A DNA stretch of 47,420 nt, from positions 1-47,420 of the IMG/VR virus record IMGVR_UViG_3300049728_000011. The stretch is one strand, 5' to 3'. A program made the translations under genes and the position numbers. How positions within the stretch are numbered: the stretch's first letter is position 1; each line of letters begins with the position of its first letter. The notes beneath the pieces are model-generated. The model worked only from the letters and a program-made list of their open reading frames with translations. It ran no database searches and had not been told where the DNA came from. This stretch comes from a virus. This document shows, in pieces, positions 1 through 47,420 of the stretch.

Positions 1-127
1 AACTCTGTATTCTCCTTCTGTATTTATTATATATTATTAATATTTTATTTAACTACTATACTAAGAAACAGCTACAGAATGCGGGTTGTAGGCTTATTCA
101 AAAGTACGGAGGGAGATAGTTGTCAAA
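1..127. repeat. Exact terminal redundancy of the window (1-127 identical to 47294-47420), giving circular closure or an assembly overlap
   Basis: Base-by-base comparison of the first and last 127 nt shows identity, which implies a 47,293-bp circular unit. Confidence 0.9.
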
Positions 128-263
128 GTACTACTCCCTCCGTACTTCTGTAATTTCCATGTTGCAGCGCACAATAATAAATTAATACTATGACAACAGA
201 GTACGGAGGGAGAAACAAACTTCTGCCGTACCGGTACGGAAGCTACTGCAAATGAAATAAGTC
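1..263. repeat. Hub repeat copy A, right part (continues from 47169-47293 across the circular junction)
   Basis: Aligns with 24680-24942 with about 12 mismatches. Contains the AT-rich core (21-60), GTACGGAGGGAG boxes at 104-115, 134-145 (inverted) and 201-212, the palindrome CCGTACCGGTACGG at 226-239, and the mini-ORF ATG AAA TAA at 252-260. Confidence 0.85.
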
Positions 264-337
264 GCAGGTTGTCTAACCGATAACTCGATAGCACGTCACT
301 ATCGCCAATAGGCAATCAATTGCGTTACACTGCGCTT

Positions 338-826
338 ATGGCAAAACTCGAACCCGTCCACGCGTCACTTGTGGCTGATCTGGTCGACCTCATCAATTCG
401 AACCTGACCGATTTGCTCAAAGTTCGCACTGTTACGTGCGGCGACTGCCACGGGCGTGGCACCGTCGGCGGTGAGACACGTTCGGACGGCAGCATTTCTG
501 ACGATGGCACACTGGCGACGTGTGCGACGTGTGGCGGGGTTGGTGCCGTTGAGCGGTATGAGATTGATCATGCCGCACTGAAGACCTACAAATACGGGCG
601 GTACGTAGAGGGCTTCGAAGTCAAGCAAGGTGTTGTCGTGCCTAAATTTCGATCTAAAACAAATGCGTTCAACACGTTAACTAAATTGCTCGGATTCGAT
701 AAAGCCGTGGTCGAGATTTCAAACGGGGCAACTTTGTCGCAAACCATTTCCGAAGAGCAAAAAGCGCAGTACGTCGAACAGTTGAAAGAATTGGCGACCA
801 TGGGCTTGCTGGATGGTGGCAAATGA
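338..826 (+). CDS. terS: Terminase small subunit candidate carrying two CxxCxGxG (DnaJ-type) zinc-finger motifs
   Basis: The ORF is directly upstream of terL and overlaps it by ATGA. The C-terminal KTNAFNTLTKLLGFDK segment resembles TerS proteins. ATG 338 is preferred over the TTG at 320 used by the track. Confidence 0.6.
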   Translation: MAKLEPVHASLVADLVDLINSNLTDLLKVRTVTCGDCHGRGTVGGETRSDGSISDDGTLATCATCGGVGAVERYEIDHAALKTYKYGRYVEGFEVKQGVVVPKFRSKTNAFNTLTKLLGFDKAVVEISNGATLSQTISEEQKAQYVEQLKELATMGLLDGGK

Positions 827-2280
827 ATGCGCGTGTTGAACTCGATCCGTTGCAGTTCTTGATCCAAGAGTCGCGCACGAACTTTGCTGCGTTTGTATCG
901 CTTCTGCATCGTCCACGTTTTAAGCATTCCGGCTTTTCGGTCGAGGTGTGCAAAGCGATTGACGCGTTTGTCGCTGACGTGATCGCAGGCAAGCGGCCCG
1001 TACTCATGCTTACCGCGCCCCCTCAGCATGGCAAAAGTTCTTTAATTTCGCGCTGCCTGCCTCCTTACCTTTTTGGAAGATTGCACGGTCACTTACCTGC
1101 AGTTCGCATTGCGGGTGCGAGTTACGCGTTAGCACTAGCCCGGCGCAACACGCGCGATGCGAGATCAATCATGGGCGAACCGATCTACCGTGAAGTGTTT
1201 CCTGCTGCATCATTAATCGGGTTTAAAGGTGTTGACAATTCAGACGGGTTTGACGTGCCTAACGGGGGTTTGCGGGGTGTTGGCGTGGGCGGCTCCCTTA
1301 CCGGCTTCAGTATTGACGTGGGGATCGTTGACGATGCCACACGCGATGCACAAGCAGCATTGTCGCCAGTCGTACAAGACGGGTTAGAAGCTTGGTACGA
1401 ATCGGTTTTGATGACACGCTTACAGGCCCGGTCAGGCACGGTCATTATCGGTACGCCATGGTCGGCTAATGACTTGCTAGCCCGTGTGCGGCGCAAGATG
1501 GATACTGATCAGCGATTCACGTTATTGTCGTTTCCTGCGCTCAACAAACCTACAGAGATCGGTTACAACCCGGATTTACCGGAGGGCGCGCTTGTGCCGT
1601 ACTTGCACGACGAGACCAAGCTATTAGAAATGAAAAAACACATGTCGGAATTTTGGTGGTCGGCCATGTTTCAGCAAGTGCCGCTGTCGGAATTCGGGGC
1701 AATTTTCAAGAAGCAGTACTTACAATACTACCGGCGCGCTGATTTGCCCACTAATTTCCAGCGGCTAGTTATCAGCGTCGATGCAACGTTCAAAGACGGG
1801 CAGGCAAGCGATTACGTCTGTGCGGGCGTGTGGGGCTTCACACATGCCGACCAGCGCGCTTGGCTCTTGGATTTCAGACGGGCTAAACTCGCTTTCATGG
1901 CAACGGCACAAGCTATTACCGACCTAAAGCAGAAGCACCCCCGCGTATCGCGTATTTACATCGAAGACGCGGCTAATGGTGCGGCGTTGATCGACATGTT
2001 GCGCAAACACTTTGCAGGGCTTGAAGGCGTGCCACCTCTGGGCAGCAAAGAAGCCCGCGCCGCAGCCGTGTCGTGGGCGTGGGAAAATGGGCAAGTTATG
2101 CTCCCCCATCCAGACGAAGTGCCGGGCATTACGCCACTCGTTGCGGAAATTACGACTTTCCCCGACACGACGACAGGCCACGACGACGCAGTAGACATGA
2201 TGACCATTGCCTTGCATCAGTTAATGCTACGTTCGCCGATAGCGAGTATGATTACAAAAGATATTCTTAATCGAGTGTAA
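823..2280 (+). CDS. terL: Terminase large subunit
   Basis: Walker A-like APPQHGKS, a GTPWSANDL motif, and a C-terminal nuclease-type GHDDAVDM motif. It sits between terS and the portal gene. Confidence 0.92.
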   Translation: MNARVELDPLQFLIQESRTNFAAFVSLLHRPRFKHSGFSVEVCKAIDAFVADVIAGKRPVLMLTAPPQHGKSSLISRCLPPYLFGRLHGHLPAVRIAGASYALALARRNTRDARSIMGEPIYREVFPAASLIGFKGVDNSDGFDVPNGGLRGVGVGGSLTGFSIDVGIVDDATRDAQAALSPVVQDGLEAWYESVLMTRLQARSGTVIIGTPWSANDLLARVRRKMDTDQRFTLLSFPALNKPTEIGYNPDLPEGALVPYLHDETKLLEMKKHMSEFWWSAMFQQVPLSEFGAIFKKQYLQYYRRADLPTNFQRLVISVDATFKDGQASDYVCAGVWGFTHADQRAWLLDFRRAKLAFMATAQAITDLKQKHPRVSRIYIEDAANGAALIDMLRKHFAGLEGVPPLGSKEARAAAVSWAWENGQVMLPHPDEVPGITPLVAEITTFPDTTTGHDDAVDMMTIALHQLMLRSPIASMITKDILNRV

Positions 2281-2282
2281 CT

Positions 2283-3953
2283 ATGTCACGACGCAAACAC
2301 GCAACGAAACGCATTGCAAAAACTGCACCGCGCCCAGCTGAACCGGTTGTGGCCGACGACAAATACGCACGCCGTGCAGCGATGCGCGCCGCAGTTGACG
2401 CGTTGGGCGAACCGACTAGCCCGTCGCTGCAATCCGCGCAACGCTACGAAACGAACAACGCGCACTATTCGAACAACGAGCGCAAAGCCGCAGAACATGC
2501 GATGGACTTTAATGGCGCAGCCGCTAACGCGCTGACGTTTGTATCGCGCACAGGCTTTCCGGGTTTCCCTACGTTGGCGCTGCTGTCTCAGTTGCCAGAA
2601 TATCGCACCATGCACGAAACGTTAGCCGATGAATGCGTGCGCAAGTGGGGATACGTCAAAGCAGCAGACGACACCGATCCCGCGTTGCTGGAACAAATTG
2701 AGTCAGAACTGAAACGCATTAACTTACGGGAAGTGGTGCGCCAGTTGGTCGTTCATGATCAATCTTTCGGGGGTGGACACGTCTATTTCAAACTGAAGAA
2801 CGACGAGCAATTCCGGGATACGCCACTCGTATTGCGCCCTTATACGGTCAAGAAAGGCTCTTTTGAGGGTCTGCGCGTGGTGGAACCGTATTGGGTGACG
2901 CCGAACTACTACAATTCGATCGACCCTACCGCAGCGGATTTTTACAAGCCTTCGTCGTGGTGGATGCTCGGCACGGAAGTACACGCGACCCGGCTAGAAA
3001 CGATCGTCAGCCGCCCTGTACCAGACATGCTCAAACCCACGTATTCATTCCGTGGCATTTCAATGACGCAGCTTGCCGCCGAATATGTCGATAACTGGCT
3101 GCGCACTCGGCAATCCGTGAGCGATACCGTCAAGCAATTCTCTATTACGGGGGTGCGCACGGACATGCAGCAGATGCTGCAACCCGGCGGCGCGATGGAT
3201 TTAGCTGCACGCGCAGACTTGTTCAACCGCGCGCGCGACAATCGCAACATCGCGTTTCTCGACATGGCAACAGAAGAGTTCTTCCAACTCAACACGCCGT
3301 TGTCAGGACTGGACGCACTGCAAGCCCAGTCACAGGAGCAAATGGCGGCAGTGTCGCACACGCCGTTAGTGAAGCTACTAGGGGTTACACCTACCGGGTT
3401 AAACGCTTCTAGCGATGGTGAAGTTCGCGTCTGGTACGATCACGTAGCAGGTTACCAAGCAAACACGCTGACCGCGTTAATGCAAACCGTTTTGCGTATT
3501 GTTCAACTGTCTCTATTTGGCAACATTGACGAATCTATTTTCTTTGAGTGGGAACAACTGCACGAACTGACCGAGTTGGAAGATGCCGAGCGCCAAAAAC
3601 ACGAAGCAGAAACCGATGCAATCTATATCGAGCAGCAAGTCATTACTCCGCAGCAAGTAGCCGAGCGTCTCGACAACGATCTGGGCAGCATGTACTCCGG
3701 GACATTGGTGGCCGACACGCTGGAAGAAACCCCGGACGACGACATACAAGGCATCACTGAACATATCCTGAAAATCGGCAACGAACAGCCGGGGCAAGAA
3801 ACGAGCGCACCCGCTGCGACTGGTGGCGAAGGTTACACGGCAAATGGCGGTCCAGTCGACCCCGCCGAAGTGGACCCCGACTCTTTAGCACAGTTGACGG
3901 AAATGGGGCAGGCTGTGATGGAAAATCAGGTTGACAAGCAATCGTCGCAATAA
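2283..3953 (+). CDS. Portal protein (DUF1073-like)
   Basis: 556 aa, immediately after terL, with an acidic C-terminus. The sequence pattern resembles DUF1073-type portals (from memory). Confidence 0.85.
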   Translation: MSRRKHATKRIAKTAPRPAEPVVADDKYARRAAMRAAVDALGEPTSPSLQSAQRYETNNAHYSNNERKAAEHAMDFNGAAANALTFVSRTGFPGFPTLALLSQLPEYRTMHETLADECVRKWGYVKAADDTDPALLEQIESELKRINLREVVRQLVVHDQSFGGGHVYFKLKNDEQFRDTPLVLRPYTVKKGSFEGLRVVEPYWVTPNYYNSIDPTAADFYKPSSWWMLGTEVHATRLETIVSRPVPDMLKPTYSFRGISMTQLAAEYVDNWLRTRQSVSDTVKQFSITGVRTDMQQMLQPGGAMDLAARADLFNRARDNRNIAFLDMATEEFFQLNTPLSGLDALQAQSQEQMAAVSHTPLVKLLGVTPTGLNASSDGEVRVWYDHVAGYQANTLTALMQTVLRIVQLSLFGNIDESIFFEWEQLHELTELEDAERQKHEAETDAIYIEQQVITPQQVAERLDNDLGSMYSGTLVADTLEETPDDDIQGITEHILKIGNEQPGQETSAPAATGGEGYTANGGPVDPAEVDPDSLAQLTEMGQAVMENQVDKQSSQ

Positions 3954-4873
3954 TGGAACTGCGCGCACCCGGCAAGCGGGACATCAAACTTCCCGCAGTA
4001 GAAACTAACTTTCAAGTCGAGTTGTTCTACAAGCAGGCATTGAGCAAAGCGGTAGCTAACATGACCGCTTCTTATGAGTATTGGCTCGCCATGCGGTTCA
4101 AGAAAGCTAAAGACGCGAACGTAGAAGCCGGGCTGCTACCCGACATTGCACAAGATGCCGACACGCCACGCAAAGCCACGCGCAAGCTCTTTGGCGAGAT
4201 TGGCCGACTGCATGATTACTGGCAAAACTACTTTGACGACTTTGCCAACAAGTTAGCTAAACAGATGGCGGGTAAGTGGCACGACAGCAATTCCCGTTCG
4301 TGGCGCGGCAAGTTGGGCAACGCTGGGTTTGACATCAAGATGCAAGTCACTCCTGCGCAAAAACTGATCCTTGATATCAAGATCAAGGAAAACGTCGCGC
4401 TGATTAAGTCGATCCAGCAAGACTATCACAAGAACATCGAAGGGATCGTGACGCGTAATTTCCTCGCCGGGCGGGACTTGTCCACCATGGCGGACGCGAT
4501 CAAAAAAACCGGGGGCGTATCAACACGCCGCGCCGCGCTAATTGCGCGTGACCAGTCGAACAAAGCTACGGCGCAGCTCAACAGTTCTCGCCAACGCGAG
4601 ATTGGCGTAACGTGGGCCATGTGGCAGCATTCCAGCGCAGGCAAAGAGCCGCGTCCTGAGCACGTGCGCGCGGGGCGTGAGCACTGGTTTTACCGCATTG
4701 ACCGGGGTATCGATTTTGGGGACTCGTTTGGTGAAGTTTTACCCGGCGAAGCAATTAATTGCCGCTGCACAGGTCGAAGTGTGATACCTGCATTGAACCG
4801 TTTACCTGCCGGGTTTGACGAGTCGAAGCTAGTTGAAGTGCCGGGTTTCCCCGGCGCTTACAAAATGCCATAA
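3953..4873 (+). CDS. Head morphogenesis protein (Mu F / SPP1 gp7 family)
   Basis: C-terminal PEHVRAGREHWFY...GEAINCRC pattern typical of Mu F-like minor head proteins. Its start overlaps the portal stop. Confidence 0.85.
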   Translation: MELRAPGKRDIKLPAVETNFQVELFYKQALSKAVANMTASYEYWLAMRFKKAKDANVEAGLLPDIAQDADTPRKATRKLFGEIGRLHDYWQNYFDDFANKLAKQMAGKWHDSNSRSWRGKLGNAGFDIKMQVTPAQKLILDIKIKENVALIKSIQQDYHKNIEGIVTRNFLAGRDLSTMADAIKKTGGVSTRRAALIARDQSNKATAQLNSSRQREIGVTWAMWQHSSAGKEPRPEHVRAGREHWFYRIDRGIDFGDSFGEVLPGEAINCRCTGRSVIPALNRLPAGFDESKLVEVPGFPGAYKMP

Positions 4874-4874
4874 G

Positions 4875-5345
4875 CTACACTCGCTCAACCAGTTCACAAA
4901 CCCGGCGCAGTTCGCGTTCCTGCGCAGTTCGCGCCGCAGCCCACGCATCGTCCGCAGCATCCCACGCAGCAGCATTTGCAGTCCCCGCAACATCCGCAGC
5001 AGCCCACGCAGCAACATTTGCAGCCTCAGCAGCAGCCCACGCAGCCTCCGCACCATCACCATTTGCAAAGCGTTCAGCGACGTCAAGCGCGTCAAGGCTG
5101 CGTTGATCTGTCATCAAATGCTGCACCTGCCTAGCGCACCAGACCGCATAGAGCCTAATCTCGCGTTCATGACCTTCTACAGCACGCAAACACCACAACG
5201 CATCCTCTAAACCGTTGCTATCCAAAATCTGAATGATGGAAACGGGTTCGTCATCGGCTTTCGTTTTACCTAGTGTGCGCAATAGCTTTTCCCAGCCATC
5301 AGCGCAAGGGCCGTGCTCTCTTATTTTGTTTAATGTGGTTTTCAT
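4875..5345 (-). CDS. Hypothetical protein with C-terminal degenerate AAW(A/D)AA repeats
   Basis: 156-aa ORF preceded by the conserved AACAGGAGCTAAACAA ribosome-binding sequence. It converges on the head morphogenesis gene. Confidence 0.7.
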   Translation of the reverse strand: MKTTLNKIREHGPCADGWEKLLRTLGKTKADDEPVSIIQILDSNGLEDALWCLRAVEGHEREIRLYAVWCARQVQHLMTDQRSLDALDVAERFANGDGAEAAWAAAEAANVAAWAAADVAGTANAAAWDAADDAWAAARTAQERELRRVCELVERV

Positions 5346-5349
5346 TTGT

Positions 5350-5535
5350 TTAGCTCCTGTTTAATCTTGCTCTTTGCTGCCAACAATCTACGGCATCGTT
5401 CACGGTTTGTTTCGGTAGCGTAGATACCCCGCAACGCAAACAAGCAATATAAAACCAGTATGCGTTAGCGGTAATCTTCGTTTGCAGCTCAGCGCGTCCC
5501 TCGCAAAAAGGGCAAAGTTTAAAATTTGTGTTCAT
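5350..5535 (-). CDS. Lar-like zinc-ribbon protein (restriction-alleviation family candidate)
   Basis: CPFCEG...C..CG...A...W pattern. ATG 5535 overlaps the upstream stop as ATGA. The track starts at a GTG at 5547. Confidence 0.6.
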   Translation of the reverse strand: MNTNFKLCPFCEGRAELQTKITANAYWFYIACLRCGVSTLPKQTVNDAVDCWQQRARLNRS

Positions 5536-5708
5536 TTTACTTTCCACACTTTCCAGCCTTCGCGCATATGCTTGTTAGCTTGCCGATTATCTAAATTTGC
5601 TCCTGTAACCCATTCGCCGTCTTTATAGCCGCACCAAACAATGCGATACGGAAAATACTGTTTCAATCGAGCTAATTCGGTTTCTATATTATTTGGCATT
5701 TCAAGCAT
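5532..5708 (-). CDS. Hypothetical 58-aa protein
   Basis: My own translation gives MLEMPNNIETELARLKQYFPYRIVWCGYKDGEWVTGANLDNRQANKHMREGWKVWKVK. GGAG lies 7 nt upstream, and it is the first gene behind promoter-cassette copy 1. It falls below the 60-aa track cutoff. Confidence 0.5.
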   Translation of the reverse strand: MLEMPNNIETELARLKQYFPYRIVWCGYKDGEWVTGANLDNRQANKHMREGWKVWKVK

Positions 5709-5740
5709 TTCATTTCTCCGTTTCGTTTGTCGATGTAGGT

Positions 5741-5769
5741 ATATTAAGCTAACGTAAGGGCAAAGTAAA
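5741..5769 (-). promoter_or_regulatory. Sigma70-type promoter TTTACT-17-TAATAT (cassette copy 1)
   Basis: On the minus strand the -35 is at 5764-5769 and the -10 at 5741-5746. It lies inside the cassette 5715-5784. Confidence 0.5.
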
Positions 5770-5783
5770 GACCTTTTCGTAAA

Positions 5784-6044
5784 TCAACGGAAATAGGTAA
5801 TGCCATTGTCGCACGTCCACCCATTTTGGCTAGGGGTTAAACCCGTGACGATTGCTACACTTCCGTTTGTGCCCACACCCACAGCGGTAAAAGCTTGGCT
5901 TTCTTTAACTGTGGTAATTTTGCAGTTGTGCTCAACTTTAAATGTTTGCCATGTTTGCTCTTCCGCAGCCGCTGCCCGCCAGACTACGCAAAATAGCGCC
6001 GCGAATAGCAATGTGATTAGCGTGCCGCCCAGTAGTTGTCCCAT
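5784..6044 (-). CDS. Small membrane-anchored or secreted protein
   Basis: N-terminal hydrophobic segment LLGGTLITLLFAALFCVVW. It has its own promoter-cassette copy and the conserved ribosome-binding sequence. Confidence 0.65.
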   Translation of the reverse strand: MGQLLGGTLITLLFAALFCVVWRAAAAEEQTWQTFKVEHNCKITTVKESQAFTAVGVGTNGSVAIVTGLTPSQNGWTCDNGITYFR

Positions 6045-6076
6045 GTTTAGCTCCTGTTGTGTTTGTCGATGTAGGT

Positions 6077-6105
6077 ATATTAAGCTAACGTAAGGGCAAA
6101 GTAAA
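6077..6105 (-). promoter_or_regulatory. Sigma70-type promoter TTTACT-17-TAATAT (cassette copy 2)
   Basis: On the minus strand the -35 is at 6100-6105 and the -10 at 6077-6082. It lies inside the cassette 6061-6120. Confidence 0.5.
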
Positions 6106-6158
6106 GCCCTTTTCGCAAATTAGGCGATTTAATTTAACTATCGCGTTGCACACTTCGA

Positions 6159-6187
6159 TTGCACAAGCCCAAACAACGCGTTACACT
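6159..6187 (+). promoter_or_regulatory. Promoter candidate TTGCAC-17-TACACT upstream of the scaffold gene
   Basis: The hexamers are at 6159-6164 and 6182-6187. It is divergent from cassette copy 2. A similar GCGTTACACT lies at 323-331 upstream of terS. Confidence 0.4.
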
Positions 6188-6213
6188 CTGACAAACCTTT
6201 ACCCTTTGCGACC

Positions 6214-7593
6214 ATGCCCCACGTTATTTTAGCGTTTGACCGTCAGACAGCGCGATCTTTCGACGCAGACGGACGCATGCGCGTAAAGGATTGCATCCTT
6301 TCTACCGCAGAGATTAACCCGTACTACGGCAAGGAAATACCCGGCTACGAGTCGCTGGGCTTGAAACCTGAGACTGTGTACGAATTGTACCGCGACCCGG
6401 CAGAGTTAAAACGCGCGGCCGACACGTTCAACGGTTTGCCGCTGATGATCAAGCATGTGCCGCAAACTGCTGCCGACCCACGCAAAGAGTACATCGGCGG
6501 TTCTGTCCACTCAGTGCGGTTTGACGGGAAACACTTACGCGGCGATTTGTTGGTCATGGATGGGCATGCAATCGACTTGATCCAGTCTGAACAGTTGTCC
6601 GACCTGTCCTGTGGTTACCGTTACAAACCCGATATGGTATCCGGTAGCGCAGACGGTAAAAAATATGATGGCGTGATGACCGGCATCGAGGGTAATCACG
6701 TTGCATTAGTGGACGACGGACGCGCTAGTAACGCGCACGTCGCGGACGCGGCACTACAACCCCCGCAAATTTCAACCAAAGGAGCAATTGATATGGCTTT
6801 TCCTAACGAAAATGGCGCGCCGGGTGCAGGTGCTGGCGCACAACCCGGTTCGCCAGAAGGTGAACAAAACGAGCAAATGAACATGCAGGCTATCGGGCAA
6901 GCGTTGAAGCAAATTGCTACCCTCTTGCAAGATATTCATGGCAAGGTTGGCGCAAGCGCGCCACAAGTTGACACCGCAGGCGCTGACAACGTGGGCATGT
7001 CCGAGGGCGAAAACGAACCGCGTGCAGGCATGGACGAAGCCGAAGAAATGGAACGCGAGGGCGAAGCTAAAGATGAAGAGCTTTCACTCGAACCCGCCAC
7101 CAAAGAGATTAAGCTCAACGGCGGCGCGGAAGATGAATCCGTTGACACTGACGAAGGCGAAAAAGCATATCTGGATACCAAAGAGCAAGAAGGCACTCCA
7201 AACCGTGGCAACAAGACACAGTTTTCGCAAACCGGCGCGATGGATGCTAAGTCGGTGCGCAATGTAGTAGCTAACGCTGTGAAGGCCGAACGCGAACGCG
7301 CTCACGCCGCAGCGGAAGCCAAACGCGATGTCATGCACGTACTGGGCGATATCGCCATGGACGACGCCAGCGACATTTACCGCGAAGCATTGATCCAGTC
7401 CGGTATCGATGTGGCCGGTGTGCCTAAGTCCGGCATGCGCGCCATCTGGCAAGGTGTTGCGCAAGCTCGCGCACAAGTTGCAGGTGCTGCCCCACGTGCG
7501 CTAGCGCAAGGTATGGCGATGGACAGCGCGAGCAAGAACGCTACATCAGCGGTACTTTCCGCACTGGCTGCAAAAATCTCCGTCAAGGGCTAA
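6214..7593 (+). CDS. Prohead scaffold/protease-like protein (DUF2213-like N-terminus, acidic scaffold-like C-terminus)
   Basis: 459 aa, upstream of the capsid genes. It has an acidic E/D-rich centre, and the N-terminal pattern recalls DUF2213 (from memory). Confidence 0.7.
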   Translation: MPHVILAFDRQTARSFDADGRMRVKDCILSTAEINPYYGKEIPGYESLGLKPETVYELYRDPAELKRAADTFNGLPLMIKHVPQTAADPRKEYIGGSVHSVRFDGKHLRGDLLVMDGHAIDLIQSEQLSDLSCGYRYKPDMVSGSADGKKYDGVMTGIEGNHVALVDDGRASNAHVADAALQPPQISTKGAIDMAFPNENGAPGAGAGAQPGSPEGEQNEQMNMQAIGQALKQIATLLQDIHGKVGASAPQVDTAGADNVGMSEGENEPRAGMDEAEEMEREGEAKDEELSLEPATKEIKLNGGAEDESVDTDEGEKAYLDTKEQEGTPNRGNKTQFSQTGAMDAKSVRNVVANAVKAERERAHAAAEAKRDVMHVLGDIAMDDASDIYREALIQSGIDVAGVPKSGMRAIWQGVAQARAQVAGAAPRALAQGMAMDSASKNATSAVLSALAAKISVKG

Positions 7594-7636
7594 ACCCCGA
7601 GCGGATCAAACCCTGACGATTTAAGGAGAATTAACC

Positions 7637-8140
7637 ATGTTTCAAAATCAAGTGTACATCCAGCCAGCGCAAGCCGTACCGGGCGATTTCGCGTCTAGCA
7701 ACCCGATGATTTACAAACTGTCTGGCACTGGCCGCATGGTGGCAGATAGCTCGGGCGTGACCGTCGGACGTTTTGCGGCGCTGAACTCCACCGGTACCGT
7801 GACCAGCATCTTCTCGTCGGCACCCGACGCGTCGCGTATCGGCTTTGTGCATCGTGAGTTCAACGCACAGATTACGACCTTCTTGGCTGAAGCAGGTTAC
7901 ACCATCCAACCAGGCGAACCTGTCGCACTGTTCGGCAAGGGCGACTTCTGGACCAATACCGACGTGATTAACGGTACGCCAGTGCGCGGCGCTCAGGTAT
8001 GGTGGGACATGACGACCGGTAATACCATTTTCGGCGCACCAAGTTCGCCACCTGCGACAACTGTCAACACTGGCTACATTCTGATTTCAGAATCGGCCAC
8101 CGTTGGCGCAGTGGTAGTTATCAGCAACACCGGCGCGTAA
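7637..8140 (+). CDS. Capsid accessory (cement/decoration-like) protein
   Basis: 167 aa with a strong AAGGAG ribosome-binding sequence. It lies between the scaffold and the major capsid gene. Confidence 0.65.
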   Translation: MFQNQVYIQPAQAVPGDFASSNPMIYKLSGTGRMVADSSGVTVGRFAALNSTGTVTSIFSSAPDASRIGFVHREFNAQITTFLAEAGYTIQPGEPVALFGKGDFWTNTDVINGTPVRGAQVWWDMTTGNTIFGAPSSPPATTVNTGYILISESATVGAVVVISNTGA

Positions 8141-8177
8141 GCCTCGGCCACATAACGCAATCTTAGGAGATTATCAA

Positions 8178-9188
8178 ATGCGTGACTCGCAACTTATTGC
8201 ACAAATGGCCCGCGCTGGCGTCGTGCTCCCTTCCACTGTGCAGAACATCAGCACCCCGGTAGGCGAGTACGCGCTGGATGCGGCGAGCTTAACTCCGACG
8301 CTGGTTGGTACCCAGAATGCCGGTATCCCTTCGTACCTGACGACTTATGTCGATCCGAAGGTTATCAAAACAATCGTCGCACCAATGGCGGCAGCTACGC
8401 TGGTGGGCGAATCGAAGAAGGGCGACTGGACTACGCTGGTTGCCGCCTTCATTCAAGCCGAGCCTTTGACCGAAGTCGCCACTTACGGCGATTATTCGGC
8501 AGATGGTTCTAGCAACACTAACATTAACTACCCGCAACGCCAGTCCTACTTCTTCCAGACGTGGACACGTTGGGGTGAGCGCGAGTTGGAAATGGCAGGT
8601 GCCGGACGTGTTGATCTGGCTTCGCAACTGAACCTTTCCTCCGCGTTGGGGTTGGCTAAGTTCCTGAACAACTCGTATCTGTACGGCATTTCGGGCTTGC
8701 AAAACTACGGGCTGACTAACGATCCGCGCCTGTCGGCACCTGTTACCGCTTCGGCAAACTGGGCGACTGCCACTCCTGATGCGATTTACAATTCCATCAT
8801 TACGGACTTGTGGAAGCCAATGCAAACGCAATCGCAAGGTGTTATCCGTCAAACCGATGAACTGCGTTTGGGCCTGCCACCTAGTGCTGTCGCGGATATC
8901 AATCGTGTCAACTCCTATGGTCTCGCAGCGGCAAAGCTGCTCAAAGATGCGTGGCCTAAACTGGAGCTGGTTGAAGTGCCGGAATACGACACCGCATCCG
9001 GCCGACTGTTGCAGTTGTGGGCAGTCAAGGTTGAAGGTCAAGAAGTTGCAACTTGCGCTTTCACCGAGAAGATGCGCGCTCACGCTGTCGAGCGTTACTC
9101 TTCGTACTTCCGTCAAAAGAAGTCGGCAGGCACTTGGGGCGCTGTGGTCTTCCGTCCGTTCGCAGTTACGCAAGGTATTGGTTACTGA
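8178..9188 (+). CDS. Major capsid protein
   Basis: 336 aa with an AGGAG ribosome-binding sequence, followed by a strong intrinsic terminator. Position and size fit a major capsid protein. Confidence 0.85.
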   Translation: MRDSQLIAQMARAGVVLPSTVQNISTPVGEYALDAASLTPTLVGTQNAGIPSYLTTYVDPKVIKTIVAPMAAATLVGESKKGDWTTLVAAFIQAEPLTEVATYGDYSADGSSNTNINYPQRQSYFFQTWTRWGERELEMAGAGRVDLASQLNLSSALGLAKFLNNSYLYGISGLQNYGLTNDPRLSAPVTASANWATATPDAIYNSIITDLWKPMQTQSQGVIRQTDELRLGLPPSAVADINRVNSYGLAAAKLLKDAWPKLELVEVPEYDTASGRLLQLWAVKVEGQEVATCAFTEKMRAHAVERYSSYFRQKKSAGTWGAVVFRPFAVTQGIGY

Positions 9189-9231
9189 TCGTATTGCAGA
9201 CTTGCCCAGATGAGCGGGCATGTTCTCCGCG

Positions 9232-9258
9232 AAAGCCCGGTTCGCCGGGCTTTTGTTT
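9232..9258 (+). terminator. Intrinsic terminator after the major capsid gene
   Basis: AAAGCCCGG-TTCG-CCGGGCTTT hairpin followed by TTTTGTTT. Confidence 0.75.
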
Positions 9259-9284
9259 ACCTTACGTTCGCTTTAGCTTAGAAT
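9256..9284 (+). promoter_or_regulatory. Promoter candidate TTTACC-17-TAGAAT after the capsid terminator
   Basis: The hexamers are at 9256-9261 and 9279-9284. Confidence 0.4.
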
Positions 9285-9341
9285 GAGGATTCGCGCTCTG
9301 TGCGAGCCGACCCGTTAGCCTATCCACCACCGGAGCAAACC

Positions 9342-9605
9342 ATGACTGACCAAACGAACGAACAAGCAGTTGTCGAGCAAACCCCAAACGCGTCCAGCGA
9401 TGCCTCCAGTGCCGTTGTGACATCAGCCGAACCTTCTTCAGTGGCTACTGCCTCCGATGCATCAAACTCCGCGCCCGTTACGGGCACCGTAGCTGACACT
9501 GCAACTACTGACGAAGCCGACGTGCCTGAAAGCGAATCGTTGCTTGAAAGTATTGAGCATGTCGTGGAAGAAGGCATTGAGGCACTTAAGAAACTTGTCG
9601 AGTAA
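9342..9605 (+). CDS. Acidic Ser/Ala/Thr-rich hypothetical protein
   Basis: ATG 9342 has CGGAG 6 nt upstream. The track starts at a GTG at 9300. Confidence 0.55.
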   Translation: MTDQTNEQAVVEQTPNASSDASSAVVTSAEPSSVATASDASNSAPVTGTVADTATTDEADVPESESLLESIEHVVEEGIEALKKLVE

Positions 9606-9643
9606 TATCGACCAAGCCGAGCAACTAACAAGGAGTTACATTT

Positions 9644-10000
9644 ATGGCGACTAAGTCCAAATCAAGCGGTTTCGTTACCGTCGCATGCAAGCTGCCACAA
9701 GGCTTGAACATCAGCGTGCCAGATACTGATATCAAGCTTAAACTGCATGGCACACATTCCCCTTATGCTGTCGCAGGCCACGGTTTGACTGAAGTCAAAG
9801 CGGACGTATGGGACGCAGTGGAAGCGCATTATAAAGATGTACCCGGCGCTAAATGGCTCGGTTCATCCGTGTTTGTATCTTCTAAGCGTGAAGATGCGGT
9901 AGACGAGGCGACCGAGAAAGCCGACGAGAATTACGGGTTTGACCCTATCGACCCTACTGTCCCCGGTTCAGTAAATAAGGGCATCGCAGTTGCGGATTAA
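9644..10000 (+). CDS. Hypothetical virion-module protein
   Basis: 118-aa ORF with an AAGGAG ribosome-binding sequence, in the head-neck gene run. Confidence 0.7.
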   Translation: MATKSKSSGFVTVACKLPQGLNISVPDTDIKLKLHGTHSPYAVAGHGLTEVKADVWDAVEAHYKDVPGAKWLGSSVFVSSKREDAVDEATEKADENYGFDPIDPTVPGSVNKGIAVAD

Positions 10001-10035
10001 TCCGGTAACATAGAGCTTTACGAAAGGGGTTCATC

Positions 10036-10515
10036 ATGGCGGTTATCGTTTTCAGTCCGACGGATTTTGTAGCTTGCTACCCGGAATTTGCAAACGCGAC
10101 CGATACGCGATTGACTGATATTTTTAACTTGGTGCAGTACACCATGATTGACAATACAGACAATTCGCCAGTGATGGACCCCAACTTTCGCACGCAGTTG
10201 ATCTATATGGCAATGGGCCATTTGCTGTTGATCTACGGCCTCGCGCCTGCGCAGCGCAGCGACGGCACGATAGACAACACGCCACCGGGGCGCATTTCCA
10301 GCGCGACTGAAGGCACGATCACTACAGCATTCCAGATGGAAGTCACCAACGCGAACGGTAGCGCGGCGTGGTGGAATCAAACCAAGTATGGCGCAATGTA
10401 CTGGATGGCAACGGCGCGCTTCCGCTCTTTCCGGTATTTCCCGTCCGGCGTGTCTGGCATTGGGCAAGCCGTGGCGTATGGACAACCTCCATTCTTTGTG
10501 CCGGGTGGTGTATGA
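10036..10515 (+). CDS. Head-tail adaptor candidate (DUF4054-like)
   Basis: The N-terminal FSPTDFVACYPEFAN pattern recalls DUF4054 (from memory). It sits in the neck gene position. Confidence 0.7.
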   Translation: MAVIVFSPTDFVACYPEFANATDTRLTDIFNLVQYTMIDNTDNSPVMDPNFRTQLIYMAMGHLLLIYGLAPAQRSDGTIDNTPPGRISSATEGTITTAFQMEVTNANGSAAWWNQTKYGAMYWMATARFRSFRYFPSGVSGIGQAVAYGQPPFFVPGGV

Positions 10516-10982
10516 GTGTCACGCGTCGGGGGCTAGATCATTCCCGCTTTCGCAAATACACAGCGGTATCTGTGAAAGCAGGTGTGTTGGAAAGTGCGAC
10601 CTACCCCGCCGATACGTTGACCAACGCCGCGACCGGTGAACAAGTACCCGACCCGCGAGCAGGTATGAAAGTTGCTACTATTGCACGTGCATTGCATTAT
10701 GGTGTTGGGCAAAATCATCCCCGGCCGTTTCTGGCGCAGGCGGTTATACAGCATAAAAAAGAATGGGTGACTGGGTTTGTCAAGCTAGCAGTCGCAGGCG
10801 TTACGCCGCTAAACGCTGCGCAGCAAATCGGGCAAGTCATGAAAGAAGATATTCAGCAGTCTATTCAGCAATGGCCTGCGGACAACTCGGCATCATGGGC
10901 AAAGTTCAAAGGATTTTCACACGGCTTAGTGTTGACGGGCCACCTGACGAATTCGATTGAGTTCGAGGCGAACAAAAAATGA
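10512..10982 (+). CDS. HK97 gp10-like neck/tail-completion protein
   Basis: ATG 10512 overlaps the previous stop as ATGA. The ARALHYGVGQNHPRPFLAQAV motif is typical of gp10-family proteins. The track start at 10368 is an upstream extension. Confidence 0.7.
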   Translation: MSVTRRGLDHSRFRKYTAVSVKAGVLESATYPADTLTNAATGEQVPDPRAGMKVATIARALHYGVGQNHPRPFLAQAVIQHKKEWVTGFVKLAVAGVTPLNAAQQIGQVMKEDIQQSIQQWPADNSASWAKFKGFSHGLVLTGHLTNSIEFEANKK

Positions 10983-11398
10983 CGTTCAACATTCGAAGCG
11001 CTGTGCGTGGCGCAGTGCAACAACTCAACGAAGACACCCCCGGCACAGTCTATGTGTCTACCGGGCGCACCAACACGGGCGGTATTCTTACGCCGACTTA
11101 TGCAAGCGTTGCTGCCTATTTGCAAGTACAAGCACAGGATCACGATTCGATTCAGCACAATCGCGGACTCGAATATAGCGGTTCGTACTATACCGTCTAC
11201 GCGTATGGCGACTTCTCGGAGATCGAGCGACCGGACGGTAAGGGCGGCGACGTGGTGAACATGAACAACAGGTACTATTACATTTCGCAGGTCTTTGAAT
11301 GGTGGCCCGATTGGTGCTCGTTTGAAGTGACGCGCCAACTAAACGCGACCGATCTCGCCGCGCTCTTAACCGCGTTGCGCAATGGAGCAAACCCATGA
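10979..11398 (+). CDS. Hypothetical neck/tail protein
   Basis: 139-aa ORF, translationally coupled on both sides by ATGA overlaps. Confidence 0.7.
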   Translation: MTFNIRSAVRGAVQQLNEDTPGTVYVSTGRTNTGGILTPTYASVAAYLQVQAQDHDSIQHNRGLEYSGSYYTVYAYGDFSEIERPDGKGGDVVNMNNRYYYISQVFEWWPDWCSFEVTRQLNATDLAALLTALRNGANP

Positions 11399-11934
11399 GT
11401 ACAGTCACTTTATCCCCTAGCGAAGATCAAGTGTTTGCTGCCGTGTATGCGGCAATTGTTCAACTGTTTGACACGTCTATTCAGCCCAACATCTTCAAGG
11501 GCTTCCAGAACATGACTTCGACCCCGCTTGCGTCCTACGTCGTCATATCGCCGAGCACGAAGGAACGGCAGAACCAAGGTGCGCGCAGCTATGACGCGAC
11601 GAACGGGTTTCTGAATGAAGAGCGCAGCACGACCTATTCTTACCAGATAGATTGCTACGGCCCGGCAGGCCCCGATTACGCAGATATTATCTCTATCGCT
11701 TGGCGCTCGGCATGGCTGGCGAACTATGCAGAAGACAACGCGCTACCGTTTCAAGTGTTGTATGCCGACGAACCGCAGCAATTAAACATTGCTAATGCGG
11801 AAAACCAGTACGAACAGCGGTTCATGCTGAAAATATATTTGCAAGTGAATCAGGTCGTGTCATTACCGCAACAGTTCTTTGCGACCGCTCCGACGACAAC
11901 TGTTGAAGTTCCTGCTGACGCTGACCCGTTATAG
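11395..11934 (+). CDS. Hypothetical neck / tail-terminator candidate
   Basis: 179-aa ORF coupled to the upstream gene. It is the last gene before the sheath-like gene. Confidence 0.65.
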   Translation: MSTVTLSPSEDQVFAAVYAAIVQLFDTSIQPNIFKGFQNMTSTPLASYVVISPSTKERQNQGARSYDATNGFLNEERSTTYSYQIDCYGPAGPDYADIISIAWRSAWLANYAEDNALPFQVLYADEPQQLNIANAENQYEQRFMLKIYLQVNQVVSLPQQFFATAPTTTVEVPADADPL

Positions 11935-11940
11935 ATTCGT

Positions 11941-11970
11941 TTGCACGGGGTCGTTGCAAGATGCTAGAAT
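11941..11970 (+). promoter_or_regulatory. Promoter candidate TTGCAC-18-TAGAAT upstream of the sheath-like gene
   Basis: The hexamers are at 11941-11946 and 11965-11970, in the 100-nt gap before 12035. Confidence 0.35.
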
Positions 11971-12034
11971 CGGTGCGTTGATAGGGCTTTTCTATCGTGT
12001 CAGCCCGCACGATCAATTTTAAGGACGCATCAGC

Positions 12035-13531
12035 ATGTCAACTATCCCAATTTCCCAGATTGTAACAATGCAACCGGGCGTTGTCAGTGGTGGCGGTGCG
12101 GCCTCCCTACTGACCGGCCTTGTATTGACGCAAGACGCTTCTGTACCACCCGGCCAGTTCCTTGATTTTTACGACGCTACTGACGTGTCAAACTGGTTCG
12201 GTGCAAGTTCCAACGCAGCAACGCTGGCCAACGCCTACTTCCCCGGCACGATCAACGGCGGCCAACTGCCTTATGATCTGAAGTTTGCTTTCTACGCGAC
12301 GGCTGCGCAACCCGCTGGCGTGTTTGGCGCGCAACTCGGCACCATGACGCTAGCACAGTTGCAAGCATTGAGTGGCACACTGATCGTGACCACTGCGGCC
12401 CTGCACACGTCGAGCTCGATTAACTTATCGAGTGCTACCAGCTTCGCTAACGCTGCGTCGATCATGACGGCGGCATTCACGTCACCAGATTTTGCCATCA
12501 CCTACGATGCGCAACGGGGGCGTTTTCTGCTGATGACGGCACTGACTGGCGCCACTGCTGCGTGCTCCCCCATCACTGGCACACTCGCAACTGGTGTGGG
12601 TTTGTCTGCAACCGCTGGCGCGTACAATCAAGCCGCAGGTATTGCAGCAGATACGTCGGAGGCGACCGCGCTCGATCGCATCATTAACCAGACAACCAAC
12701 TGGGCAACATTCACCACTGACTACGCTATAGCAACTGTAGCGGAGCGTATGTCAATTGCGCAATGGAATAGTGGACAAAACTATCAATACCTGTACGTAA
12801 GCTGGGACTTGGACGCAATCGACGCCCAAACCGGTAACACCAGCAATTTCGGGTACGAAGTGTTTGCACAGCCCTATCAAGGCACGCTACCCGTTTATGG
12901 CACCATCGGCGCTGCGGGTGCAGCAATGGCGTGGGCAGCGTCAATTAACTTCAACGTGTCAAACGGGCGCACCACGTTAGCATTCCAGCAATCTTCGGCG
13001 GGTGTGTCTGCTAGCGTGTCCGACTTGGCGACGGCTAACGCGTTGCTGTCGAACAACTATACGTACATCGGCAACTACGCTAACGCGGCAAACACTTGGA
13101 CGATTTTCTACAACGGCAAAGTGTCGGGTGAGTTCTTGTGGGCCGATACCTACGTCAATCAAATCTGGCTGAATCGTTCGCTGCAACAGGCGTTTTTTGA
13201 GGCGATGCTAGCCTACAACTCGTTACCGTACAATCAAGACGGTTACACCAATCTGTACCGCGCAGGCGTGGACGTGATTAACTCTGGCGTCACTGCGGGC
13301 GTGATTCGTGCAGGCGTTACTTTGTCGAACTCGCAGCAGCAGCTGATTAATACGCAAGCCGGGCGCACTATCTCGGACGTGGTGCAAACTCGTGGTTGGT
13401 ATCTGTTGATCGGCGATCCGTCCAATCCTGCGCAAAGTCGGCAGACTCGCACGACGCCAGTAGCACAGCTTTGGTACGCAGACGGTGGCAGTGTGCAGCA
13501 GCTAACTGTACAATCGCGTGCGGTGATTTAA
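12035..13531 (+). CDS. Tail sheath-like protein (DUF3383-like)
   Basis: The N-terminal IPISQIVTMQPGVVSGGG...FYDATDVSNWFG pattern matches my memory of DUF3383. It is 498 aa and has a tube-like gene downstream. Confidence 0.75.
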   Translation: MSTIPISQIVTMQPGVVSGGGAASLLTGLVLTQDASVPPGQFLDFYDATDVSNWFGASSNAATLANAYFPGTINGGQLPYDLKFAFYATAAQPAGVFGAQLGTMTLAQLQALSGTLIVTTAALHTSSSINLSSATSFANAASIMTAAFTSPDFAITYDAQRGRFLLMTALTGATAACSPITGTLATGVGLSATAGAYNQAAGIAADTSEATALDRIINQTTNWATFTTDYAIATVAERMSIAQWNSGQNYQYLYVSWDLDAIDAQTGNTSNFGYEVFAQPYQGTLPVYGTIGAAGAAMAWAASINFNVSNGRTTLAFQQSSAGVSASVSDLATANALLSNNYTYIGNYANAANTWTIFYNGKVSGEFLWADTYVNQIWLNRSLQQAFFEAMLAYNSLPYNQDGYTNLYRAGVDVINSGVTAGVIRAGVTLSNSQQQLINTQAGRTISDVVQTRGWYLLIGDPSNPAQSRQTRTTPVAQLWYADGGSVQQLTVQSRAVI

Positions 13532-14223
13532 TGAAAGATTGCCGACGCTGCGGCGTTTCAAAAACTCTTGCCGAATTTCCTGCATTAAACAAAGGGAAAG
13601 ATGGTAAGGGTTTGTATTGTCGCGCTTGCGAGCAGCAGCGTTCTGCCGCGTACCGCACAAAACACGCAGACCGAATCGAAGCGACACGCAAAGCGTCACT
13701 AGCAAAAACACGTGATACCCGCAACGCGGCGCGTCGTGCGAAACGCGCAGCAAATCCCGAGGCGACTCGTGCGCAACGCAAGCTAGATTACGCTAAGTAC
13801 AAAGACCGTGAACTTACTTCAATGCGCAAATGGAAAATTGCAAATCTATCTCAAATGCGCGAGCAACGAAACGCCAAATATTGGGCTGATCCCGATGCTG
13901 CGCGTCGTTTGCAAAATACGTACCGCAAACAAAATGTGGCGAAAGCGCGCTTATGGCGGATGAATCGTGTAGCCGCTACACTGCGGGCAACTCCCACATG
14001 GGTTGACGTGTCTGTAACGCGTCTTGCGTATGAAGCTGCGGACATGCTGATGCAGTTGCTGGGGGAGTGGTATGAGGTCGATCATATAGTGCCGTTACGG
14101 GGCGCTATCGGACGCGTACCTAGCGTTTGTGGTTTGCACGTTGCGAACAATTTGCAAGTTTTGCCGCGTTCGCTGAACCGCCGTAAGTCTAACCAACACT
14201 GGCCCGATATGCCAGTCATTTAA
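13531..14223 (+). CDS. HNH homing-type endonuclease with an N-terminal CxxC...CxxC ribbon
   Basis: Contains the EVDHIVPL...GLHVANNLQVLPRSLNRRKSN HNH motif. The start overlaps the sheath stop as TAATG. The track start at 13396 runs into the sheath gene. Confidence 0.88.
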   Translation: MKDCRRCGVSKTLAEFPALNKGKDGKGLYCRACEQQRSAAYRTKHADRIEATRKASLAKTRDTRNAARRAKRAANPEATRAQRKLDYAKYKDRELTSMRKWKIANLSQMREQRNAKYWADPDAARRLQNTYRKQNVAKARLWRMNRVAATLRATPTWVDVSVTRLAYEAADMLMQLLGEWYEVDHIVPLRGAIGRVPSVCGLHVANNLQVLPRSLNRRKSNQHWPDMPVI

Positions 14224-14240
14224 TTTAAGGAGTACATCAA

Positions 14241-14672
14241 ATGTCTGGAACCCTCACCGTCGCAAATTCCGTAATCTCCGCAACCGTCGAAGCTCTTTAC
14301 ACGTCTGCGACTCAACTCACTGGCTACTCGGCAGATGACGCGTTTGACTTCGACGCGGTAGAGAACGGCGAATACCAAATGGGCATCGATGGCACGCTGT
14401 CTGCGGGTTTCGTTTATAACGAGATTCCGTTCACAGTGACATTCAATGCCGATAGCCCCTCTGTTCAAATCTTCGAAAACATTTGGAGCTACGAACAGTC
14501 GAACCGTACCAAACTGGCGCACAACTGGACTATCACGTTGCCAAATTTGAGCCGCCGTTATGACCTCAAAAATGGCTTCATGAAAAGCTACAAAGCACCA
14601 AGCGGCAAGAAAGTATTGCAGCCTGCCGTGGTGCAGCTCGTGTTTGCCCGTATCGAACCTTCTTCGACTTAA
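14241..14672 (+). CDS. Tail tube protein candidate
   Basis: 143 aa with an AAGGAG ribosome-binding sequence, next to the sheath-like gene. Size and position are typical of a tube protein. Confidence 0.6.
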   Translation: MSGTLTVANSVISATVEALYTSATQLTGYSADDAFDFDAVENGEYQMGIDGTLSAGFVYNEIPFTVTFNADSPSVQIFENIWSYEQSNRTKLAHNWTITLPNLSRRYDLKNGFMKSYKAPSGKKVLQPAVVQLVFARIEPSST

Positions 14673-14684
14673 TGGGAGCGTAGC

Positions 14685-14900
14685 ATGCCACTCGTCAAAG
14701 GTGAAAGCGACAAGTCCCGTTCAGAGAACATCAAGCGGGAAATTGAAGCGGGGAAACCTGCAAAGCAAGCCGAAGCGATTGCGTACAGCGTGCAGCGCAA
14801 AGCGGGTGGCAAAGATCGTGCGTATGATGCCGAAGCGAGTTTTGCCGCGTTGCATAAGTACGCAGAAGACTGCATGAATTACGACAAACGCAAACGCTGA
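14685..14900 (+). CDS. Small basic hypothetical protein
   Basis: 71-aa ORF, the last gene of the block, followed by a bidirectional terminator. Confidence 0.6.
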   Translation: MPLVKGESDKSRSENIKREIEAGKPAKQAEAIAYSVQRKAGGKDRAYDAEASFAALHKYAEDCMNYDKRKR

Positions 14901-14960
14901 TATATTGCTAAAGCCAGTAACCTCGTCGCCGATACGTTACGCGTATTGCCGTCACGGTAG

Positions 14961-14994
14961 AAAGCCAGCCCAAACGGGCTGGCTTTTCTTTTCG
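14961..14994. terminator. Bidirectional intrinsic terminator between convergent blocks
   Basis: AAAGCCAGCCC-AAAC-GGGCTGGCTTT hairpin with TTTTCTTTT downstream and an AAA run upstream. Confidence 0.8.
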
Positions 14995-15017
14995 TGCATC
15001 GCGTTGTAGCGCGTAGA

Positions 15018-15671
15018 TCATGCCGGGTTCACAGTAGCCCAGTATTCCAGTGCCGCGCTATGCAATGCGCGCTGTGCGTCGTCAAACCCAACTGGCGAAG
15101 ATGTTAGCTCAACTAATGCTCCCGCTGCCGCGTAGGCTGCCATGCCGTGCGCCTGAATGAATGCGCGGCATTGATCCAGGTGCTTTGCGGCGTCGACTAC
15201 ACCCAATTTAGCGGCCAGCTGCGCAATCCACGCCTTCGCTTTGTCGGTTAGCGTTTCGGTTGGCACTGCGTTAAGCTCAACTGGTAGCGTGGACACGACT
15301 TCGGTTAGCGTTTCGACTGGTGTTGCGTTAAGCTCGACTGGCGGCGCGGACACGACTTCGGGTACGACGGTTTCGGCTGGCACGGGCGGCGTAAACGGCC
15401 ATTCCGCAGGCGGGGTTGCTGCTTTCTCCGCTTCGATTTCGGCTTTCGTGCGGCGCTTGCGCTTAGCACCTTCTGGTGCGGTAGTTGCTGTTTCGCTCGG
15501 TTCTGCTGACGGGGCGACCTGTTGTGTCACCTCACCGTCGCAACCGGCAAAAAACTCCCCCGGCGGCGTAGGGCCGGACAACAATTGCTGCAACGCGTAC
15601 TTAGGCTGTTTAAACCGTGCCCAGTCTAAAAACGCGTCGAGTTCGTCCAGCGTGTCAAATGATAGGTGCAT
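15018..15671 (-). CDS. Hypothetical protein containing a 19-aa tandem repeat
   Basis: 217-aa ORF and the last gene of the replication block. It contains 57-nt tandem repeats at 15244-15357. Confidence 0.7.
   Translation of the reverse strand: MHLSFDTLDELDAFLDWARFKQPKYALQQLLSGPTPPGEFFAGCDGEVTQQVAPSAEPSETATTAPEGAKRKRRTKAEIEAEKAATPPAEWPFTPPVPAETVVPEVVSAPPVELNATPVETLTEVVSTLPVELNAVPTETLTDKAKAWIAQLAAKLGVVDAAKHLDQCRAFIQAHGMAAYAAAGALVELTSSPVGFDDAQRALHSAALEYWATVNPA
15244..15357. repeat. Two tandem 57-nt units (plus a partial third) inside CDS 15018-15671
   Basis: Units 15244-15300 and 15301-15357 differ at a few positions. They encode VVS(A/T)(P/L)PVELNA(T/V)P(V/T)ETLT(E/D). Confidence 0.85.
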
Positions 15672-15698
15672 GTGTATTTCTCCTGTGTGGTTGTGTTG

Positions 15699-15980
15699 TT
15701 ACGCCGCTGCTGCGCGTTCTTTTGCGGCTTGCACTGCGCGCAGCTCGCGCTGAGTTTCAAGCAACGCCCAGCGCACGCCAAGCGCCGCCTCGTTCGCTTT
15801 GATGTGCGCGCCAGCGGCTTGCAAGCGTTCGATAGAAATTGAGTTCGTGTTGCGCATGGTGTAAATAGCGCGTATGGACGTGTTGAACAATGTGGCCGAC
15901 TCTTTGATACCGATAACATCGGTCAATTCGCGCACGTTGAGTTTTTCCAACGGCTTGCTCAAAAAACATACTTTGGTCAT
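15699..15980 (-). CDS. Small helix-turn-helix DNA-binding protein candidate
   Basis: The segment LNVRELTDVIGIKESATLFNTSIRAIYTMR looks like an HTH. It has its own TTGACC-17-TACACT promoter. Confidence 0.6.
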   Translation of the reverse strand: MTKVCFLSKPLEKLNVRELTDVIGIKESATLFNTSIRAIYTMRNTNSISIERLQAAGAHIKANEAALGVRWALLETQRELRAVQAAKERAAAA

Positions 15981-16012
15981 GGTGTAATTCTCCTAAGTTT
16001 GACTATACGCAA

Positions 16013-16041
16013 AGTGTAGCTAAATTTCTGCGTACGGTCAA
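16013..16041 (-). promoter_or_regulatory. Promoter candidate TTGACC-17-TACACT upstream of the HTH gene
   Basis: On the minus strand the -35 is at 16036-16041 and the -10 at 16013-16018. Confidence 0.45.
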
Positions 16042-16048
16042 CTTAATG

Positions 16049-16960
16049 TTAAGCCTTGTTCTCTTGATTTAACAACTCGGCGGCACGCATCGCAACTCGC
16101 TGCGTCGGGTATTGGCGTATGCCATCTTGTTTGCGGTACAACTCCACACCACCTTGAGCATCGGTGCGCATAACAACCCACGCGTCATTCAACGCGGTAG
16201 GCGCGGCTGCCCACTCCCCCCACTCCGGGGTTGAAGCTTGCGCGGCTTTGTTCGCTTCGTTGAGTTCGTTTGCTTTATCGCGGGCTTCAGTGGCGTACCT
16301 ATAAAGCACGTACCCCGCGCCCTCTTCGTAAGCTTGATAGTTACCATTTTCGTCGTATCTGCGCACAGCATGCTCACCAATAGCTACAGGCCAAACCGCC
16401 CAAGGTCCCCACTCCGGATCATCGTCTTGTGACAGCGCAGGTTGTTCTAGCGGCGCTGTGTTGCTTTCTTGCTGGTTCAGTTCTTTTGCGCGCTGTTGGG
16501 CATCTCGCCACAAGCGCCAAGTGCGAATCTTTGAGTTCTCGTCACAATCGTATTGGCGAACCCGCGTATTGCCGTTGTGTCTGCGGTTTACTACAAACCC
16601 GTCTACACCTTGCATTGTATCTGCGTACCACATACTAACCAGCAGCCGCTCGCCGCCCGGCGCGTATTCCGGTTCGGGCGCAATCCCGATAGGTGCAACT
16701 GGTGCTGTCAAACGATCCTCTACTAACTTGGCGTAGCCTGCGATGTCGTGCCAGTTATCGGCGTAGGTCGGATCGCCCGACAAGATGCGCGATGCTTTGT
16801 CACAGATAACATCAAGCGCTTGCTGCATGTCATGATCAAGCCGCACCCAACTGTCGGAACTGCGCAACACGCCTTTCAGACTTTGCGCAGTAGCTGCATT
16901 TTCGGCAAACGTCCCGTAGCGTTGGCCACGTTGCTTAAGTGTTTCGTTGATATCGGTCAT
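16049..16960 (-). CDS. Hypothetical protein: DUF6378-like N-terminal domain plus three internal repeat modules
   Basis: The N-terminal RGQRYGTF...ICDKASRI...DIAGYA pattern recalls DUF6378 (from memory). The motif PEWG(P/E)W recurs, and each module ends in A.ELNQ. Confidence 0.7.
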   Translation of the reverse strand: MTDINETLKQRGQRYGTFAENAATAQSLKGVLRSSDSWVRLDHDMQQALDVICDKASRILSGDPTYADNWHDIAGYAKLVEDRLTAPVAPIGIAPEPEYAPGGERLLVSMWYADTMQGVDGFVVNRRHNGNTRVRQYDCDENSKIRTWRLWRDAQQRAKELNQQESNTAPLEQPALSQDDDPEWGPWAVWPVAIGEHAVRRYDENGNYQAYEEGAGYVLYRYATEARDKANELNEANKAAQASTPEWGEWAAAPTALNDAWVVMRTDAQGGVELYRKQDGIRQYPTQRVAMRAAELLNQENKA

Positions 16961-16992
16961 TTATTCCTCACTGTTTAGGTTTGTGTAAGTCT

Positions 16993-17020
16993 ATTGTAAC
17001 GTACTTTACGGGTTTGTCAA
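16993..17020 (-). promoter_or_regulatory. Promoter candidate TTGACA-16-TACAAT upstream of 16049-16960
   Basis: On the minus strand the -35 is at 17015-17020, overlapping the polymerase stop, and the -10 is at 16993-16998. Confidence 0.45.
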
Positions 17021-18987
17021 TCTTTTCGCCATTGGTCGTTAGTATAGCCTTCAGCGTTTAGCGGCAGTCCGGGAGCCCATGACGGGGCTATGCGCATGCG
17101 GTCTTTCAGTTGTTCGAGTCGCAGCGCGGCACGTTCTTTCGGCACTTCCATCACAATCTGGTCGTAGACGTGGTGTACGATGCGTTCGGCTTGTTCAACG
17201 TCCAGCATGATCTCCCAAAAGAAGTCACGCGCAAGCCCTTGTGTCATGTTGTTCGACAGGATTTTACGATCCAGGGTCTCTACATAACCCTCGGGTTTGT
17301 CGTATATCGCAACCGGCGCAGACGCACCGGGATCAAGGTGCAGCCGGGCGTTGTGGTAGCTGATTGCGCGGCCTGACGGGAGGCGCATACGCAGCGCCGA
17401 ATCATCACGCACAAACACCACTTTCGCGCAGAACCCCCTACCAATGGGCATCTCTACCTCGCGCCCCGGTTGGTCAAGGGCTATCAATGCACAATATTCC
17501 AGCACCGACCACCAGCGTTCAAGCATAGGGTGGCCTGCCCGGTATTTATAGACGATATCGTCTACCTGTTCAGAGGGCAAATGCACGCCGTAGTTGCCTG
17601 CCATACTGACAAACGCGCCCGCGCCGCCGCCGTATTGCAAGGCTAATCGAACCACCTTGCCAATCTGCCGTTGATCCTTACTCACTTCTTCGTAAGCAAT
17701 GTCGAATATGCTACTCGCTTCGACTTTGTAACCGTCAATGTTGCGTTCAAACTCGGTCAGCATATCTTCATCGTTAGCAATCCACGGGCCTAACCGTGCT
17801 TCAATACCCGACAAGTCAGCGTCCACAAGCGTATGGCCCGGCCATGTGGCGCGGAAAAGGGGGCGCTGTGCATCTGCTAGCGCGGCCAGCATCGGGCCAT
17901 GCTCCGGTGCAGACAGGTACGCAACATCTTTGCGTTTGATAGCGTCAATGAATGCTTCGCACTGTTCCGCGGACTTGCCCGGCCTAGGGCGCGCAATGTT
18001 GAGTAGTTGCACGCCACCGGCACCGCGTGCGGTCGAACGGCCCGACAACGCGCCGTAGGGAATCGTTGAATGTCGTATCCGCCCACCAACATGCGCGCGC
18101 ACGATCGCTGCGGATTTCTTAGGGGCGCGGGAAGCGTCAAGGCGCAGCGCTAACACTTCACGTAAGTCGGTAGGCAGGTCGTCGCGCTTGGTCAGCGTCT
18201 TGATAGCCTCTTTGCTCGCATCGTCCATGTCGACGTCGTAATTCGTCGCAAACTCTTTAATCTTCGCAATCTCAGTTACCGCTAACACGCCACCTTTGGT
18301 CAACACTGTGATCTGATAGTCGAGCTGCGCCTCTGCGAGTGTCTTCAATTCTTCCATACACCGGGCGGCCTCTACATCAGCGCCAAACCCGCGAGCGTTG
18401 ATTTTCATATCAAGCTCAAAGAATGCCTGTTCACGCGCAGGCACGGGCTGCGTAGCACGGGCTAAACCGATCATGGCGTCAGTGTCAGTCACTGCATACT
18501 GATACATCCGGGCAAACTCGGCGGGGTGGGTTTGTGGAGTCCAATCCGGGTGCTTGGCAATTTCTTTCATCACTTTGCCCCCCTCCACATCCTTGCGGAT
18601 CGGCAAACCCATTGCATCGCATGCCCCCTCCAACGAACCGGGCAAACCGTTGTAGCGCGCACGAAACGCAGTGCAACGAACTTGTTCGATCTTGATCTGG
18701 GGTACGTCCTGATAGTACGCGCTAAGTACGGTATTCCAAATGTGAAAGTCAAACGGCGCATTGTGCGCCCAGAATTCGCCACCGAACTTGATATGCGCAA
18801 CCACATCAGCAGGTAACGGTTGACCGAATTCCCACAGCGCGGTTTGCGTCATGTTTGACAAGCGGTACGTAAAACACGTCGGGCGCGTAGTGGGATCGTT
18901 TAGATAGCGATCTAGCCCCTCGGAGGGTAGATCGCACAGACTGGTTGTCTCAAAGTCCAGCCACAAAGCGCGGTCAAATTCGTTCAT
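17017..18987 (-). CDS. DNA polymerase, family A, with an N-terminal 3'-5' exonuclease domain
   Basis: Exo I-like LDFETTS, and pol motifs LVDADLSGIEARL and RQIGKVVRLALQYGGG. 656 aa. Confidence 0.93.
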   Translation of the reverse strand: MNEFDRALWLDFETTSLCDLPSEGLDRYLNDPTTRPTCFTYRLSNMTQTALWEFGQPLPADVVAHIKFGGEFWAHNAPFDFHIWNTVLSAYYQDVPQIKIEQVRCTAFRARYNGLPGSLEGACDAMGLPIRKDVEGGKVMKEIAKHPDWTPQTHPAEFARMYQYAVTDTDAMIGLARATQPVPAREQAFFELDMKINARGFGADVEAARCMEELKTLAEAQLDYQITVLTKGGVLAVTEIAKIKEFATNYDVDMDDASKEAIKTLTKRDDLPTDLREVLALRLDASRAPKKSAAIVRAHVGGRIRHSTIPYGALSGRSTARGAGGVQLLNIARPRPGKSAEQCEAFIDAIKRKDVAYLSAPEHGPMLAALADAQRPLFRATWPGHTLVDADLSGIEARLGPWIANDEDMLTEFERNIDGYKVEASSIFDIAYEEVSKDQRQIGKVVRLALQYGGGAGAFVSMAGNYGVHLPSEQVDDIVYKYRAGHPMLERWWSVLEYCALIALDQPGREVEMPIGRGFCAKVVFVRDDSALRMRLPSGRAISYHNARLHLDPGASAPVAIYDKPEGYVETLDRKILSNNMTQGLARDFFWEIMLDVEQAERIVHHVYDQIVMEVPKERAALRLEQLKDRMRIAPSWAPGLPLNAEGYTNDQWRKD

Positions 18988-19178
18988 TGCTTAACCTTGA
19001 ACAAGAATGCAATAAACCCATACGACATAAACAACAATCCCGCCCCTGCGCAAGATAGCAAAGCAAGCAGCAGATAGGACGGGACAATGCCCGCTAACAT
19101 AAGCGCAGCGGTACCGCAGCCGAAGCAAGCAACGGCGAGCACGAGCCGCACGGCGACTAATAAACAATTTGCAAACAT
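18984..19178 (-). CDS. Small two-pass membrane protein
   Basis: 64 aa and almost entirely hydrophobic. It is ATGA-coupled to the polymerase gene. Confidence 0.5.
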   Translation of the reverse strand: MFANCLLVAVRLVLAVACFGCGTAALMLAGIVPSYLLLALLSCAGAGLLFMSYGFIAFLFKVKQ

Positions 19179-19187
19179 GACATTCTC

Positions 19188-21029
19188 CTATTTGTAATCG
19201 GGATCATAACGGAAAGATACTAATTGTTCATCACGAACAAAACGTATCTCAGTTAAAAAGATACGTCCATCTTCGTATTTTGTCAAGGTAATGTCAGTAG
19301 GTTTAGGGAGCATGTCCCGCGTCAGCAACACGCGGTAAGCCTCACTCGGCAGGCGTTGCCCGGTAGCTGCCTCATAATATTTACGTGCTTGCGCAAAGAA
19401 TTTGTTATCGGCCGTGGTGCGGTCAAAATCGAGTTGTAGCCGGTACGCGCCGTAGTCGGTCTCGAATGTAAAGTTAAGCACGCTGTTTCCTGCGGGTTCG
19501 ATCTGCATTGCATATACTTCTAGTGTACGCGTCTCTTTGCACACCTCGTCACGCAGCACCACGTTATCCTCATCATGGATGTCATAGCTGTCAGCGTCAC
19601 CCATGCCACGAGGCCCACGCTCCCCGCGCTGGCACAAACCTAGAAAGCCTTGGCGGGGCCTTCCGCACTGACGGCACGTTAAATGCTCCGCGTCGTTGAG
19701 ATAGCCGCAGCCTTCTGCGCCCTCGTCCAGCAAACCCAGCAAGACGCGCATATCAGGCTGTTCGGCGGGTGAGTTGACGGGAAAGCGCAGCGAGGAACGT
19801 TCCCGCGCTACGGTAGTGATAACGCCGCCAAGCTCGTCACGCCTTGGCGGTGTTTGTATCGTCTGGTCGGTGCATTCCCACAAGCCCACGCGAGAATCAC
19901 CGCTTGTCACGTCTTTGTTAATCGGCCCGTGGCGCACAAAGTTGCCGCCAGCGTCGAGCACGAGACAATTATCTTTGCCCGGATAAGGGCGAAACCCGCG
20001 CCCGACAATTTGCCGCCACAGCACGAGGGATCGCGTTGGCCGGTAGCAGACGATGCAATCCACGAATTTAGCGTTAAAGCCCGTCGTCAGCATGGCCACA
20101 CTGACTATATGCCGGTGCTTCTTCTTGAGGTATTCGTCGATACCGACGACGCGTTCATTCTTTTCCAGTTCGCCGTGGATAATGACCGACGACTCCCCCG
20201 CTTCGCACAGCGCATTATGAATCATGCGCGCATGTTCGATATTGACCGCAAAGTGCATAAAATGCTTACGATCGGGCGCGTTGTCCAACGCTACCGCGAC
20301 GCATTCCCGCGTTATCTCCATCGCGACGCGTGCTAATTCTGCTTCGTCAAAGTCGCCGCCCTTGGTCTTAACGTTGCTCGTATCGATCTGCGGGAAACGA
20401 ATGGACGGTGCGACGATAGGGGATATGTAACCCTCGCGTACTAGACGATTGAAGTTGCGCCCGGAAGTTAAGTCGTACACCACGGACGAGAACAACCCGC
20501 ACTGCGTCAGTGGTACGACTTTCAAACCCTTCATGACAAAGGGAGTAGCAGTCAGTCCGATAAAGCGCACGTTGGGGCGCAACACGCGCAGCCCGTCCAC
20601 AATCGCCTTTGCGGTTTTCAAGTCGATATTAAACGTGTGCGCTTCGTCAATGAGCACATAATCAACCGGCCCAAAACGTTTTACCTGCCGCGACACAGAT
20701 TGCGGCGAGCCGATGATGATCTGCGACATCCGATCTTTCATGTTCAGACCGGCGCAGTACACACCAAGCCGCGCAGTCAGTGCGGGCGCGATGAAACCCA
20801 CTGCTTCGTCAACGTTCTGCTTCACCAATTCCATCGATGGCGCAAGCGACAAAATACGGGCGTTTGGGGTAATTTGTAACAGTCGCTCAATTAGCATCGC
20901 GTTAATTAACGCCTTGCCGCCCCCCGTCACGATAGCCGCTACCGGGTGTACATTGTCTGCAATGCGCATTGACTCGATAACAGCGTCTACCGCCTCCGCT
21001 TGATACCAGCGAGGTTCTAGTGTAGCCAT
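19188..21029 (-). CDS. SF2 DEAH-box helicase with a C-terminal zinc ribbon
   Basis: Helicase motifs VTGGGKA, LIDEAH, GLTATP and QIVGRGFR, with C...CRQC in the C-terminal extension. Confidence 0.92.
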   Translation of the reverse strand: MATLEPRWYQAEAVDAVIESMRIADNVHPVAAIVTGGGKALINAMLIERLLQITPNARILSLAPSMELVKQNVDEAVGFIAPALTARLGVYCAGLNMKDRMSQIIIGSPQSVSRQVKRFGPVDYVLIDEAHTFNIDLKTAKAIVDGLRVLRPNVRFIGLTATPFVMKGLKVVPLTQCGLFSSVVYDLTSGRNFNRLVREGYISPIVAPSIRFPQIDTSNVKTKGGDFDEAELARVAMEITRECVAVALDNAPDRKHFMHFAVNIEHARMIHNALCEAGESSVIIHGELEKNERVVGIDEYLKKKHRHIVSVAMLTTGFNAKFVDCIVCYRPTRSLVLWRQIVGRGFRPYPGKDNCLVLDAGGNFVRHGPINKDVTSGDSRVGLWECTDQTIQTPPRRDELGGVITTVARERSSLRFPVNSPAEQPDMRVLLGLLDEGAEGCGYLNDAEHLTCRQCGRPRQGFLGLCQRGERGPRGMGDADSYDIHDEDNVVLRDEVCKETRTLEVYAMQIEPAGNSVLNFTFETDYGAYRLQLDFDRTTADNKFFAQARKYYEAATGQRLPSEAYRVLLTRDMLPKPTDITLTKYEDGRIFLTEIRFVRDEQLVSFRYDPDYK

Positions 21030-21091
21030 AATGTAAGTTAAATCTGAGTGGGAATATAAGTTATTGTAACAGATTTGTCGATCATGGTCAG

Positions 21092-21388
21092 CTATTTCGG
21101 TAGGTAAGGTGCAGTGTCAGGATTCAATTCGAACACTTCGCGAATAACGTCTATCGGGTAGGCGCGCTCAGTCGCCCATGGTTTGTCTGGTGTCGGGCGC
21201 TCTGTCCACGCGCCTTGTCGCACGCGACAAACGAACGAGCAATCTTTACCGAGTCTGGACAGTAGCTTGACAGGCACCGGCTGCGGGCAGGTCAGGAACC
21301 TGCTAGCCTCTTCGACGGTGTAGTTTTCATCGGGTTTGCCATTGATGTCGATTCGAAGATTAAATAAGTGCTGGATTGGGTTAGCCAT
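21092..21388 (-). CDS. Hypothetical protein
   Basis: ORF in the replication block. ATG 21388 (MANPIQ) is preferred over the track start at 21400. Confidence 0.6.
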   Translation of the reverse strand: MANPIQHLFNLRIDINGKPDENYTVEEASRFLTCPQPVPVKLLSRLGKDCSFVCRVRQGAWTERPTPDKPWATERAYPIDVIREVFELNPDTAPYLPK

Positions 21389-21707
21389 GCTTGACCTCAT
21401 CCAGCAACGCGATTAGCGCATCGGCGCATTCTGCGGCGGCTTCGGCATAATCAACCGGCGTACCCGTCGGAGGACCCGCCAGTAAACCTTGTAAAGCCGC
21501 TGTTGCTATACGTTCGCGCCGTTCGCGTATTTTGTCATCTAGTTGCTGTGCGAACTTGCTGCCAGCGATGCGGCGCACGCGGGTAAGGTAGTCGTAATCA
21601 GCTTCGGCATACTCACGTGTAAGCGACGCGCCGTACATTGAACGTATCGCAACGTCGAGTTGTGCGCCGCCCAACGTGTCAAGATAAGCATCAGATAATT
21701 TAGTCAT
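21381..21707 (-). CDS. Hypothetical protein
   Basis: 108-aa ORF preceded by the 20-nt AACTCGGAGTTACGGAAATG initiation region, which also recurs at 21951-21970. Confidence 0.65.
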   Translation of the reverse strand: MTKLSDAYLDTLGGAQLDVAIRSMYGASLTREYAEADYDYLTRVRRIAGSKFAQQLDDKIRERRERIATAALQGLLAGPPTGTPVDYAEAAAECADALIALLDEVKHG

Positions 21708-21731
21708 TTCCGTAACTCCGAGTTTGCCGGT

Positions 21732-21953
21732 TCATTCTGGTTTCTTTGCGAGACCGCGCCAGCCCTGCACAGTGCCGTCGTAGCATTGCCTGCTCCGGTC
21801 TTTCCGAAACATGTAACAAAAGTCTATGGTAGGCATAGTCAGACCCCAATAAAGACCGCTCCAATACGCGTATGCTAAGACATTCCCTTCCACTCGATAT
21901 ACGCCTACGTGGACGGGCGCGACTGACATGGGAAATATTGGTGTTAGTTTCAT
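21732..21953 (-). CDS. Hypothetical small protein
   Basis: 73-aa ORF, ATGA-coupled to the primase-helicase stop. Confidence 0.6.
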   Translation of the reverse strand: MKLTPIFPMSVAPVHVGVYRVEGNVLAYAYWSGLYWGLTMPTIDFCYMFRKDRSRQCYDGTVQGWRGLAKKPE

Positions 21954-24439
21954 TTCCGTAACTCCGAGTTAAAGGGATTGTTAAGTGGAAGTGTAACCAC
22001 TTTGTCGGAAATGTCAATAAATGTTTCTGGTGCGTTGTAGTAGCGCATGCCCATTCCATCCTTGCCAACTGTCCACCCGCGAGCAATTAACCACTGCGAT
22101 ATTTCCTTTGCAGCGAATCTTCGGCCAGTGACCAAGGTGTCGAGTGCTAAGCGCAGCGCTGACGATTGGACGCGGCGTTTCTCATTGAGCGCAATCTGTT
22201 GGCGCAGGATGCCCGGTAGCAGGTCGTCCAAATCAGACAACGGGATACCGTCGCCACGTAACATAGCATCATTGTTGTATTCAAACACGGCGCGGGATGC
22301 TGCATTAGCGATGGCATAGTATTTGCTTTCATCTTCGCAGAAGCATCTCTTTGCCTCAGCCAATATCTGCCGCGCTTCAACCGACCAATTGTCAGACAGA
22401 CTGCCGCGTGCGAACACCGGATAGAAACGCCGGTTGCCAGTTTCGTCCCGATTCGTTTCGTACTTGTTTGCTGTGCCAAACGGCACAAAGCGGCGCGGGT
22501 GCGCTTCTTCGTGCTTCTCGTAGGGTTTGCGGTACACGTCATTATCATCTGTCACCCAGCGCTTGATTTCGTCTGCGTCGCGCTTGTTCAGCCCGGACAT
22601 TTCCGCGAGTTCGCAAATAACAGATCGCGCTGCTGCCATGGACATGCGCCGGTCTTCTGAGAACGCAACAGATGCGGGTGAAGGCGCTCCTAACGCTTTA
22701 GCTATCTCCCCTACGAAACGACTTTTACCAATACCTTGCCGACCTATCAATACAGGGACGACCGGGGCCGTAATGCCGGGTTTGAGCTGGCGCATGATGA
22801 TTGCCGCAAAAAACGCTTTAGAAACGATTGGAAGTGCTGGGGCGGGTTCCGCATCAAACGCGTCAATAAAAACGCTCTGAAGGCGCTCTACGCCATCCCA
22901 AACGGGTAAATTCAACACAGCGTCTTTCCACGGATCGCGCCGGTTCATATCTGCAAGGGCTTCTATTGCTCTTTCGACAATACCCGGCGTGACGTTGGCG
23001 CAGCCGATACGTGATAAGGCTTCGACTAGCCTGCCCACGGTCGGCACGTCTTGCGTGTCGGCCATGGTGGTGCAAACGTCAAAAACAGGAAGTGCATCAA
23101 TTTCGCGCAGCAGCAGTTCCAGACCGTGCATGACGTTCACGAAGGGCGCGGCTTTCTTCGTGGGTTCGGGGTACTCAACCAAGCCGCATAGTTTCTCCGC
23201 GGCTAAGTCCAGTGGGCTAGCAAGGTCGGCAGCAGACGCATTGGTAAATGCAAAGAACTCCTGCAACTTGTGGGACCACACGCCGGGCGTGTCGCCCATA
23301 CGCACAATCTCGGCTTTTGTGGTCAACTTGTCCGACATGTCAGGACGCCATGTATCGAACGGGTCAGCGCAATGCTTGCCCAGTGCGTCAGCAAGGTTTG
23401 AGAGCACTTGTTCAACCGTCACAAACCCGACGCCTGCAACGTACAGGGTCCACGATTTCGGGAGTGCCTTGTCACCTAGCGCACGCGTAGCGAGCAGCCC
23501 GTACCGCTCGCCTTGTTGCGGGTCTAAGCCTGCGGCTATCGCATTTTGTTTTTGATAGTCAATAGCTATCGTCTTGGCTTCCCTGCGTCGCGCATTCTTT
23601 GCGTTGCGCACGGCGGTAGCGAAACGGCGCTCTTCGATTTCACGAACAGCGGGTAGCAACTGCGCGTCAAGCATCCCTTCAGCGGTGCGGTATTTAGTCG
23701 GTGCGCCGAGTACTTGCGGGGGGCGCTCCACAAAACGTTGCTCAAAGGGAACCTCGCGGATCACGTCACCGACCAAGACCGGGTTTGCTTCGAACATCAA
23801 GCGCGAAGGCTGGTAGACCAGTGAATCGGACAATTGCCGGGTAAGTAGCGCGCCTGACTTTGAAATTTTGATATGCCCCCGTCCCGCAGCCCATTGCTCG
23901 ATCTGCATACGCTTCGCTAGCGCGGGGATATCCGTACCCCGCGTGACGGCAACGTAGACGTGTACGCCGCGTAACCCCCGCCCGGCTACGAACGACGACG
24001 ACGAAGGGCGCGCAACCCGGTGAACGTGCGCGAGCCATGGTGAACATGCTTCCAGTGCGTCTAGCACGGCCTCGGGCGATTGAAAGCCATCCCCTTCCAC
24101 GTCTACGTCAATCGGGAACAATGCAGGGCCATAAGGAAACACAAACCCCTCATTGGTGCGCGCTACTGCGTCGTGTCGGAAATCTGCCCCGGCGCGGGTG
24201 GTTAGGAGCGTGTCGCCTACAGCAGGGATACCGCACGTAATCGCTTGGTTCGACGTGAGCAAATCCAGTAACAGCCGCAATGCCGACAAGTTGGGCAGCG
24301 TCACAATACGCGCCGTGCCTTCTGTCATGTGCGCAATGGCCGTGCTTTCTACTGCGTCAGCGTCGTTTCGTTTGAATGTCTTAGTGAGTTCGCAATTCGT
24401 CGCAGTGATCTGCGCGAACTGGATGTTGGTTATCTGCAT
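21950..24439 (-). CDS. Primase-helicase (VirE / D5-like P-loop NTPase with a large N-terminal domain)
   Basis: 829 aa with Walker A LIGRQGIGKS. The C-terminal half resembles VirE-family phage primase-helicases. It is the first gene leftward of hub copy B. Confidence 0.85.
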   Translation of the reverse strand: MQITNIQFAQITATNCELTKTFKRNDADAVESTAIAHMTEGTARIVTLPNLSALRLLLDLLTSNQAITCGIPAVGDTLLTTRAGADFRHDAVARTNEGFVFPYGPALFPIDVDVEGDGFQSPEAVLDALEACSPWLAHVHRVARPSSSSFVAGRGLRGVHVYVAVTRGTDIPALAKRMQIEQWAAGRGHIKISKSGALLTRQLSDSLVYQPSRLMFEANPVLVGDVIREVPFEQRFVERPPQVLGAPTKYRTAEGMLDAQLLPAVREIEERRFATAVRNAKNARRREAKTIAIDYQKQNAIAAGLDPQQGERYGLLATRALGDKALPKSWTLYVAGVGFVTVEQVLSNLADALGKHCADPFDTWRPDMSDKLTTKAEIVRMGDTPGVWSHKLQEFFAFTNASAADLASPLDLAAEKLCGLVEYPEPTKKAAPFVNVMHGLELLLREIDALPVFDVCTTMADTQDVPTVGRLVEALSRIGCANVTPGIVERAIEALADMNRRDPWKDAVLNLPVWDGVERLQSVFIDAFDAEPAPALPIVSKAFFAAIIMRQLKPGITAPVVPVLIGRQGIGKSRFVGEIAKALGAPSPASVAFSEDRRMSMAAARSVICELAEMSGLNKRDADEIKRWVTDDNDVYRKPYEKHEEAHPRRFVPFGTANKYETNRDETGNRRFYPVFARGSLSDNWSVEARQILAEAKRCFCEDESKYYAIANAASRAVFEYNNDAMLRGDGIPLSDLDDLLPGILRQQIALNEKRRVQSSALRLALDTLVTGRRFAAKEISQWLIARGWTVGKDGMGMRYYNAPETFIDISDKVVTLPLNNPFNSELRK

Positions 24440-24554
24440 GTGTTTTCCTGATTATTCGAATTTGAACCAGCTAGTGTCATGTTGTGTCTTTCTTAAGGAA
24501 AAGTAAAATTTGAAAAAACTATCAACTGACCGTGATCGATAGCTATTCGATACA

Positions 24555-24942
24555 TTGCCGTAAAGAAAGGTACGGAGGGACGGAGTACGGAGGAAGGTTT
24601 TTGAGACCCTGTATACTTTGCGAAAGTAGTAATAAGTACCCTACTTATTACTACTTTCTTCATCCAGTGCTTATATAGTAACTCTGTATTCTCCTTCTGT
24701 ATTTATTATATATTATTAATATTTTATTTAACTACTATACTAAGAAACAGCTACAGAATGCGGGTTGTAGGCTTATTCAAAAGTACGGAGGGAGATAGTT
24801 GTCAAAATACTACTCCCTCCGTACTTCTGTAAAATCCATGTTGCAGCGCACAATAAATAATTAACACTCTGACAACAGAGTACGGAGGGAGAAACCCTCT
24901 CCTGCCGTGCCGGTACGGAAGCTACTGCAAATGAAATAAGTC
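24555..24942. repeat. Hub repeat copy B (388 bp, non-coding) between the primase-helicase start and the nuclease start
   Basis: Direct-orientation copy of 47169-47293 plus 1-263. Boxes lie at 24570-24580, 24585-24595, 24783-24794, 24813-24824 (inverted), 24880-24891 and 24913-24921, and the palindrome stem is 24622-24638 pairing with 24642-24658. Confidence 0.85.
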
Positions 24943-25005
24943 CAAACTTTACTATTCCTTTAGATTGTACTAAGATGAGCGCACCTACAACACAAAGGAG
25001 CAAAC

Positions 25006-26196
25006 ATGTCTATTCCAGTAGCCGTGCATTCGAAGTTGTCATTCTCATCACGCAGGCGTTGGCGTAATTGCCCGGAAAGCGTACAAATGTCGGTCGGTTT
25101 TTCAGATGTATCAGGCACTGCCGCGCTAGAAGGTACGATTGCGCATACCGTTGCCGAATTTTATGTGCGCCAAAAGTTTAGTTTGGAGGGTGCCGCAAGT
25201 GGGGAAGCGCCGCTGCAAGCGCCGCCTGTCGACTTAGACCTGAAGGGTAAATCCGTCGAGGATTGGAACGCAGAACTACGCAAACACGGCAAGGCTTATG
25301 CCGAGTTTATCCAGTCGTTGATCCCCGCAGGCTATCAAGGGTTTGTCACGATTGAAAAGAAAGTAGCCATCCCGTCAATTTCGGATCAGTTGTTCGGTAC
25401 GGCCGATTGCATCGTCTGGGTGCCTGCGCATCATTTACTGATCGTCGTTGATTACAAATACGGGTTTGAAGATGTAGCTTGCGGCGACGCGGAAGACACA
25501 AACCCGCAACTTGCAGCTTATCTTGTCGCCGCTGCCGAAACGTTCGAACTCGACCCTGTACGCATGATGGTTGCAGTATTTCAGCCGCGTCGCGTCATCG
25601 GCATGGCCGGGCAAGCGCTGGAACTCCCCGCCGATTGGCTGCAACGCGAGCGCTTGCTACTAGCGCAAGAAGTGCAGCACACGCAATTACCCGGTGAACC
25701 CGTTGCAGGTGAACATTGCCGTTACTGTCGCGCAAAAGCGGCTTGTCCACGCACCCACGAAGCCGTCGCAGGTGCCCTGAATAATTACGCGGGACTGCGC
25801 AGCCTACACGATATGACCGACGATGAAGTTGTGCAGTTGTGGGCGGCGCGCACCGCATTTAAATCGTTTTGGGAAGACGTCGGACAGCGCATCGAGAACT
25901 TAGCCAAAACGGGCCACCCTGCGATTCAAATTACGACCAAGCCGGGGCGGCGCATGTGGCGGGATGAAAAAGAAGTCGCGCTTACTTTGCTCGCTTACGG
26001 TATGCATGACTTGCTAGAACCTAAAGCATTGTCTGAAGTGTACGACCGCCTGCCCGCAGGATTGCGCGACACGTTGATCAAACGCTCGGCAGATCAAAAG
26101 TCCGTGAAATTGGTTGCGCCCGGTGCGCCTTCTGAAGTTGCAAAATTGTTTAAACAGTACTCAAATATTATTGACCAAAGTGTAAAACTTGATTAA
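25006..26196 (+). CDS. PD-(D/E)XK nuclease, Cas4-like (DUF2800-like), with a four-Cys cluster
   Basis: N-terminal SSRRRWRNCPES and EGTIAHT motifs, and C-terminal CRYCRAKAAC. It is the first gene rightward of hub copy B. Confidence 0.85.
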   Translation: MSIPVAVHSKLSFSSRRRWRNCPESVQMSVGFSDVSGTAALEGTIAHTVAEFYVRQKFSLEGAASGEAPLQAPPVDLDLKGKSVEDWNAELRKHGKAYAEFIQSLIPAGYQGFVTIEKKVAIPSISDQLFGTADCIVWVPAHHLLIVVDYKYGFEDVACGDAEDTNPQLAAYLVAAAETFELDPVRMMVAVFQPRRVIGMAGQALELPADWLQRERLLLAQEVQHTQLPGEPVAGEHCRYCRAKAACPRTHEAVAGALNNYAGLRSLHDMTDDEVVQLWAARTAFKSFWEDVGQRIENLAKTGHPAIQITTKPGRRMWRDEKEVALTLLAYGMHDLLEPKALSEVYDRLPAGLRDTLIKRSADQKSVKLVAPGAPSEVAKLFKQYSNIIDQSVKLD

Positions 26197-26260
26197 TATT
26201 GAACTATCCGTAACGACGGATTTATTGAAGTGTTTATTAACTTAATCTAAAGGTTTTCTC

Positions 26261-26956
26261 ATGTCTATCACTGATCACGTTGCTATTTTGGCTAACTCCG
26301 CTTTGGCTACTCCGTTGCCAAACAAACTGAAAGACGGCCACCCGCTCGAACATTTTGCCTTGTTAGCCTTTGCCCCCGATGCACAATCTGATTTGCTCGC
26401 GATGATCACCGAACGTGCTACTGCATCGTTTGGTGCGCTACACCCGGATATCAGCTTGTCAGTAGAAACAAACACATCCCGCAAGAAACCATTGCCCGGC
26501 ATTCCTAGCGACTGGCTCGTCGTGCGGGGCGTGTCACGTTTTGCCCCAGAAATTTACGGCGCAGACGGCCTGCAAATTGCCATCACACCTGAAAGCGCAA
26601 ATGCGATTCGCCAAATGTTCTATGCAGGTCGTCGTGTGCGCGTCACACTGGCGGCGTGGGCTTGGTCGCACCCGTCCGGCAAGCGCGGCATTTCATTTAA
26701 CCTGAATGGCATCATGGACGCAGGCCCCGGGGAACGTTTGCCAATTGGTAACAACTCTGGTGCTGCGTTTGCAGGCCACGCACAGCAAGGGCAGGCAGCG
26801 CCGCAGCAACCCGCAGCTGCTAGCCCGTTCGGTACGCAGCAAGCCGCACCGCAACAGGTAGCGGCTAATCCGTTTGGCGGCGCACAACAGGCAGCAGCTA
26901 ACCCTTTTGCGCAAGCGGCCAACGCGCCGCAATCAGCAAACCCGTTCGCCAAGTAG
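26261..26956 (+). CDS. ssDNA-binding-like protein (DUF2815-like) with a Q/A/P-rich (A/S)NPF(G/A) repeat tail
   Basis: The GRRVRVTLAAWAWSH..GKRGISFNLNG pattern recalls DUF2815 (from memory). It pairs with the DUF2800-like nuclease as in many phage replication modules. Confidence 0.75.
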   Translation: MSITDHVAILANSALATPLPNKLKDGHPLEHFALLAFAPDAQSDLLAMITERATASFGALHPDISLSVETNTSRKKPLPGIPSDWLVVRGVSRFAPEIYGADGLQIAITPESANAIRQMFYAGRRVRVTLAAWAWSHPSGKRGISFNLNGIMDAGPGERLPIGNNSGAAFAGHAQQGQAAPQQPAAASPFGTQQAAPQQVAANPFGGAQQAAANPFAQAANAPQSANPFAK

Positions 26957-26988
26957 TCCAGTACATTCATCCGGACGACATACCGTAA

Positions 26989-27022
26989 CAACAACCCGCT
27001 TCGGCGGGTTGTTGCGTTTGTG
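26989..27022 (+). terminator. Intrinsic terminator candidate after the SSB-like gene
   Basis: CAACAACCCGC-TTCG-GCGGGTTGTTG hairpin followed by the weak T-tract CGTTTGTG. Confidence 0.55.
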
Positions 27023-27051
27023 CGACGTGTATATTTATTTACGAAAAGGGC

Positions 27052-27080
27052 TTTACTTTGCCCTTACGTTAGCTTAATAT
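27052..27080 (+). promoter_or_regulatory. Sigma70-type promoter TTTACT-17-TAATAT (cassette copy 3)
   Basis: The -35 is at 27052-27057 and the -10 at 27075-27080. It lies inside the 70-nt cassette 27037-27106. Confidence 0.5.
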
Positions 27081-27111
27081 ACCTACATCGACAAACGAAA
27101 CGGAGACTGAG

Positions 27112-27267
27112 ATGAAACAACGTATGTATCATGTAGTTGCGATCAACGAAAAGTCGGGGAAGAAGGTCGTTGTTACTGGATACCCAATGACACACCAAGA
27201 ATGCTGCATTCTCCTATCTAAGCTCACTCCCCACCCCGCACGTCGCTTGCAGCTTGAGGAAGTTTAA
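27112..27267 (+). CDS. Hypothetical 51-aa protein
   Basis: My own translation gives MKQRMYHVVAINEKSGKKVVVTGYPMTHQECCILLSKLTPHPARRLQLEEV. GGAGA lies 6 nt upstream, and it is the first gene behind promoter-cassette copy 3. Confidence 0.5.
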   Translation: MKQRMYHVVAINEKSGKKVVVTGYPMTHQECCILLSKLTPHPARRLQLEEV

Positions 27268-27273
27268 TCAACC

Positions 27274-27287
27274 GGGGCTTCGGCCCC
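27274..27287 (+). other. Stable GGGGC-TTCG-GCCCC tetraloop hairpin after the 51-aa ORF
   Basis: Seen directly in the sequence. There is no T-tract, so it may be an RNA stability or processing element rather than a terminator. Confidence 0.4.
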
Positions 27288-27318
27288 TAACCGCGCAACT
27301 AGATAGATGGAGATGGAA

Positions 27319-27681
27319 ATGAACGCAAATATAAAACTTCCTTTAATTGGGATGAAAAATGGTGTTTATCCTGAAAGTGAATGGTATGCAAGCACAGAAG
27401 AGTCTTGTGCCTATTCTGAAAGTGCGCCAATTGTTGATTCATCTGGTGAAACGGTTTTGTTAGTTGTGAATGCTGGTGATTTTTATCCTAGTGATTCAAA
27501 AGAGATTGCTGCAAGAGTGGAATTTGTTTTGCGTGCCTGCAACAGCCACGATGCGCTGGTGAAGGCGTTGGAAGAAATACGCGACATGGAAAACGAGCGC
27601 AACGAGTGGGACGGCGTTGAACGAGTCATGCCAGCAATGCGTGATATTGCTCGTGCTGCCCTTGCCGCTGCAACTGCCTAA
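27319..27681 (+). CDS. Hypothetical protein
   Basis: The in-frame starts are 27307, 27313 and 27319. ATG 27319 sits 6 nt after GGAG in the motif GATAGATGGAG, which recurs before 27707. Confidence 0.65.
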   Translation: MNANIKLPLIGMKNGVYPESEWYASTEESCAYSESAPIVDSSGETVLLVVNAGDFYPSDSKEIAARVEFVLRACNSHDALVKALEEIRDMENERNEWDGVERVMPAMRDIARAALAAATA

Positions 27682-27706
27682 CCCTACCTGATAGATGGAG
27701 CGCGAG

Positions 27707-27860
27707 ATGAAAAGAAAAATGGCTTGCAGAAATCAGAATCAAAGATTGGTGCGCGCCTTTACCAGATGGCGGAAGAGTGTTTGATTATGAAGAGGTGTAC
27801 GCATTGGAACGCGAACTGCGCCGGGTTTGTGAACTGGTTGAACAGGAGCTGAACAAATGA
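27707..27860 (+). pseudogene. Small ORF whose RBS-linked ATG is out of frame (+1) with the protein-like reading frame
   Basis: ATG 27707 has GGAG 6 nt upstream and opens a 25-codon frame. The +1 frame, entered after the A-run at 27715-27719, reads KEKWLAEIRIKDW...ERELRRVCELVEQELNK and ends in an ATGA overlap with rusA. Confidence 0.3.
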
Positions 27861-28216
27861 ACACGACTACGCTAACGCTGCCATTCCCTCCCTCACTGAA
27901 CCGGCTTTATCGGGCAGTGTATGGTCGGGTGTTACTGTCCAATGCGGCTAGGGCGTGGTGTATCGCGGCAAAAAACAAGCTGCCATCTGGCAAGGTCGAG
28001 CCATTAACCGGAAGGTTGGACGTTATGATTGAATTGCTGCCGCCGAAGCGCCTGCAAGGCAAAGCGTGGGACATCGCGAACAGAGAGAAAGTGTTGTGTG
28101 ATTTGCTGACCGAACAGCGTATCTGGTTAGATGACTCACAAATTGACCGCATCTTGATCATTAGAGGCGCGCCAGTAAACGAAGGTGCGGCAGTTGTTCA
28201 CATAAGGGAGTTGTAA
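27857..28216 (+). CDS. rusA: RusA-family Holliday junction resolvase
   Basis: Contains LPFPPSLNRLYR, DIANREKVLCDLL and WLDDSQI motifs typical of RusA. 119 aa. Confidence 0.88.
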   Translation: MNTTTLTLPFPPSLNRLYRAVYGRVLLSNAARAWCIAAKNKLPSGKVEPLTGRLDVMIELLPPKRLQGKAWDIANREKVLCDLLTEQRIWLDDSQIDRILIIRGAPVNEGAAVVHIREL

Positions 28217-28217
28217 G

Positions 28218-28364
28218 ATGGATACGTTTTGGCAAATATTTGGTGCGTTTGTTACGACCTTCGTAATGGGCGTCGTCATCGGTGGGTGGTTGTTCATCTT
28301 CGACGTGTTGCCAAAGGTGACAAGCTGGATTAAATCACTGGCACGCTGCAATAGCCGCAAGTAG
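28218..28364 (+). CDS. Possible 48-aa single-pass membrane peptide
   Basis: My own translation gives MDTFWQIFGAFVTTFVMGVVIGGWLFIFDVLPKVTSWIKSLARCNSRK. GGGAG lies 7 nt upstream. It overlaps the convergent o-spanin 3' end by 30 nt. Confidence 0.35.
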   Translation: MDTFWQIFGAFVTTFVMGVVIGGWLFIFDVLPKVTSWIKSLARCNSRK

Positions 28365-28601
28365 CTGCCCTTCGTAAGTGATTCGTTGTTCCAGTTCGGC
28401 CAGCACCGCCCGGCCTTTTGTGTACACATCTGCGCTGGGTTGTATCGCATCAAGCGCCCATTGCGGAATCGGTACGGGTTCTATCTTGCAAGCAACTGCA
28501 ACGGGGACTTTTACCTCGACCGGGTCGTGGACGATAGTGGGCTGCGCAACACAACCAGTCAGAGCTAACACCATCAGCGCATGATAGATTTTACCTATCA
28601 T
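28335..28601 (-). CDS. o-spanin (Rz1-like outer-membrane lipoprotein)
   Basis: Signal sequence with the lipobox LTGC. It is a separate gene overlapping the i-spanin by 4 nt, at the end of the lysis cassette. Confidence 0.8.
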   Translation of the reverse strand: MIGKIYHALMVLALTGCVAQPTIVHDPVEVKVPVAVACKIEPVPIPQWALDAIQPSADVYTKGRAVLAELEQRITYEGQLLAAIAACQ

Positions 28602-29029
28602 TTGCGCACCTTGATAGTTTCGTTAATCAAGTCATCCAACGACGCGCACGCGTTGCCGGGTTTGCTCGGCGTTTTAGCTAATGTGCGTTGCGCTGTCGTG
28701 TAGCCCTTCTGCGCGGCGATTTGTGCCTGTGCTTGCGCTTGTGCTACCTGCTTTGTCTTGGCAGCATCAGCGGCTTTCAGCGCGTCTATGGAGGCGTTCT
28801 GCTTGGCTATCGTGGCGCTAAATGCGTCGTTTGCATCTTTTAACGCGTTGGCCGAAGCTACGGCGCGTTCTGCGCGCCTGTTTGCCGTGTCTAGTTCATG
28901 TTCTAGGCTTGACACCTCAATAGCATGCGCAGCGTACAAACCCGCACAAATTGTCACAAACGCAGCAGCGCCAATGATCTTTAATTTTGTGCCGACTGCA
29001 AGCCCGGCAAAACTAGTTAGGATAGACAT
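28598..29029 (-). CDS. i-spanin (Rz-like)
   Basis: N-terminal transmembrane segment followed by an Ala/Gln/Lys-rich coiled-coil-like region. It lies between the endolysin and the o-spanin. Confidence 0.8.
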   Translation of the reverse strand: MSILTSFAGLAVGTKLKIIGAAAFVTICAGLYAAHAIEVSSLEHELDTANRRAERAVASANALKDANDAFSATIAKQNASIDALKAADAAKTKQVAQAQAQAQIAAQKGYTTAQRTLAKTPSKPGNACASLDDLINETIKVRK

Positions 29030-29532
29030 TATTCACCTCGACATGCGGCACGTTCTGCGCGCCGCCGTTTCATTAACCCGCTACAGTTACTTTCCGCAAC
29101 GGAACAATCGCGGCGCGGGTTCCCCGTGTATTTATAGCGCAGATATTGGTCACATGCTTCTGGAAATTGTTTGTTGCCGTACATGACACGCAAGGTTGAG
29201 TTCTTGTACGTTTGTACGCCTAAGTTATAAGCGAAATCCACAGCGGCAATCTTTTGCCCGTCCGTCAGCGTGTCGAAATCCAATGTAGAGTTGCGCACCG
29301 CAACAGCGTAGTCTGCAAGACGGTCGGAGAGCAATTGCTTGCACTCGTCCAGCGTGTAGCGCCGCATTGGTACTTCAGTATCGCCATAGCAAACAGTTTG
29401 CACGTTTGCACCTAGCTTGTCGTTGTACGGTTTAAGCGAAACGCCTTCATTTGAGCCAGTCAGCGCAACAGCTAACACCGCAGCAGCGGGCCCGATCACT
29501 GCGGCCAGTTTAGCTTTGTCAGCTAGTGCCAT
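29029..29532 (-). CDS. SAR endolysin (GH24 lysozyme)
   Basis: N-terminal weakly hydrophobic AKLAAVIGPAAAVLAVALTG, followed by the NEGVSLKPYND catalytic E-x8-D signature. Confidence 0.9.
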   Translation of the reverse strand: MALADKAKLAAVIGPAAAVLAVALTGSNEGVSLKPYNDKLGANVQTVCYGDTEVPMRRYTLDECKQLLSDRLADYAVAVRNSTLDFDTLTDGQKIAAVDFAYNLGVQTYKNSTLRVMYGNKQFPEACDQYLRYKYTGNPRRDCSVAESNCSGLMKRRRAERAACRGE

Positions 29533-29836
29533 GAGTATTCTCGTTGACAGTCACAGTCACAGTAACTGGGGCGTCTTGTGCAGTAGTAGCGCTTGGTGGT
29601 AAGGCATTACGGATGTCGCGGTTGGTTCGCCAAGGTTTATACAGGCGATCCCGGATCAACACAAAGAGCTGTACCAGCGTGTAGACGATTGTTAGAATTA
29701 ACACCCAATCGCTCAAAGGAACGCCGAGAAAGTGCGTTACGCCTGCCACGGCTGCGGGAGTTGCAACGCGTGCGGCCTGTTCGCCAACATCCTGCGCAGT
29801 ACTCATATCAGCCCCTTTATCGTAGAAAAAATGCAT
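29519..29836 (-). CDS. Holin (pinholin candidate) with two possible starts
   Basis: Two hydrophobic segments, and the gene overlaps the endolysin start. The in-frame ATGs are at 29836 (MHFFYDKGAD) and 29806 (MSTAQ). Confidence 0.7.
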   Translation of the reverse strand: MHFFYDKGADMSTAQDVGEQAARVATPAAVAGVTHFLGVPLSDWVLILTIVYTLVQLFVLIRDRLYKPWRTNRDIRNALPPSATTAQDAPVTVTVTVNENTHGTS

Positions 29837-30026
29837 GTTTGCCGCTCCTGTCGTTGCTGGATGGCCCTAGGTTAGCAGGTCTGCGCCTCGCTGGCTCAAT
29901 TGTAACACCTTGTTACTATCAGGGAAAACCTGAGTACACATACCGCTGAGTATGGTTGTTTTATGTTGTTTTTGCAATATATCTGTGGCAATGGCTACAA
30001 CAGTAAGCAGCCGCGAAACGAGACGT

Positions 30027-30407
30027 TCACAGCGGGTACGTAGGCCAAGCCACGGAAGCAGGGAAGCCGCTTTGCGCAGGTACGTTGCGCAGTGATGTTC
30101 GATAGGCTTGCAAGCTTGTGTATTGCGCCGCCGTGAGCGTCGTCTCATCGGATTCGTCCAGTTGATCGCGGTGCCGCTGCACTAACCAGTCGGTATCCGC
30201 GACTAACGCATCGCGTTGCTCTCGTACATCTTGCGCACTAGGCGTCGTCGCAGCGGGGGCGGCGAAACTGACACCATCGTACAGGTAGCCAACTTGCACT
30301 GTATCTGCGCAAGACACCCACGTTAACGCGGGGTTGAATGGAGGGAACGGGTCAGCGCTGAGTATTTCCGCTACGACGCCATTATCAATGCGAGCTTTTG
30401 TTACCAT
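30027..30407 (-). CDS. Tail fibre assembly chaperone
   Basis: C-terminal DTDWLVQRHRDQ...YRTSLRNVPAQSGFPASVAWP pattern typical of tail fibre assembly proteins. It lies directly downstream of the fibre gene. Confidence 0.75.
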   Translation of the reverse strand: MVTKARIDNGVVAEILSADPFPPFNPALTWVSCADTVQVGYLYDGVSFAAPAATTPSAQDVREQRDALVADTDWLVQRHRDQLDESDETTLTAAQYTSLQAYRTSLRNVPAQSGFPASVAWPTYPL

Positions 30408-30416
30408 GATTTACCT

Positions 30417-32342
30417 CTATGCATATTCGTAGACAATAACAAACCCAGAACCACCAACCCCTCCGACCCCCGCCGTTGACGCAATACTAACCGCACCGCT
30501 TCCACCGCTGCCTGAATTGTTAGCACCTGCTGCGCCTGCGCTCGTCGTAGAAGCGAGCCCGATGCCACCCCCACCCAGAGACGTGCATCCGCCTGCGCCA
30601 GACATCGTGCCGCCGGCGGAAGCATACACGGTCAAGAATCCGGGTTGACCGTACAGATTAAGATCGCCGCCAACGCCGACCGAGCTAGCACCACCTGAGT
30701 ACGCCGCACTTGTTGCAGTCGAACCCGCGCCGCCGCCCCCACCCGGTGCAGAAGAGTGCGAACCGAACGATGAAGTGCCACCTGTGCCTCCCGCACCGCC
30801 TGTGTTGGCACCAGCGGTGCCACCTGCGCCAATCGTAATAGTTTCGGAAGTCAGCAAACTAGCAGAAAGCAGTTTTTGCCGCGAGTAACTGCCCGACGCG
30901 CCACCACCACCCCCGCCGTTAATAGCTGCCACACCTCCACCACCTCCACCACCACCCCACACTTCGGTAATCACATAAGAAGGGTTGTTAGTAGCTTTAG
31001 TGTAGGACGGGTTTGCAACGGTCTGCGTGCCAGATTGCGAACCCGTTGTATTGATCGCAGTGCCGCCCGGTGTTGTAGAAATGTTCGAGGTCGTACCAGA
31101 CGGGCTTAGTACGTAATAAGTCGTACCCGCCGTAATGCCCGTTGGGAGTGCGCCCGTGGTCGAAAAGACAATAGGTGCGTTTGCACGGGGCAGCGCCGAT
31201 GAAGACGAGTAAGTTATCACACCCGGTGAAGCAATACTAATCGTGACCGTTTGCGCGACGACCGAATAATAGATAGTGTTGATAAGTCGCCCGCTTTGGC
31301 TACCAACACCCGTCGCAGGGTTCAACATAACCATTGCGCCGGTGGTGGGGTTGTACGCAAACGTGCAAGGATAACCCGCTGCGGGGATGTCGCCCGCCGC
31401 CAGTGCGGCGTTGTTGCCCTTTGTGACGTTGTACGTAACTGCGGAAGCACTGCCCAGCGTCAACGCAAGCGTGACTGTCGTGCTTGTATTTGCCGCAGTT
31501 GCGACGACTGTAAATTCCTGCCCACTCGCAATTGTGTTAGGGCTAAATGGCAGTGAAGCCGTCAGCGCGTTAGCAGTGCCTCCTGCTGTAGCAGTCCACA
31601 ACGCACCGCTCGTGACTTGTTGCGCTTGCGGATATTGTGTCGGTGTTGTGGCGGGTGCGGTAGACTTCGCATCTTGCACGATGTTGGTTCCATCGCCGCG
31701 CACTGATTGCACACCTGCTTGCAAGTACACACCTGTACCCGTCGCAGTGTTGAGCAACAGTGTGAACGTCACCATCGCGGTGTTGTTAATGATGGTCCAC
31801 TCGTACACCCACGCAGGGAGTGTTACGGTCGTGTTAGCACTTAACGTACCAGTCAGGATCAGTATCTTCTTCGCAGCCTGCACAGGGCGCACGGTGATCG
31901 CTGTTGACGACACGGAGATACTTGCCGCGCCATAGGTGTAGCCCGGCGTCCAGTTCGCTGCGGTGCCGTCAGTCGCATCTGGGTTTGTGACGTTGTTGTC
32001 TACCGTGTTTAACCAATCGCCGGTATTGTCTAGGCGTAACAACTTCGCGCCGTTAGCATACCCGCCGATATACGAACTTGCGGCAAACGTTGCGTCGTAC
32101 TGATAGAAGTTTCCGCCCATGACCCACCACGCAATCGAAGCGATCTGATTGATTGCGCCGTTAAAGTCTTCCAGTTGTGGCGGTACACCGCCCGACTCTG
32201 GCGGTTGCCCGGTCAGCGGAGGAAAGCCTAGCGACTGACTAGCGCGGGTGGCGTCCGTAGTTGTAACCGGGACGTTGACTTTCGAACTATCGTTCTGCGC
32301 GAACGGTACGTAAATTTTACTCGGCGCGTTTGATTGTTGCAT
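30417..32342 (-). CDS. Tail fibre protein with a glycine-rich C-terminal domain
   Basis: 641 aa, Thr/Ala/Gly-rich, with poly-Gly runs near the C-terminus. It lies downstream of the baseplate genes. Confidence 0.8.
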   Translation of the reverse strand: MQQSNAPSKIYVPFAQNDSSKVNVPVTTTDATRASQSLGFPPLTGQPPESGGVPPQLEDFNGAINQIASIAWWVMGGNFYQYDATFAASSYIGGYANGAKLLRLDNTGDWLNTVDNNVTNPDATDGTAANWTPGYTYGAASISVSSTAITVRPVQAAKKILILTGTLSANTTVTLPAWVYEWTIINNTAMVTFTLLLNTATGTGVYLQAGVQSVRGDGTNIVQDAKSTAPATTPTQYPQAQQVTSGALWTATAGGTANALTASLPFSPNTIASGQEFTVVATAANTSTTVTLALTLGSASAVTYNVTKGNNAALAAGDIPAAGYPCTFAYNPTTGAMVMLNPATGVGSQSGRLINTIYYSVVAQTVTISIASPGVITYSSSSALPRANAPIVFSTTGALPTGITAGTTYYVLSPSGTTSNISTTPGGTAINTTGSQSGTQTVANPSYTKATNNPSYVITEVWGGGGGGGGVAAINGGGGGGASGSYSRQKLLSASLLTSETITIGAGGTAGANTGGAGGTGGTSSFGSHSSAPGGGGGAGSTATSAAYSGGASSVGVGGDLNLYGQPGFLTVYASAGGTMSGAGGCTSLGGGGIGLASTTSAGAAGANNSGSGGSGAVSIASTAGVGGVGGSGFVIVYEYA

Positions 32343-32351
32343 AGCAAGCCC

Positions 32352-33044
32352 TTAAGCTGTCGGGTTGTTATAAAACGGCCCTTGATTAAAGCCGGTGATG
32401 AAATTCGGGTTAGCGCCACCATTCGCCCCCGCAAAGCCGAACGGTGAATAAGTGTACTGCTGATAGATATATTTTACTGCCATTCCGGCAGGGATAGGAA
32501 ACAAACCCGATTCGATGATCGTGCGTTCGACGTTCGTTGGCGTAAACTCGAAGTGGTATCCTATTTGCATCGGCAGCGCAAGGTCATAGCCGACATAGCA
32601 CTTGCCCCGAGTTCCGAACATGGCGCGCATTAACGCGTTGATACTTGGAACGTCGCAAGAGGCGATATTCGAAGCAGCTTTGACAAGCAGCACCTGCCGG
32701 TAATAACTATCGAGCAAGGCGTAAGCGACTGTGCCGCCTGCTGCGCCATTATAGAATGGGGCTTGGTTAAATGGTTGCCAGTTTGTACCAACTGCTGCGT
32801 TAATGTTAAACCCGAAGTTGTCCCCCGGTACTTGCACTACTTGCACGTAGCGCGATTGACCGAGAATGCGACCCCATATGTCAAGACCAAACCCTTGCGC
32901 CGTAGTGATGTCCCACACGTTAGATAGAAATTGCTCAGTGAACAAGCTAAGATCGACCCATTGGTCGAAACTATCGAGAAGCTGCAACAACGTTGTGGAG
33001 TTACTGTATTGCTTCTGTACAGTCTGCCCGAGATAGTCGCTCAT
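32352..33044 (-). CDS. Baseplate-associated DUF2612-like protein
   Basis: The N-terminal YSNSTTLLQLLDSFDQW...GFGLDIWGRILG pattern recalls DUF2612 (from memory). It sits next to the J-like gene. Confidence 0.7.
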   Translation of the reverse strand: MSDYLGQTVQKQYSNSTTLLQLLDSFDQWVDLSLFTEQFLSNVWDITTAQGFGLDIWGRILGQSRYVQVVQVPGDNFGFNINAAVGTNWQPFNQAPFYNGAAGGTVAYALLDSYYRQVLLVKAASNIASCDVPSINALMRAMFGTRGKCYVGYDLALPMQIGYHFEFTPTNVERTIIESGLFPIPAGMAVKYIYQQYTYSPFGFAGANGGANPNFITGFNQGPFYNNPTA

Positions 33045-33047
33045 GGC

Positions 33048-34307
33048 TTACACCGTAATGGCGTTGACAGTGATATTCAGCGCGGGGCAAACGGGTTGCT
33101 GGTCAATTCCCATTGTCACAGATGCCCCGCTTGTCGGGCTCGCAGAGAAGCCGATGAAAATCGATACCGGGGTGATATTGCCGATAGCTTGTATTGGGGC
33201 AGCGTACTCGGCTGCGATGATTTGCCCCCCAATGCGCGCACGTGACACGTTGATGGACCCATCTGCCGCAGAGTAGCCATTGATGAATGCAGATGCAACG
33301 GCCTGTTGCACCTGCGTAATGTAGTTGCTCGGCAATGTTGTCAAGTTAGCTACATTAACCGTGATGTATACCTGCGTGGCTGGAGGTACAACGTAGCGCA
33401 CAACATAAGTAGGGTAGGGCGCGACGTAATTGACTGTATCCTGAATGGTTACGCTAGTGGTGCCTTGTGACGACATACCGCAGCCCGCATCCAGCTTACT
33501 GTGAATCGCCGCGGCCACCGCAACAGTAGTGCCGCCAGACGCGGCTACCATGATCGAATTGGCCGGTATAGGGTAATTAGTCGTGCCGTAAGTAATTGCA
33601 GACGTGCTGCCATTGTTGTACACATACACGTCGCTGACGTTCGCCACTGCCGCAACAGCGGCGCGCACGGATTCTGCTGAACCAGTGCCCCCAATTTGCA
33701 CGCTCTCTTGTCGCCGCGTTTCGAACGCTGCCCGGCCTTCTACGTCTTGACCGGGTGTGCTGCTAACGCTGTTAGACACGCCTTCCCAGCCTGCCGAGCG
33801 CTGATAAATAGTCAGGTCGTTGATGCCTGCTACCGGCGCACTGCCCGAAGTAGTCGCTTGAAACGTCACCGTAGCGGTGCCTGCCGATCCAAACACGACA
33901 GATGTCGTAGAGGCCCATATTGTGCCGTCTGACGATTTAACTTGCGCGCCCGCTGCGAGCGGTTGACCGACAACGCCGGTTACAGTGGCAGGTACGGTGG
34001 CGTAAGTCGCTCCGTTGCGCTTAAGAAGATAGATACGGCCTAGCGCATCCTGAAATGCCCCCGATGTGGTCAACGGGTCCACGTTAGCAATTAATTGCGC
34101 TAACGCTGCCTGAAAGTCGGCCACCATGTACGATTGCGAAGAGGAAAGCTGGCCCTGTGGTGTAGCGAGTGCGGAAGACAACGTCTTACCCGTCGCAGCC
34201 CAAGCAGCGACATAGTCGGCCAGAATGCCTGTCAGGATAGCCTGTTCGCTATACGTGAGCAGTCCGGCGCTAGTGAAGGTCGGTAAAGGTACGTTTGTTG
34301 TAGCCAT
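33048..34307 (-). CDS. Baseplate J-like protein
   Basis: 419 aa. The N-terminal LPTFTSAGL...ILTGILADY pattern and its position upstream of the DUF2612 and fibre genes fit the baseplate J family. Confidence 0.78.
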   Translation of the reverse strand: MATTNVPLPTFTSAGLLTYSEQAILTGILADYVAAWAATGKTLSSALATPQGQLSSSQSYMVADFQAALAQLIANVDPLTTSGAFQDALGRIYLLKRNGATYATVPATVTGVVGQPLAAGAQVKSSDGTIWASTTSVVFGSAGTATVTFQATTSGSAPVAGINDLTIYQRSAGWEGVSNSVSSTPGQDVEGRAAFETRRQESVQIGGTGSAESVRAAVAAVANVSDVYVYNNGSTSAITYGTTNYPIPANSIMVAASGGTTVAVAAAIHSKLDAGCGMSSQGTTSVTIQDTVNYVAPYPTYVVRYVVPPATQVYITVNVANLTTLPSNYITQVQQAVASAFINGYSAADGSINVSRARIGGQIIAAEYAAPIQAIGNITPVSIFIGFSASPTSGASVTMGIDQQPVCPALNITVNAITV

Positions 34308-34346
34308 GCCGGTGAGTGTAGCAGAAACCGCAACGGGTGCGCAAAG

Positions 34347-34487
34347 TCAATTGTCAGGGCAGACAGTCTGTTTCATGTCGTACAAGTCGATCTTGATTTG
34401 CACATACTTAGCGAAGCCATCCGCGATGCTGGGCTGACCGTAAAACAACAACATGCCCAGCAGCACGACAATAAGCGCTTTGTACAT
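34347..34487 (-). CDS. Possible 46-aa secreted peptide
   Basis: My own translation gives MYKALIVVLLGMLLFYGQPSIADGFAKYVQIKIDLYDMKQTVCPDN, which has a signal-peptide-like N-terminus. The start overlaps the upstream stop as TAATG. Confidence 0.4.
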   Translation of the reverse strand: MYKALIVVLLGMLLFYGQPSIADGFAKYVQIKIDLYDMKQTVCPDN

Positions 34488-34852
34488 TATTTAAGCTCCT
34501 TGTATCTGCCGGTAATCCCATGCGCTGCCTCGATAGCGCGGAATAGATCAGCGAAACTAGACCCTAGCGTTTGGTCCCACGTTGCGTAAATGCTTGCAAT
34601 CTGCGCCTCGCTCAACGGCTCCCGCTTCACGCTGGCAATGGCCTGCTCTGCGTAGGCGCGCATTTGATCTGCAGTAAAAACAAACTCTGGAACGCAATCA
34701 ACTGCTTGATCTATTGCCATTTGAAATGCGAACTCGGCGCAACCATATTTGTCTTCAATTCCACGGGAATAAATTTCGCTGACGAGGCCTGAATTTTCTA
34801 GCTGAGGCCAATTTATTTCTATTGCCTCTGGCAATTCCGGTAACTTGCTCAT
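34487..34852 (-). CDS. Hypothetical protein (accessory island)
   Basis: 121-aa ORF, ATGA-coupled to the upstream gene. Confidence 0.65.
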   Translation of the reverse strand: MSKLPELPEAIEINWPQLENSGLVSEIYSRGIEDKYGCAEFAFQMAIDQAVDCVPEFVFTADQMRAYAEQAIASVKREPLSEAQIASIYATWDQTLGSSFADLFRAIEAAHGITGRYKELK

Positions 34853-35649
34853 GCTGACTCCTTTGCTGCGATAGCTGCGTCAATTGCTTCGCGTGCGGTC
34901 TTGTGCTCGTCAATCTGTACCCATACGTCCCAGCCGCCGCTATCGTTCAGGCAAGGATATTCAAGCCAGTAAAGTGTTGGATACTCGGCTTCATCTGGGT
35001 CGTAATCGTTACGTACAGATGCTTGCTTCTCGATCAAGAAATTCAGACGCTCGCTGTCCTTCGCATCTGCGGATGGCGGGGCGTTGTTTTCGGTCATTTC
35101 TGCATACCAAACGTTGTTACCGAACTCGCCAGTCAATCGAGCGAAGATTCTATGGCCAGCATCATCGTCGCCTGTGCTGACATCGACGCTGATTTGCTGC
35201 CCCTCTGGAGGCGCTACCGGCTCCGCACTTACAGACGCTGGTGGGGCGGTGTAGAGCGGCACCGGGTCTGCATCATAAGCAAGTGCCTGAGCGAAGCGCT
35301 CTGTATAGGCAGGGTGTTTCAGTCCATCTTTCGGTTTGTAGCGCCACGCTACCGGCTCCGCACTCCCCATAGCTGCGCGCTCAATAAACAGCATCAATGC
35401 CTCGGCCAGCGCTCCGGCACCGAGAGAATGATTGCCATCTACGCGCCTGATTTCCTGCGCCAGCGCATCAGCGTCTAGCGTGATCGCTGGCGTAGCTGCG
35501 CGCTTGGCGAGCAGATAACCTTGAAACACGTTTTCAGTGTCACGGTTTTTGTATGCCCCATAGCCACTATACTGCTCAAAGTTTGCGTTTTTATTCTGGA
35601 CTAGCGCTTCGAACTCGCGGCGCTCTTGTTCAATGTTCAGTTCTTTCAC
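34849..35649 (-). CDS. Hypothetical modular protein (accessory island)
   Basis: 266-aa ORF with EFEAL, PVAW and PLYTAPP modules, as seen in ead/nin-region proteins of lambdoid phages (from memory). Confidence 0.7.
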   Translation of the reverse strand: MKELNIEQERREFEALVQNKNANFEQYSGYGAYKNRDTENVFQGYLLAKRAATPAITLDADALAQEIRRVDGNHSLGAGALAEALMLFIERAAMGSAEPVAWRYKPKDGLKHPAYTERFAQALAYDADPVPLYTAPPASVSAEPVAPPEGQQISVDVSTGDDDAGHRIFARLTGEFGNNVWYAEMTENNAPPSADAKDSERLNFLIEKQASVRNDYDPDEAEYPTLYWLEYPCLNDSGGWDVWVQIDEHKTAREAIDAAIAAKESA

Positions 35650-36038
35650 GATTTCACCTCTTGCGATTGGAGGACTGCATTTATGCTTGCGCCTAGCATG
35701 AATGAAAGCTCACGCTCTTTCTCGTTAATGCCTTCGATTGTCGAGAGGAACCCTGCGCATGACTTCAATATCCCGCGTAACAGCGCCGCATCAGCCTTTG
35801 CCTGCTCAAGCTCTGCCAGCAGCTTGAGGATTGCGGCGGGGTTGGTGGCTGCGATGAAATTAGCGTTCTTTCGATTGTCATCGCGATTACCGTTACCGCG
35901 TATCTGAATTTCGATGCCGAGCCTGTCGTCGGTTTCTGGCGCGTAGACACGCGGCGAGTTGGCATGGTTGCTTTTCCTCCACGGCCCCGGTGTCGCAGCC
36001 TCTGCCAGCCGCTTCAGTTCTTTCAGATCGTCGCTCAT
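35646..36038 (-). CDS. Ead/Ea22-like protein
   Basis: Contains TPGPW...NANFIAATNPAAILKLLAELE, typical of the Ead/Ea22-like family. ATG 36038 (MSDDLKELK) overlaps the upstream stop as ATGA. The track start at 36086 is an extension. Confidence 0.65.
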   Translation of the reverse strand: MSDDLKELKRLAEAATPGPWRKSNHANSPRVYAPETDDRLGIEIQIRGNGNRDDNRKNANFIAATNPAAILKLLAELEQAKADAALLRGILKSCAGFLSTIEGINEKERELSFMLGASINAVLQSQEVKS

Positions 36039-36871
36039 TGGGTGCCGCCTTCCTTGCGCATACGACGATAGAAATGCTCGCAGCAAAAGCGCTTACCTCT
36101 CTTAGTCGCGCTGTTTTGGCTTGTTGTCAGCCCGAGTTCCATCATTATTTGAGTCAACGTATGACCGCAGTGATACCCGGCAATTCGTTTTAGAACACCC
36201 TCCGCAAGAAGAGTGCGGTAGTCATTAGTGCCAAAACTTGTGTTTTCAAAGGCGGCTGAAATTTGCTCCGTGCTCAGTTCGTATTGATTTTGTTTAGCCA
36301 TTGGCGCAACTGATGAAACACGTATCATCTGTAATTTTCCATCAGTATGGTTGGCATATGCGTACCGTAGAGCATCGCCGATTGTCGGTGTACCCCATGA
36401 TTTCGTTTTTTCTGATTTGCCAGTTGCGGTGTAGTTGGCATCATCCTCGCTTTTGAAAATTACGCCTTCCTCGCCATTTGGCGACAGCACTGCAAAGAAC
36501 TCAGGTTGCACTGCTACAGCTTGCGCATCGGCAGGAGTTGTTCCGTTCATCCGCTTAAAGCCAGCGTCAAGCAATGTCTTTTGAATCTTTGCGATTTGCT
36601 CGGCAGTAAATCTATTACTCGGCGCGACTGCTTGCGCATCAGCCTTTGCCTGCTCAAGCTCTGCGGATGGTGCGCGACGGTTCCACTGCTCAACTAATAG
36701 TTCTCGTTTATACCTGCTAGCGAATGAGGCTGTGCAGCCCAAACAGTCGATTGAATAAACGGTGTCGCTATGATGCAAATATCCAATTCCTGCGCCGGGA
36801 TGCGCAGCGAGTTTTACGTCTTCGCTACCGCAAAACGGGCAGGGCTTCAGTTCCTTCAGATCGTCGCTCAT
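36035..36871 (-). CDS. Protein with an N-terminal Lar-like zinc ribbon
   Basis: KPCPFCGS...CLGC...EQWNRRAP matches the Lar restriction-alleviation pattern. 278 aa with an unrelated C-terminal part. Confidence 0.7.
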   Translation of the reverse strand: MSDDLKELKPCPFCGSEDVKLAAHPGAGIGYLHHSDTVYSIDCLGCTASFASRYKRELLVEQWNRRAPSAELEQAKADAQAVAPSNRFTAEQIAKIQKTLLDAGFKRMNGTTPADAQAVAVQPEFFAVLSPNGEEGVIFKSEDDANYTATGKSEKTKSWGTPTIGDALRYAYANHTDGKLQMIRVSSVAPMAKQNQYELSTEQISAAFENTSFGTNDYRTLLAEGVLKRIAGYHCGHTLTQIMMELGLTTSQNSATKRGKRFCCEHFYRRMRKEGGTQ

Positions 36872-37038
36872 TACAACTTACCTCCACGTGCAAGCCGCTT
36901 TAGGATGCTGTAACGCTGCGACATAAGATCGGAAACATCACTCTTCCCGTTCTCAGCAAGCTCTTCATTCAACTCTCCATTTAGAGTGTCTAACCAAAGG
37001 TCTAGCGCCATTTCATCTGGCATCAGCTCGTCGCTCAT
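36871..37038 (-). CDS. Possible 55-aa acidic protein
   Basis: My own translation gives MSDELMPDEMALDLWLDTLNGELNEELAENGKSDVSDLMSQRYSILKRLARGGKL. It has an ATGA overlap upstream and a TAATG overlap downstream. Confidence 0.45.
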   Translation of the reverse strand: MSDELMPDEMALDLWLDTLNGELNEELAENGKSDVSDLMSQRYSILKRLARGGKL

Positions 37039-38279
37039 TTGCGCACCTCGGCTTTCAGGGCGCGGATGGGATCCGCTACATTTTGGCCGTCTGAATAGCG
37101 GCTTCGTTCTGCGGCTCTAGCTCCAACAATTGCCGCCTCTTCCAGCGCCGCATTGCGGATTGCTGTACTGTCGGCTGGGCGGGTGTAGAGCGTGCGGCGC
37201 TGGTCAACTGGCGTGCGGTCGTATTCAACTTTATCAACGTCAAACCAAAAATCGCGACGGCTAAATGACCTCTGCTGATACACAGCTTGCGCATCGGCCT
37301 GCGCTGGCTCCTGCGGTGCGACTGCGATCTGCATTGTTGTCATGTCATCCAGTAATATTAACAGTTGTGGGCCGTCTACAAGAACTTCCCCGTTGTAGAT
37401 ACCAGCTTTGTAAGCTGCGTTGGCAATAGCTTGCATAAGCGCCTTTACCTGCGTAATTAACTCAGTAAGTGTTCGGTTTCTAGGCTCGACGTTTAAAACT
37501 ATGTCCAGCTCTTCAAGCCTTGACGAGTCGATGCAAACGTGTGGAGTGCCATGATGCGGACAGCCTTCGTCTTCGCATAATTCAGGTTCCCGCGTGTTTT
37601 GTGAAGCGGCGAGAATGGCTCGGGCGAAAATGTTAACCTCGTCGCCTACATCCTTTGCCTCGATTATGGATGCATTCCAGATTGCGCTAATCTGCTCATC
37701 CGTCAGCACCTGCGGCGTCAACTGCACTGCGGCGTAAACACCCTCCAAAGCGTTAGCCCATTCGAACATTTTGGACTTTGAAATCTCAACATGATCCGCC
37801 CACATCGGGTCTTCAGAGATGCCACGCAATTCGACGGCCACACGGTTGATAACGTCATCTGCGACAGGTCCGGCAATTGTTTTCTCTGACTCCTGCGTTT
37901 TCGTCTGGCTTTTCCGTTTGTTGCAATTATTGCAGCGACGTTCACTTACCTGATCCCCGAAGTAATGGAAATCGTGAGTGCATGTTTGCGCTGGCTCTCG
38001 TAATATGTCGGCATCTTTGAGCTCAGCCAAAGCCGCCGTTTGCTTTTGATGCCAATCATAGAAGTCTTGCATTGCATACAGTGCGTATGACTCCGCGCTA
38101 TCTTCGTCCGCGAAGTCCATACCGATGTAGTTGCGAATGATGTCCTTCATCTTCATTTCAGGCGGCATCGGAACCTTGCCAATCAGAACGCGCTCACCAT
38201 TTGGCTTCTCGCCAAGCGCGTCGATCATTTCGGGGAAATTTTCATCAGCCATGTCATACGTTTGTTCTTTGTTTGTCAT
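37035..38279 (-). CDS. Large modular hypothetical protein (accessory island)
   Basis: 414-aa ORF with Cys/His clusters CNNCNKRK and CEDEGCPHHGTPHVC, plus LTDEQI and LYTRP modules. Confidence 0.75.
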   Translation of the reverse strand: MTNKEQTYDMADENFPEMIDALGEKPNGERVLIGKVPMPPEMKMKDIIRNYIGMDFADEDSAESYALYAMQDFYDWHQKQTAALAELKDADILREPAQTCTHDFHYFGDQVSERRCNNCNKRKSQTKTQESEKTIAGPVADDVINRVAVELRGISEDPMWADHVEISKSKMFEWANALEGVYAAVQLTPQVLTDEQISAIWNASIIEAKDVGDEVNIFARAILAASQNTREPELCEDEGCPHHGTPHVCIDSSRLEELDIVLNVEPRNRTLTELITQVKALMQAIANAAYKAGIYNGEVLVDGPQLLILLDDMTTMQIAVAPQEPAQADAQAVYQQRSFSRRDFWFDVDKVEYDRTPVDQRRTLYTRPADSTAIRNAALEEAAIVGARAAERSRYSDGQNVADPIRALKAEVRK

Positions 38280-38302
38280 TATTTACTCCTGATGTTGGTC
38301 GA

Positions 38303-38632
38303 TCAAAACGGGCAATCGCCCTTTACTGGTGCAGCCACTTCGAACGGCATGTCGCTATCTTTCACGCCTTGCCGCTTCAACTGGTTGTACGGCCCTCGCG
38401 GGTTGTTGTCGCAGAACGGGTGCGTGGTGCGATGCGGATACGTGCCGTCTTTTCCCACTACGTTGCGGCAATAACACAAACCCCGTCGATTGTATTCCCG
38501 GCCTTCTAGTCGCCACCCCGATACTGTGTTGCACACTTCGCACGCTGGTGGCCTGACGTATTCGTCGGGGTGCCGTTTACTGACTCGGCGATGGCGACAT
38601 GCGCTATTTTTGCAGCGCACTGAGTAGGTCAT
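38303..38632 (-). CDS. Cys/His-rich zinc-binding protein candidate
   Basis: 109 aa with the motifs CKNSAC, CEVC, CYC and YPHRTTHPFC. It is ATGA-coupled to the upstream P-loop ORF. Confidence 0.7.
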   Translation of the reverse strand: MTYSVRCKNSACRHRRVSKRHPDEYVRPPACEVCNTVSGWRLEGREYNRRGLCYCRNVVGKDGTYPHRTTHPFCDNNPRGPYNQLKRQGVKDSDMPFEVAAPVKGDCPF

Positions 38633-38874
38633 GACTGCTGCCGCACACCCTTAATAGCAACCGCGTGATCGACTGCGTGAAGGGGATACTTTCGCAAGAC
38701 TTTGGGGTCATTCGTTAAATACAATATCCCCGCATCGGGTTCAAATTTGAAACCTGATGCGTGAAAGAGGTCATCATCACATACCTGCTCACAATCATAA
38801 GCAACCATTAGCGCCTCTGCGTTACGCGTCTTGCCGCAACCTTGCGGGCCGTACACTATTACGGATTTTTTCAT
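38629..38874 (-). CDS. Minimal (81-aa) P-loop NTPase-like protein
   Basis: Walker A GPQGCGKT at residues 9-16, and a possible Walker B VCDDD. It is the first ORF of the island, downstream of the structured leader. Confidence 0.7.
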   Translation of the reverse strand: MKKSVIVYGPQGCGKTRNAEALMVAYDCEQVCDDDLFHASGFKFEPDAGILYLTNDPKVLRKYPLHAVDHAVAIKGVRQQS

Positions 38875-39185
38875 TTGCGACTCCTGTTAGGTTTGGTGTT
38901 GGTGCAACTACAGGACGACATTCCTTTAGACCCCGTGCGGAAGAACTGCGATGAGTGCGCACGGGTTTGCGCAGTTTGCAACTTCATAGTTGCACCAACA
39001 TAGAAGCGGGCCGGGCTTGATTCCGGCTAGTGCGGGACAGCCTCTCGGGTCTAGGACCGTTCCCGCGACATGGCAGACGAGGCGCGCCTCTGCCATTCCC
39101 ACTTAGGTCTGCGTGTCCTTCCACGCCGCCGCTTCTATGTTGGCCCTGCGCTCTCTTACCCGGCGCAGGTTTAGGTGGTACTAAC
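38875..39185. ncRNA. Unclassified highly structured GC-rich non-coding segment (leader or ncRNA candidate; strand unresolved)
   Basis: The perfect complementary pairs are 38897-38910 with 38987-39000 (14 bp), 38995-39009 with 39129-39143 (15 bp) and 38932-38939 with 38958-38965 (8 bp), plus five local hairpins. No credible ORF is present. Confidence 0.4.
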
Positions 39186-39242
39186 GTGCTTGACAAAGAA
39201 TTTAAGCGTATCTTACGATAACTTAAATTCTTTGTCAAGCAC
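39186..39242. repeat. Perfect 21-bp inverted repeat with a 15-nt spacer
   Basis: GTGCTTGACAAAGAATTTAAG (39186-39206) pairs with CTTAAATTCTTTGTCAAGCAC (39222-39242). TTTT follows on the plus strand. Confidence 0.9.
39210..39238 (-). promoter_or_regulatory. Sigma70-type promoter TTGACA-17-TAAGAT embedded in the 21-bp inverted repeat
   Basis: On the minus strand the -35 is at 39233-39238 and the -10 at 39210-39215. It points into the structured leader and the accessory island. Confidence 0.5.
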
Positions 39243-39244
39243 TT

Positions 39245-40033
39245 TTAACCGGTCATGTTGCCGGTGTTACCCGAACCGGTTTGTACGCCGCCGTGGATAT
39301 GATTGTTCACGCTGCCATTTGGCACGATGACGTCTGGCGCAGTGATCGGGCTAGCAAACGTGAAGTTGCCCGAACCCGTCGCAGTGCCGCTTACTGACTT
39401 ACTAAACACGGTCGGGGCGTTGACAACTAACTGTGACGCGTTGACCGTTGTTGTACTTGCCGACGTGGTGGCGATTGTCGATCCGGCCTGCAACGTCAGT
39501 GAACCCCCCGCATTGAGCGCAATGTTGCCTGTCGCGTTCAGGTTGATATTGCCCGGCGAGACAATGTTAATACCTGCCGCGCTAGCAAGAAACTGAACGT
39601 ACTGTGTCGGTGCGCCGTTCAAGAAGCCGCCGAGGTACAGTCCGTCAGCGGTGCTGAATACGCGGTCGGTGGACGCCGGGCTAGGCTGCAACGTGCTCTT
39701 GATCGTGGTGATGTCTTTCTGCGCGTACAGTGCTACGCCGATGTCCCCGACCACTGGGTCTAAGATGATCGCAGATACGCCACCCTGCATGCGCATGTAG
39801 GGCACGTTGTATGCTGGGCTTTGATCGAGCACGATGCTGTTCGTGTCTACGTCCAGAACCATTGGCTGCACAGTGACAAACCCGACACGATCCGATACCG
39901 GATTGACTGCCTGCACATGTACCAGTTCTGCGGTGTTGATCGTGCCGCGCAGCAACGACAAGATGACGTATTCTTGTGAACGGTCCTCATCAAACTGCGA
40001 TTCGAACGAGAAACTAAATGGGGTGTTGCTCAC
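39245..40033 (-). CDS. Baseplate central spike / gpV (gp138 N-terminal-like) protein
   Basis: The N-terminal pattern LLRGTINTAELVHVQAV...PYMRMQGG...PVVGDIG resembles Mu gp45 / P2 V-type spike proteins. Confidence 0.72.
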   Translation of the reverse strand: MSNTPFSFSFESQFDEDRSQEYVILSLLRGTINTAELVHVQAVNPVSDRVGFVTVQPMVLDVDTNSIVLDQSPAYNVPYMRMQGGVSAIILDPVVGDIGVALYAQKDITTIKSTLQPSPASTDRVFSTADGLYLGGFLNGAPTQYVQFLASAAGINIVSPGNINLNATGNIALNAGGSLTLQAGSTIATTSASTTTVNASQLVVNAPTVFSKSVSGTATGSGNFTFASPITAPDVIVPNGSVNNHIHGGVQTGSGNTGNMTG

Positions 40034-40221
40034 GGTTCGCGCCCCTCTAACTCGGAAACACGGAAGCGAAGCGCAAGTACTTCGTCGGACAAGTCCAAGA
40101 CACAGCGCACAAGAAAATGCGCATTGATAGGCAACCCCGGCCCCCGTTGCCCGCCGTCCGCATCGGGACGCAGACTTTGTTCTATAGCTGACAAACGCTC
40201 ATAGGTTTCGTATTGGATCAT
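40030..40221 (-). CDS. Hypothetical small protein
   Basis: 63-aa ORF, coupled by overlaps on both sides. Confidence 0.5.
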   Translation of the reverse strand: MIQYETYERLSAIEQSLRPDADGGQRGPGLPINAHFLVRCVLDLSDEVLALRFRVSELEGREP

Positions 40222-40511
40222 TTTGCACTCTCCCGTTTAATGGTGACGCTAGACTTCTTTTCAGTAACGACACGGTAATCAACCCACTCGCCGTTTTCTT
40301 TCAGCATGCACGATACGCGGGGTGATATGAAAGCTTCGCGTCCGGTGAGTTTGCTTAGTTCGATACATGCGGGGCGCTCCATGAGAAAGTATATTCCTGC
40401 TCTGCAAACAAAAACGCCAAGTGCCACTAGTCCGATAAGCAGCGCGACTGCGCTCATTGCGATGAATCCGCAAACAAAAGCCTCTTTAATCTCGCGTGCG
40501 GTGTCATTCAT
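40218..40511 (-). CDS. Small membrane protein
   Basis: ATG 40511 (MNDTAREIK) is preceded by AACAGGAGAACAAAC. It has one hydrophobic segment. The track start at 40652 overlaps the upstream gene. Confidence 0.6.
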   Translation of the reverse strand: MNDTAREIKEAFVCGFIAMSAVALLIGLVALGVFVCRAGIYFLMERPACIELSKLTGREAFISPRVSCMLKENGEWVDYRVVTEKKSSVTIKRESAK

Positions 40512-40524
40512 GTTTGTTCTCCTG

Positions 40525-41421
40525 TTAGTTATTACTCTTTGCACCATAGCTGTTTGCCGCGATGGCCGTATTCCACTGCCCGCCGGGCAGATTGATGTCC
40601 AATTGATGCGACAACACGGCAGCGACCCAATTAGTGCGGTTGACAAAATCAAACGTCGTTTCTACATCAAGCGCTATGCCGGGGCGCAGTAAGGGGTTGA
40701 ATATTGTTGTAATACTTAACCCGCTCGTGCTGTACACCGGGGCATATTGCAAACCCGTATCAACCGCAATGCGTACCGCGTCTGTGTCACTCGGCGCACC
40801 CGCTAACCGGATTACGACCTGCTGCAAATTGACAAACCATGTCAGATCAGGGTATTGCGACATTAGCGCGTTGATTTGTTCCAACGGCGAGCCTGTTACG
40901 CGGGGGTTCGTCAGGGAATAGACCGGCACCGATGCCGAATACACCACAGCGAACCCTGCTTGACCGGCAATGTCTGCTAGTGCATCTGACAATGTGACTG
41001 GCCCCGGATTTGAATAAGGTGCTACAGGGGTATTCATCAACGGCATAGCGGCGTTGCTGTCAATGACCAGCTTCACCTGCGGCATCGTTGACGCGTCTAC
41101 TGCAGACCACATGATAACGCCCTGAAAGAACGGGATGTACTGCATTCCGTTCCACACATCGATTGCGACCGTATCAGCGTTCTGCGGCGTCATGACCTCT
41201 AGCCACAACCGCGCTATTTGATTCATGTCTTGTTGCGCTACGCCAAAGATTTCAATATGCGCATTGCCGTACTGCTTACCACCTTGCCGCACCTGAAGAC
41301 GCATGCGGTTTTGCGTGTAGACGTAGGTGTACGTTTGCGCCGCACCTTGCGCGTTGTTGCGCGTCACGGATACCGTGACGCGTGCCGCACGTTCAGCGAA
41401 TTGTTGAAATGTACCTGTCAT
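40525..41421 (-). CDS. Baseplate hub / tail protein candidate
   Basis: 298-aa ORF between the tape measure region and the spike. The function is inferred from position only. Confidence 0.6.
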   Translation of the reverse strand: MTGTFQQFAERAARVTVSVTRNNAQGAAQTYTYVYTQNRMRLQVRQGGKQYGNAHIEIFGVAQQDMNQIARLWLEVMTPQNADTVAIDVWNGMQYIPFFQGVIMWSAVDASTMPQVKLVIDSNAAMPLMNTPVAPYSNPGPVTLSDALADIAGQAGFAVVYSASVPVYSLTNPRVTGSPLEQINALMSQYPDLTWFVNLQQVVIRLAGAPSDTDAVRIAVDTGLQYAPVYSTSGLSITTIFNPLLRPGIALDVETTFDFVNRTNWVAAVLSHQLDINLPGGQWNTAIAANSYGAKSNN

Positions 41422-41423
41422 GA

Positions 41424-41513
41424 TCAGCCCAGTTTAACCGCTAGCCACGACAGGAGCAAATAGCCGAAAAGCGCTAATGTCAGGTCAGACATGCCTTGTA
41501 AGAACTTCTTCAT
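41424..41513 (-). CDS. Possible 29-aa hydrophobic peptide
   Basis: My own translation gives MKKFLQGMSDLTLALFGYLLLSWLAVKLG. It has a TAATG overlap with the upstream stop and ends 2 nt before the next ATG. Confidence 0.3.
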   Translation of the reverse strand: MKKFLQGMSDLTLALFGYLLLSWLAVKLG

Positions 41514-41794
41514 TATTCAACCCCCGGTTGATCGAGCATCCAATTGATCCAAGCAAGGCGGATCAGCCTACGCTGGCGCTTCGGTCCCGCCCAAAGCGCG
41601 AATGTGTTGCACTCCCAGATTGCGGCGTGCTCTTTAATTCGGAAAGCGGCGTCATGGTACTCAATATCGCTGTAAGGCACGGCCTGACGCTCAACAACTT
41701 GTGCAAGTACGAAAGAAACGGGGCGATCATCGCCGCTTTCGATCAGTTCTCTCGCAGCAACTAGCAACTCTCGCTCAACCTTATTCAGTGCCAT
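41513..41794 (-). CDS. Hypothetical protein, tandem paralogue 2
   Basis: Starts MALNKVERELLVAARELIESG and ends WINWMLDQP. It is a paralogue of 41800-42087. The track start at 41839 is an extension. Confidence 0.65.
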   Translation of the reverse strand: MALNKVERELLVAARELIESGDDRPVSFVLAQVVERQAVPYSDIEYHDAAFRIKEHAAIWECNTFALWAGPKRQRRLIRLAWINWMLDQPGVE

Positions 41795-41799
41795 GACAT

Positions 41800-42087
41800 T
41801 CACTCCATCTCTGGTTGATCGAGCATCCAATCTATCCAAGCCAGACGGTCTTGCTTGACACCACGTTGAGCATCATAACCATTTGCGCGCTGCCAGCTGT
41901 CGAGTGCTATATGCGGCGCTAGCGCTTTGCTAATATAGCGTTCGAGGCGCTTCGCTGCATCCATGTAGTAATATCTGCGACGACTGGTAGCGTTCTGTAT
42001 TGCGTGGCAAATGTAGAATTCTTCACCGCTTTCGATCAGTTCTCTCGCAGCAACTAGCAACTCCCGCTCAATCTTATTCAACGCCAT
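41800..42087 (-). CDS. Hypothetical protein, tandem paralogue 1
   Basis: Starts MALNKIERELLVAARELIESG and ends WIDWMLDQP. The track start at 42144 is an extension. Confidence 0.65.
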   Translation of the reverse strand: MALNKIERELLVAARELIESGEEFYICHAIQNATSRRRYYYMDAAKRLERYISKALAPHIALDSWQRANGYDAQRGVKQDRLAWIDWMLDQPEME

Positions 42088-42149
42088 AACGTTCTCCTGT
42101 TGTAAGTGTGTAGCTATCTTACGAAAACGTAACGGCAATGTCAAGCTAT

Positions 42150-43958
42150 TTAACGCACAGCGCTGTTGCGATTTTGTGGTCCGGTCAGGCGTTGTATCCC
42201 GTTGACGAATTCGCCGGGGTTGTTCGCCTGCACGGTCACGCTCTGGATGCTGATTGAAGTGCCTGCCGGGGCTGCGCCAGCCGAATCCGGGCCGTTGTAC
42301 CCGCTGGATAACTTGTCAGCTAGCTGTCCGCGACGGATCGATTCGGACAAGTTGCCGTGTACCTCGAACGTGTCGGAGAAAGACTTGCCGAGTTGTTGCG
42401 CGCCACCACCCACGCCTAGCGACTTGCGCAGTAACCCGGACTCGTAAGGGTTAGAGAACAGGAAATCAAGTTGCTGGTCGATTGTTCCGCCATCAGGACG
42501 AACTCCATACTTCGACAAGAAAGCGTCAGAGCGCGCACCACGCCATTGGAACAGACCGCGTGCGCCGCTGCCTCCGCCTTCGGCGTTGAAGTTACTCAAT
42601 TTCCCGCCCGATTCACTCATCGCATTAGCTGCGACTGCTGCGGCTTGCGGCACAGTCAGCCCGTATTTTGTGATCAGCTTGGTCATCAGGTCTTGCGAAC
42701 TGACCGTGCCGCCAGCGCCAGTTGTAGCTGTGCTGGGGGTGGCTGCGGGTTTGTTCAATCCGAACAGGTTAGCGATAGGCGCGGGGCCTTCGCTACGCGC
42801 TTTATCGACAAGCTTACGCCAAGAGTCGAGGAGCGACCCGAAGCCCTTTTCCACATTTTCGCCAATGCTGTTCAGCACCCCGCTAGGACCATTTGGGTTG
42901 ACGTTGACCTCGCCTTTAGTAAGTGCGTCAGTTGCTTTTTTTATAACGCCCACTACATTCGAAACAATGTACGCGAGTACGTCGAGCCATTCGCCCAATT
43001 GTGTCAGCGCCTTGATATAGATATCAGTCGCCGTGGGCAGTTCCTCGCGCATGACTTTGATGAAGCCGTCTAGACCCCCACCAGCAGCCATGATACGGTC
43101 AACAAATGCTGACACTTCCTTTGCACCTTTGCTTGTCCAATCCGCGAAGCCTTGTATTGCGGGCTGTAGTATCGTCGCTAGCGAATTTGCAACGTTAATC
43201 GCCGAATTTTCAACCGCCGACATCGCGTCAGCGACGGCGGCCATTGCTTTTTTGTTCTCTTCAGCAGCTTCAGCAAGTGACTTAGTGTATGCGGCGCGGG
43301 CATCCGTTTCCGACTTGATCATCAGAATCAAGTCCGGAGATACGCCCTGCGCAGATAGACCTGACTCGATCTGCCGCTGTTGCGCGGGACTCGAAGCGCG
43401 GTACATGTGCTGCGCTTGCTCTAAAATATCCGCAATAGGCGTATCCGCACCCGCACGAATGCCCATACGCGAAAACGCGGCGAGAGTCGGCGCATTGCCG
43501 GTGATGTTAAACTGTTGCTGTTCTCGCGCAAGGTCAGCTATGGCCTGCGCGCCGCTGGACGCGTCAGCGCCAAGACGCCGGGCTGTGCTGCCCCATGCCT
43601 GCATTTCTCGGTTAGACAAGTTAGTCGAAACTGCGGCGCGGCGCAGGTTCGTTTCCATGCCCGCCAAAGACACCACAGCGCCGACTAGCCCGGCTACTGA
43701 GCCGACGCCGAGCACACTCGCCAAGGACAACGACAAGCCTTTCAGCGCATTAGTTAGCGTTTTGGTTTCGCTAGTCGATTGCTTGGTGCGCTTGATCTGC
43801 TCTTTTTCGCGCTTGCTGCGCTTGTCATCTTCTTTGACGCGTTTCTTCTCAGTCTTTTCAACCTGTTGATCGACTTGCTTATCTGCTTTTTTGAACTCAG
43901 CATCGTCCAGCGTGAGCTTAACGACAAGTTCGTCCACCACGTTTCCGTTATCAGCCAT
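42150..43958 (-). CDS. Tape measure protein with a C-terminal lysozyme-like (tail lysozyme) domain
   Basis: About 600 aa, with a charged coiled N-terminus and a hydrophobic GLSLSLASVLGVGSVAGLVGAVV segment. The C-terminal MSESGG...GLFQWRG motif resembles phage tail lysozyme domains. ATG 43958 is preferred over the TTG at 43964. Confidence 0.85.
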   Translation of the reverse strand: MADNGNVVDELVVKLTLDDAEFKKADKQVDQQVEKTEKKRVKEDDKRSKREKEQIKRTKQSTSETKTLTNALKGLSLSLASVLGVGSVAGLVGAVVSLAGMETNLRRAAVSTNLSNREMQAWGSTARRLGADASSGAQAIADLAREQQQFNITGNAPTLAAFSRMGIRAGADTPIADILEQAQHMYRASSPAQQRQIESGLSAQGVSPDLILMIKSETDARAAYTKSLAEAAEENKKAMAAVADAMSAVENSAINVANSLATILQPAIQGFADWTSKGAKEVSAFVDRIMAAGGGLDGFIKVMREELPTATDIYIKALTQLGEWLDVLAYIVSNVVGVIKKATDALTKGEVNVNPNGPSGVLNSIGENVEKGFGSLLDSWRKLVDKARSEGPAPIANLFGLNKPAATPSTATTGAGGTVSSQDLMTKLITKYGLTVPQAAAVAANAMSESGGKLSNFNAEGGGSGARGLFQWRGARSDAFLSKYGVRPDGGTIDQQLDFLFSNPYESGLLRKSLGVGGGAQQLGKSFSDTFEVHGNLSESIRRGQLADKLSSGYNGPDSAGAAPAGTSISIQSVTVQANNPGEFVNGIQRLTGPQNRNSAVR

Positions 43959-43960
43959 GA

Positions 43961-44560
43961 TCAACTCGTAATGAAGGCAGCGGCGTTCACCAGCGCTTGC
44001 TGCGCGGCAGTCACTGCGGTAGTGAATACTTGACCAATCTGTGCGACTGGATTGCTTTTTGCTGACAGCGTGTTTTGATAACTGCCGTCGCTGGACGTAA
44101 TTTGTGGCACTTCAGTAAACAGGATATTCAAGTAGGTCAAGTTCGAACCACGATCCGGGCGCACGTCAATTGACATGCTAGCGATCGTAAAATCAACAAA
44201 AACGCCAACGGGCGATATCAATGTGTACAGTTGCGTAGGGTTCAACGCTTCCTGTTGACGGATCGCAGTGAACCACGCAAACCGGGCCACGTCTGATCCA
44301 GTTTTGATCATAGTGACGTTAATCGTTTGAGGGCGCTTGACTTTGTTGTAAGGCTGAAACGCGCCTTGCTCTTGCGGATAGTCTGAAAGTTGCGTTTCGT
44401 ATTTCGGGGAGAATTCCCCCCACGAGGACGGTATCGTCAGCGGTATAAACGTGTCACTTGCTACGATCGCATAGATCGGCGTAGGCGGGTTGACGTTTGG
44501 CAACGCTGACGCAACGAGCGCTAGCGCGTTTAACGCATTAACTGACGGTACGGTAGCCAT
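43961..44560 (-). CDS. Hypothetical tail-associated protein
   Basis: 199-aa ORF immediately upstream of the tape measure gene. Confidence 0.65.
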   Translation of the reverse strand: MATVPSVNALNALALVASALPNVNPPTPIYAIVASDTFIPLTIPSSWGEFSPKYETQLSDYPQEQGAFQPYNKVKRPQTINVTMIKTGSDVARFAWFTAIRQQEALNPTQLYTLISPVGVFVDFTIASMSIDVRPDRGSNLTYLNILFTEVPQITSSDGSYQNTLSAKSNPVAQIGQVFTTAVTAAQQALVNAAAFITS

Positions 44561-44561
44561 G

Positions 44562-44963
44562 CTAGGCGTAAATGTTCAACATTGCGAAAGCAGCTAACAA
44601 CTCGCCCAAGGTTGACAGCTCGCGGATATCGGTTCGCAACAATGGTCGAAATGCTTCTGGGTGCTTCGGATCGGGCGCAATCTGCACAGACTGCAATGCG
44701 TCAGTGACCAGCGTATGCACGGCTTGGGGCTGCGACCCTTGCAAGATATGCATAATGATATCAATTTGCGGCGCGCCCTTCGGGGCTGATTGCACCTTCG
44801 CCAGCAAGTCCTCGTAACTTTCGACGCGCAACGCAGAAACTAAGCGCACCACAAAGTCGGCCTTGGCTACTACGTCCAATTCTGTGATACGAAAAGCTTT
44901 TCCCGCATCACGGCCTTTAGTTCCGTACACCGTGGTGGTTTTGATTTCGTCTAGTGGGTTCAT
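44562..44963 (-). CDS. Candidate tail assembly chaperone (paralogue of 44960-45535)
   Basis: ATG 44963 overlaps the upstream stop as ATGA. It shares the GRDAG...ITEL motif with the upstream ORF. The function is inferred from position upstream of the tape measure gene. Confidence 0.55.
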   Translation of the reverse strand: MNPLDEIKTTTVYGTKGRDAGKAFRITELDVVAKADFVVRLVSALRVESYEDLLAKVQSAPKGAPQIDIIMHILQGSQPQAVHTLVTDALQSVQIAPDPKHPEAFRPLLRTDIRELSTLGELLAAFAMLNIYA

Positions 44964-45535
44964 GTCGCGCCTTTGGGTTTCGTGTTGGCTTTCCATTCTC
45001 GGATAGCTTCCACATTAGTTAATTCTACTAGGTTAAACGCGTCTTCGGTACTCAGAACGGTTTCCAATTCGACGTAAGAAGCATGCCCGGATTGTAGCAC
45101 CGCAGCCAAGAAGGGCGAACAAAACGTCACAGCGATGTCAGAAACTCCCGCTAGGATCGCTTCGGCGCGCATGGTAACGGGTGTTTCCAGTAACTCCCGT
45201 TCAAACAGAAAATCAACATGCAACAGTAGCGCGACTTGCTGCAATTTCGCCACGTTGCGCCAATCCCGCAAGTCGCGCCGGATATCAAACGCGCTTCCGT
45301 CTGTGTGCGTAGCGCGCACAAACCCGAACAGCAAGTGCAATCCTTCCTCACCAAGCGCGGCAAGCTCTTTTTGGTAACGAAGGGCTAACGACACAATCCC
45401 CCCGGTAGTATCGCCATCAAAACGCTGAATGATGCGCCGGGCTAATCGGTCGGCGGCCAAGGCGGGCAACTCGGTTAGCTGTACCGTTCTGCCTGCGTCC
45501 CGCCCTTCTAGCTCAAATGTTCGTGTCTTAATCAT
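44960..45535 (-). CDS. Candidate tail assembly chaperone
   Basis: 191-aa ORF with the motif GRDAGRTVQLTEL. The call is positional. Confidence 0.55.
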   Translation of the reverse strand: MIKTRTFELEGRDAGRTVQLTELPALAADRLARRIIQRFDGDTTGGIVSLALRYQKELAALGEEGLHLLFGFVRATHTDGSAFDIRRDLRDWRNVAKLQQVALLLHVDFLFERELLETPVTMRAEAILAGVSDIAVTFCSPFLAAVLQSGHASYVELETVLSTEDAFNLVELTNVEAIREWKANTKPKGAT

Positions 45536-45846
45536 TGCATAAAAATGTGTGCGATGTAGCCCAACACTAAGCCTAGCGCGGCTCTGACGACGACAGCGTA
45601 CATAACTTCAACGACGCTACGGCCTGCGTCAACTGCTACGTGCTGCGCAAACAAGAAGCGAAACCCAAGAGCTACGCACCCCGCAATCAAAGGATCGACG
45701 GAAACGGGGTAAAACGGCACCACAAACCATTTGAGATAAAGTGTCAATACCGTGCCGTAGGTAACTACGAAAAGGCCACACACCGCGCCTACGTCGAGCA
45801 ATTCACTAGCGATATACTTAATTCGTGTTTTTGTGGTCGTGTTCAT
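45532..45846 (-). CDS. Multi-pass membrane protein
   Basis: 104 aa with about three hydrophobic segments. It is preceded by the conserved AACAGGAGCTAAACAA ribosome-binding sequence. Confidence 0.65.
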   Translation of the reverse strand: MNTTTKTRIKYIASELLDVGAVCGLFVVTYGTVLTLYLKWFVVPFYPVSVDPLIAGCVALGFRFLFAQHVAVDAGRSVVEVMYAVVVRAALGLVLGYIAHIFMQ

Positions 45847-45850
45847 TTGT

Positions 45851-46024
45851 TTAGCTCCTGTTCAAGAAATCAACGTCTTCGATTTCACCGGGCGCTAATG
45901 CATTCATTGAATCACGTAGCCAACTAACGCGGTTGTAATACGTCTTGTCGCTATAGCCGTTAAGCTCGTCTGGGCCGGTATTTTTCATTTCTAGATATTC
46001 ATCCAGTAAATCAACGAATTTCAT
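45851..46024 (-). CDS. Hypothetical 57-aa protein
   Basis: My own translation gives MKFVDLLDEYLEMKNTGPDELNGYSDKTYYNRVSWLRDSMNALAPGEIEDVDFLNRS. It is preceded by the conserved AACAGGAGCTAAACAA sequence. Confidence 0.5.
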   Translation of the reverse strand: MKFVDLLDEYLEMKNTGPDELNGYSDKTYYNRVSWLRDSMNALAPGEIEDVDFLNRS

Positions 46025-46045
46025 TTGTTTAGCTCCTGTTGTGGT

Positions 46046-46258
46046 TTATGCGCAATAACGAGGAAAATCCAACACAAACGACTTGCAAATTTCTTGCGCT
46101 ACTTCGCTGTGGGCGCTGCTGGCATCTGCTGCGACCATTTCTACAAAGCGCCACAGTAAATCGTCTTCGCATCCGTGTGCCGCCTCAGGGTCACCGTTAC
46201 CGATTAGCGCTATCTTCGCCACTTCCATGTGCGCCTCTTCAATTGTAAGTTGTTCCAT
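46046..46258 (-). CDS. Hypothetical small acidic protein
   Basis: 70-aa ORF and the first gene after the TTGACT-17-TATAGT promoter. It is preceded by the conserved ribosome-binding sequence AACAGGAGCTAAATATG. Confidence 0.6.
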   Translation of the reverse strand: MEQLTIEEAHMEVAKIALIGNGDPEAAHGCEDDLLWRFVEMVAADASSAHSEVAQEICKSFVLDFPRYCA

Positions 46259-46287
46259 ATTTAGCTCCTGTTGTGTTGTATGTAGTA

Positions 46288-46316
46288 ACTATAAGTTAAA
46301 TAAAACGTAAAGTCAA
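46288..46316 (-). promoter_or_regulatory. Sigma70-type promoter TTGACT-17-TATAGT
   Basis: On the minus strand the -35 is at 46311-46316 and the -10 at 46288-46293. It lies directly after the terminator and before 46258. Confidence 0.55.
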
Positions 46317-46321
46317 CAGGT

Positions 46322-46347
46322 AAAAAAAGAGCCGGGCGAACCCGGCT
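46322..46347 (-). terminator. Intrinsic terminator after 46448-46744
   Basis: On the minus strand, an AGCCGGG-TTCG-CCCGGCT hairpin is followed by C and T7. Confidence 0.8.
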
Positions 46348-46447
46348 AAATGCCAAACGCTTGGTAGCGCAGGCGATCCCACATCAGGAGGAAACGGAAT
46401 GCTAAAAGACAGTCCAAGCATAGCACAAGTTGCGCTAAGTGCAAGGT

Positions 46448-46744
46448 TTAACTATCCCCATACAACAGCAAGTAGCGCGAACCGAACCCGGTATAAACGG
46501 GGTCCGTAATGCCTTGCAGGTCGGCAAACGCCAGTAGTTGCGGCAAGCCCAGATAACGGTTCGGGTTGATATCGGTGCGGTCGAGGCACAAACGCCCCAG
46601 CGCAACGGATACACCATCGTAAATCACATCAGCAAACAACCCGTAATCGGTCGTCGTCAGCGTAATCTGCGCCGCTGCGCCATCCAGAATCGCCGTGATG
46701 GTCTGGTTAGGTGTGGCAGATAACGGAATAACGACTTGTGTCAT
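46448..46744 (-). CDS. Baseplate/tail small protein candidate
   Basis: 98-aa ORF, ATGA-coupled to the upstream ORF and followed by an intrinsic terminator. Confidence 0.65.
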   Translation of the reverse strand: MTQVVIPLSATPNQTITAILDGAAAQITLTTTDYGLFADVIYDGVSVALGRLCLDRTDINPNRYLGLPQLLAFADLQGITDPVYTGFGSRYLLLYGDS

Positions 46745-47112
46745 AGCAGCACCTGCGAAGAATTGCCGCTGATGTCGGTGGTGGTAATTGCCCCGGAAAC
46801 CGTGCGGTTAGCAAATGTGAAATCGGCGGTAGCTTGCACTACGTCCGAAACTTTCAAGGCCTGTGTCGTGAACGAGTTTTGTACAAGTGTGAGGTTGGGT
46901 GCTTGCCCGAGAATATTGCTGTAGCGTATTCCTTGCGTCGTGTCGTAGTAAAGCTCTCCGTACCATGTCAGGCAGCGCGTAGCTACGTCCTGCGCCATGC
47001 GTATTGCCGGACCTGTCGAGTCGCCCGGCGTAGCGTCGCCCACCGTTGCCCAATTGCCGTATTGGTCAACGGTTAAATCCCATAGCGAATAATCAAGTGC
47101 AACAGTATCCAT
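46741..47112 (-). CDS. Baseplate wedge-like small protein candidate (start uncertain)
   Basis: This is the first gene leftward of hub copy A. The in-frame ATGs are at 47112 and 47142. The track start at 47277 lies inside the hub palindrome and is rejected. Confidence 0.6.
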   Translation of the reverse strand: MDTVALDYSLWDLTVDQYGNWATVGDATPGDSTGPAIRMAQDVATRCLTWYGELYYDTTQGIRYSNILGQAPNLTLVQNSFTTQALKVSDVVQATADFTFANRTVSGAITTTDISGNSSQVLL

Positions 47113-47168
47113 GCGCTGATTGTGCCAAAGAACGGCGCGCATGTCACGTGTGGCGCGATAACGTGTAG

Positions 47169-47420
47169 TTGCTGTAAAGAAAGGTACGGAGGGACGGAGT
47201 ACGGAGGAAGGTTTTTGAGACCCTGTACACTTTGCGAAAGTAGTAATAAGTACCCTACTTATTACTACTTTCTTCATCCAGTGCTTATATAGTAACTCTG
47301 TATTCTCCTTCTGTATTTATTATATATTATTAATATTTTATTTAACTACTATACTAAGAAACAGCTACAGAATGCGGGTTGTAGGCTTATTCAAAAGTAC
47401 GGAGGGAGATAGTTGTCAAA
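47169..47420. repeat. Hub repeat copy A, left part, plus the 127-nt window overlap
   Basis: Aligns with 24555-24806. Boxes lie at 47184-47194 and 47199-47209, and the palindrome stem is 47236-47252 pairing with 47256-47272. Confidence 0.85.

What the first reader, a model, noticed from the sequence alone, without database searches (positions are those of the whole stretch)
1..263. Iteron-like array: five GTACGGAGG(G/A)A boxes and seven GTACGG cores per hub
In copy A the boxes are at:
- 47184-47194 (GTACGGAGGGA)
- 47199-47209 (GTACGGAGGAA)
- 104-115 (GTACGGAGGGAG)
- 134-145 (the same box inverted)
- 201-212 (GTACGGAGGGAG)

There is also the 14-bp palindrome CCGTACCGGTACGG at 226-239, which is two inverted GTACGG half-sites. 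Copy B has the same set at 24570, 24585, 24783, 24813 (inverted), 24880 and 24906-24919.

A given 9-mer is expected about 0.4 times by chance in 2 x 47 kb. GTACGGAGG occurs five times in each hub, and I did not notice it elsewhere in the window. The boxes flank the AT-rich core on both sides, which is the classical geometry of iteron-type origins and of multi-operator regulatory regions.

Every box also contains GGAGG, a Shine-Dalgarno-like sequence. On rightward transcripts the boxes would therefore be strong anti-SD-binding sites far from any start codon.
Basis: seen in the sequence. Interest (0 to 1): 0.8.

Follow-up and report, generated by a model that had tools for sequence, protein, structure and literature searches.

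The report
Duplicated iteron-type phage replication origin
The repeated GTACGGAGG boxes are real and lie only in two near-identical 388-bp control regions of a Bcep781-like phage, where they most likely act as binding sites (iterons) for the phage's own primase-helicase around an easily melted AT-rich core, that is, a duplicated replication origin of the kind known from staphylococcal pathogenicity islands.

Summary
GTACGGAGG occurs 11 times against 0.2 expected, which is 10 unique sites because the window ends overlap by 127 bp. All sites lie in two 388-bp direct repeats, which fill the genome's only two divergent intergenic junctions.

The window is a closed ~47.3-kb genome of a Bcep781-like myophage. 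Its nearest isolate is Ralstonia phage PQ43W. All six related genomes where both junctions were seen carry the same duplicated hub, as direct repeats in five and inverted repeats in Xanthomonas phage phiXaf18.

The box sequence is lineage-specific (ACGGAGG, GGTGGGA, ACAGACG, TGACAGAT and others), but the layout is constant. Boxes sit on both sides of a 10-27 % GC core, and every hub has at least one box on each side pointing toward it.

That is the geometry of SaPI replication origins. The adjacent primase-helicase is a sequence and fold homologue of SaPI Rep1 and ends in a winged-helix domain. Perfect DnaA boxes occur only in the hubs of three relatives.

Best reading (about 0.5): a duplicated iteron origin that probably also acts as an operator for the flanking promoters. 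A purely transcriptional operator remains a strong rival (about 0.3). The Shine-Dalgarno idea is not supported.

The parts
24555..24942 (.). Hub B: a 388-bp repeat copy between the primase-helicase gene (leftward) and the exonuclease gene (rightward).
   Evidence: Direct-repeat families D1 and D2; sequence read.
47169..47293 (.). Hub A, left part. It continues at base 1; bases 47294-47420 are an assembly overlap identical to 1-127.
1..263 (.). Hub A, right part, upstream of the TerS-like gene (ATG at 338).
47184..47210 (+). Hub A left iteron pair: GTACGGAGGGAC and GTACGGAGGAAG, 15 bp start to start, both pointing toward the core.
104..145 (.). Hub A: box GTACGGAGGGAG at 104-115 (+) and the same box inverted at 134-145 (-). 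Together they form a 12-14-bp inverted repeat with an 18-nt spacer.
   Evidence: The homologous hub B sequence (24783-24824) folds as a hairpin.
201..212 (+). Hub A box GTACGGAGGGAG.
220..245 (.). Hub A: two degenerate boxes in inverted orientation, GTACGGCAGAAG (-) and GTACGGAAGCTA (+). They share the 14-bp palindrome CCGTACCGGTACGG at 226-239.
   Evidence: for the minus-strand box and the palindrome; the plus-strand box at 234-245 was read directly and is not a hit in the search. In relative L003 this palindrome is duplicated on both sides of a ~560-bp insertion.
24570..24596 (+). Hub B left iteron pair.
24783..24824 (.). Hub B box (+) and inverted box (-).
24880..24891 (+). Hub B box GTACGGAGGGAG.
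24899..24924 (.). Hub B degenerate inverted box pair with an imperfect palindrome, CCGTGCCGGTACGG, at 24906-24919.
24675..24749 (.). AT-rich core of hub B (GC 10-18 %), the candidate DNA-unwinding element. The equivalent in hub A is 47289-47293 plus 1-70.
24622..24658 (.). Perfect 17-bp-stem, 3-nt-loop palindrome GAAAGTAGTAATAAGTA-CCC-TACTTATTACTACTTTC between the left iterons and the core. The hub A copy is at 47236-47272.
   Evidence: (I4). The apex AAGTACCC(C)TACTT is kept in L005/L010 and L019, which have different boxes.
21950..24439 (-). Primase-helicase (829 aa), the candidate initiator. It has a VapE-like SF3 ATPase at residues 513-715 and a C-terminal winged helix at about 752-815 (nt 21995-22186).

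Best explanation
Each hub is a replication origin of the SaPI Rep / P4 alpha type.

Proposed mechanism (inferred):
1. The 9-12-bp GTACGGAGG(G/A)(A/G) boxes are iterons for the C-terminal winged-helix domain of the phage's own primase-helicase.
2. They lie on both sides of a 10-18 % GC unwinding element.
3. Boxes on opposite sides point toward each other, so two helicase hexamers can self-load in opposite orientation and start bidirectional replication.

The origin is present twice, once at each of the two divergent gene-cluster junctions, and the copies are kept alike by recombination. Because the hubs lie between the promoter-proximal ends of all four gene clusters, initiator binding probably also modulates their transcription.

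Shown:
- The boxes, their exclusivity to the hubs, and their geometry.
- Conservation of that layout across the phage family.
- Homology and fold of the initiator.

Inferred:
- That this protein binds these boxes.
- That replication starts here.
For: 1. The boxes are exclusive to the two hubs: 11 observed against 0.2 expected, and the 12-mer with up to 1 mismatch is found nowhere else.
2. Duplicated hubs with repeated boxes occur across the family:
   - PQ43W: GTACGG[AC][AG]G, 8 of 11 genome matches in the hubs.
   - Bcep781: TGAC[AG]GAT, 16 of 18 in the hubs.
   - phiXaf18, and IMG/VR contigs with ACGGAGGA, GGTGGGA, ACAGACGA or TGACAC boxes.
   - The box persists between our phage and PQ43W, L017 and L018, although the hub DNA is otherwise too diverged for blastn.
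3. In all 10 hubs examined, at least one box on each side of the AT minimum points toward it. PQ43W and L027 are clean >>|<< cases, and L027 has perfect 25-bp inverted ends. SaPI origins are described in the same way: 6-12 short iterons, an AT-rich centre, and at least 2 iterons on each side in opposite directions, bound by the Rep C-terminal winged helix (PMC9371898; PMC7581432).
4. The gene next to hub B encodes a primase-helicase related to SaPI1 Rep1:
   - Residues 480-705 match PDB 7PDS at E = 7.7e-28.
   - The AlphaFold model of residues 480-829 (pLDDT 84) has 7PDS as best fold match over ~375 alignment columns, gaps included, which implies most of its length (E = 2.9e-15).
   - The last ~100 residues fold as beta-alpha-alpha-beta-beta and match only winged-helix domains.
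5. Perfect DnaA boxes (TTATCCACA) occur in the hubs of three relatives and nowhere else in the sequence fetched for them: PQ43W in both hubs, phiXaf18, and L024. My rough estimate of the chance expectation is about 0.05 over ~7 kb of hub DNA.
6. Weak covariation: after regressing on N-terminal identity, the C-terminal domain is more alike in lineages sharing a box class (permutation p about 0.05). All four TGACA-box lineages share a shorter wing, R[ST]x-xxR.
Against: - There is no experimental or read-depth evidence for initiation at the hubs.
- The origin lies upstream of the initiator gene and is present twice. In SaPIs there is one copy, immediately downstream of rep.
- The boxes are 9-12 bp rather than 5-6 bp.
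- In our phage the right side is mixed (> < > < >) rather than cleanly convergent.
- The covariation signal is weak and confounded by phylogeny. The L001-L019 C-terminal identity (50 %) is about the same as L001-L017 (52 %). L027 and phiXaf18 share a box core but only 34 % C-terminal identity.
- There is no DnaA box in our hubs.
- A hub at both divergent junctions, and only there, in every genome examined is what a promoter/operator cassette would predict without further assumptions.
Confidence: 0.5

Rival explanations
1. The hub is purely a transcriptional control cassette. The boxes are operator or activator sites for a phage-encoded regulator other than the primase-helicase. By binding both flanks, and possibly looping the AT-rich core, the regulator co-ordinately controls the divergent promoters of all four gene clusters.
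For: - Hubs occupy exactly the two divergent junctions in all six genomes where both junctions were seen.
- Either hub side can face any of the four clusters in different phages, as expected for a symmetric bidirectional promoter unit.
- In L017 and L009 a box sits directly upstream of a perfect extended -10, TGgTATAAT.
- The unique flanks are short (56-115 bp).
- Two small HTH-like proteins are conserved family-wide.
Against: - No repressor-like gene was found by Pfam or PHROGs among the 19 small or unassigned ORFs of the two early clusters and the 4875-6044 cluster that were scanned.
- The recognition helix of the clearest HTH protein (15699-15980, S.RAIYT.RNT) is conserved across lineages with different boxes, so it is unlikely to read them.
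- Promoter-like elements conserved across lineages lie in the unique flanks outside the repeat: TTTACT-17-TAAGAT before the exonuclease gene and TTACACT-N6-ATG before the TerS-like gene.
- This reading does not explain the DnaA boxes.
- It is not mutually exclusive with the origin reading.
Confidence: 0.3
2. The boxes form a packaging (pac) recognition site for the adjacent TerS-like zinc-ribbon protein. This would resemble the P1 or SPP1 pac sites, where repeats flank the cleavage region.
For: - Hub A lies directly upstream of the TerS-like and TerL genes.
- By my recollection, boxes flanking a core also describes the P1 and SPP1 pac sites.
Against: - Bcep781-like genomes are reported as 'highly, maybe completely, circularly permuted' (PMC2771037), which argues against a fixed pac site.
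- A second identical copy next to the primase and exonuclease genes has no packaging logic.
- The variable zinc-ribbon loop of the TerS-like protein does not track box type.
Confidence: 0.05
3. The hubs are recombination sites. The repeated and inverted boxes, or the whole hubs, mediate inversion or exchange of genome arms, and the boxes bind a recombination protein.
For: - One genome arm is inverted relative to the hubs in our phage and PQ43W compared with Bcep781 and phiXaf18.
- In phiXaf18 the two hubs are inverted repeats.
- Relative L003 carries a ~560-bp insertion flanked by two copies of the box palindrome.
- The two copies evolve in concert.
Against: - No site-specific recombinase gene appeared among the large ORFs and the 19 small ORFs scanned.
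- General homologous recombination between 190-390-bp repeats, using the phage exonuclease, annealing-type protein and RusA, explains both the inversions and the concerted evolution without specific boxes.
Confidence: 0.07
4. The boxes act at the RNA level. As GGAGG-containing Shine-Dalgarno mimics they would bind 30S subunits or shape leader structure.
For: - Every strong box contains GGAGG.
- The box and inverted-box pair can form a 14-bp hairpin.
Against: - Boxes occur on both strands.
- The homologous hubs of related lineages use boxes without GGAGG.
- No Rfam family matches.
Confidence: 0.03

Closest known systems
SaPI replication origins bound by Rep/PriRep self-loading helicases (Staphylococcus aureus pathogenicity islands; Ubeda et al. 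2007, as described in PMC9371898 and PMC7581432)
   Same: - The initiator is a homologous VapE-like SF3 helicase, fused to an N-terminal half that PHROGs files as DNA primase (as in PriRep5), with a C-terminal winged helix.
- The origin is a set of short repeats on both sides of an AT-rich centre, with repeats on opposite sides pointing in opposite directions.
- Repeat sequences are specific to each lineage.
   Different: - The boxes are 9-12 bp, not 5-6 bp.
- The element lies upstream of the initiator gene in a divergent promoter region, not immediately downstream of it.
- There are two near-identical copies per genome.
- The host element is a virulent myophage, not a satellite island.
- Binding has not been tested.
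Phage P4 ori plus crr, bound by the alpha primase-helicase
   Same: - A primase-SF3 helicase fusion with a C-terminal winged-helix origin-binding domain.
- Short (8-bp) iterons in both orientations.
- Two separate iteron-bearing regions in one genome.
   Different: - P4 ori and crr are different sequences 4.5 kb apart, not near-identical copies half a genome apart.
- Homology of our C-terminal domain to the P4 origin-binding domain was not detected or tested directly.
Bacillus phage SPP1 oriL and oriR, bound by G38P (from my own knowledge)
   Same: Two origin regions in a ~44-kb headful-packaging phage, each with repeated initiator boxes next to an AT-rich segment.
   Different: - The initiator family is unrelated.
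- oriL lies inside a gene.
- The two copies are not whole-region duplicates at divergent junctions.
Plasmid iteron origins (pSC101, RK2, R6K, P1 oriR)
   Same: Repeated initiator sites next to an AT-rich unwinding region. DnaA boxes are present in some relatives' hubs. Autoregulation by the initiator is plausible.
   Different: [quoted passage not shown]
- Here the boxes are 9-12 bp, on both sides, in both orientations and irregularly spaced (15, 33 and 97 bp).
- No Rep_3-type initiator appeared among the ORFs scanned.
Polyomavirus non-coding control region
   Same: An origin with inverted short repeats for an SF3 helicase, placed between divergent transcription units so that the replication origin and the bidirectional promoters share one region.
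   Different: A eukaryotic virus in which the origin-binding domain is N-terminal. This is an analogy only.

Membership tests
SaPI-type (Rep/PriRep) iteron origin | The initiator is an SF3/VapE-like self-loading helicase homologous to SaPI Rep. | tested here: met
   phmmer against the PDB: residues 480-705 match 7PDS (SaPI1 Rep1) at E = 7.7e-28. Pfam VapE-like domain at E = 4.5e-43. Best fold match is 7PDS at E = 2.9e-15 over ~375 alignment columns.
SaPI-type (Rep/PriRep) iteron origin | A C-terminal winged-helix domain that reads the iterons. | tested here: met
   The fold is met; the binding function is untested. The model of residues 730-829 has the order helix, strand, helix, helix, strand, strand. 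All top Foldseek hits are winged-helix domains (F93, MecI, PadR, MCM8 and ORC winged helices), but with weak E-values of 0.04-0.25.
SaPI-type (Rep/PriRep) iteron origin | Six to twelve short repeats per origin. | tested here: met
   Each hub has five strong and two degenerate boxes. The boxes are 9-12 bp, longer than the 5-6 nt of SaPIs.
SaPI-type (Rep/PriRep) iteron origin | An AT-rich centre with iterons on both sides, at least two per side, pointing in opposite directions. | tested here: met
   Core GC is 10-18 %. The left side has two boxes (>>). The right side has the inverted box and the inverted half of the palindrome, which is weak in hub B. Clean >>|<< layouts occur in PQ43W and L027.
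SaPI-type (Rep/PriRep) iteron origin | The origin lies immediately downstream of the rep gene, as a single copy. | tested here: not met
   Hub B is upstream of the primase-helicase gene. A second copy lies ~22.6 kb away between the baseplate-wedge and TerS-like genes.
SaPI-type (Rep/PriRep) iteron origin | Cognate specificity: the C-terminal domain varies together with the iteron sequence. | tested here: inconclusive
   Same-box lineages have somewhat more similar C-terminal domains after regressing on N-terminal identity (permutation p about 0.05), and TGACA-box lineages share a wing motif. The result is confounded by phylogeny and has counter-examples.
SaPI-type (Rep/PriRep) iteron origin | The initiator binds and melts the origin, and replication starts there. 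| not testable with these tools
   This needs EMSA or footprinting and in vivo origin mapping.
Plasmid-type iteron origin (Rep_3 / pi / TrfA class) | 17-22-bp direct repeats, tandem, in one orientation and regularly spaced beside the AT-rich region. | tested here: not met
   The boxes are 9-12 bp, in both orientations, on both sides, with spacings of 15, 33 and 97 bp.
Plasmid-type iteron origin (Rep_3 / pi / TrfA class) | DnaA box(es) in the origin. | tested here: not met
   There is no TTWTNCACA in the window's hubs; the only match in the window is at 42847, in coding sequence. Perfect DnaA boxes are present in the hubs of PQ43W, phiXaf18 and L024.
Phage multi-operator region (lambda OR/OL-like) | Palindromic operators for a dimeric repressor encoded next to them. 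| tested here: not met
   The main boxes are asymmetric. No repressor-like gene flanks either hub. The conserved HTH protein does not vary with box type.
pac site of a headful-packaging phage | A unique packaging start site defining a limited permutation of virion DNA. | not testable with these tools
   The literature reports highly or completely permuted genomes for Bcep781-like phages (PMC2771037), which argues against this reading. No read data are available here.

The most novel reading that the evidence does not exclude
The hub may be a single orientation-independent module that couples three functions:
- Initiation of replication by a self-loading primase-helicase.
- Control of all four operons, in the manner of a polyomavirus control region.
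- Recombination between its two copies, which flips a genome arm.

Under this reading the family can re-wire which gene cluster hangs on which side of the origin while keeping both copies identical. This would be a previously undescribed way of organising a virulent phage genome around two interchangeable origin/promoter cassettes.
Probability: 0.15. Interest if true: 0.7.

Novelty: new variant of a known kind. Interest (0 to 1): 0.45.

Why it matters
- **A testable origin for this phage group.** No origin or transcription programme for Bcep781-like phages (Burkholderia, Ralstonia and Xanthomonas biocontrol candidates) turned up in the papers I could search. This finding gives a concrete model: a defined cis element, a named candidate initiator, and a set of natural specificity variants for swap experiments.
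- **Wider reach of the SaPI origin design.** It would extend the SaPI Rep/iteron architecture from Gram-positive satellites to virulent myophages of Proteobacteria.
- **Two unusual features.** The origin would be present in two concertedly evolving copies, and it sits at every divergent junction regardless of orientation.
- **Practical use.** Hub DNA on a plasmid could titrate the initiator, as in origin-derived phage-encoded resistance. The boxes also give a quick marker for lineage typing.

Tried and rejected
- **DNA similarity:** blastn (distant mode) of hub B against 50,697 phage records found nothing. The hub is not alignable outside the near clade.
- **RNA genes:** Rfam at gathering thresholds and ARAGORN found no RNA family or tRNA.
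- **Promoter and terminator scan:** the sigma-70/terminator scan of hub B gave counts no higher than in shuffles. The one good promoter hit (ATGACA-18-AATAAT) lies in the unique flank and would remove the primase-helicase gene's Shine-Dalgarno sequence.
- **Within-clade conservation:** an alignment of hub copies from the 93-99 % related contigs is too invariant to separate boxes from spacers.
- **Search for a regulator:**
  - Pfam and PHROGs on 19 small or unassigned ORFs gave no repressor or HTH family.
  - The PQ43W 'HTH regulator' gene (PQ43W_26, 19873-20112) was matched by none of the window proteins compared with it.
  - The phiXaf18 sigma-70-region-4-like protein has no homologue here.
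- **Covariation of box type with candidate proteins:** the gp64-like HTH protein was rejected because its recognition helix is conserved. The gp54-like and TerS-like proteins showed no pattern. The primase C-terminal domain showed a weak signal.
- **GC skew:** cumulative GC skew follows gene strand only and gives no origin signal.
- **Literature:** the primary Bcep781 paper (Summer et al. 2006, PMC1317576) is not held, so I could not check whether the intergenic repeats were already described. Searches for Bcep781 with 'intergenic' or 'repeat' found no description.
- **MITE reading:** considered because L027 has 25-bp terminal inverted repeats. Rejected because the position is fixed at the same two junctions across deeply diverged genomes.

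Full report
**1. Observation**

GTACGGAGG occurs 11 times on both strands against 0.20 expected, with at most 2 in any of 100 dinucleotide-preserving shuffles.

Two corrections apply.
- Bases 47294-47420 are identical to 1-127. The window is therefore a circularly closed ~47,293-bp genome, and the hit at 47397 is the same site as 104. There are ten unique sites, five per hub.
- Hub B has six GTACGG cores, not seven, because its palindrome reads CCGTGCCGGTACGG.

The extended 12-mer GTACGGAGGGAG with up to 1 mismatch is confined to the hubs. The halves of the 14-bp palindrome are degenerate boxes: GTACGGCAGAAG is a 3-mismatch hit, and GTACGGAAGCTA is read directly from the sequence.

The boxes sit in two 388-bp direct repeats, 24555-24942 and 47169-47293 plus 1-263, which are 95-99 % identical. 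The centre of each repeat falls to 10-18 % GC.

**2. Context**

PHROG and Pfam scans and tblastn place the genome among Bcep781-like myophages. The primase-helicase is 73 % identical to that of Ralstonia phage PQ43W and 57 % to Burkholderia phages Bcep781, Bcep1, Bcep43 and BcepNY3.

The genes form four clusters on alternating strands, and the two hubs fill the only two divergent junctions.
- Hub A lies between the baseplate-wedge gene (true start at 47112) and the TerS-like gene (ATG at 338).
- Hub B lies between the primase-helicase gene (start at 24439) and a PD-(D/E)XK exonuclease gene (start at 25006).

**3. Comparative evidence**

Every related genome for which both junctions were available has the same design of two near-identical hubs.

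| Genome | Hub copies | Evidence |
|---|---|---|
| PQ43W | 300 bp at 100 % plus 55 bp at 91 %, direct | |
| Bcep781 | about 380 bp at 92-98 %, direct | |
| IMG/VR 3300021076_000006, 3300010399_000014, 3300044259_000044 | near-identical copies at both junctions | |
| Xanthomonas phage phiXaf18 | about 190 bp, inverted repeats | |

The hub DNA evolves fast. blastn finds no match between our hub and any phage record, including PQ43W. The boxes nevertheless persist or are replaced in place.

| Lineage | Box |
|---|---|
| PQ43W | GTACGG(A/C)(G/A)G |
| L017, L018 | ACGGAGGA, ACGGAAGA |
| L019 | GGTGGGA |
| L027 | ACAGACGA |
| L022, L025, L029 | TGACA(C/A/G) |
| Bcep781 | TGAC(A/G)GAT |
| L012 | GTGTGATAG |

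Enrichment in the hubs is strong where whole genomes are available. In Bcep781, 16 of 18 genome matches lie in the hubs. In PQ43W, 8 of 11 do. In our window, 14 of 14 do.

The boxes are the conserved or co-evolving part, and the surrounding sequence is not.

**4. Geometry**

In all ten hubs analysed, at least one box on each side of the AT-richest 60 bp points toward it.

| Hub | Box orientation (left \| right of the AT minimum) |
|---|---|
| PQ43W | >> \| << |
| L027 (with perfect 25-bp inverted ends) | >> \| << |
| L022 | >>> \| < |
| phiXaf18 | > \| <<< |
| This phage, hub A | >> \| > < > < > |

The hub is thus roughly two-fold symmetric. That fits the finding that it works in either orientation and with any cluster on either side.
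- In our phage, one hub side faces the wedge and primase genes and the other faces the TerS-like and exonuclease genes.
- In Bcep781 the pairs are TerS-like and wedge on one side, exonuclease and primase on the other.
- In phiXaf18 the junctions are exonuclease|TerS-like and primase|wedge.

**5. Candidate binder**

Residues 480-705 of the primase-helicase match SaPI1 Rep1 (PDB 7PDS) at E = 7.7e-28.

An AlphaFold2 model of residues 480-829 (mean pLDDT 84) has 7PDS as its best Foldseek match at E = 2.9e-15. The alignment of ~375 columns, gaps included, implies coverage of most of the model. The next matches are the NrS-1, ASFV and mpox primase-helicases and SaPI5 PriRep5.

A separate model of the last 100 residues has the element order helix, strand, helix, helix, strand, strand. 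It matches only winged-helix domains, with weak E-values.

Qiao et al. 2022 (PMC9371898) describe SaPI origins as follows.
- They have 6-12 short iterons.
- The iterons are read by the Rep C-terminal winged helix.
- The centre is AT-rich.
- At least two iterons lie on each side, pointing in opposite directions.
- Two hexamers probably self-load there.

[quoted passage not shown] This is the closest known system, and it fits the hub in protein family, domain order and cis geometry.

**6. Further support and its limits**

Perfect DnaA boxes (TTATCCACA) occur in the hubs of PQ43W (both copies), phiXaf18 and L024, and nowhere else in the sequence fetched for them. My rough estimate of the chance expectation is about 0.05 perfect boxes over ~7 kb of hub DNA. 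Our hubs have none.

Covariation between box class and the C-terminal domain is only suggestive.
- The domain is 56-66 % identical between our phage and same-box lineages, against 40 % to L019, although the N-terminal 700 residues are 71-75 % identical in all of these comparisons.
- PQ43W-L019 (50 %) is about the same as PQ43W-L017 (52 %).
- After regressing on N-terminal identity, the permutation p is about 0.05.
- The four TGACA-box lineages share a shorter wing motif.

Other candidates fared worse. The conserved HTH protein (15699-15980) keeps its recognition helix across all box types. The gp54-like and TerS-like proteins show no pattern.

**7. Rivals**

- **Transcriptional operator.** This remains strong. 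A hub at both divergent junctions, and only there, is what promoter cassettes predict. One lineage has a perfect extended -10 next to a box. The operator and origin readings can both be true, since initiators commonly autoregulate. Against a purely transcriptional role, promoter-like elements conserved across lineages lie in the unique flanks outside the repeat, and no regulator that tracks the boxes was found.
- **pac site.** This is unlikely because the group's genomes are reported to be highly or completely permuted (PMC2771037).
- **Specific recombination site.** This is not needed. Homologous recombination between 190-390-bp repeats explains both the arm inversion and the concerted evolution.
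- **Shine-Dalgarno mimic.** This fails because boxes lie on both strands and other lineages' boxes lack GGAGG.

**8. Novelty and verdict**

The element works like a known kind, the SaPI Rep, P4 alpha or SPP1 type of iteron origin. It differs in four ways.
- It is duplicated as a whole.
- It sits upstream of the initiator gene, at each divergent junction.
- It is orientation-independent.
- Its boxes are longer.

I could not read the 2006 Bcep781 genome paper, so the bare existence of the intergenic repeats may already have been noted. No paper that my four Bcep781 full-text searches returned, and that I opened, describes the boxes or an origin.

I rate it a new variant of a known kind, of moderate interest. 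Confidence is about 0.5 for the origin mechanism and about 0.3 for a purely transcriptional role.

Noticed in passing
window 47294-47420 and 1-127: The window ends are a 127-bp exact overlap that breaks inside the hub's AT-rich core. This looks like a circular-assembly artefact at a repeat, not a biological terminal repeat.
   Followed up: partly
window 24622-24658 and 47236-47272: A perfect 17-bp-stem, 3-nt-loop palindrome lies between the left iterons and the AT core. Its apex AAGTACCC(C)TACTT is kept in L005/L010 and L019, which have different boxes and different stem sequences. It may be a second, independently conserved cis element, such as a cruciform, a priming hairpin or a dimer binding site.
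   Followed up: partly
window 5720-5787 (-), 6056-6120 (-), 27034-27106 (+): Three copies (94-97 % identical) of a cassette that I read as a good sigma-70-type promoter (TTTACT-17-TAATAT). The one copy read in full (27034-27106) lies upstream of the small gene at 27112. A shared ribosome-binding cassette, AACAGGAGCTAAACAAATG, recurs at six small genes (5335, 6032, 27838, 45836, 46014, 46248).
   Followed up: partly
whole window compared with L002 (Bcep781) and L013 (phiXaf18): One genome arm is inverted relative to the hubs in this phage and PQ43W compared with Bcep781 and phiXaf18. In phiXaf18 the two hubs are themselves inverted repeats, so hub-hub recombination could generate genome isomers.
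   Followed up: partly
L003 about 2330-2900: In a 93-98 % related contig, hub B carries a ~560-bp insertion bracketed by two copies of cctgCCGTACCGGTACGGaagc, the box palindrome. The insert has no convincing ORF.
   Followed up: partly
L001 16943 and 46893; L013 28976, 29125 and 47357; L024 3108: Perfect or consensus DnaA boxes occur only inside the hubs of PQ43W, phiXaf18 and L024. There are none in the window's hubs.
   Followed up: yes
window 296-340, and upstream of TerS-like genes in L009, L010 and L002: The TerS-like gene has no Shine-Dalgarno sequence. The motif TATCGCC...TTGAC(A/G)ATTGCGTTACACT-N6-8-ATG, conserved across lineages, places a -10-like TACACT so that transcription would start at or near the ATG. 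The mRNA may therefore be leaderless.
   Followed up: no
window 338-826: The protein in the small-terminase position carries a DnaJ/anti-TRAP-like CxxCxGxG zinc ribbon. The loop of the ribbon varies in length between lineages.
   Followed up: partly
window 41517-42094 and 15244-15357: Repeats spaced ~290 bp apart (82-89 % identical; 41517/41804 and 41727/42020) lie across two adjacent small ORFs (41513-41839 and 41800-42144). A 57-bp tandem duplication lies inside the 217-aa ORF at 15018-15671.
   Followed up: no
window 5350-5547 (-): A 65-aa ORF matches the Lar restriction-alleviation family (Pfam PF14354, E = 2e-8).
   Followed up: no
L001 40361-40960 and 1190-1530: PQ43W has long arrays of 15-bp repeats, and of 9-12-bp repeats, inside two coding genes. 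These are unrelated to the hubs.
   Followed up: no

Follow-up and report, generated by a model that had tools for sequence, protein, structure and literature searches.

Duplicated non-coding hubs at the divergent switch points of a Bcep781-like myophage are candidate twin replication origins

We analysed a stretch of viral DNA of 47,420 nt (record IMGVR_UViG_3300049728_000011, hereafter the window), which is the genome of a Bcep781-like myophage. A non-coding element of 388 nt, here called the hub, occurs in it twice in nearly identical form, and every operon of the genome, in four gene blocks, begins at one of the two copies. The hubs are best explained, in our opinion, as twin iteron-type replication origins of the SaPI Rep/PriRep kind, a reading that we hold to be evenly balanced between right and wrong on comparative analysis, with arrays of regulator operators as its main rival.

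Results

Two copies of one element at both divergent switch points

The unique circle measures 47,293 bp; window positions 47294-47420 repeat positions 1-127 exactly (127 nt) and are a circular-assembly overlap, not biology. The two hub copies, in direct orientation, give an ungapped alignment of exactly 388 nt in which 14 positions differ (96.4% identity), and their start-to-start spacings are 24,679 and 22,614 nt. The copies and the genes next to them are as follows.

24555..24942, no strand: hub copy B, 388 nt, between the primase-helicase gene (minus) and the exonuclease gene (plus); direct-repeat families D1 and D2
47169..47293, no strand: hub copy A, left 125 nt, crossing the circular junction into 1-263
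1..263, no strand: hub copy A, right 263 nt
47294..47420, no strand: assembly overlap, exact copy of window 1-127
21950..24439, minus: primase-helicase, 829 aa, candidate initiator, with a VapE-like ATPase (513-715) and a predicted winged helix (736-802)
25006..26196, plus: PD-(D/E)XK (Cas4-like) exonuclease, first gene right of hub B
46741..47112, minus: baseplate wedge gene, first gene left of hub A
338..826, plus: terS-position gene (phrog_16968, weak DnaJ-type zinc-finger match), first gene right of hub A and followed by terL

An earlier note on this DNA, made from the letters alone, had described a direct duplication of 388 nt with about 14 mismatches and the same two spacings, placed at both divergent switch points; all of this was borne out, and its calls of the flanking genes (primase-helicase, Cas4-like nuclease, baseplate-like ORF and terS) were right. 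Local alignment also stops at the edges that it had named, the left one at TTGC(C/T)GTAAAG and the right one at GAAATAAGTC. The mismatches lie, in copy B coordinates, at 24559, 24614, 24807, 24833, 24834, 24857, 24858, 24865, 24869, 24896-24898, 24901 and 24909. None of the 14 falls inside the GTACGGAGGGA boxes or the palindrome with a 17-bp stem, both of which had been said to be invariant, and a single one (24909) is inside the 14-bp CCGT(A/G)CCGGTACGG palindrome, as had also been observed.

A mis-joined repeat, or two separate circles of approximately 23 kb sharing one hub, could in principle have produced this layout. The 127-nt overlap sits within a 192-nt stretch that is identical between copies A and B, and the contig stops exactly where this stretch does, so the single contig cannot prove how left and right flanks are paired. 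In three close relatives, however, the exact stretches common to both copies span only 79-118 nt, and both hubs lie on one contig with the window's flanking genes and gene order, which settles the pairing. The layout recurs in the 17 relatives sharing a long hub, among them cultured isolates whose complete genomes have been deposited (Bcep781, Bcep1, Bcep43, PQ43W and five Xanthomonas phages), and either half-genome alone would be without essential modules. A spurious duplication should be absent from independent assemblies and isolates, and the hub was present in 17 of 18 related genomes. An assembly artefact is, in our view, hardly credible.

Repeated boxes around the least stable duplex of the genome

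The elements of the hub are listed below with copy B coordinates.

24570..24580, plus: box 1, GTACGGAGGGA, putative iteron (copy A equivalent 47184-47194)
24585..24595, plus: box 2, GTACGGAGGAA (copy A equivalent 47199-47209)
24603..24616, no strand: GAGACCCTGTATAC motif, found by eye, no statistics
24622..24658, no strand: perfect palindrome, 17-bp stem and 3-nt loop, inverted-repeat pair I4 (copy A equivalent 47236-47272)
24687..24746, no strand: AT-rich centre, 15% GC, candidate DNA-unwinding element (copy A equivalent 8-67)
24783..24793, plus: box 3 (copy A equivalent 104-114)
24814..24824, minus: box 4, inverted, inverted-repeat pair I9 (copy A equivalent 135-145)
24880..24890, plus: box 5 (copy A equivalent 201-211)
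24906..24919, no strand: 14-bp palindrome CCGTGCCGGTACGG (copy A 227-240 has the perfect form CCGTACCGGTACGG)

A scan of the genome for the box GTACGGAGGGA gave 12 occurrences with at most one mismatch, against 0.28 expected, and all of them lie within the hubs except for one match with one mismatch at 8326. With an additional ACGGAG core at 24580, between boxes 1 and 2, and one more GTACGG core in the 14-bp palindrome, the ACGGAG core is present six times per hub, three times to the left and three times to the right of the 15%-GC centre. That centre is the least stable 60-nt duplex genome-wide (-58.6 kcal/mol; genome mean -88.1, sd 5.7; second-lowest value -66.5). Boxes 3 and 4 form inverted arms of 13 nt. 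The right-side boxes of the window are mostly parallel to those on the left, the one at 24814-24824 being the single inverted right-hand box.

The palindrome with the 17-bp stem has a DNA fold of -13.9 kcal/mol (z = -9.8), and L006 retains the stem through compensatory changes; judged from these alignments, the palindrome adjoining the hub centre is conserved by such changes. By eye, the GAGACCCTGTATAC motif has counterparts at the same position in PQ43W (GAGAGGCTCTTATAC) and Bcep781 (GAGACCTCTGTAAAC). An Rfam scan of hub B with its flanks returned sub-threshold hairpin matches only.

A primase-helicase related to SaPI initiators adjoins hub B

Hub B lies 115 nt upstream of the start of the primase-helicase gene, and some 23 kb separate hub A from it. 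Residues 513-715 of the protein match the Pfam VapE-like_dom (4.5e-43), and phmmer aligned it with the SaPI Rep structure 7PDS (E = 7.7e-28). An AlphaFold model of a 350-residue query (pLDDT 82.6) gave 7PDS chains as the best Foldseek matches (E = 2e-15), over approximately 370 columns that include the C-terminal domain. In the model this domain follows the winged-helix order H-S-H-H-S-wing-S, with helices at 257-272, 280-289 and 298-307 and strands at 277-279, 311-314 and 320-323, which correspond to protein residues 736-802. By these sequence and model comparisons, the primase-helicase is a sequence and structural homologue of the SaPI Rep/PriRep self-loading initiator-helicases, and a C-terminal winged helix is predicted in it. 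The Rep proteins of SaPIs read iterons of 5-6 nt through such a C-terminal winged helix, and a SaPI origin has 6-12 iterons flanking an AT-rich centre, two or more per side and in opposite directions, and adjoins rep (PMC9371898). With one inverted right-hand box only, the opposite-direction arrangement is seen in part in the window.

Binding of the boxes by this protein is proposed by analogy, and covariation between the two was sought across the family. Pairs of phages sharing a box had no excess of whole-domain identity in the primase C-terminal domain (mean residual -1.2 vs 0.1). The wing motif follows the box in several lineages, where TVGKDG accompanies the TACGG box and PGADG accompanies ACTGACG; L105 and L112 have the ACAGAGG box in common and different wings. 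An ortholog-by-ortholog table of protein identity against box identity showed no clear tracking protein.

The hub plan is conserved across the family and evolves in concert

BLASTN of the hub and of the half-genome against 50,697 deposited phages gave no matches; relatives were reachable via proteins only. Among the 18 relatives for which both switch regions were available, 17 have a hub of 133-502 nt with 84-100% identity between the copies, and the two-copy layout, for which the earlier note had proposed a check on related phages, is thus conserved. The one relative that departs from this pattern, 3300044735_000030 (the L007 genome), has only about 50 nt common to its two switch regions, so near-identity of the copies is not obligatory. 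An exact-pattern search of the L006 and L007 contigs found one hub copy in each, the sequence retrieved for L006 covering one of its two switch regions. At the other extreme, the copies of PQ43W are identical over up to 457 nt.

The plan recurs, and the box differs from lineage to lineage: TACGGAGG in the window, PQ43W and L006, AGGTGGGAT in L007, ACAGACGA in L012, TGACAGAT in Bcep781 and ACTGACG in 3300027857. Across the family, the box arrays to the left and right of the centre are usually opposed in orientation, clearly so in PQ43W, L012, XPP6 and 3300011530 and partially in Bcep781, L006 and L007. The hubs of Xanthomonas phages contain few exact repeated cores. Genome-specific variants are common to both hub copies of a genome and hence indicate concerted evolution, which, as read from the alignments, shows both copies to be under the same constraint. 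The suggestion that selection maintains two copies was supported.

We found no description of the hub repeats in the literature consulted, and the GenBank records fetched do not annotate them. They are not mentioned in the PQ43W, XapPhi and Beograduvirus papers or in two reviews of Burkholderia cepacia complex phages; the original Bcep781 genome paper may mention them.

Hubs are breakpoints of rare half-genome inversions

The relative orientation of the hubs varies in the family, with approximately 12 genomes direct and six inverted (phiXaf18, KPhi1, XPP6 and three metagenomic genomes). The earlier note had argued from direct orientation, which is too narrow: the family conserves the presence of two near-identical copies, in either orientation. 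Mapped on the terL tree, the arc between the hubs, i.e. half of the genome, was flipped at least 4-6 times, and each of the three ways in which blocks can be paired by hub side is found in nature. The hub core works whichever blocks adjoin it. It had also been stated that one hub heads the replication genes and the other the virion genes; this is correct for the arrangement in the window and not in Bcep781 and all Xanthomonas members, where every hub has a virion block on one side and a replication block on the other.

Breakpoints of this kind, together with the palindromes in the hubs, would fit a site-specific recombination site for resolution of concatemers or dimers or for programmed inversion of the arc. 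Such a role had in part been proposed already, as a recombination or resolution site. No serine or tyrosine recombinase that would serve it was found in the annotations of PQ43W, Bcep781 and phiXaf18 or among the window ORFs scanned. In all 36 deposited Xanthomonas genomes the arc has one orientation, with primase and exonuclease on the same strand, and about 19 of them belong to two genera whose checked members (XPP6; phiXaf18 and KPhi1) have inverted hubs. Inversion would thus be rare and not programmed, and general homologous recombination between long repeats accounts for rare flips. We consider a dedicated recombination site very improbable.

Two particular routes were rejected. Flip-flop isomerisation in the lineages with inverted hubs disagrees with the deposited genomes, which show one isomer; the single orientation of the 36 Xanthomonas genomes speaks, indirectly, against coexistence of both arc isomers, and the copies in the window are direct and not inverted. 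Inversion through the 17-bp palindrome would yield L-P-L' and R'-P-R hubs and not the direct L-P-R hubs observed.

Promoter-like motifs lie outside the repeat

Each hub copy has a promoter-like motif in the unique DNA that flanks it, and the two motifs stand on the same side of their hubs.

24948..24976, plus: sigma-70-like TTTACT-N17-TAAGAT, 6 nt beyond the right edge of hub B
322..331, plus: GCGTTACACT, 7 nt 5' of the terS-position start codon, outside hub A

The first of these early and late motifs, with four matches against 0.06 expected (the others at 5741, 6077 and 27052), is likely the promoter of the exonuclease block. The second is a possible late-promoter element; its sole other exact copy (6178-6187) precedes the head-protease operon, and the motif also stands ahead of the terS-position gene in PQ43W and Bcep781. 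A generic promoter and terminator scan of the hub was uninformative (two promoter-like matches against 1.6 expected). The hub had been described as the same control DNA serving different gene sets. The shared 388 nt are real, and the reading as a promoter is weakened, because the promoter-like motifs are outside them. Given that all block pairings occur and that the early and late motifs are in unique flanks, the shared core is neither an early nor a late promoter in any simple sense.

Another possible explanation is that the boxes are operators of a phage-encoded transcription regulator and that the hub is a duplicated region switching four operons from early to late, with no origin in it, similar to lambda OL/OR at a genome-wide scale. 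All operons begin at a hub, lineage-specific boxes would fit a co-evolving regulator, boxes 3 and 4 make up an inverted pair typical of dimer operators, and the covariation between the primase C-terminal domain and the box is not convincing. Moreover, small HTH proteins are annotated in relatives (PQ43W_26, phiXaf18 gp58) and phiXaf18 gp60 is annotated with a sigma-70 region-4 domain. However, no regulator was identified in the window, where Pfam and PHROG gave no DNA-binding match for the small ORFs close to the primase, the hub core has no fixed relation to early and late blocks, and those promoter-like motifs that can be recognised fall beyond the repeat. Some 23 kb separate the copies, and no repressor-like gene was found adjoining either hub, which is not the lambda-type OL/OR layout. 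Nor does an operator need a 60-nt segment of 15% GC, five standard deviations below the mean stability of the genome and flanked by repeat arrays. We regard this explanation as rather unlikely, the main rival as it is.

One hub adjoins the terS-position gene in every genome, and so the hub might be a packaging recognition (pac) region read by the product of this gene, the second copy being a spare or secondary pac. The weak zinc-finger motif of the terS-position protein suggests that it could bind DNA, and headful packaging has been reported for Beograduvirus, a genus of the same family (PMC13190192). The other hub is never near the terminase genes, however, and it is not obvious what purpose two pac sites separated by half a genome would serve. 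The identity of the terS-position protein to the window version is flat (about 57-70%) whatever the box, and the plan of iterons, AT-rich centre and palindrome with a neighbouring Rep-like helicase points to replication. A role in packaging appears quite improbable.

Discussion

How twin origins would work

Of the three roles suggested for the hub in the earlier note, twin replication origins gain most support, from the winged-helix Rep/PriRep-like neighbour and from the least stable centre. The 829-aa primase-helicase would recognise the GTACGGAGGGA boxes through its C-terminal winged helix, and hexamers formed to the left and right of the 15%-GC centre would melt it. The divergent promoters of the unique flanking DNA could help by driving negative supercoiling into the hub. 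Binding of the boxes, firing at one or both hubs and this contribution of transcription are inferences. In favour of the model, hub-exclusive boxes flank the least stable 60 nt of the genome, and this plan recurs across the family with lineage-specific boxes. Transcription of every one of the four gene blocks leads away from a hub, so forks starting at both hubs would run co-directionally with transcription genome-wide. GC skew does not discriminate between the models, as the coding strand is the proposed leading strand everywhere.

Several observations count against an origin. The covariation of the primase C-terminal domain with the box is mixed, the box directions in the window are mostly parallel, Xanthomonas hubs have few exact cores and hub A does not adjoin the primase gene. 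Binding of a regulator would account for position and boxes just as well, and a hub could have both this role and that of an origin.

The copies would be held near-identical by gene conversion, presumably via the exonuclease, annealing and RusA recombination genes of the phage. As the only long repeats at block boundaries, the hubs have also served as breakpoints of the recurrent half-genome inversions in the family. It is possible, if doubtful, that both origins are active; there would then be four replichores, each co-directional with its operon, and the hubs would be interchangeable docking sites homogenised by conversion. Any block could be attached to any hub side, so half-genome inversions and hub flips would recur without loss of function. 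In genomes with direct repeats, a crossover between hubs might give two half-genome circles, each with its own origin, as possible replicating intermediates in infection.

If the hubs are twin origins, the family concerned comprises Burkholderia Bcep781-like phages, Xanthomonas Kantovirinae, Ralstonia PQ43W and many phages of soil metagenomes. It would offer a simple, culturable model for genome-wide co-directionality of replication and transcription in a virus, for gene conversion that keeps duplicated cis elements identical, and for cis elements licensing large inversions (at least 4-6 independent half-genome flips, with both repeat orientations). The self-loading initiator and iteron origin of the SaPI type would be extended from Gram-positive satellites to virulent myophages of Proteobacteria. 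In the development of biocontrol phages, the hub repeats are a pitfall both in short-read assembly and in taxonomy based on synteny, and they are obvious sites to test in engineering these phages.

Comparison with known systems

The earlier note had recognised no described system in the element; its plan does match that of SaPI Rep-type origins. The likeness to SaPIs and PICIs extends from the homologous ATPase and the fold match over the ATPase and C-terminal domain to the C-terminal winged helix (PMC9371898; PDB 7PDS). In the DNA, it covers short boxes on either side of an AT-rich centre, an adjoining initiator gene and a lineage-specific box sequence. Differences are also evident. The phage has two origin-like copies approximately 180 degrees apart where a SaPI has one, and its hub lies 5' of the initiator gene, at a point where operons diverge, whereas the SaPI origin is downstream of rep. 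The phage boxes are 8-11 nt long around a 6-nt core and, in the window, point mostly in one direction, and the hub has a long conserved palindrome. The host element is a virulent 47-kb myophage and not a satellite, and binding of the phage boxes is putative.

Dual origins are established in phage SPP1 (oriL/oriR), and P4 has a two-site origin (ori and crr); in both, two separated cis regions bear the same initiator-binding repeats beside AT-rich DNA. The window likewise has separated cis regions with the same candidate repeats, namely the two 388-nt copies, whose boxes are identical and whose spacings are 22.6 and 24.7 kb. P4 also resembles the window in its initiator, a primase-helicase whose origin-binding domain is a C-terminal winged helix; in SPP1 the initiator, G38P, is an unrelated protein. 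To our knowledge, the SPP1 and P4 sites are not near-identical copies of 200-500 nt, do not stand at both divergent switch points, and have no known role as inversion breakpoints or concerted evolution.

In the control region of papillomaviruses and polyomaviruses, sites for a self-loading SF3-type helicase that is also the initiator surround an AT-rich element between divergent early and late units. That region is single-copy and eukaryotic with an unrelated origin-binding domain, and the analogy is one of design only. In the large-repeat isomerisation of the chloroplast inverted repeat, the 2-micron plasmid and the herpesvirus segments, two long repeats split a genome into arcs. The phage family resembles these systems in having both relative arc orientations, and differs from them in that the repeats of the window are direct, the phages with inverted hubs (phiXaf18, KPhi1 and XPP6) show one isomer in deposited genomes, and the flips are rare evolutionary events.

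A duplicated hub in a circular genome

The 388-nt non-coding element that the earlier note had described as duplicated, here called the hub, aligns without gaps between copy B (24555-24942) and copy A (47169-47293, continued by 1-263 across the circular junction) over exactly 388 nt and with 14 mismatches, and the claimed spacings of 24,679 and 22,614 nt between the copies were recovered on recomputation. The reported invariance of its elements was likewise confirmed: none of the 14 mismatches falls in the five GTACGGAGGGA-type boxes (short repeated putative iterons) or in the 17-bp-stem palindrome, and the single element change is indeed one mismatch within the 14-bp CCGT(A/G)CCGGTACGG palindrome. 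A box search of the window with at most one mismatch gave 12 matches against 0.28 expected, of which only one, at 8326 and with one mismatch, lies outside the hubs.

The first 127 nt of the window are repeated as its last 127 nt; this is the overlap of a circular assembly, and the genome is therefore a circle of 47,293 bp. As the overlap falls within a 192-nt stretch identical between the copies, at whose last base the contig ends, the joining of the flanks is not decidable from this contig alone. It is settled by three close relatives, in which the longest exact stretches between a genome's own two copies are only 83, 118 and 79 nt, both hubs lie on one contig and the flanking genes are those of the window (primase - hub - exonuclease ... 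baseplate - hub - terS). That the layout is an assembly artefact or belongs to two separate molecules is barely conceivable.

Hub anatomy and neighbouring motifs

Elements of hub B, from left to right
24570-24595: two tandem boxes and, between them, one more ACGGAG core
Right of the tandem boxes: GAGACCCTGTATAC motif, with similar motifs, as judged by eye, at the same position in phages PQ43W and Bcep781
24622-24658: perfect 17-bp-stem palindrome (DNA fold -13.9 kcal/mol, z = -9.8)
24687-24746: centre of 15% GC, the least stable 60 nt of the genome
24783 (+), 24814 (-), 24880 (+): right-hand boxes
Rightmost: 14-bp palindrome containing a further GTACGG core

The stability of the centre is -58.6 kcal/mol, against -88.1 +/- 5.7 for the genome and -66.5 for the next lowest stretch. 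In the related locus L006 the 17-bp stem of the palindrome is kept by compensatory changes and its middle sequence differs. Other lineages have the same hub plan with another box (AGGTGGGAT, ACAGACGA, TGACAGAT, ACTGACG or ACAGAGG), and in most cases their box arrays flanking the AT-rich centre are opposed; in the shortest hubs, those of locus L012 (170 nt) and phage phiXaf18 (197 nt), the opposed arrays and the centre together make up a near-palindrome (array > AT-rich centre < array).

The recognisable promoter-like motifs fall beyond the edges of the common 388-nt hub. TTTACT-N17-TAANAT has four matches in the window (0.06 expected), one of them 6 nt past the right edge of hub B and preceding the exonuclease gene, and GCGTTACACT has exactly two occurrences, one immediately upstream of the terS-position gene and the other ahead of the head-protease operon.

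Other repeats of the window
5715-5787, 6056-6120 (+) and 27034-27106 (inverted): 65-73-nt element, three copies at 94-97% identity, with a sigma-70-like TTTACT-N17-TAATAT on one strand
4885-4920 and 27806-27841: arms, 22.9 kb apart, of a 36-nt perfect inverted repeat, TCAACCAGTTCACAAACCCGGCGCAGTTCGCGTTCC
5335-5364, 6032-6061, 45836-45865, 46014-46043, 46248-46277 and 27838-27870: ribosome-binding-site/start context AACAGGAGCTAAACAAATGAA and variants
15244-15357: two 57-nt tandem units, 84% identical, within ORF 15018-15671 (weak tail-protein PHROG match)
41513-41839 and 41800-42144 (minus strand): small ORFs, adjacent paralogues

The 65-73-nt element probably serves as a promoter cassette, early or middle, that is repeated at the head of small internal operons; both TCAACCAGTTCACAAACCCGGCGCAGTTCGCGTTCC arms lie near its copies, and the AACAGGAGCTAAACAAATGAA context is common to several small genes on both strands. 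The ORFs within 41513-42144 have 45-75-nt stretches in common at 82-89% identity, offset by approximately 290 nt, which indicates that a gene of the tail block has been duplicated locally in tandem.

Family placement and genome layout

Nucleotide searches of deposited phages with the hub and with half the genome returned no match; the predicted proteins of the window place it among the Bcep781-like myophages. Primase identities to the window are 73% for Ralstonia phage PQ43W, 57% for Burkholderia phages Bcep781, Bcep43, Bcep1 and BcepNY3, and 48-52% for 36 Xanthomonas records (OP2-like Tsukubavirus, Beograduvirus and others), all with genomes of about 45-48 kb. Exonucleases 33-35% identical to that of the window are found in the 44-46-kb Ralstonia phages Jenny, Adzire, Simangalove, Bakoly, Elie, Sarlave and RS-CA1, none of which passes the primase filter of E <= 1e-100. 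In PQ43W, two ORFs (PQ43W_58 and PQ43W_3, at 40361-40960 and 1190-1530) contain long arrays of in-frame repeats, 15 nt and 9-12 nt in unit length, with no counterpart among the repeats of the window.

The genome consists of four blocks, the transcription of each running away from a hub.

Gene blocks
Head: terS-position gene, terL, portal and so on
Prim: primase-helicase, helicase, PolA
Exo: PD-(D/E)XK exonuclease, Gp2.5-like annealing protein, RusA
Tail: baseplate, tape measure, fibres, lysis genes

The terS-position gene (338-826 in the window, 77-562 in phiXaf18, 624-1091 in locus L020) is taken for a small terminase from its position only; it belongs to phrog_16968, has a weak DnaJ-type CXXCXGXG zinc-finger match, and is annotated as 'anti-TRAP protein' in phiXaf18 and 'integrase' in XPP6. 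Headful packaging, reported for one genus of these relatives (PMC13190192), fits a circularly permuted genome. We regard it as quite unlikely that the hub is a pac or terS recognition site.

Conservation of the twin hub

Hub shared by the two switch regions of each relative
PQ43W: 300 nt at 100% and more beyond, in total 457 nt exact; direct
Bcep781: about 377 nt at 92-98%; direct
phiXaf18: 197 nt at 99%; inverted
XPP6: 323 nt at 96%; inverted
XapPhi2: 273 nt at 98.5%; direct
PhiXhv-18: 239 nt at 96.7%; direct
IMG/VR genomes: 133-502 nt at 84-98%; both orientations

The earlier note had asked whether the two-copy layout and the boxes are conserved. The layout is: a long hub is common to both switch regions (the two sites of divergent transcription) in 17 of the 18 relatives for which both regions were available, the exception being 3300044735_000030, with about 50 nt in common. 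The box sequence, by contrast, differs by lineage. By these comparisons the twin hub is a family-wide architectural feature; repeat annotation at the hubs is absent from the three complete GenBank records examined, and no description of the twin repeats was found in the papers on PQ43W, XapPhi and Beograduvirus or in reviews of Burkholderia cepacia complex phages.

The close IMG/VR relative 3300029982_000034 has approximately 570 nt extra between hub B and the exonuclease gene, and homology of its copy B to copy A ends after GGTACGGAAGC, which marks the right hub boundary as a place of insertion. In loci L096, L099 and L112 and in phiXaf18 (28636-28956, gp39) an extra small gene separates the hub from the primase-helicase gene, so direct adjacency of the two is not universal.

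Concerted evolution and rearrangement

The window was compared with two IMG/VR genomes, the primases of the three being 98-99% identical. Their left hub edges are genome-specific variants, each present in both copies of its genome.

Left hub edges
Window: TTGC(T/C)GTAAAGAAAGG
3300021076: TTGCTTCAAAGAAATG, both copies
3300029982: TTGCTACTAAGCAAGG, both copies

Box 2 of 3300029982 likewise reads GGAGGCAGG in both copies. Sequence exchange between the copies thus outpaces the divergence of these genomes; the boxes and a centre of about 170 nt are nearly invariant over the nine copies examined.

Across the family [Exo> <Tail] and [Head> <Prim] persist as convergent pairs, and the two arcs occur in both relative orientations.

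Arc types
Type I (exonuclease/primase and baseplate/terS): window, PQ43W, about 24 IMG/VR loci
Type II (terS/exonuclease and baseplate/primase): all Burkholderia, all 36 Xanthomonas records, about 18 IMG/VR loci

At least five arc switches are required on a terL neighbour-joining tree (bootstrap range 4-6; approximately 15 with random labels). Independently of arc adjacency, about 12 genomes have direct hub copies and 6 have inverted ones; all four combinations are found, and all three block pairings by hub side exist as a result. Free flip-flop of the arcs is unsupported, as all deposited Xanthomonas genomes have a single arc orientation; this set includes about 19 from two genera, in which every checked member has inverted hubs. 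A site-specific recombination site could account for such inversions, but no recombinase was found among the scanned ORFs of the window or in the annotations of PQ43W, Bcep781 and phiXaf18, and we consider this reading highly improbable.

The primase-helicase as candidate reader of the boxes

The primase-helicase (829 aa, with a VapE-like ATPase) starts 115 nt from hub B. Its sole match in a PDB sequence search was 7PDS, the Rep-dsDNA complex of a staphylococcal satellite (SaPI), at E = 8e-28. In the AlphaFold model of residues 480-829 (pLDDT 82.6) the C-terminus is a canonical winged helix, and the top structural matches are six 7PDS chains (about 370 columns, E = 2e-15), followed by the NrS-1, MCM, ASFV and poxvirus primase-helicases. 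SaPI Reps are self-loading helicase-initiators whose C-terminal winged helix reads 5-6-nt iterons; 6-12 of these surround an AT-rich centre next to rep, at least two on each side and in opposite directions, and one hexamer is thought to load per side (PMC9371898). No covariation between box and primase C-terminal domain was seen at whole-domain level; in several lineages wing motif and box go together, but loci L105 and L112 have one common box and different wings.

That each hub is a Rep-type origin read by the primase-helicase is the mechanism we favour over its rivals, and one that we regard as evenly poised. The protein would bind the boxes, load to the left and right of the AT-rich centre and melt it, perhaps helped by divergent transcription from the flanking promoters. 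Were origins to fire at both switch points, each block would be co-directional with its fork. The copies may be homogenised by the phage's own exonuclease, annealing protein and RusA, and rare crossovers at or beside the hubs could yield arc inversions or hub flips. Much of this evidence would also be accounted for by a transcription regulator reading the boxes as operator arrays, a role that need not exclude an origin function; we hold the regulator reading to be possible, though doubtful. For the origin reading, the twin hub offers a concrete, testable mechanism in a family with culturable members.

Comparison with known systems

By analogy, the hub appears to function in the manner of a SaPI Rep-type iteron origin, and in part it qualifies as one. 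It differs in lying upstream, not downstream, of the initiator gene in the window, and in having there a single inverted box, in contrast to the opposed iterons of SaPI origins. Dual arrangements are known from SPP1 (oriL/oriR) and P4 (ori and crr), which the pair of hubs resembles. Beyond these systems, the hub copies are near-identical, are placed at both divergent switch points, evolve in concert, occur in either orientation and mark the breakpoints of recurrent half-genome inversions.

Follow-up and report, generated by a model that had tools for sequence, protein, structure and literature searches.

On the minus strand between positions 34347 and 38874 of the window (the whole 47,420-nucleotide stretch of viral DNA analysed here, IMG/VR record IMGVR_UViG_3300049728_000011), nine same-direction, translationally coupled open reading frames (ORFs) part the gene for a GpV-type spike from that for Baseplate_J (hereafter J). 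With a probability of roughly 0.7, this region represents the occupied state of a hypervariable accessory slot, a moron-type island, in an OP2/PQ43W-like phage of virulent type with a genome of about 47 kb. A moron-type island is an ordinary kind of phage feature; the leader RNA in front of this one is possibly new.

The flanking genes are recognizable in Pfam searches, the spike by the GpV Apex motif (PF18946, 23.7 bits, cut-off 20.8) and the gene downstream of the island by its match to Baseplate_J (PF04865, E=1.7e-15). The nine coupled ORFs listed in the initial annotation are all present, joined by ATGA overlaps at four junctions (i81/i109, i414/i55, i278/i146 and i266/i121) and by TAATG at two (i55/i278 and i121/i46), to which a GTGA overlap at i146/i266 has to be added. 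Shine-Dalgarno-like sequences precede most of the junctions, and all nine ORFs are intact, with ribosome-binding sites. The island is also compositionally offset, A accounting for 28% of its coding strand compared to 22-25% elsewhere. Its last gene, i46, lies 39 nt from J, and this junction contains neither a terminator nor a properly spaced promoter; within the island, no strong terminators are predicted.

The spike and J genes had been taken to be normally close neighbours, and indeed they lie only 36-160 bp apart in OP2, where the slot contains no gene, and in about 12 other relatives, the gap in OP2 also being given as 18-39 nt. Among relatives, the slot may be empty or carry up to about 4.9 kb of unrelated cargo, 41 of 83 slot proteins being singletons. 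The cargo includes a GIY-YIG/NUMOD3 endonuclease (L034), an XRE-type HTH regulator, a signal-peptide protein (PQ43W) and a more distant relative of i109 (L011). The first slot ORF of L009 looks HNH-like by eye, a reading that Pfam did not confirm. In phages with a 98% identical J, the spike and hub are also 98% identical and a 3.6-kb middle section is replaced, so that synteny does not place the same genes here in all relatives. Collinearity with these phages is limited to the edges, namely, the promoter, leader and i109 upstream, and the 3' half of i121 together with i46 downstream. The replaced core retains only high-identity patches of 23-72 nt, several of them at gene junctions, and internal repeats of 29-30 nt connect neighbouring island genes. 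From these collinear edges, residual patches and repeats, we infer that recombination at short shared sequences would swap the cargo, giving rise to chimeric proteins such as i414. The accessory block proposed initially is thus real, but its variable part is narrower than claimed, spanning 38260-34668.

The slot is anchored upstream by i109 (38303-38632), a zinc protein with two Cys/His sites, whose N-terminus is basic and whose tail is acidic and of the DDIP..PF type. Its description as Cys/His-rich is corroborated by eight positions (C7, C12, C31, C34, C53, C55, H67 and C74) that are invariant in a family of 26 homologues, some of which are encoded in early/replication regions of unrelated phages; a structure model (pLDDT 77) yielded no significant fold match. 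The downstream anchor is i46 (46 aa, 34347-34487), with invariant PSIA and VCPD motifs and a hydrophobic N-terminus, the signal peptide being read by eye only. The identity of i109 is 96-99% in L005, L006 and L008 and about 57% in L009/L010; that of i46 is 96% in the 98% relatives and 53-57% in L009/L010. Judged by their conservation across the ~70% clade, i109 and i46 are the frame of the variable part rather than swapped cargo, and the same conservation may mean that part of the island has been integrated functionally into the phage. The 81-aa i81 (38629-38874, phrog_14685) was called a P-loop protein, which holds for a Walker-A segment of ~25 residues only, all Pfam AAA matches being below the cut-offs; it is missing from all 98% relatives, in which the leader runs straight into i109. 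In i121 (34487-34852), the N-terminal half is unique and the C-terminal half is conserved from about 34668, which marks the predicted downstream recombination boundary.

In the core cargo, the modular character attributed to i414 (37035-38279) is well founded: it is a chimera of at least four small modules (residues about 12-90, 90-200, 187-264 and 265-337), each matching separate proteins mostly of 70-130 aa, and searches of 5.8 billion and of 1.84 billion proteins yielded no homologue over its full length. A model of its module A (pLDDT 95.7) has no neighbour in PDB or BFVD and belongs to no Pfam or PHROG family. The 55-aa i55 (36871-37038) is strongly acidic in its N-terminal 40 residues, belongs to no family and has no match in any relative. 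In i278 (36035-36871), a Lar-type zinc ribbon (residues 6-67; PF14354, 37.1, cut-off 28.6; TIGR03655, 48.4, cut-off 39.6) lies within a phrog_599 match covering residues 6-184 and is followed by a C-terminal phrog_18088 domain (residues 193-273), which occurs in Klebsiella phage ZCKP2 as a gene of its own (94 aa) within an accessory cluster. The Ead/Ea22-like i146 (35646-36038) matches PF13935 (33.3, cut-off 27) over profile positions 9-87 of 139, so that both domain calls of the initial annotation exceed curated thresholds; the start of i146, on the other hand, is most likely the ATG at 36038 (ATGA overlap; 130 aa) and not the TTG at 36086. i146 and i278 share an MSDDLKELK N-terminus and an ELEQAKADA segment, along with DNA repeats of 29 nt (97%) and 30 nt (100%). 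Finally, i266 (34849-35649) is modular, with an N-terminal segment of 53 residues that recurs, together with short DNA patches, in different proteins of L005, L006 and L008; no match to it was found in the phage collection.

The predicted island promoter, TTGACA-N17-TAAGAT (39210-39238, minus strand), matches the sigma-70 consensus at 10 of 12 positions. Both boxes (-35 and -10) and their 17-nt spacing are retained in L005, L006, L008, L009 and L010, with diverged spacers; analogous promoters follow the spike stop codon in L001, PQ43W, L018 and L023, and a TTTACA variant does so in L016/L017. Thus, a near-consensus promoter stands directly after the spike stop in the window and in most relatives whose slot is filled, and this conservation, not the motif scan, is the evidence for the promoter: as a class, promoter-like matches show no enrichment here (8 compared to an expected 6.9). 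The strict pattern TTGAC[AT]-N16-18-TAnnnT occurs on the minus strand only at 46316, 42144, 39238, 22017, 19286 and 17020, and the promoter core GCTTGACA..TCGTAAGATA is found again at 42144-42116. Around the promoter lies a perfect 21-bp DNA palindrome (39186-39242; arms 39242-39222 and 39206-39186) that yields a mirror-image promoter-like site on the plus strand; because the right arm is missing in the 98% relatives, the palindrome is specific to this phage.

Host sigma-70 RNA polymerase would start at this promoter, which begins 4 nt past the spike stop codon, make the structured leader first, then transcribe the nine coupled genes and run on into J. Promoters of the island type also occur in the replication module and ahead of two other small tail-operon cassettes, but none precedes the head genes; early expression of the cargo, ahead of late activation and not dependent on it, is therefore probable, with both the promoter and its timing deduced from sequence and conservation only. 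The proposal that the island is expressed independently of the tail genes thus stands insofar as the island has its own promoter at the 5' end. With no terminator and only 39 nt before J, however, the independence is not complete: island transcripts would run into J, and late tail transcription would have to cross the island.

The 373 nt from the spike stop through the i81 start codon are predicted to fold with -164.6 kcal/mol (z = -8.5 compared to shuffles), in agreement with the claim that the upstream edge carries, next to the conserved promoter, a structured leader. The hairpin P1, CCUGCGC-CGGGUAAGAGA-GCGCAGG (39145-39169, minus strand), preceded by a conserved ACCUAA motif, is invariant in 19 distinct sequences save for one compensatory change of U-A to C-G. 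The adjacent, self-complementary 16-bp helix P2 (38994-39144; 39144-39129 with 39009-38994) has both sides changed in 10 of 13 pairs, with 93% of cells pairing. For P1 and P2 together, 95.5% of positions are paired in the 19 sequences and 11 of 20 pairs covary, a covariation score equalled by none of 500 shuffles. P2 closes a cloverleaf-like apical domain of 119 nt (39128-39010), the fold of which resembles that of the tRNA-like domains in L050, L051 and L134; the latter score past the Rfam tRNA threshold, and no tRNA was detected in the apical domain of the window itself. Across members, this cap is a variable insert of 12-125 nt that is only sometimes tRNA-like. The 3' part of the leader (38897-39000) comprises the predicted hairpin P3 (38993-38978) and a 15-nt segment (38911-38897) that is complementary to the 3' strand of P2 and the 5' strand of P3 (39000-38986) and stops about 12 nt upstream of the i81 Shine-Dalgarno sequence.

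The conserved sequence features of the leader include ACCUAACC and a GGGUAAG loop, and no family catalogued in Rfam, the Y-RNA families included, matches it. The motif core lies at the extreme 5' end of the transcript, 12-35 nt past the predicted start, and the motif also opens early operons with Erf, SSB, RdgC and ParB-like genes in unrelated prophage-like elements. By these comparisons, the leader is a discrete covarying RNA motif, a portable cis-element common to unrelated elements and possibly a new kind of leader, which probably controls elongation, termination or translation of the downstream genes.

How it would do so can be read in two ways. One possibility, well short of even odds, is a put-like processive antiterminator, that is, an RNA that would bind the elongating host RNA polymerase and confer resistance to terminators and pauses; with the same reserve, transcription from the cassette promoter could then cross any swapped cargo and reach J and the fibre genes. 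The put RNAs of HK022, ~70 nt long, form two stem-loops immediately after PL and exert their effect over 10 kb with no protein required (PMC9378689). The resemblance extends to size, stem-loops and position, given that in L082 the motif is reduced to a minimum of ~67 nt with two adjacent stem-loops; moreover, the motif heads long early operons in unrelated elements, and in L082 it is directly followed by an intrinsic terminator and then a gene. Nevertheless, the motif covariance model finds nothing in HK022, so that homology is not demonstrated, an upstream ORF in L082 ends about 10 nt ahead of P1, leaving no space for a promoter there, the island lacks strong predicted terminators to overcome, and the large tRNA-like cap has no counterpart in put. 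The other reading, an attenuator or translational switch in which P2 would compete with an alternative helix and expression of the cargo would be gated in response to a factor binding P1 or the tRNA-like cap, is more doubtful. In the alternative helix, the 3' strand of P2 would pair with the stretch just ahead of the first ribosome-binding site (in L082, beside a terminator); this helix reaches 15-16 bp in the window, L005 and L006 (matched by 0-3 of 200 shuffles) and 12 bp in L070 (0 of 200). In addition, several members repeat the P2 5'-strand motif (CCAnCA) ahead of the first start codon, and in L082 P2 is followed by a motif copy and then by a terminator. Such a switch is at odds with the alternative helix not being significant in most other leader members and with the minimum free energy and centroid folds, which favour P2 plus P3, and it has no known ligand or partner.

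With regard to the cargo itself, none of the island proteins matches a virion family in PHROG or Pfam, and the core is swapped in phages with a 98% identical J, which bears out the claim that the island is unrelated to virion assembly. Clade-specific accessory baseplate or tail-assembly components would account for a location within the baseplate module, for the shared strand and translational coupling, and for the retention of i46 and i109 beside J and the spike in the clade. This is nonetheless highly improbable given that the core is absent or replaced despite 98% identity of J, spike and hub, that OP2 assembles with an empty slot and that i109 homologues stand beside replication genes in unrelated phages; for the core genes, a baseplate role is already largely refuted. 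Most plausibly, the cargo is non-essential and would act on host or competitor functions. The early-type members are the Lar-like zinc ribbon, the Ead/Ea22-like protein, whose family was rightly placed in early regions (the HK022 record has Ead/Ea22 in the early left operon), and the zinc protein whose homologues in other phages neighbour replication genes. The family names hint at one specific activity only, restriction alleviation, and the suggestion of an anti-defence or host-takeover role goes back only to the name of one Lar zinc ribbon of 60 residues. Lar-family proteins are heterogeneous, and the nearest NCBIfam equivalog to this domain, named for the RalR DNase toxin, scores 16.9, below its cut-off of 113. 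No function can be detected for most of the cargo, so that host takeover is a role assumed by default and not a result.

The same cargo could instead be a superinfection-exclusion or defence load that benefits the infected or lysogenic cell, as in P2/P4-type defence hotspots, and is not directed against host defence. A variable hotspot with promoter-led cargo, the signal-peptide protein in the PQ43W slot and the small membrane-type peptides (i46 and a 29-aa peptide of the neighbouring cassette) would fit, but the absence of any PADLOC defence family above noise, the virulent-type backbone (no integrase is annotated in PQ43W) and the affinity of the recognizable Lar and Ead/Ea22 domains to phage early regions make this unlikely. 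Still less probable is a landing site of selfish cassettes driven by homing endonucleases, in which the cargo of the window would be hitch-hiking or decaying and functionless for the phage. The endonuclease in the L034 slot and the HNH-like reading of the L009 ORF point in this direction; the latter lacks Pfam confirmation, however, no endonuclease domain is found in the window or its close relatives, and the nine ORFs are all intact, tightly coupled and equipped with ribosome-binding sites.

Among known systems, the accessory island is most readily compared with the morons of lambdoid tail operons (gp20, gp22, srb and cor of HK97/HK022, some of them annotated as morons in the tail operon of the HK022 record, and lom and bor of lambda), which likewise are extra genes between late genes contiguous in relatives, with their own sigma-70 promoter, shifted base composition and no link to virion assembly. 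The classical definition of a moron includes a terminator. The island, in contrast, has none of its own, consists of nine coupled ORFs instead of one gene, belongs to a backbone of virulent type, not to a prophage, and follows a conserved structured RNA. The accessory/defence hotspots of P2/P4-like phages and the plasticity regions of T4-like phages also combine a fixed slot and a conserved frame with cargo that differs between close relatives, and share with this slot the homing endonucleases in the cargo of some relatives; unlike them, the island carries no known defence system, and its cargo resembles lambdoid early 'ea/nin'-type genes. Lar, the restriction alleviation protein of the Rac prophage, is a stand-alone protein of about 60 aa, whereas the ribbon matching the Lar models above cut-offs is here the N-terminus of a 278-aa fusion. 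Similarly, i146 exceeds the gathering score of the family of lambda Ea22 and P22 Ead over part of the profile only and, unlike its HK022 counterpart in the early left operon, lies in the tail module. The leader shares with the HK022 put RNAs two adjacent stem-loops of ~70 nt in a promoter-proximal position at the head of long phage operons, but differs in the lack of sequence or model similarity, in having ACCUAACC and the GGGUAAG loop, and in the 12-125-nt insert in its second helix. Like the bacterial Y RNAs (YrlA, Yrn1) and other tRNA mimics, it has a long helix in which distant 5' and 3' segments pair and which encloses tRNA-like D and T arms with no anticodon. YrlA has a circularly permuted order (T arm, acceptor-like stem, D arm) and is encoded beside Ro60/Rsr (PMC4201824), whereas the leader described here keeps the normal tRNA order, with an extended acceptor stem, and is part of an mRNA leader.

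The nine ORFs at 34347-38874 are embedded in a tail module that is encoded on the minus strand and comprises, from 5' to 3', the tape measure gene (42150-43964), two small paralogues (41513-42144), the baseplate hub (40525-41421; PF22759), a small membrane protein together with a 63-aa ORF (40030-40511), the central spike (39245-40033; GpV Apex motif PF18946, 23.7 vs 20.8 bits), the nine ORFs themselves, Baseplate_J (33048-34307; PF04865, E=1.7e-15; hereafter J) and, after J, a DUF2612 protein followed by the tail fibre and its assembly protein. In the hub-to-spike interval, the membrane protein (~97 aa, phrog_29445, likely start at 40511) is kept in close relatives and the 63-aa ORF is present only in the window phage; a 144-aa ORF listed there and overlapping the hub has probably been called too long. 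When the 7-kb region was compared at the nucleotide level with the phages in GenBank and with complete E. coli genomes, no match emerged; the window phage has no close cultured relative. Compared protein by protein, it shares its gene order with Ralstonia phage PQ43W and the Xanthomonas OP2 group, J being 60-66% identical, and the window looks like a complete ~47 kb genome of this type, with its own polymerase, primase and helicase; the PQ43W annotation includes no integrase. IMG/VR contributes four to six uncultured relatives in which J is 98% identical (L005-L008, L046 and L053, hereafter the 98% relatives; L numbers denote loci of viral and metagenomic contigs) and about thirty more distant ones.

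The existence of a nine-ORF accessory island between the spike and J is borne out by the ORFs, by the overlaps at their junctions (four ATGA, one GTGA and two TAATG, with a Shine-Dalgarno-like sequence upstream of most ORFs) and by the adjacency of the flanking genes in relatives. Among 36 loci in which the slot was measured as the interval separating the spike match from the J start, a distance approximate to within ~150 nt, the gap is 36-160 bp in about 12, including OP2 (where the genes are 18-39 nt apart), 0.3-0.6 kb in about 14, 0.8 kb in PQ43W, with one hypothetical gene inside, and 1.9-4.1 kb in nine, compared with ~4.9 kb in the window. Nearly half of the slot proteins (41/83) are singletons. 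Pfam confirms a GIY-YIG/NUMOD3 homing endonuclease in the slot of L034 and an XRE-type HTH protein in L006 and L008; it gave no support for an HNH protein in L009, a Lar-like ribbon in L011 or a signal-peptide outer-membrane-like protein, PQ43W_12, all proposed by eye. A gp25/W-type wedge gene hidden among the island ORFs was ruled out: this gene lies upstream of the tube genes in OP2, PQ43W and the window (46741-47277), and a W-like 121-aa gene between the spike and J was seen, by eye, only in the distant loci L037-L040.

Comparison of synteny with related phages, which the initial annotation had suggested as the way to define the island boundaries, places the variable core at 38260-34668, with collinear edges outside. 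Relative to the 98% relatives, the window DNA is collinear at 40032-39127 (spike and 5' leader), 39008-38896 (3' leader), 38632-38260 (i109; island proteins are named by their length in amino acids) and 34668-33000 (3' half of i121, i46 and J), and i81 (38633-38895) is an extra insertion confined to the window. Between 38260 and 34668, only patches of 23-72 nt at 89-98% identity remain, several of them exactly at gene junctions. Within the island, two repeats link i278 and i146, one of 30 nt (100% identical) and one of 29 nt (97%), which encode common ELEQAKADA and MSDDLKELK segments, and i414 contains four segments that each match different small stand-alone proteins. Taken together, the collinear edges, the residual junction patches, the i278/i146 repeats and the i414 segment matches bear the signature of cassette and module shuffling, presumably through recombination at short common sequences. 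The description of the island genes as swapped cargo fits the core, whereas i109 and i46 are conserved anchors. No other island gene recurs throughout the ~70% clade: i109 occupies the first or second position of the slot in L005, L006, L008, L009 and L010 and has a more distant relative in L011, and i46 is the final gene before J in L005-L010.

Morons are insertions into late operons that carry their own promoter and terminator, deviate in composition and are expressed independently of the late genes. The island is an insertion between genes that adjoin in related phages, and a promoter of its own, TTGACA-N17-TAAGAT (39238-39210), is predicted in silico four nt past the spike stop. Despite divergence of the spacer in places, the window, L005, L006, L008, L009 and L010 all keep the two hexamers and the distance between them. 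L001, PQ43W, L018 and L023 have an analogous promoter immediately behind the spike stop, and L016 and L017 a TTTACA variant of it; the promoter is absent from L011, L020 and L029, the loci in which the next ORF abuts the spike. The compositional offset is modest (coding-strand A 28% vs 22-25%; GC 51.6% vs ~55%). None of the island proteins matches a structural PHROG or Pfam family of virion or baseplate proteins, and the core genes are absent from the 98% relatives. Comparative evidence supports a moron-like accessory island with its own promoter. Its proposed expression independent of the tail genes stands only in part: the promoter is predicted at the 5' edge, but no terminator-like site is found in the 39 nt between i46 and J, and therefore the island is not insulated from the tail genes. 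The promoter is enclosed by a perfect 21-bp palindrome (39186-39242), the right arm of which is missing in the 98% relatives and which yields a mirror-image TTGACA-N18-TACGAT on the plus strand, pointing back into the spike gene; the palindrome may serve as an operator or have arisen by recent inverted duplication.

Across the whole window, the minus strand contains six sites that strictly fit this promoter type: three belong to the replication module (22017, 19286 and 17020) and three to the tail operon (46316, 42144 and 39238), where each stands before small non-conserved ORFs; the head gene module has none. A common core, GCTTGACA...TCGTAAGATA, is found at 42144 and 39238. Because this promoter type sits in the replication module and before the cassettes, with none in the head module, its distribution supports early, host-polymerase-driven expression of the cassettes as the probable timing.

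The site at 42144 (GCTTGACA-N14-TCGTAAGATA, 42144-42116) heads a second promoter-led cassette (41424-42144, minus strand) between the tape measure and the hub. This cassette encodes two paralogues of ~95 aa (phrog_8421; likely starts at 42090 and 41794) and, joined by a TAATG overlap, a 29-aa hydrophobic peptide (41513-41424) that ends 2 nt before the hub start, so that its order of promoter, cargo, tiny membrane peptide and next baseplate gene mirrors that of the main island. The tape measure-hub slot is empty in OP2 and holds up to 2.4 kb in other relatives. A third slot (45532-46316, minus strand) is bordered by a virion protein gene and by the gene at 44960-45535; here, the sigma-70-type promoter TTGACT-N17-TATAGT (46316-46288) precedes 57- and 104-aa ORFs that are not found in PQ43W, making this another variable slot of the tail operon. 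In L012, L013, L017, L019 and L027, an extra ~1.2 kb separates the DUF2612 and fibre genes, which are adjacent in the window; this DNA represents either another variable slot or a second component of the fibre.

Among the cargo, membership in two previously proposed families is confirmed at curated cut-offs: the Lar-type zinc ribbon (PF14354, 37.1 vs 28.6; TIGR03655, 48.4 vs 39.6) and Ead/Ea22 (PF13935, 33.3 vs 27 bits, over residues 22-104 of the scanned 146-aa TTG-start ORF). The start listed for the latter has to be moved, most likely to the ATG at 36038, which gives a 130-aa protein and a further ATGA overlap. The assignment of i81 as a P-loop protein extends to a matching Walker-A stretch and to nothing beyond it. 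The hallmark of the Lar family is alleviation of type I restriction in vivo. Ead/Ea22 genes typically belong to early, non-essential regions, whereas the window copy resides in the baseplate module; the homologue in the lambdoid phage HK022 is located in the early left operon, between xis and abc2. Klebsiella phage ZCKP2 encodes the C-terminal domain of the Lar fusion as a separate protein, within an accessory gene cluster. Searched by sequence against the PDB, none of i414, i278, i266, i146, i81, i121 and the i109 family gave a significant match, and PADLOC defence models gave only noise-level matches to the island (E >= 0.002, 12-15 bits). The families and the gene settings of the i109, Lar-fusion domain and Ead/Ea22 homologues indicate that the cargo is of an early-region, accessory type. 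The sole hint at a mechanism is the Lar family name, and an anti-defence role is putative.

Two of the protein families are well defined yet uncharacterised. The i109 family (window 38303-38632; P0003-P0028) includes 26 homologues with two zinc sites built from eight invariant Cys/His residues, a very basic N-terminus and a conserved acidic tail with the consensus DDIPxEY...(C/V/T)PF; no Pfam domain corresponds to it, its model (pLDDT 77) reveals only a generic zinc ribbon, and a fold search found no significant neighbour. One homologue, in a temperate phage contig, is encoded between the genes for an ssDNA-binding protein and a DNA polymerase, and another, in a 100-kb phage contig, among small early genes. 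The acidic tail resembles the C-terminal tip of SSB (DDDIPF). This SSB-tip-like ending and the location between the ssDNA-binding protein and DNA polymerase genes suggest that the tail may mimic that of SSB and bind host SSB-partner proteins. The other family is module A of i414 (residues 12-90; window 38010-38246), a widespread ~70-aa domain (P0029-P0124) that is mostly stand-alone, in proteins of 75-130 aa. Its AlphaFold model is confident (a beta-hairpin and two helices, pLDDT 95.7), and no Pfam family, PHROG family or structural neighbour, in fold searches that included the PDB, was detected. A full-length relative of i414 is lacking among 5.8 billion clustered proteins and 1.84 billion representatives.

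The island is a clear, well-bounded case of exchangeable, promoter-led cargo in the tail operons of virulent-type phages of the OP2/PQ43W group, and the slot, with its conserved anchors on both sides, can be used to mine metagenomes for accessory, possibly counter-defence genes. As an island, it belongs to a well-known kind; the part that deserves follow-up, and its more interesting product, is the leader RNA between the spike stop and i81, which is strongly covarying and fairly widespread, stands at the starts of phage operons and carries or tolerates a tRNA-like module.

The leader spacer of ~370 nt folds far better than shuffled controls (z = -8.5). Its motif begins with a conserved ACCUAACC and includes the hairpin P1, CCUGCGC-CGGGUAAG(N1-3)-GCGCAGG (39169-39145), directly followed by the long helix P2 (39144-39129 paired with 39009-38994); the apical domain that P2 encloses is variable. 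Pattern scans of viral and metagenomic contigs from IMG/VR and metagenomes recovered this architecture in at least 19 distinct sequences, most of them from high-GC prophage-like elements unrelated to the window phage. Covariation was counted in a core alignment from which the apical inserts were excised and in which the 3' strands were placed by their complementarity. Pairing holds in 95.5% of cells, vs 31-46% with the partners slid; both partners change in 11 of the 20 pairs, which gives 54 compensatory cells, and the covariation score was reached by none of 500 shuffles. A further 10 G-U and 7 U-G pairs are compatible with the sense strand only. A helix of 12-20 bp right after P1 is present in every member, far beyond chance despite the complementarity-based placement. 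No Rfam 15 family matched, either at the gathering threshold on the whole window or in permissive searches of the leader and the compact members, which returned only noise. From these sequence comparisons, we conclude that the leader is in all probability a real, uncatalogued cis-RNA.

In the unrelated elements, the motif precedes early operons that encode Erf-type annealing proteins, SSB, RdgC and ParB-like proteins. The apical domain, as short as 12 nt in L082 and up to 125 nt long, scores above the Rfam tRNA cut-off in the prophage-like elements L050, L051 and L134 (41-50 bits vs 29). These tRNA-like elements, embedded in P2 (L050 7167-7287, L051 2354-2472 and L134 5290-5408), retain intact acceptor, D and T arms, contain an insert of ~50 nt and lack a 7-nt anticodon loop; ARAGORN called no tRNA in ten loci scanned, L050 and L051 included. 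By folding, the apical domain of the window has the same cloverleaf-like layout, and neither RF00005 (no match at E <= 10) nor ARAGORN identifies a tRNA or tmRNA in the window. In L144, the motif is followed at a distance of ~100 nt by a genuine tRNA gene, and a sub-threshold tmRNA-like match occurs near the element in L120. In L085 (~13440-13620), a second P1 is preceded by a P2-like 3' strand (CCTTTGTGTTGGTG) and a hairpin with a GGGUAA loop; this locus may carry two tandem copies of the motif, the second of which scores 32 bits with the model.

As to how the leader would act, antitermination appears about equally likely as attenuation or translational switching. In the window clade, the 3' strand of P2 can instead form a 15-16-bp helix with the segment just 5' of the first ribosome-binding site, an alternative that does not hold beyond this clade and L070; in L082, the motif is followed by an intrinsic terminator and then by a gene. 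Release of a tRNA mimic is a third, less likely option. An integron attC-like reading of P2 was dropped on inspection of the sequence, in which the R'/R'' consensus does not appear. The boldest reading, a tentative one to which we assign a probability of roughly 0.3, is that P1-P2 with its tRNA-shaped cap represents a portable phage cis-RNA of a new class, which would be either an RNA-only antiterminator analogous to, and unrelated in sequence to, the put RNAs of HK022, or a tRNA mimic that recruits or decoys a host tRNA-binding factor. If true, such a portable cis-RNA would account for the occurrence of one RNA ahead of both a baseplate island and early operons in temperate elements that are unrelated, and in either form a cassette behind P1-P2 would be expressed early by the host polymerase, even in a late operon. 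Should the leader alter transcription elongation or imitate tRNA, phage biology would gain a further regulatory RNA class, a new one, and synthetic operons a compact part.

Literature searches for RNAs of this kind returned nothing relevant apart from YrlA and put. The YrlA-type Y RNA has a permuted order of T, acceptor-like and D elements, and its gene adjoins that of Ro60 (Rsr) (PMC4201824). Identity of the leader with YrlA was rejected on topology, the leader cap having the normal tRNA order; the gene context differs as well, given that the motif is flanked by Erf, SSB and RdgC types rather than Ro60, and no Rfam Y-RNA family matches the leader. A search of HK022 with the leader model R1, a narrow model used in one direction, gave no match at E <= 1. 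The hallmark of put is terminator read-through without protein factors. The likeness of the leader to put lies in form: P1 and P2 are two adjacent stem-loops, similar in size to put (~70 nt), near a sigma-70 promoter, located 12-35 nt past the predicted start in L010 and the window.

Follow-up and report, generated by a model that had tools for sequence, protein, structure and literature searches.

Genomic context of the element and its relatives

The window, that is, the whole stretch of DNA analyzed here (47,420 nt), is the genome, about 47 kb in size, of an uncultured soil myovirus of the Bcep781/Naesvirus type. An accessory island separates its baseplate J gene from its spike gene, and the RNA element described here is located at the spike-proximal edge of that island (Table 1). 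The spike protein is 44 to 52% identical to baseplate proteins of Bcep781 and of Ralstonia and Xanthomonas phages. Nucleotide BLAST of the region gave no match in isolate phages or E. coli genomes, and relatives were retrieved by a protein-anchored search. The source clade consists of uncultured Bcep781-like phages known from metagenome assemblies, and the distribution of the element is narrow.

Five distinct versions of the element were compared, namely, those of the window, of L007, of a common type (L003, L004, L006, L090, and L104), of L102 and L103, and of the diverged locus L107. The first four are close variants, and L107 is the single distant one. Spike identity was 94 to 95% in the close relatives and 67% in each of L107 and L008. 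The module is present in L107. In L008, the whole module is absent, and the spike stop codon is followed after 4 nt by the start of the zinc-ribbon gene, referred to below as zn109. Because L008 joins spike and zn109 directly, the module is dispensable, and the element is therefore a discrete insertion of 230 to 330 nt between the two genes. The island downstream of the element is hyperplastic among the relatives.

Table 1. Features at and around the RNA element, in minus-strand order with the repeats at the end (window coordinates)
Feature	Coordinates	Strand	Description
Spike protein	39245-40033	minus	GpV apex motif
Sigma-70-type promoter	39210-39238	minus	TTGACA (39238-39233), 17 nt, TAAGAT (39215-39210); promoter scan
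Invariant 46-nt 5' block	39138-39183	minus	UAGUACCACCUAAA, hairpin P1, a single G, and the first part of the P2 5' arm
Hairpin P1	39169-39163 with 39151-39145	minus	
P2 5' arm	39129-39143	minus	CCAACAUAGAAGCGG; outer 8 bp conserved
P2 tip (apex)	39010-39128	minus	119 nt, four hairpins in the window
P2 3' arm	38995-39009	minus	CCGCUUCUAUGUUGG; last 6 nt (39000-38995) common to the I4 5' arm
I4 5' arm	38987-39000	minus	UGUUGGUGCAACUA
P3	38994-38989 with 38982-38977	minus	Small hairpin; alternative to the I4 pairing of 38994-38989
Junction J3/4	38976-38966	minus	
P4	38932-38965 (38965-38958 with 38939-38932)	minus	8-bp stem CCCGUGCG/CGCACGGG, 18-nt loop
Junction J4/5	38931-38926	minus	
P5	38912-38925	minus	AGGA-AUGUCG-UCCU
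I4 3' arm	38897-38910	minus	UAGUUGCACCAACA
P-loop ORF	38629-38874	minus	81 aa; own AGGAG (38885-38881); stop overlaps the zn109 start (ATGA)
zn109	38303-38632	minus	109-aa double zinc-ribbon protein; follows the RNA in every variant
Accessory island	34487-38874		Between baseplate J and spike; includes a Lar-like restriction-alleviation protein
Baseplate J	33048-34307		
15-nt inverted repeat	38995-39009/39129-39143		100% complementary
14-nt inverted repeat	38897-38910/38987-39000		100% complementary
8-nt inverted repeats	38932-38939/38958-38965 and 39070-39077/39089-39096		
Palindrome	39183-39245		24 nt, 96% complementary; encloses the promoter; on the plus strand, hairpin then TTTT

Inverted repeats and predicted folding of the segment

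The sequence-only reading had drawn attention to two long complementarities in the segment, the 15-nt and 14-nt inverted repeats of Table 1. Both are exact, and they overlap by 6 nt (38995-39000). Repeats of this length were never reached in 1,000 dinucleotide-preserving shuffles of 38875-39185, in which the longest perfect inverted repeat was at most 11 nt and the second longest at most 9 nt. The RNAfold z-scores of the two strands were -7.3 and -8.1, the plus-strand fold being as stable as the minus-strand fold. All of the hairpins listed by the same reading (39010-39027, 39032-39066, 39070-39096, 39111-39126, and 39145-39169) were recovered in the minimum free energy folds of either strand. 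The segment, which had been called GC-rich, is only mildly so, with a GC content of 0.57 to 0.59 compared with about 0.49 to 0.55 in its surroundings.

The palindrome around the promoter stands apart from these repeats. In the relatives, its second arm is missing and the TTAAG/CTTAA seed alone is present; the palindrome therefore lies outside the conserved element. To judge from the aligned loci, it looks like a template-switch extension of that seed. The proposal that an RNA ends at the hairpin plus TTTT at 39186-39246 is poorly supported, since this 24-bp palindrome is unique to the window and its second arm is missing in all relatives. The 24-bp hairpin of this window would occur only in read-through transcripts.

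Promoter and invariant 5' block

The promoter named in the sequence-only reading, TTGACA-17-TAAGAT, was recovered by the promoter scan, and all five variants retain it. The four close variants have either the identical sequence or a single changed spacer base, and L107 has TTGACA-17-TAAGCT. Transcription is predicted to start at about 39203. The promoter sequence is single copy; its TCGTAAGATA -10 context recurs in another promoter, at 42144-42116, which precedes a further small accessory gene and is not accompanied by a stem-loop.

The promoter is followed by a short variable initial transcribed stretch and then by the 46-nt block. All pairs of the four close variants show 0 of 46 differences in this block, compared with 6 to 13% in flanking coding DNA, and the boundaries of conservation around the promoter and the 5' block are sharp. 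Hairpin P1 is retained in L107, with one G-C to G.U change.

Substitution pattern and strand of the RNA

In comparisons with relatives, 2 and 8 of the 167 scaffold positions differ; the flanking genes diverge by about 10% over all sites and by about 25% at third codon positions. Twelve columns of the 3' scaffold vary among the four close variants, with eight in the terminal loops of P4 and P5, four in stems, and none in junctions. The stems of P4 and P5 are both invariant, and the variable loop positions number six and two, respectively. All four of the variable stem columns are G.U compatible.

One-sided stem changes occur at five positions (P1 pair 4, P2 pair 7, and I4 pairs 6, 8, and 11). 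All five, including the three in I4, are G.U pairs in a minus-strand RNA but A.C in a plus-strand RNA, and six alignment cells turn into A.C mismatches when the alignment is read on the plus strand. Across the variants, pair 7 of P2 appears as U-A, U.G, or C-G, and pair 8 changes from A-U to G-C. In L107, pairs 8 to 11 of I4 are all changed on both sides, and GUUGGUCGUU pairs with AACGACCAAC.

Compensatory or G.U changes are present in both helices; formal shuffle covariation statistics on four sequences were not significant because the sequences are so few. The argument for an RNA rests on the pattern of changes and not on a p-value, in five variants of which four are very close. This pattern points to selection on both helices and to the minus strand as the RNA strand. 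Together with the promoter conserved in five variants, the five of five one-sided changes that give G.U on the minus strand agree with the earlier interpretation of the segment as a structured non-coding leader on that strand. The segment is, in our judgment, probably a minus-strand structured RNA made from an internal promoter.

Hypervariable tip of helix P2

The P2 stem is perfect over 15 bp in the window and extends to 18 to 19 bp in L006 and L007. The length of its tip in the relatives is 53 nt (L007), 60 nt (L006 type), about 83 nt (L102), and about 48 nt (L107). The tips are of mutually unrelated sequence in every lineage and are set between invariant flanks. Each tip extends P2 and folds well alone (z of about -5 each). 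In L102, the replacement reaches the inner arms of P2, where pairing is largely restored with different bases. The four-hairpin multibranch domain of the sequence-only reading does fold, but it is this hypervariable tip, replaced in each lineage, and not a conserved core.

When the tips were compared with the window and with the 107 fetched loci (about 740 kb) on either strand, neither matches nor complementarity beyond chance were found. The tips have no motif in common and match no Rfam family. Point mutation at the observed divergence of about 10 to 25% cannot yield unrelated tips of 48 to 119 nt. A tip can, however, pass from one phage to another if recombination takes place in the invariant flanks.

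Two mutually exclusive helices

P2 and I4 compete for UGUUGG (39000-38995), and the CCAAC...GUUGG...CCAAC layout is kept even in L107. Under constrained folding, conformer A consists of the full P2 plus P3 with the 3' segment free, and conformer B consists of the inner P2 plus I4, which encloses P4 and P5. Their energies are 1.4 to 2.7 kcal/mol apart in the four close variants. L107 is an exception: A is favored over B there by 8.4 kcal/mol, and near-isoenergetic bistability is therefore not a property of all variants. In the relatives, the 3' arm of I4 ends 10 to 12 nt before the zn109 AUG, which has no Shine-Dalgarno sequence; depending on the variant, I4 is followed by CUUUAAUAAU, CAAACC, or UUCAAAC.

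These helices had been proposed to act as a switch or attenuator. Because both pairings are retained and maintained by compensatory change, the idea that they are mutually exclusive has real support. The regulatory half of the proposal fared less well. Neither helix directly covers a Shine-Dalgarno sequence or the AUG, and there is no terminator U-tract; therefore, an expression platform is not evident. A scan of 38200-39700 found no minus-strand terminator, and neither Shine-Dalgarno sequestration nor a ligand pocket was found. With no expression platform or ligand pocket identified, the term "switch or attenuator" is read from the anatomy of the leader.

Open reading frames and the downstream gene

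As the first reading held, the segment contains no credible ORF: none is common to the relatives, and the tip replacements alter length and frame. A 38-aa minus-strand ORF (38871-38987), whose stop overlaps the following start codon (ATGA) in the window and in the L006 type, was considered as a coupling leader peptide and was rejected because of in-frame TAA codons in L007 and L102.

The ORF at 38874 had been taken for the first gene of the island. It is the P-loop ORF, which separates the RNA from zn109 in this window alone and, being an insertion, is missing in all relatives; its only matches are weak AAA/RFC Walker-A hits and phrog_14685. The conserved downstream partner is zn109. The zn109 family comprises proteins of about 105 to 117 aa, with two conserved Cys/His clusters and an acidic C terminus often ending in PF. 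Sequence searches of zn109 against Pfam, NCBIfam, and the PDB gave no match. Its AlphaFold model has a pLDDT of 77, and the best Foldseek matches, to MCM zinc ribbons, were nonsignificant.

No zn109 homologue was found in isolate phage genomes. In other uncultured phages, the homologues are found among genes for DUF2800/PD-(D/E)XK nuclease, Enc34-type ssDNA-binding protein, and DNA polymerase A, with the last two on either side of them. These neighbors suggest that zn109 is a replication-associated, non-late gene. A general link of zn109 homologues to structured upstream RNAs was not found, and most homologues abut the preceding gene.

Search for known RNA and DNA families

For the whole window, a search against Rfam 15 (4,227 models) gave no match at the gathering score, in line with the earlier reading, which could not assign the segment to a riboswitch or ncRNA class. 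Permissive Rfam searches of the window, L006, L007, and L092 returned only microRNA-like hairpin noise and one subthreshold match to the DUF3268 RNA, which is considered at the end. ARAGORN found no tRNA or tmRNA in the window or in the loci of the relatives. No known riboswitch aptamer matched; the invariant P1 and junctions could bind something. When 79 distant Bcep781-like loci were searched with a covariance model of the 3' domain (R1), no additional copy turned up; this model also missed the true distant homologue in L107. Its match in L092 (31 bits) is an unrelated long-stem element and was rejected as a generic likeness of shape, not homology. The element belongs to no catalogued RNA family and is a new RNA family of narrow distribution.

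Several other kinds of element were considered and rejected. For a retron msr-msd, inverted repeats are present; however, a scan of 38 window proteins, covering every gene near the element, found no reverse transcriptase domain. The whole sequence enclosed by the repeats differs from relative to relative without any similarity, which leaves no conserved msr. For an integron attC site, CCAAC/GTTGG fits 5 of 7 core positions (RYYYAAC/GTTRRRY). The stem is perfect and lacks the conserved bulges, no tyrosine recombinase was found among the window proteins, and the flanks are constant while the tip alone changes, unlike cassette exchange in integrons. A MITE or dispersed repeat was dismissed, as the arms are single copy in the window. 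The paired-arm pattern with a spacing of 40 to 70 nt was found nowhere in 185,579 species genomes, and the patterns with 71 to 132 nt were found nowhere in IMG/VR contigs. Run on the already fetched loci only, the 40- to 70-nt pattern matched the known relatives alone. An attenuator with an intrinsic terminator does not fit either, since no GC-rich hairpin with a U-tract was found on the minus strand in 38200-39700.

The segment has the features of a generic structured leader. On the coding strand, this non-coding stretch separates a promoter from a start codon, and its helices are supported by compensatory or wobble changes.

Proposed function and alternative explanations

The likeliest function is that of a cis-acting bistable leader by which zn109 and the accessory island are controlled at the level of translation (or processing). 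We hold this view tentatively, at slightly below an even chance, and the regulatory output, the assignment of the ON and OFF states, and the trigger are the parts of it that we infer. The element would be a self-contained minus-strand RNA module, in which an internal sigma-70-type promoter, located directly behind the spike gene, drives transcription of a structured leader (about 300 nt) that continues into zn109 and the accessory island. The leader would present, in order, the invariant 5' block with P1, helix P2, and the 3' domain (P3/P4/P5). In conformer A, UGUUGG would pair with CCAACA at 39143-39138 and complete P2, leaving the region before the next start codon single stranded. In conformer B, it would pair with CCAACA at 38902-38897 within I4 (14 to 16 bp), which would end 10 to 12 nt before the zn109 AUG. 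The balance of A and B would set translation initiation of the first downstream gene and possibly the processing or stability of the mRNA. In this way, a replication-type gene inside a late tail operon would be expressed and tuned independently, and an internal promoter with a regulatory leader would be a sensible way to express zn109 there. The P2 tip would lie outside the core of the mechanism; it would need only to fold compactly and would be exchanged between phages by recombination in the conserved flanks. Wholesale replacement of the tip is not explained by a purely cis-regulatory role. In addition, the RNA of this window is separated from zn109 by the P-loop ORF with its own AGGAG, which weakens the case for direct control of that gene here.

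Another possibility is a processed stand-alone ncRNA that displays the tip as a payload. In that case, P1, the base of P2, and the 3' domain would serve both as scaffold and as a signal for processing (by RNase III or an RNase P-type activity cutting the long stems, for instance), and the tip would be a decoy, sponge, or specificity module under diversifying selection and cassette exchange. Each lineage has a different, independently well-folded tip between invariant flanks, which neutral drift at about 10 to 25% cannot give, and the module, which carries a promoter of its own, is a discrete insertion that L107 has and L008 lacks. We nevertheless consider this unlikely, as the tips have no target complementarity in the window or in the related loci, share no motif, and match no Rfam family. 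Moreover, the RNA has no terminator or defined 3' end, and the strongest conservation falls on the scaffold and the competing helices by the start codon, not on the tip. Less likely still is an mRNA processing or stability element in which the helices are not a switch and the long stems are RNase III/E entry or protection sites, uncoupling the accessory genes from the late tail transcript or stabilizing the 5' end of the promoter-derived mRNA. Such a role would suit long perfect stems (15 bp, and up to 18 to 19 bp in L006 and L007) located inside a late operon at its junction with non-structural genes, and the extra 24-bp hairpin confined to read-through transcripts of this window. It leaves unexplained the compensatory upkeep of both exclusive pairings and the invariance of the junctions and P1.

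The repeats might also be a feature of the DNA only, that is, PeSL-like hotspots of recombination or template switching whose RNA fold has no function. The hyperplastic island downstream, the resemblance of the window-only palindrome to a template-switch product of the TTAAG/CTTAA seed, and the tip replacements and P-loop insertion, which mark frequent rearrangement at exactly this place, all agree with this, and PeSL motifs mediate such shuffling in T4-like phages (PMC4122927). DNA hairpins, however, would not favor G.U on one strand only in five of five one-sided changes, and compensatory changes occur in both helices. The terminal loops vary while the junctions are invariant, and the arms are single copy and absent from the species genomes and IMG/VR, unlike dispersed PeSL repeats. 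We give this explanation only a small chance. An equally small one attaches to a promoter-driven scaffold with a conformational toggle that presents an exchangeable structured payload, the P2 tip, to act in trans. Its payloads would be swapped by recombination in the flanks and may be, for example, a decoy or inhibitor of a host defense or RNA-binding factor; if true, this would be an RNA analogue of the protein-coding anti-defense accessory islands beside it. It is very improbable that the segment gives rise to a plus-strand RNA with its end at the hairpin-TTTT (39186-39246) or that it encodes a small protein. The plus-strand fold is equally stable, a hairpin with U4 exists on that strand in this window, and the 38-aa ORF has its ATGA overlap in the window and L006 type. 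The plus-strand reading is weakened because the terminator-like hairpin (39183-39245) exists only in the window; the scan shows no plus-strand promoter upstream, and the six A.C mismatches arise on that strand. The 38-aa ORF is interrupted by the in-frame TAA in L007 and L102, and the other ORFs are destroyed by the tip replacements.

Comparison with known phage systems

The T4 gene 32 pseudoknot and the hairpin operator of T4/RB69 gene 43 are autoregulated translational operators in the 5' leaders of replication genes. The bistable leader favored here is similar in that a structured 5' leader lies directly upstream of a replication-module gene, with structure at the translation start region. 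There is no homology of sequence or structure, and the leader described here differs in having its own promoter in a tail operon, two competing helices, and a hypervariable tip. The P4 CI RNA (seqA/seqB/seqC) and the c4 antisense RNA of P1/P7 are leader-embedded immunity RNAs. As in these RNAs, the element is promoter proximal and on the same transcript as the following genes, a central segment is complementary to both sides, and long closing stems are suggestive of processing. However, Rfam gave no C4 match, the complementarities here overlap by only 6 nt and are not one repeated sequence, and they cover no ribosome-binding site. In addition, no lysogeny or immunity gene was found among the 38 window proteins scanned against Pfam, eight of which were also scanned against NCBIfam. 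With attenuators and riboswitch platforms, the element shares mutually exclusive helices in a 5' leader and nearly isoenergetic folds, whereas it has no U-tract terminator, Shine-Dalgarno sequestration, or recognizable aptamer, and its largest subdomain is hypervariable.

PeSLs are composite promoter/terminator stem-loop motifs of T4-like phages that mediate shuffling; each genome carries many copies of these short repeats, which work by DNA recombination (PMC4122927, PMC2839356). The locus resembles them in having a promoter and stem-loop at the border of a hyperplastic region, with insertions, deletions, and replacements at the site. It differs in being a single-copy RNA of about 300 nt with covariation. 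A PeSL cassette was rejected, given the single-copy promoter, the second promoter with the same -10 and no stem-loop, and the palindrome restricted to this window.

A structured leader with alternative helices is a known kind of element, and the cassette-like replacement of the tip between invariant flanks is its unusual part. If confirmed, the element would be a new phage RNA family with two alternative helices maintained by evolution beside a start codon that has no ribosome-binding sequence, and its internal promoter would free a replication-type gene from the late tail operon. It would also give a small natural model in which bistable RNA control in phages could be studied, and the lineage-by-lineage tip replacement allows cassette-like exchange within a non-coding RNA to be put to the test. 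Because its distribution is narrow, confined to one uncultured Bcep781-like clade, the immediate impact is modest.

Among catalogued RNAs, the subthreshold match mentioned above was to RF02966 (DUF3268 RNA). It was obtained with L006 only and scored 24.3 bits, far from the gathering score of 65.3. The outline is similar, with three hairpins enclosed by a helix of about 10 bp, but the match lies on the opposite strand, the conserved CAGGCUUUCG block is missing, and many pairs are non-canonical. As a separate observation, a DUF3268-domain gene follows a zn109 homologue in one unrelated contig.

Elements within and around the proposed structured leader

The minus-strand RNA element contains a small ORF in its 3' domain (Table). 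In the window and in the L006 type, its terminal TGA shares bases with the ATG at which the following gene starts. In two other close relatives, L007 and L102, the frame is interrupted by an in-frame TAA within the P4 loop, which makes it unlikely that the ORF encodes a conserved leader peptide. The loop of hairpin P1 (CGGGU, 39162-39158) is complementary over 5 nt to ACCCG (38967-38963) at the boundary of junction J3/4 and hairpin P4, and this complementarity occurs in the window clade and in the diverged variant L107. It could be a pseudoknot or other tertiary contact, or could be due to chance.

The palindrome over the internal promoter was specific to the window. In the relatives, the second arm was replaced by unrelated sequence, and only a 5-bp TTAAG/CTTAA seed was common to all. 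A second arm found only in the window, next to a seed shared by the relatives, suggests that the palindrome arose by template-switch (quasipalindrome) mutation. The complete hairpin would be expected only in read-through late transcripts.

Features of the window and of the unrelated contig L092
Feature	Coordinates	Strand	Description
P-loop ORF	38629-38874	-	81 aa; Walker A motif GPQGCGKT
Small ORF	38871-38987	-	38 aa; in 3' domain of RNA element
Palindrome	39183-39245		24 bp, near perfect; centre at the -10 of the internal promoter
Small gene	41800-42086	-	behind second promoter; paralogous to next
Small gene	41513-41839	-	behind second promoter; paralogous to previous
Second promoter	42116-42144	-	TTGACA-17-TAAGAT; same TCGTAAGATA context as internal promoter
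Different structured element	L092:2190-2330 (also L093:830-970)		upstream of zn109 homologue; unrelated 74-kb contig

Accessory genes

The P-loop ORF is an insertion specific to this phage and separates the RNA element from zn109, the double zinc-ribbon protein gene. The ORF is preceded by an AGGAG of its own, and its stop codon and the start codon of zn109 overlap in an ATGA. Its AAA/RFC-like matches were weak, and no IMG/VR relative was found by tblastn. It matched phrog_14685, a family of unknown function, and the relatives detected were all distant and uncharacterised.

From zn109 to baseplate J, the island (34487-38279) was hyperplastic when the window was compared with L007, L090, and L102. 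The window carries six genes here, two of which encode a protein of 414 aa and a Lar-like protein of 278 aa; the L090/L104 island has a different gene set, including an HTH protein, and that of L102 is nearly empty. The second promoter and its paralogue pair, which share the sequence MALNK(I/V)ERELLVAAREL..., are a further self-promoted accessory insertion within the tail module. The leader here, however, is short and unstructured. This promoter lies directly past the tape-measure/lysozyme gene.

The zn109 family and a second structured element

No Pfam model covers the zn109 family, and no homologues were found among 50,697 isolate phage genomes. Many metagenomic phages carry members with 52-61% identity to zn109, usually flanked by SSB and DNA polymerase A genes. 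The Cys/His clusters were invariant across the window protein (38303-38632, minus strand) and proteins P0001-P0026. The C-terminal tail is acidic, often ...D(D/E)IP.E...PF, and recalls the C-terminal tails of SSB.

The L092 element, immediately preceded by a terminator-like hairpin, matched nothing in Rfam or by ARAGORN. Its fold has a closing helix of ~22 bp around four hairpins, and one of these contains UGUGG-UUCGAAU-CCACG, a perfect T-arm sequence of a tRNA. The element scored 31 bits against R1, the covariance model built from the 3' domain of the RNA element, a match that looks like generic shape similarity.
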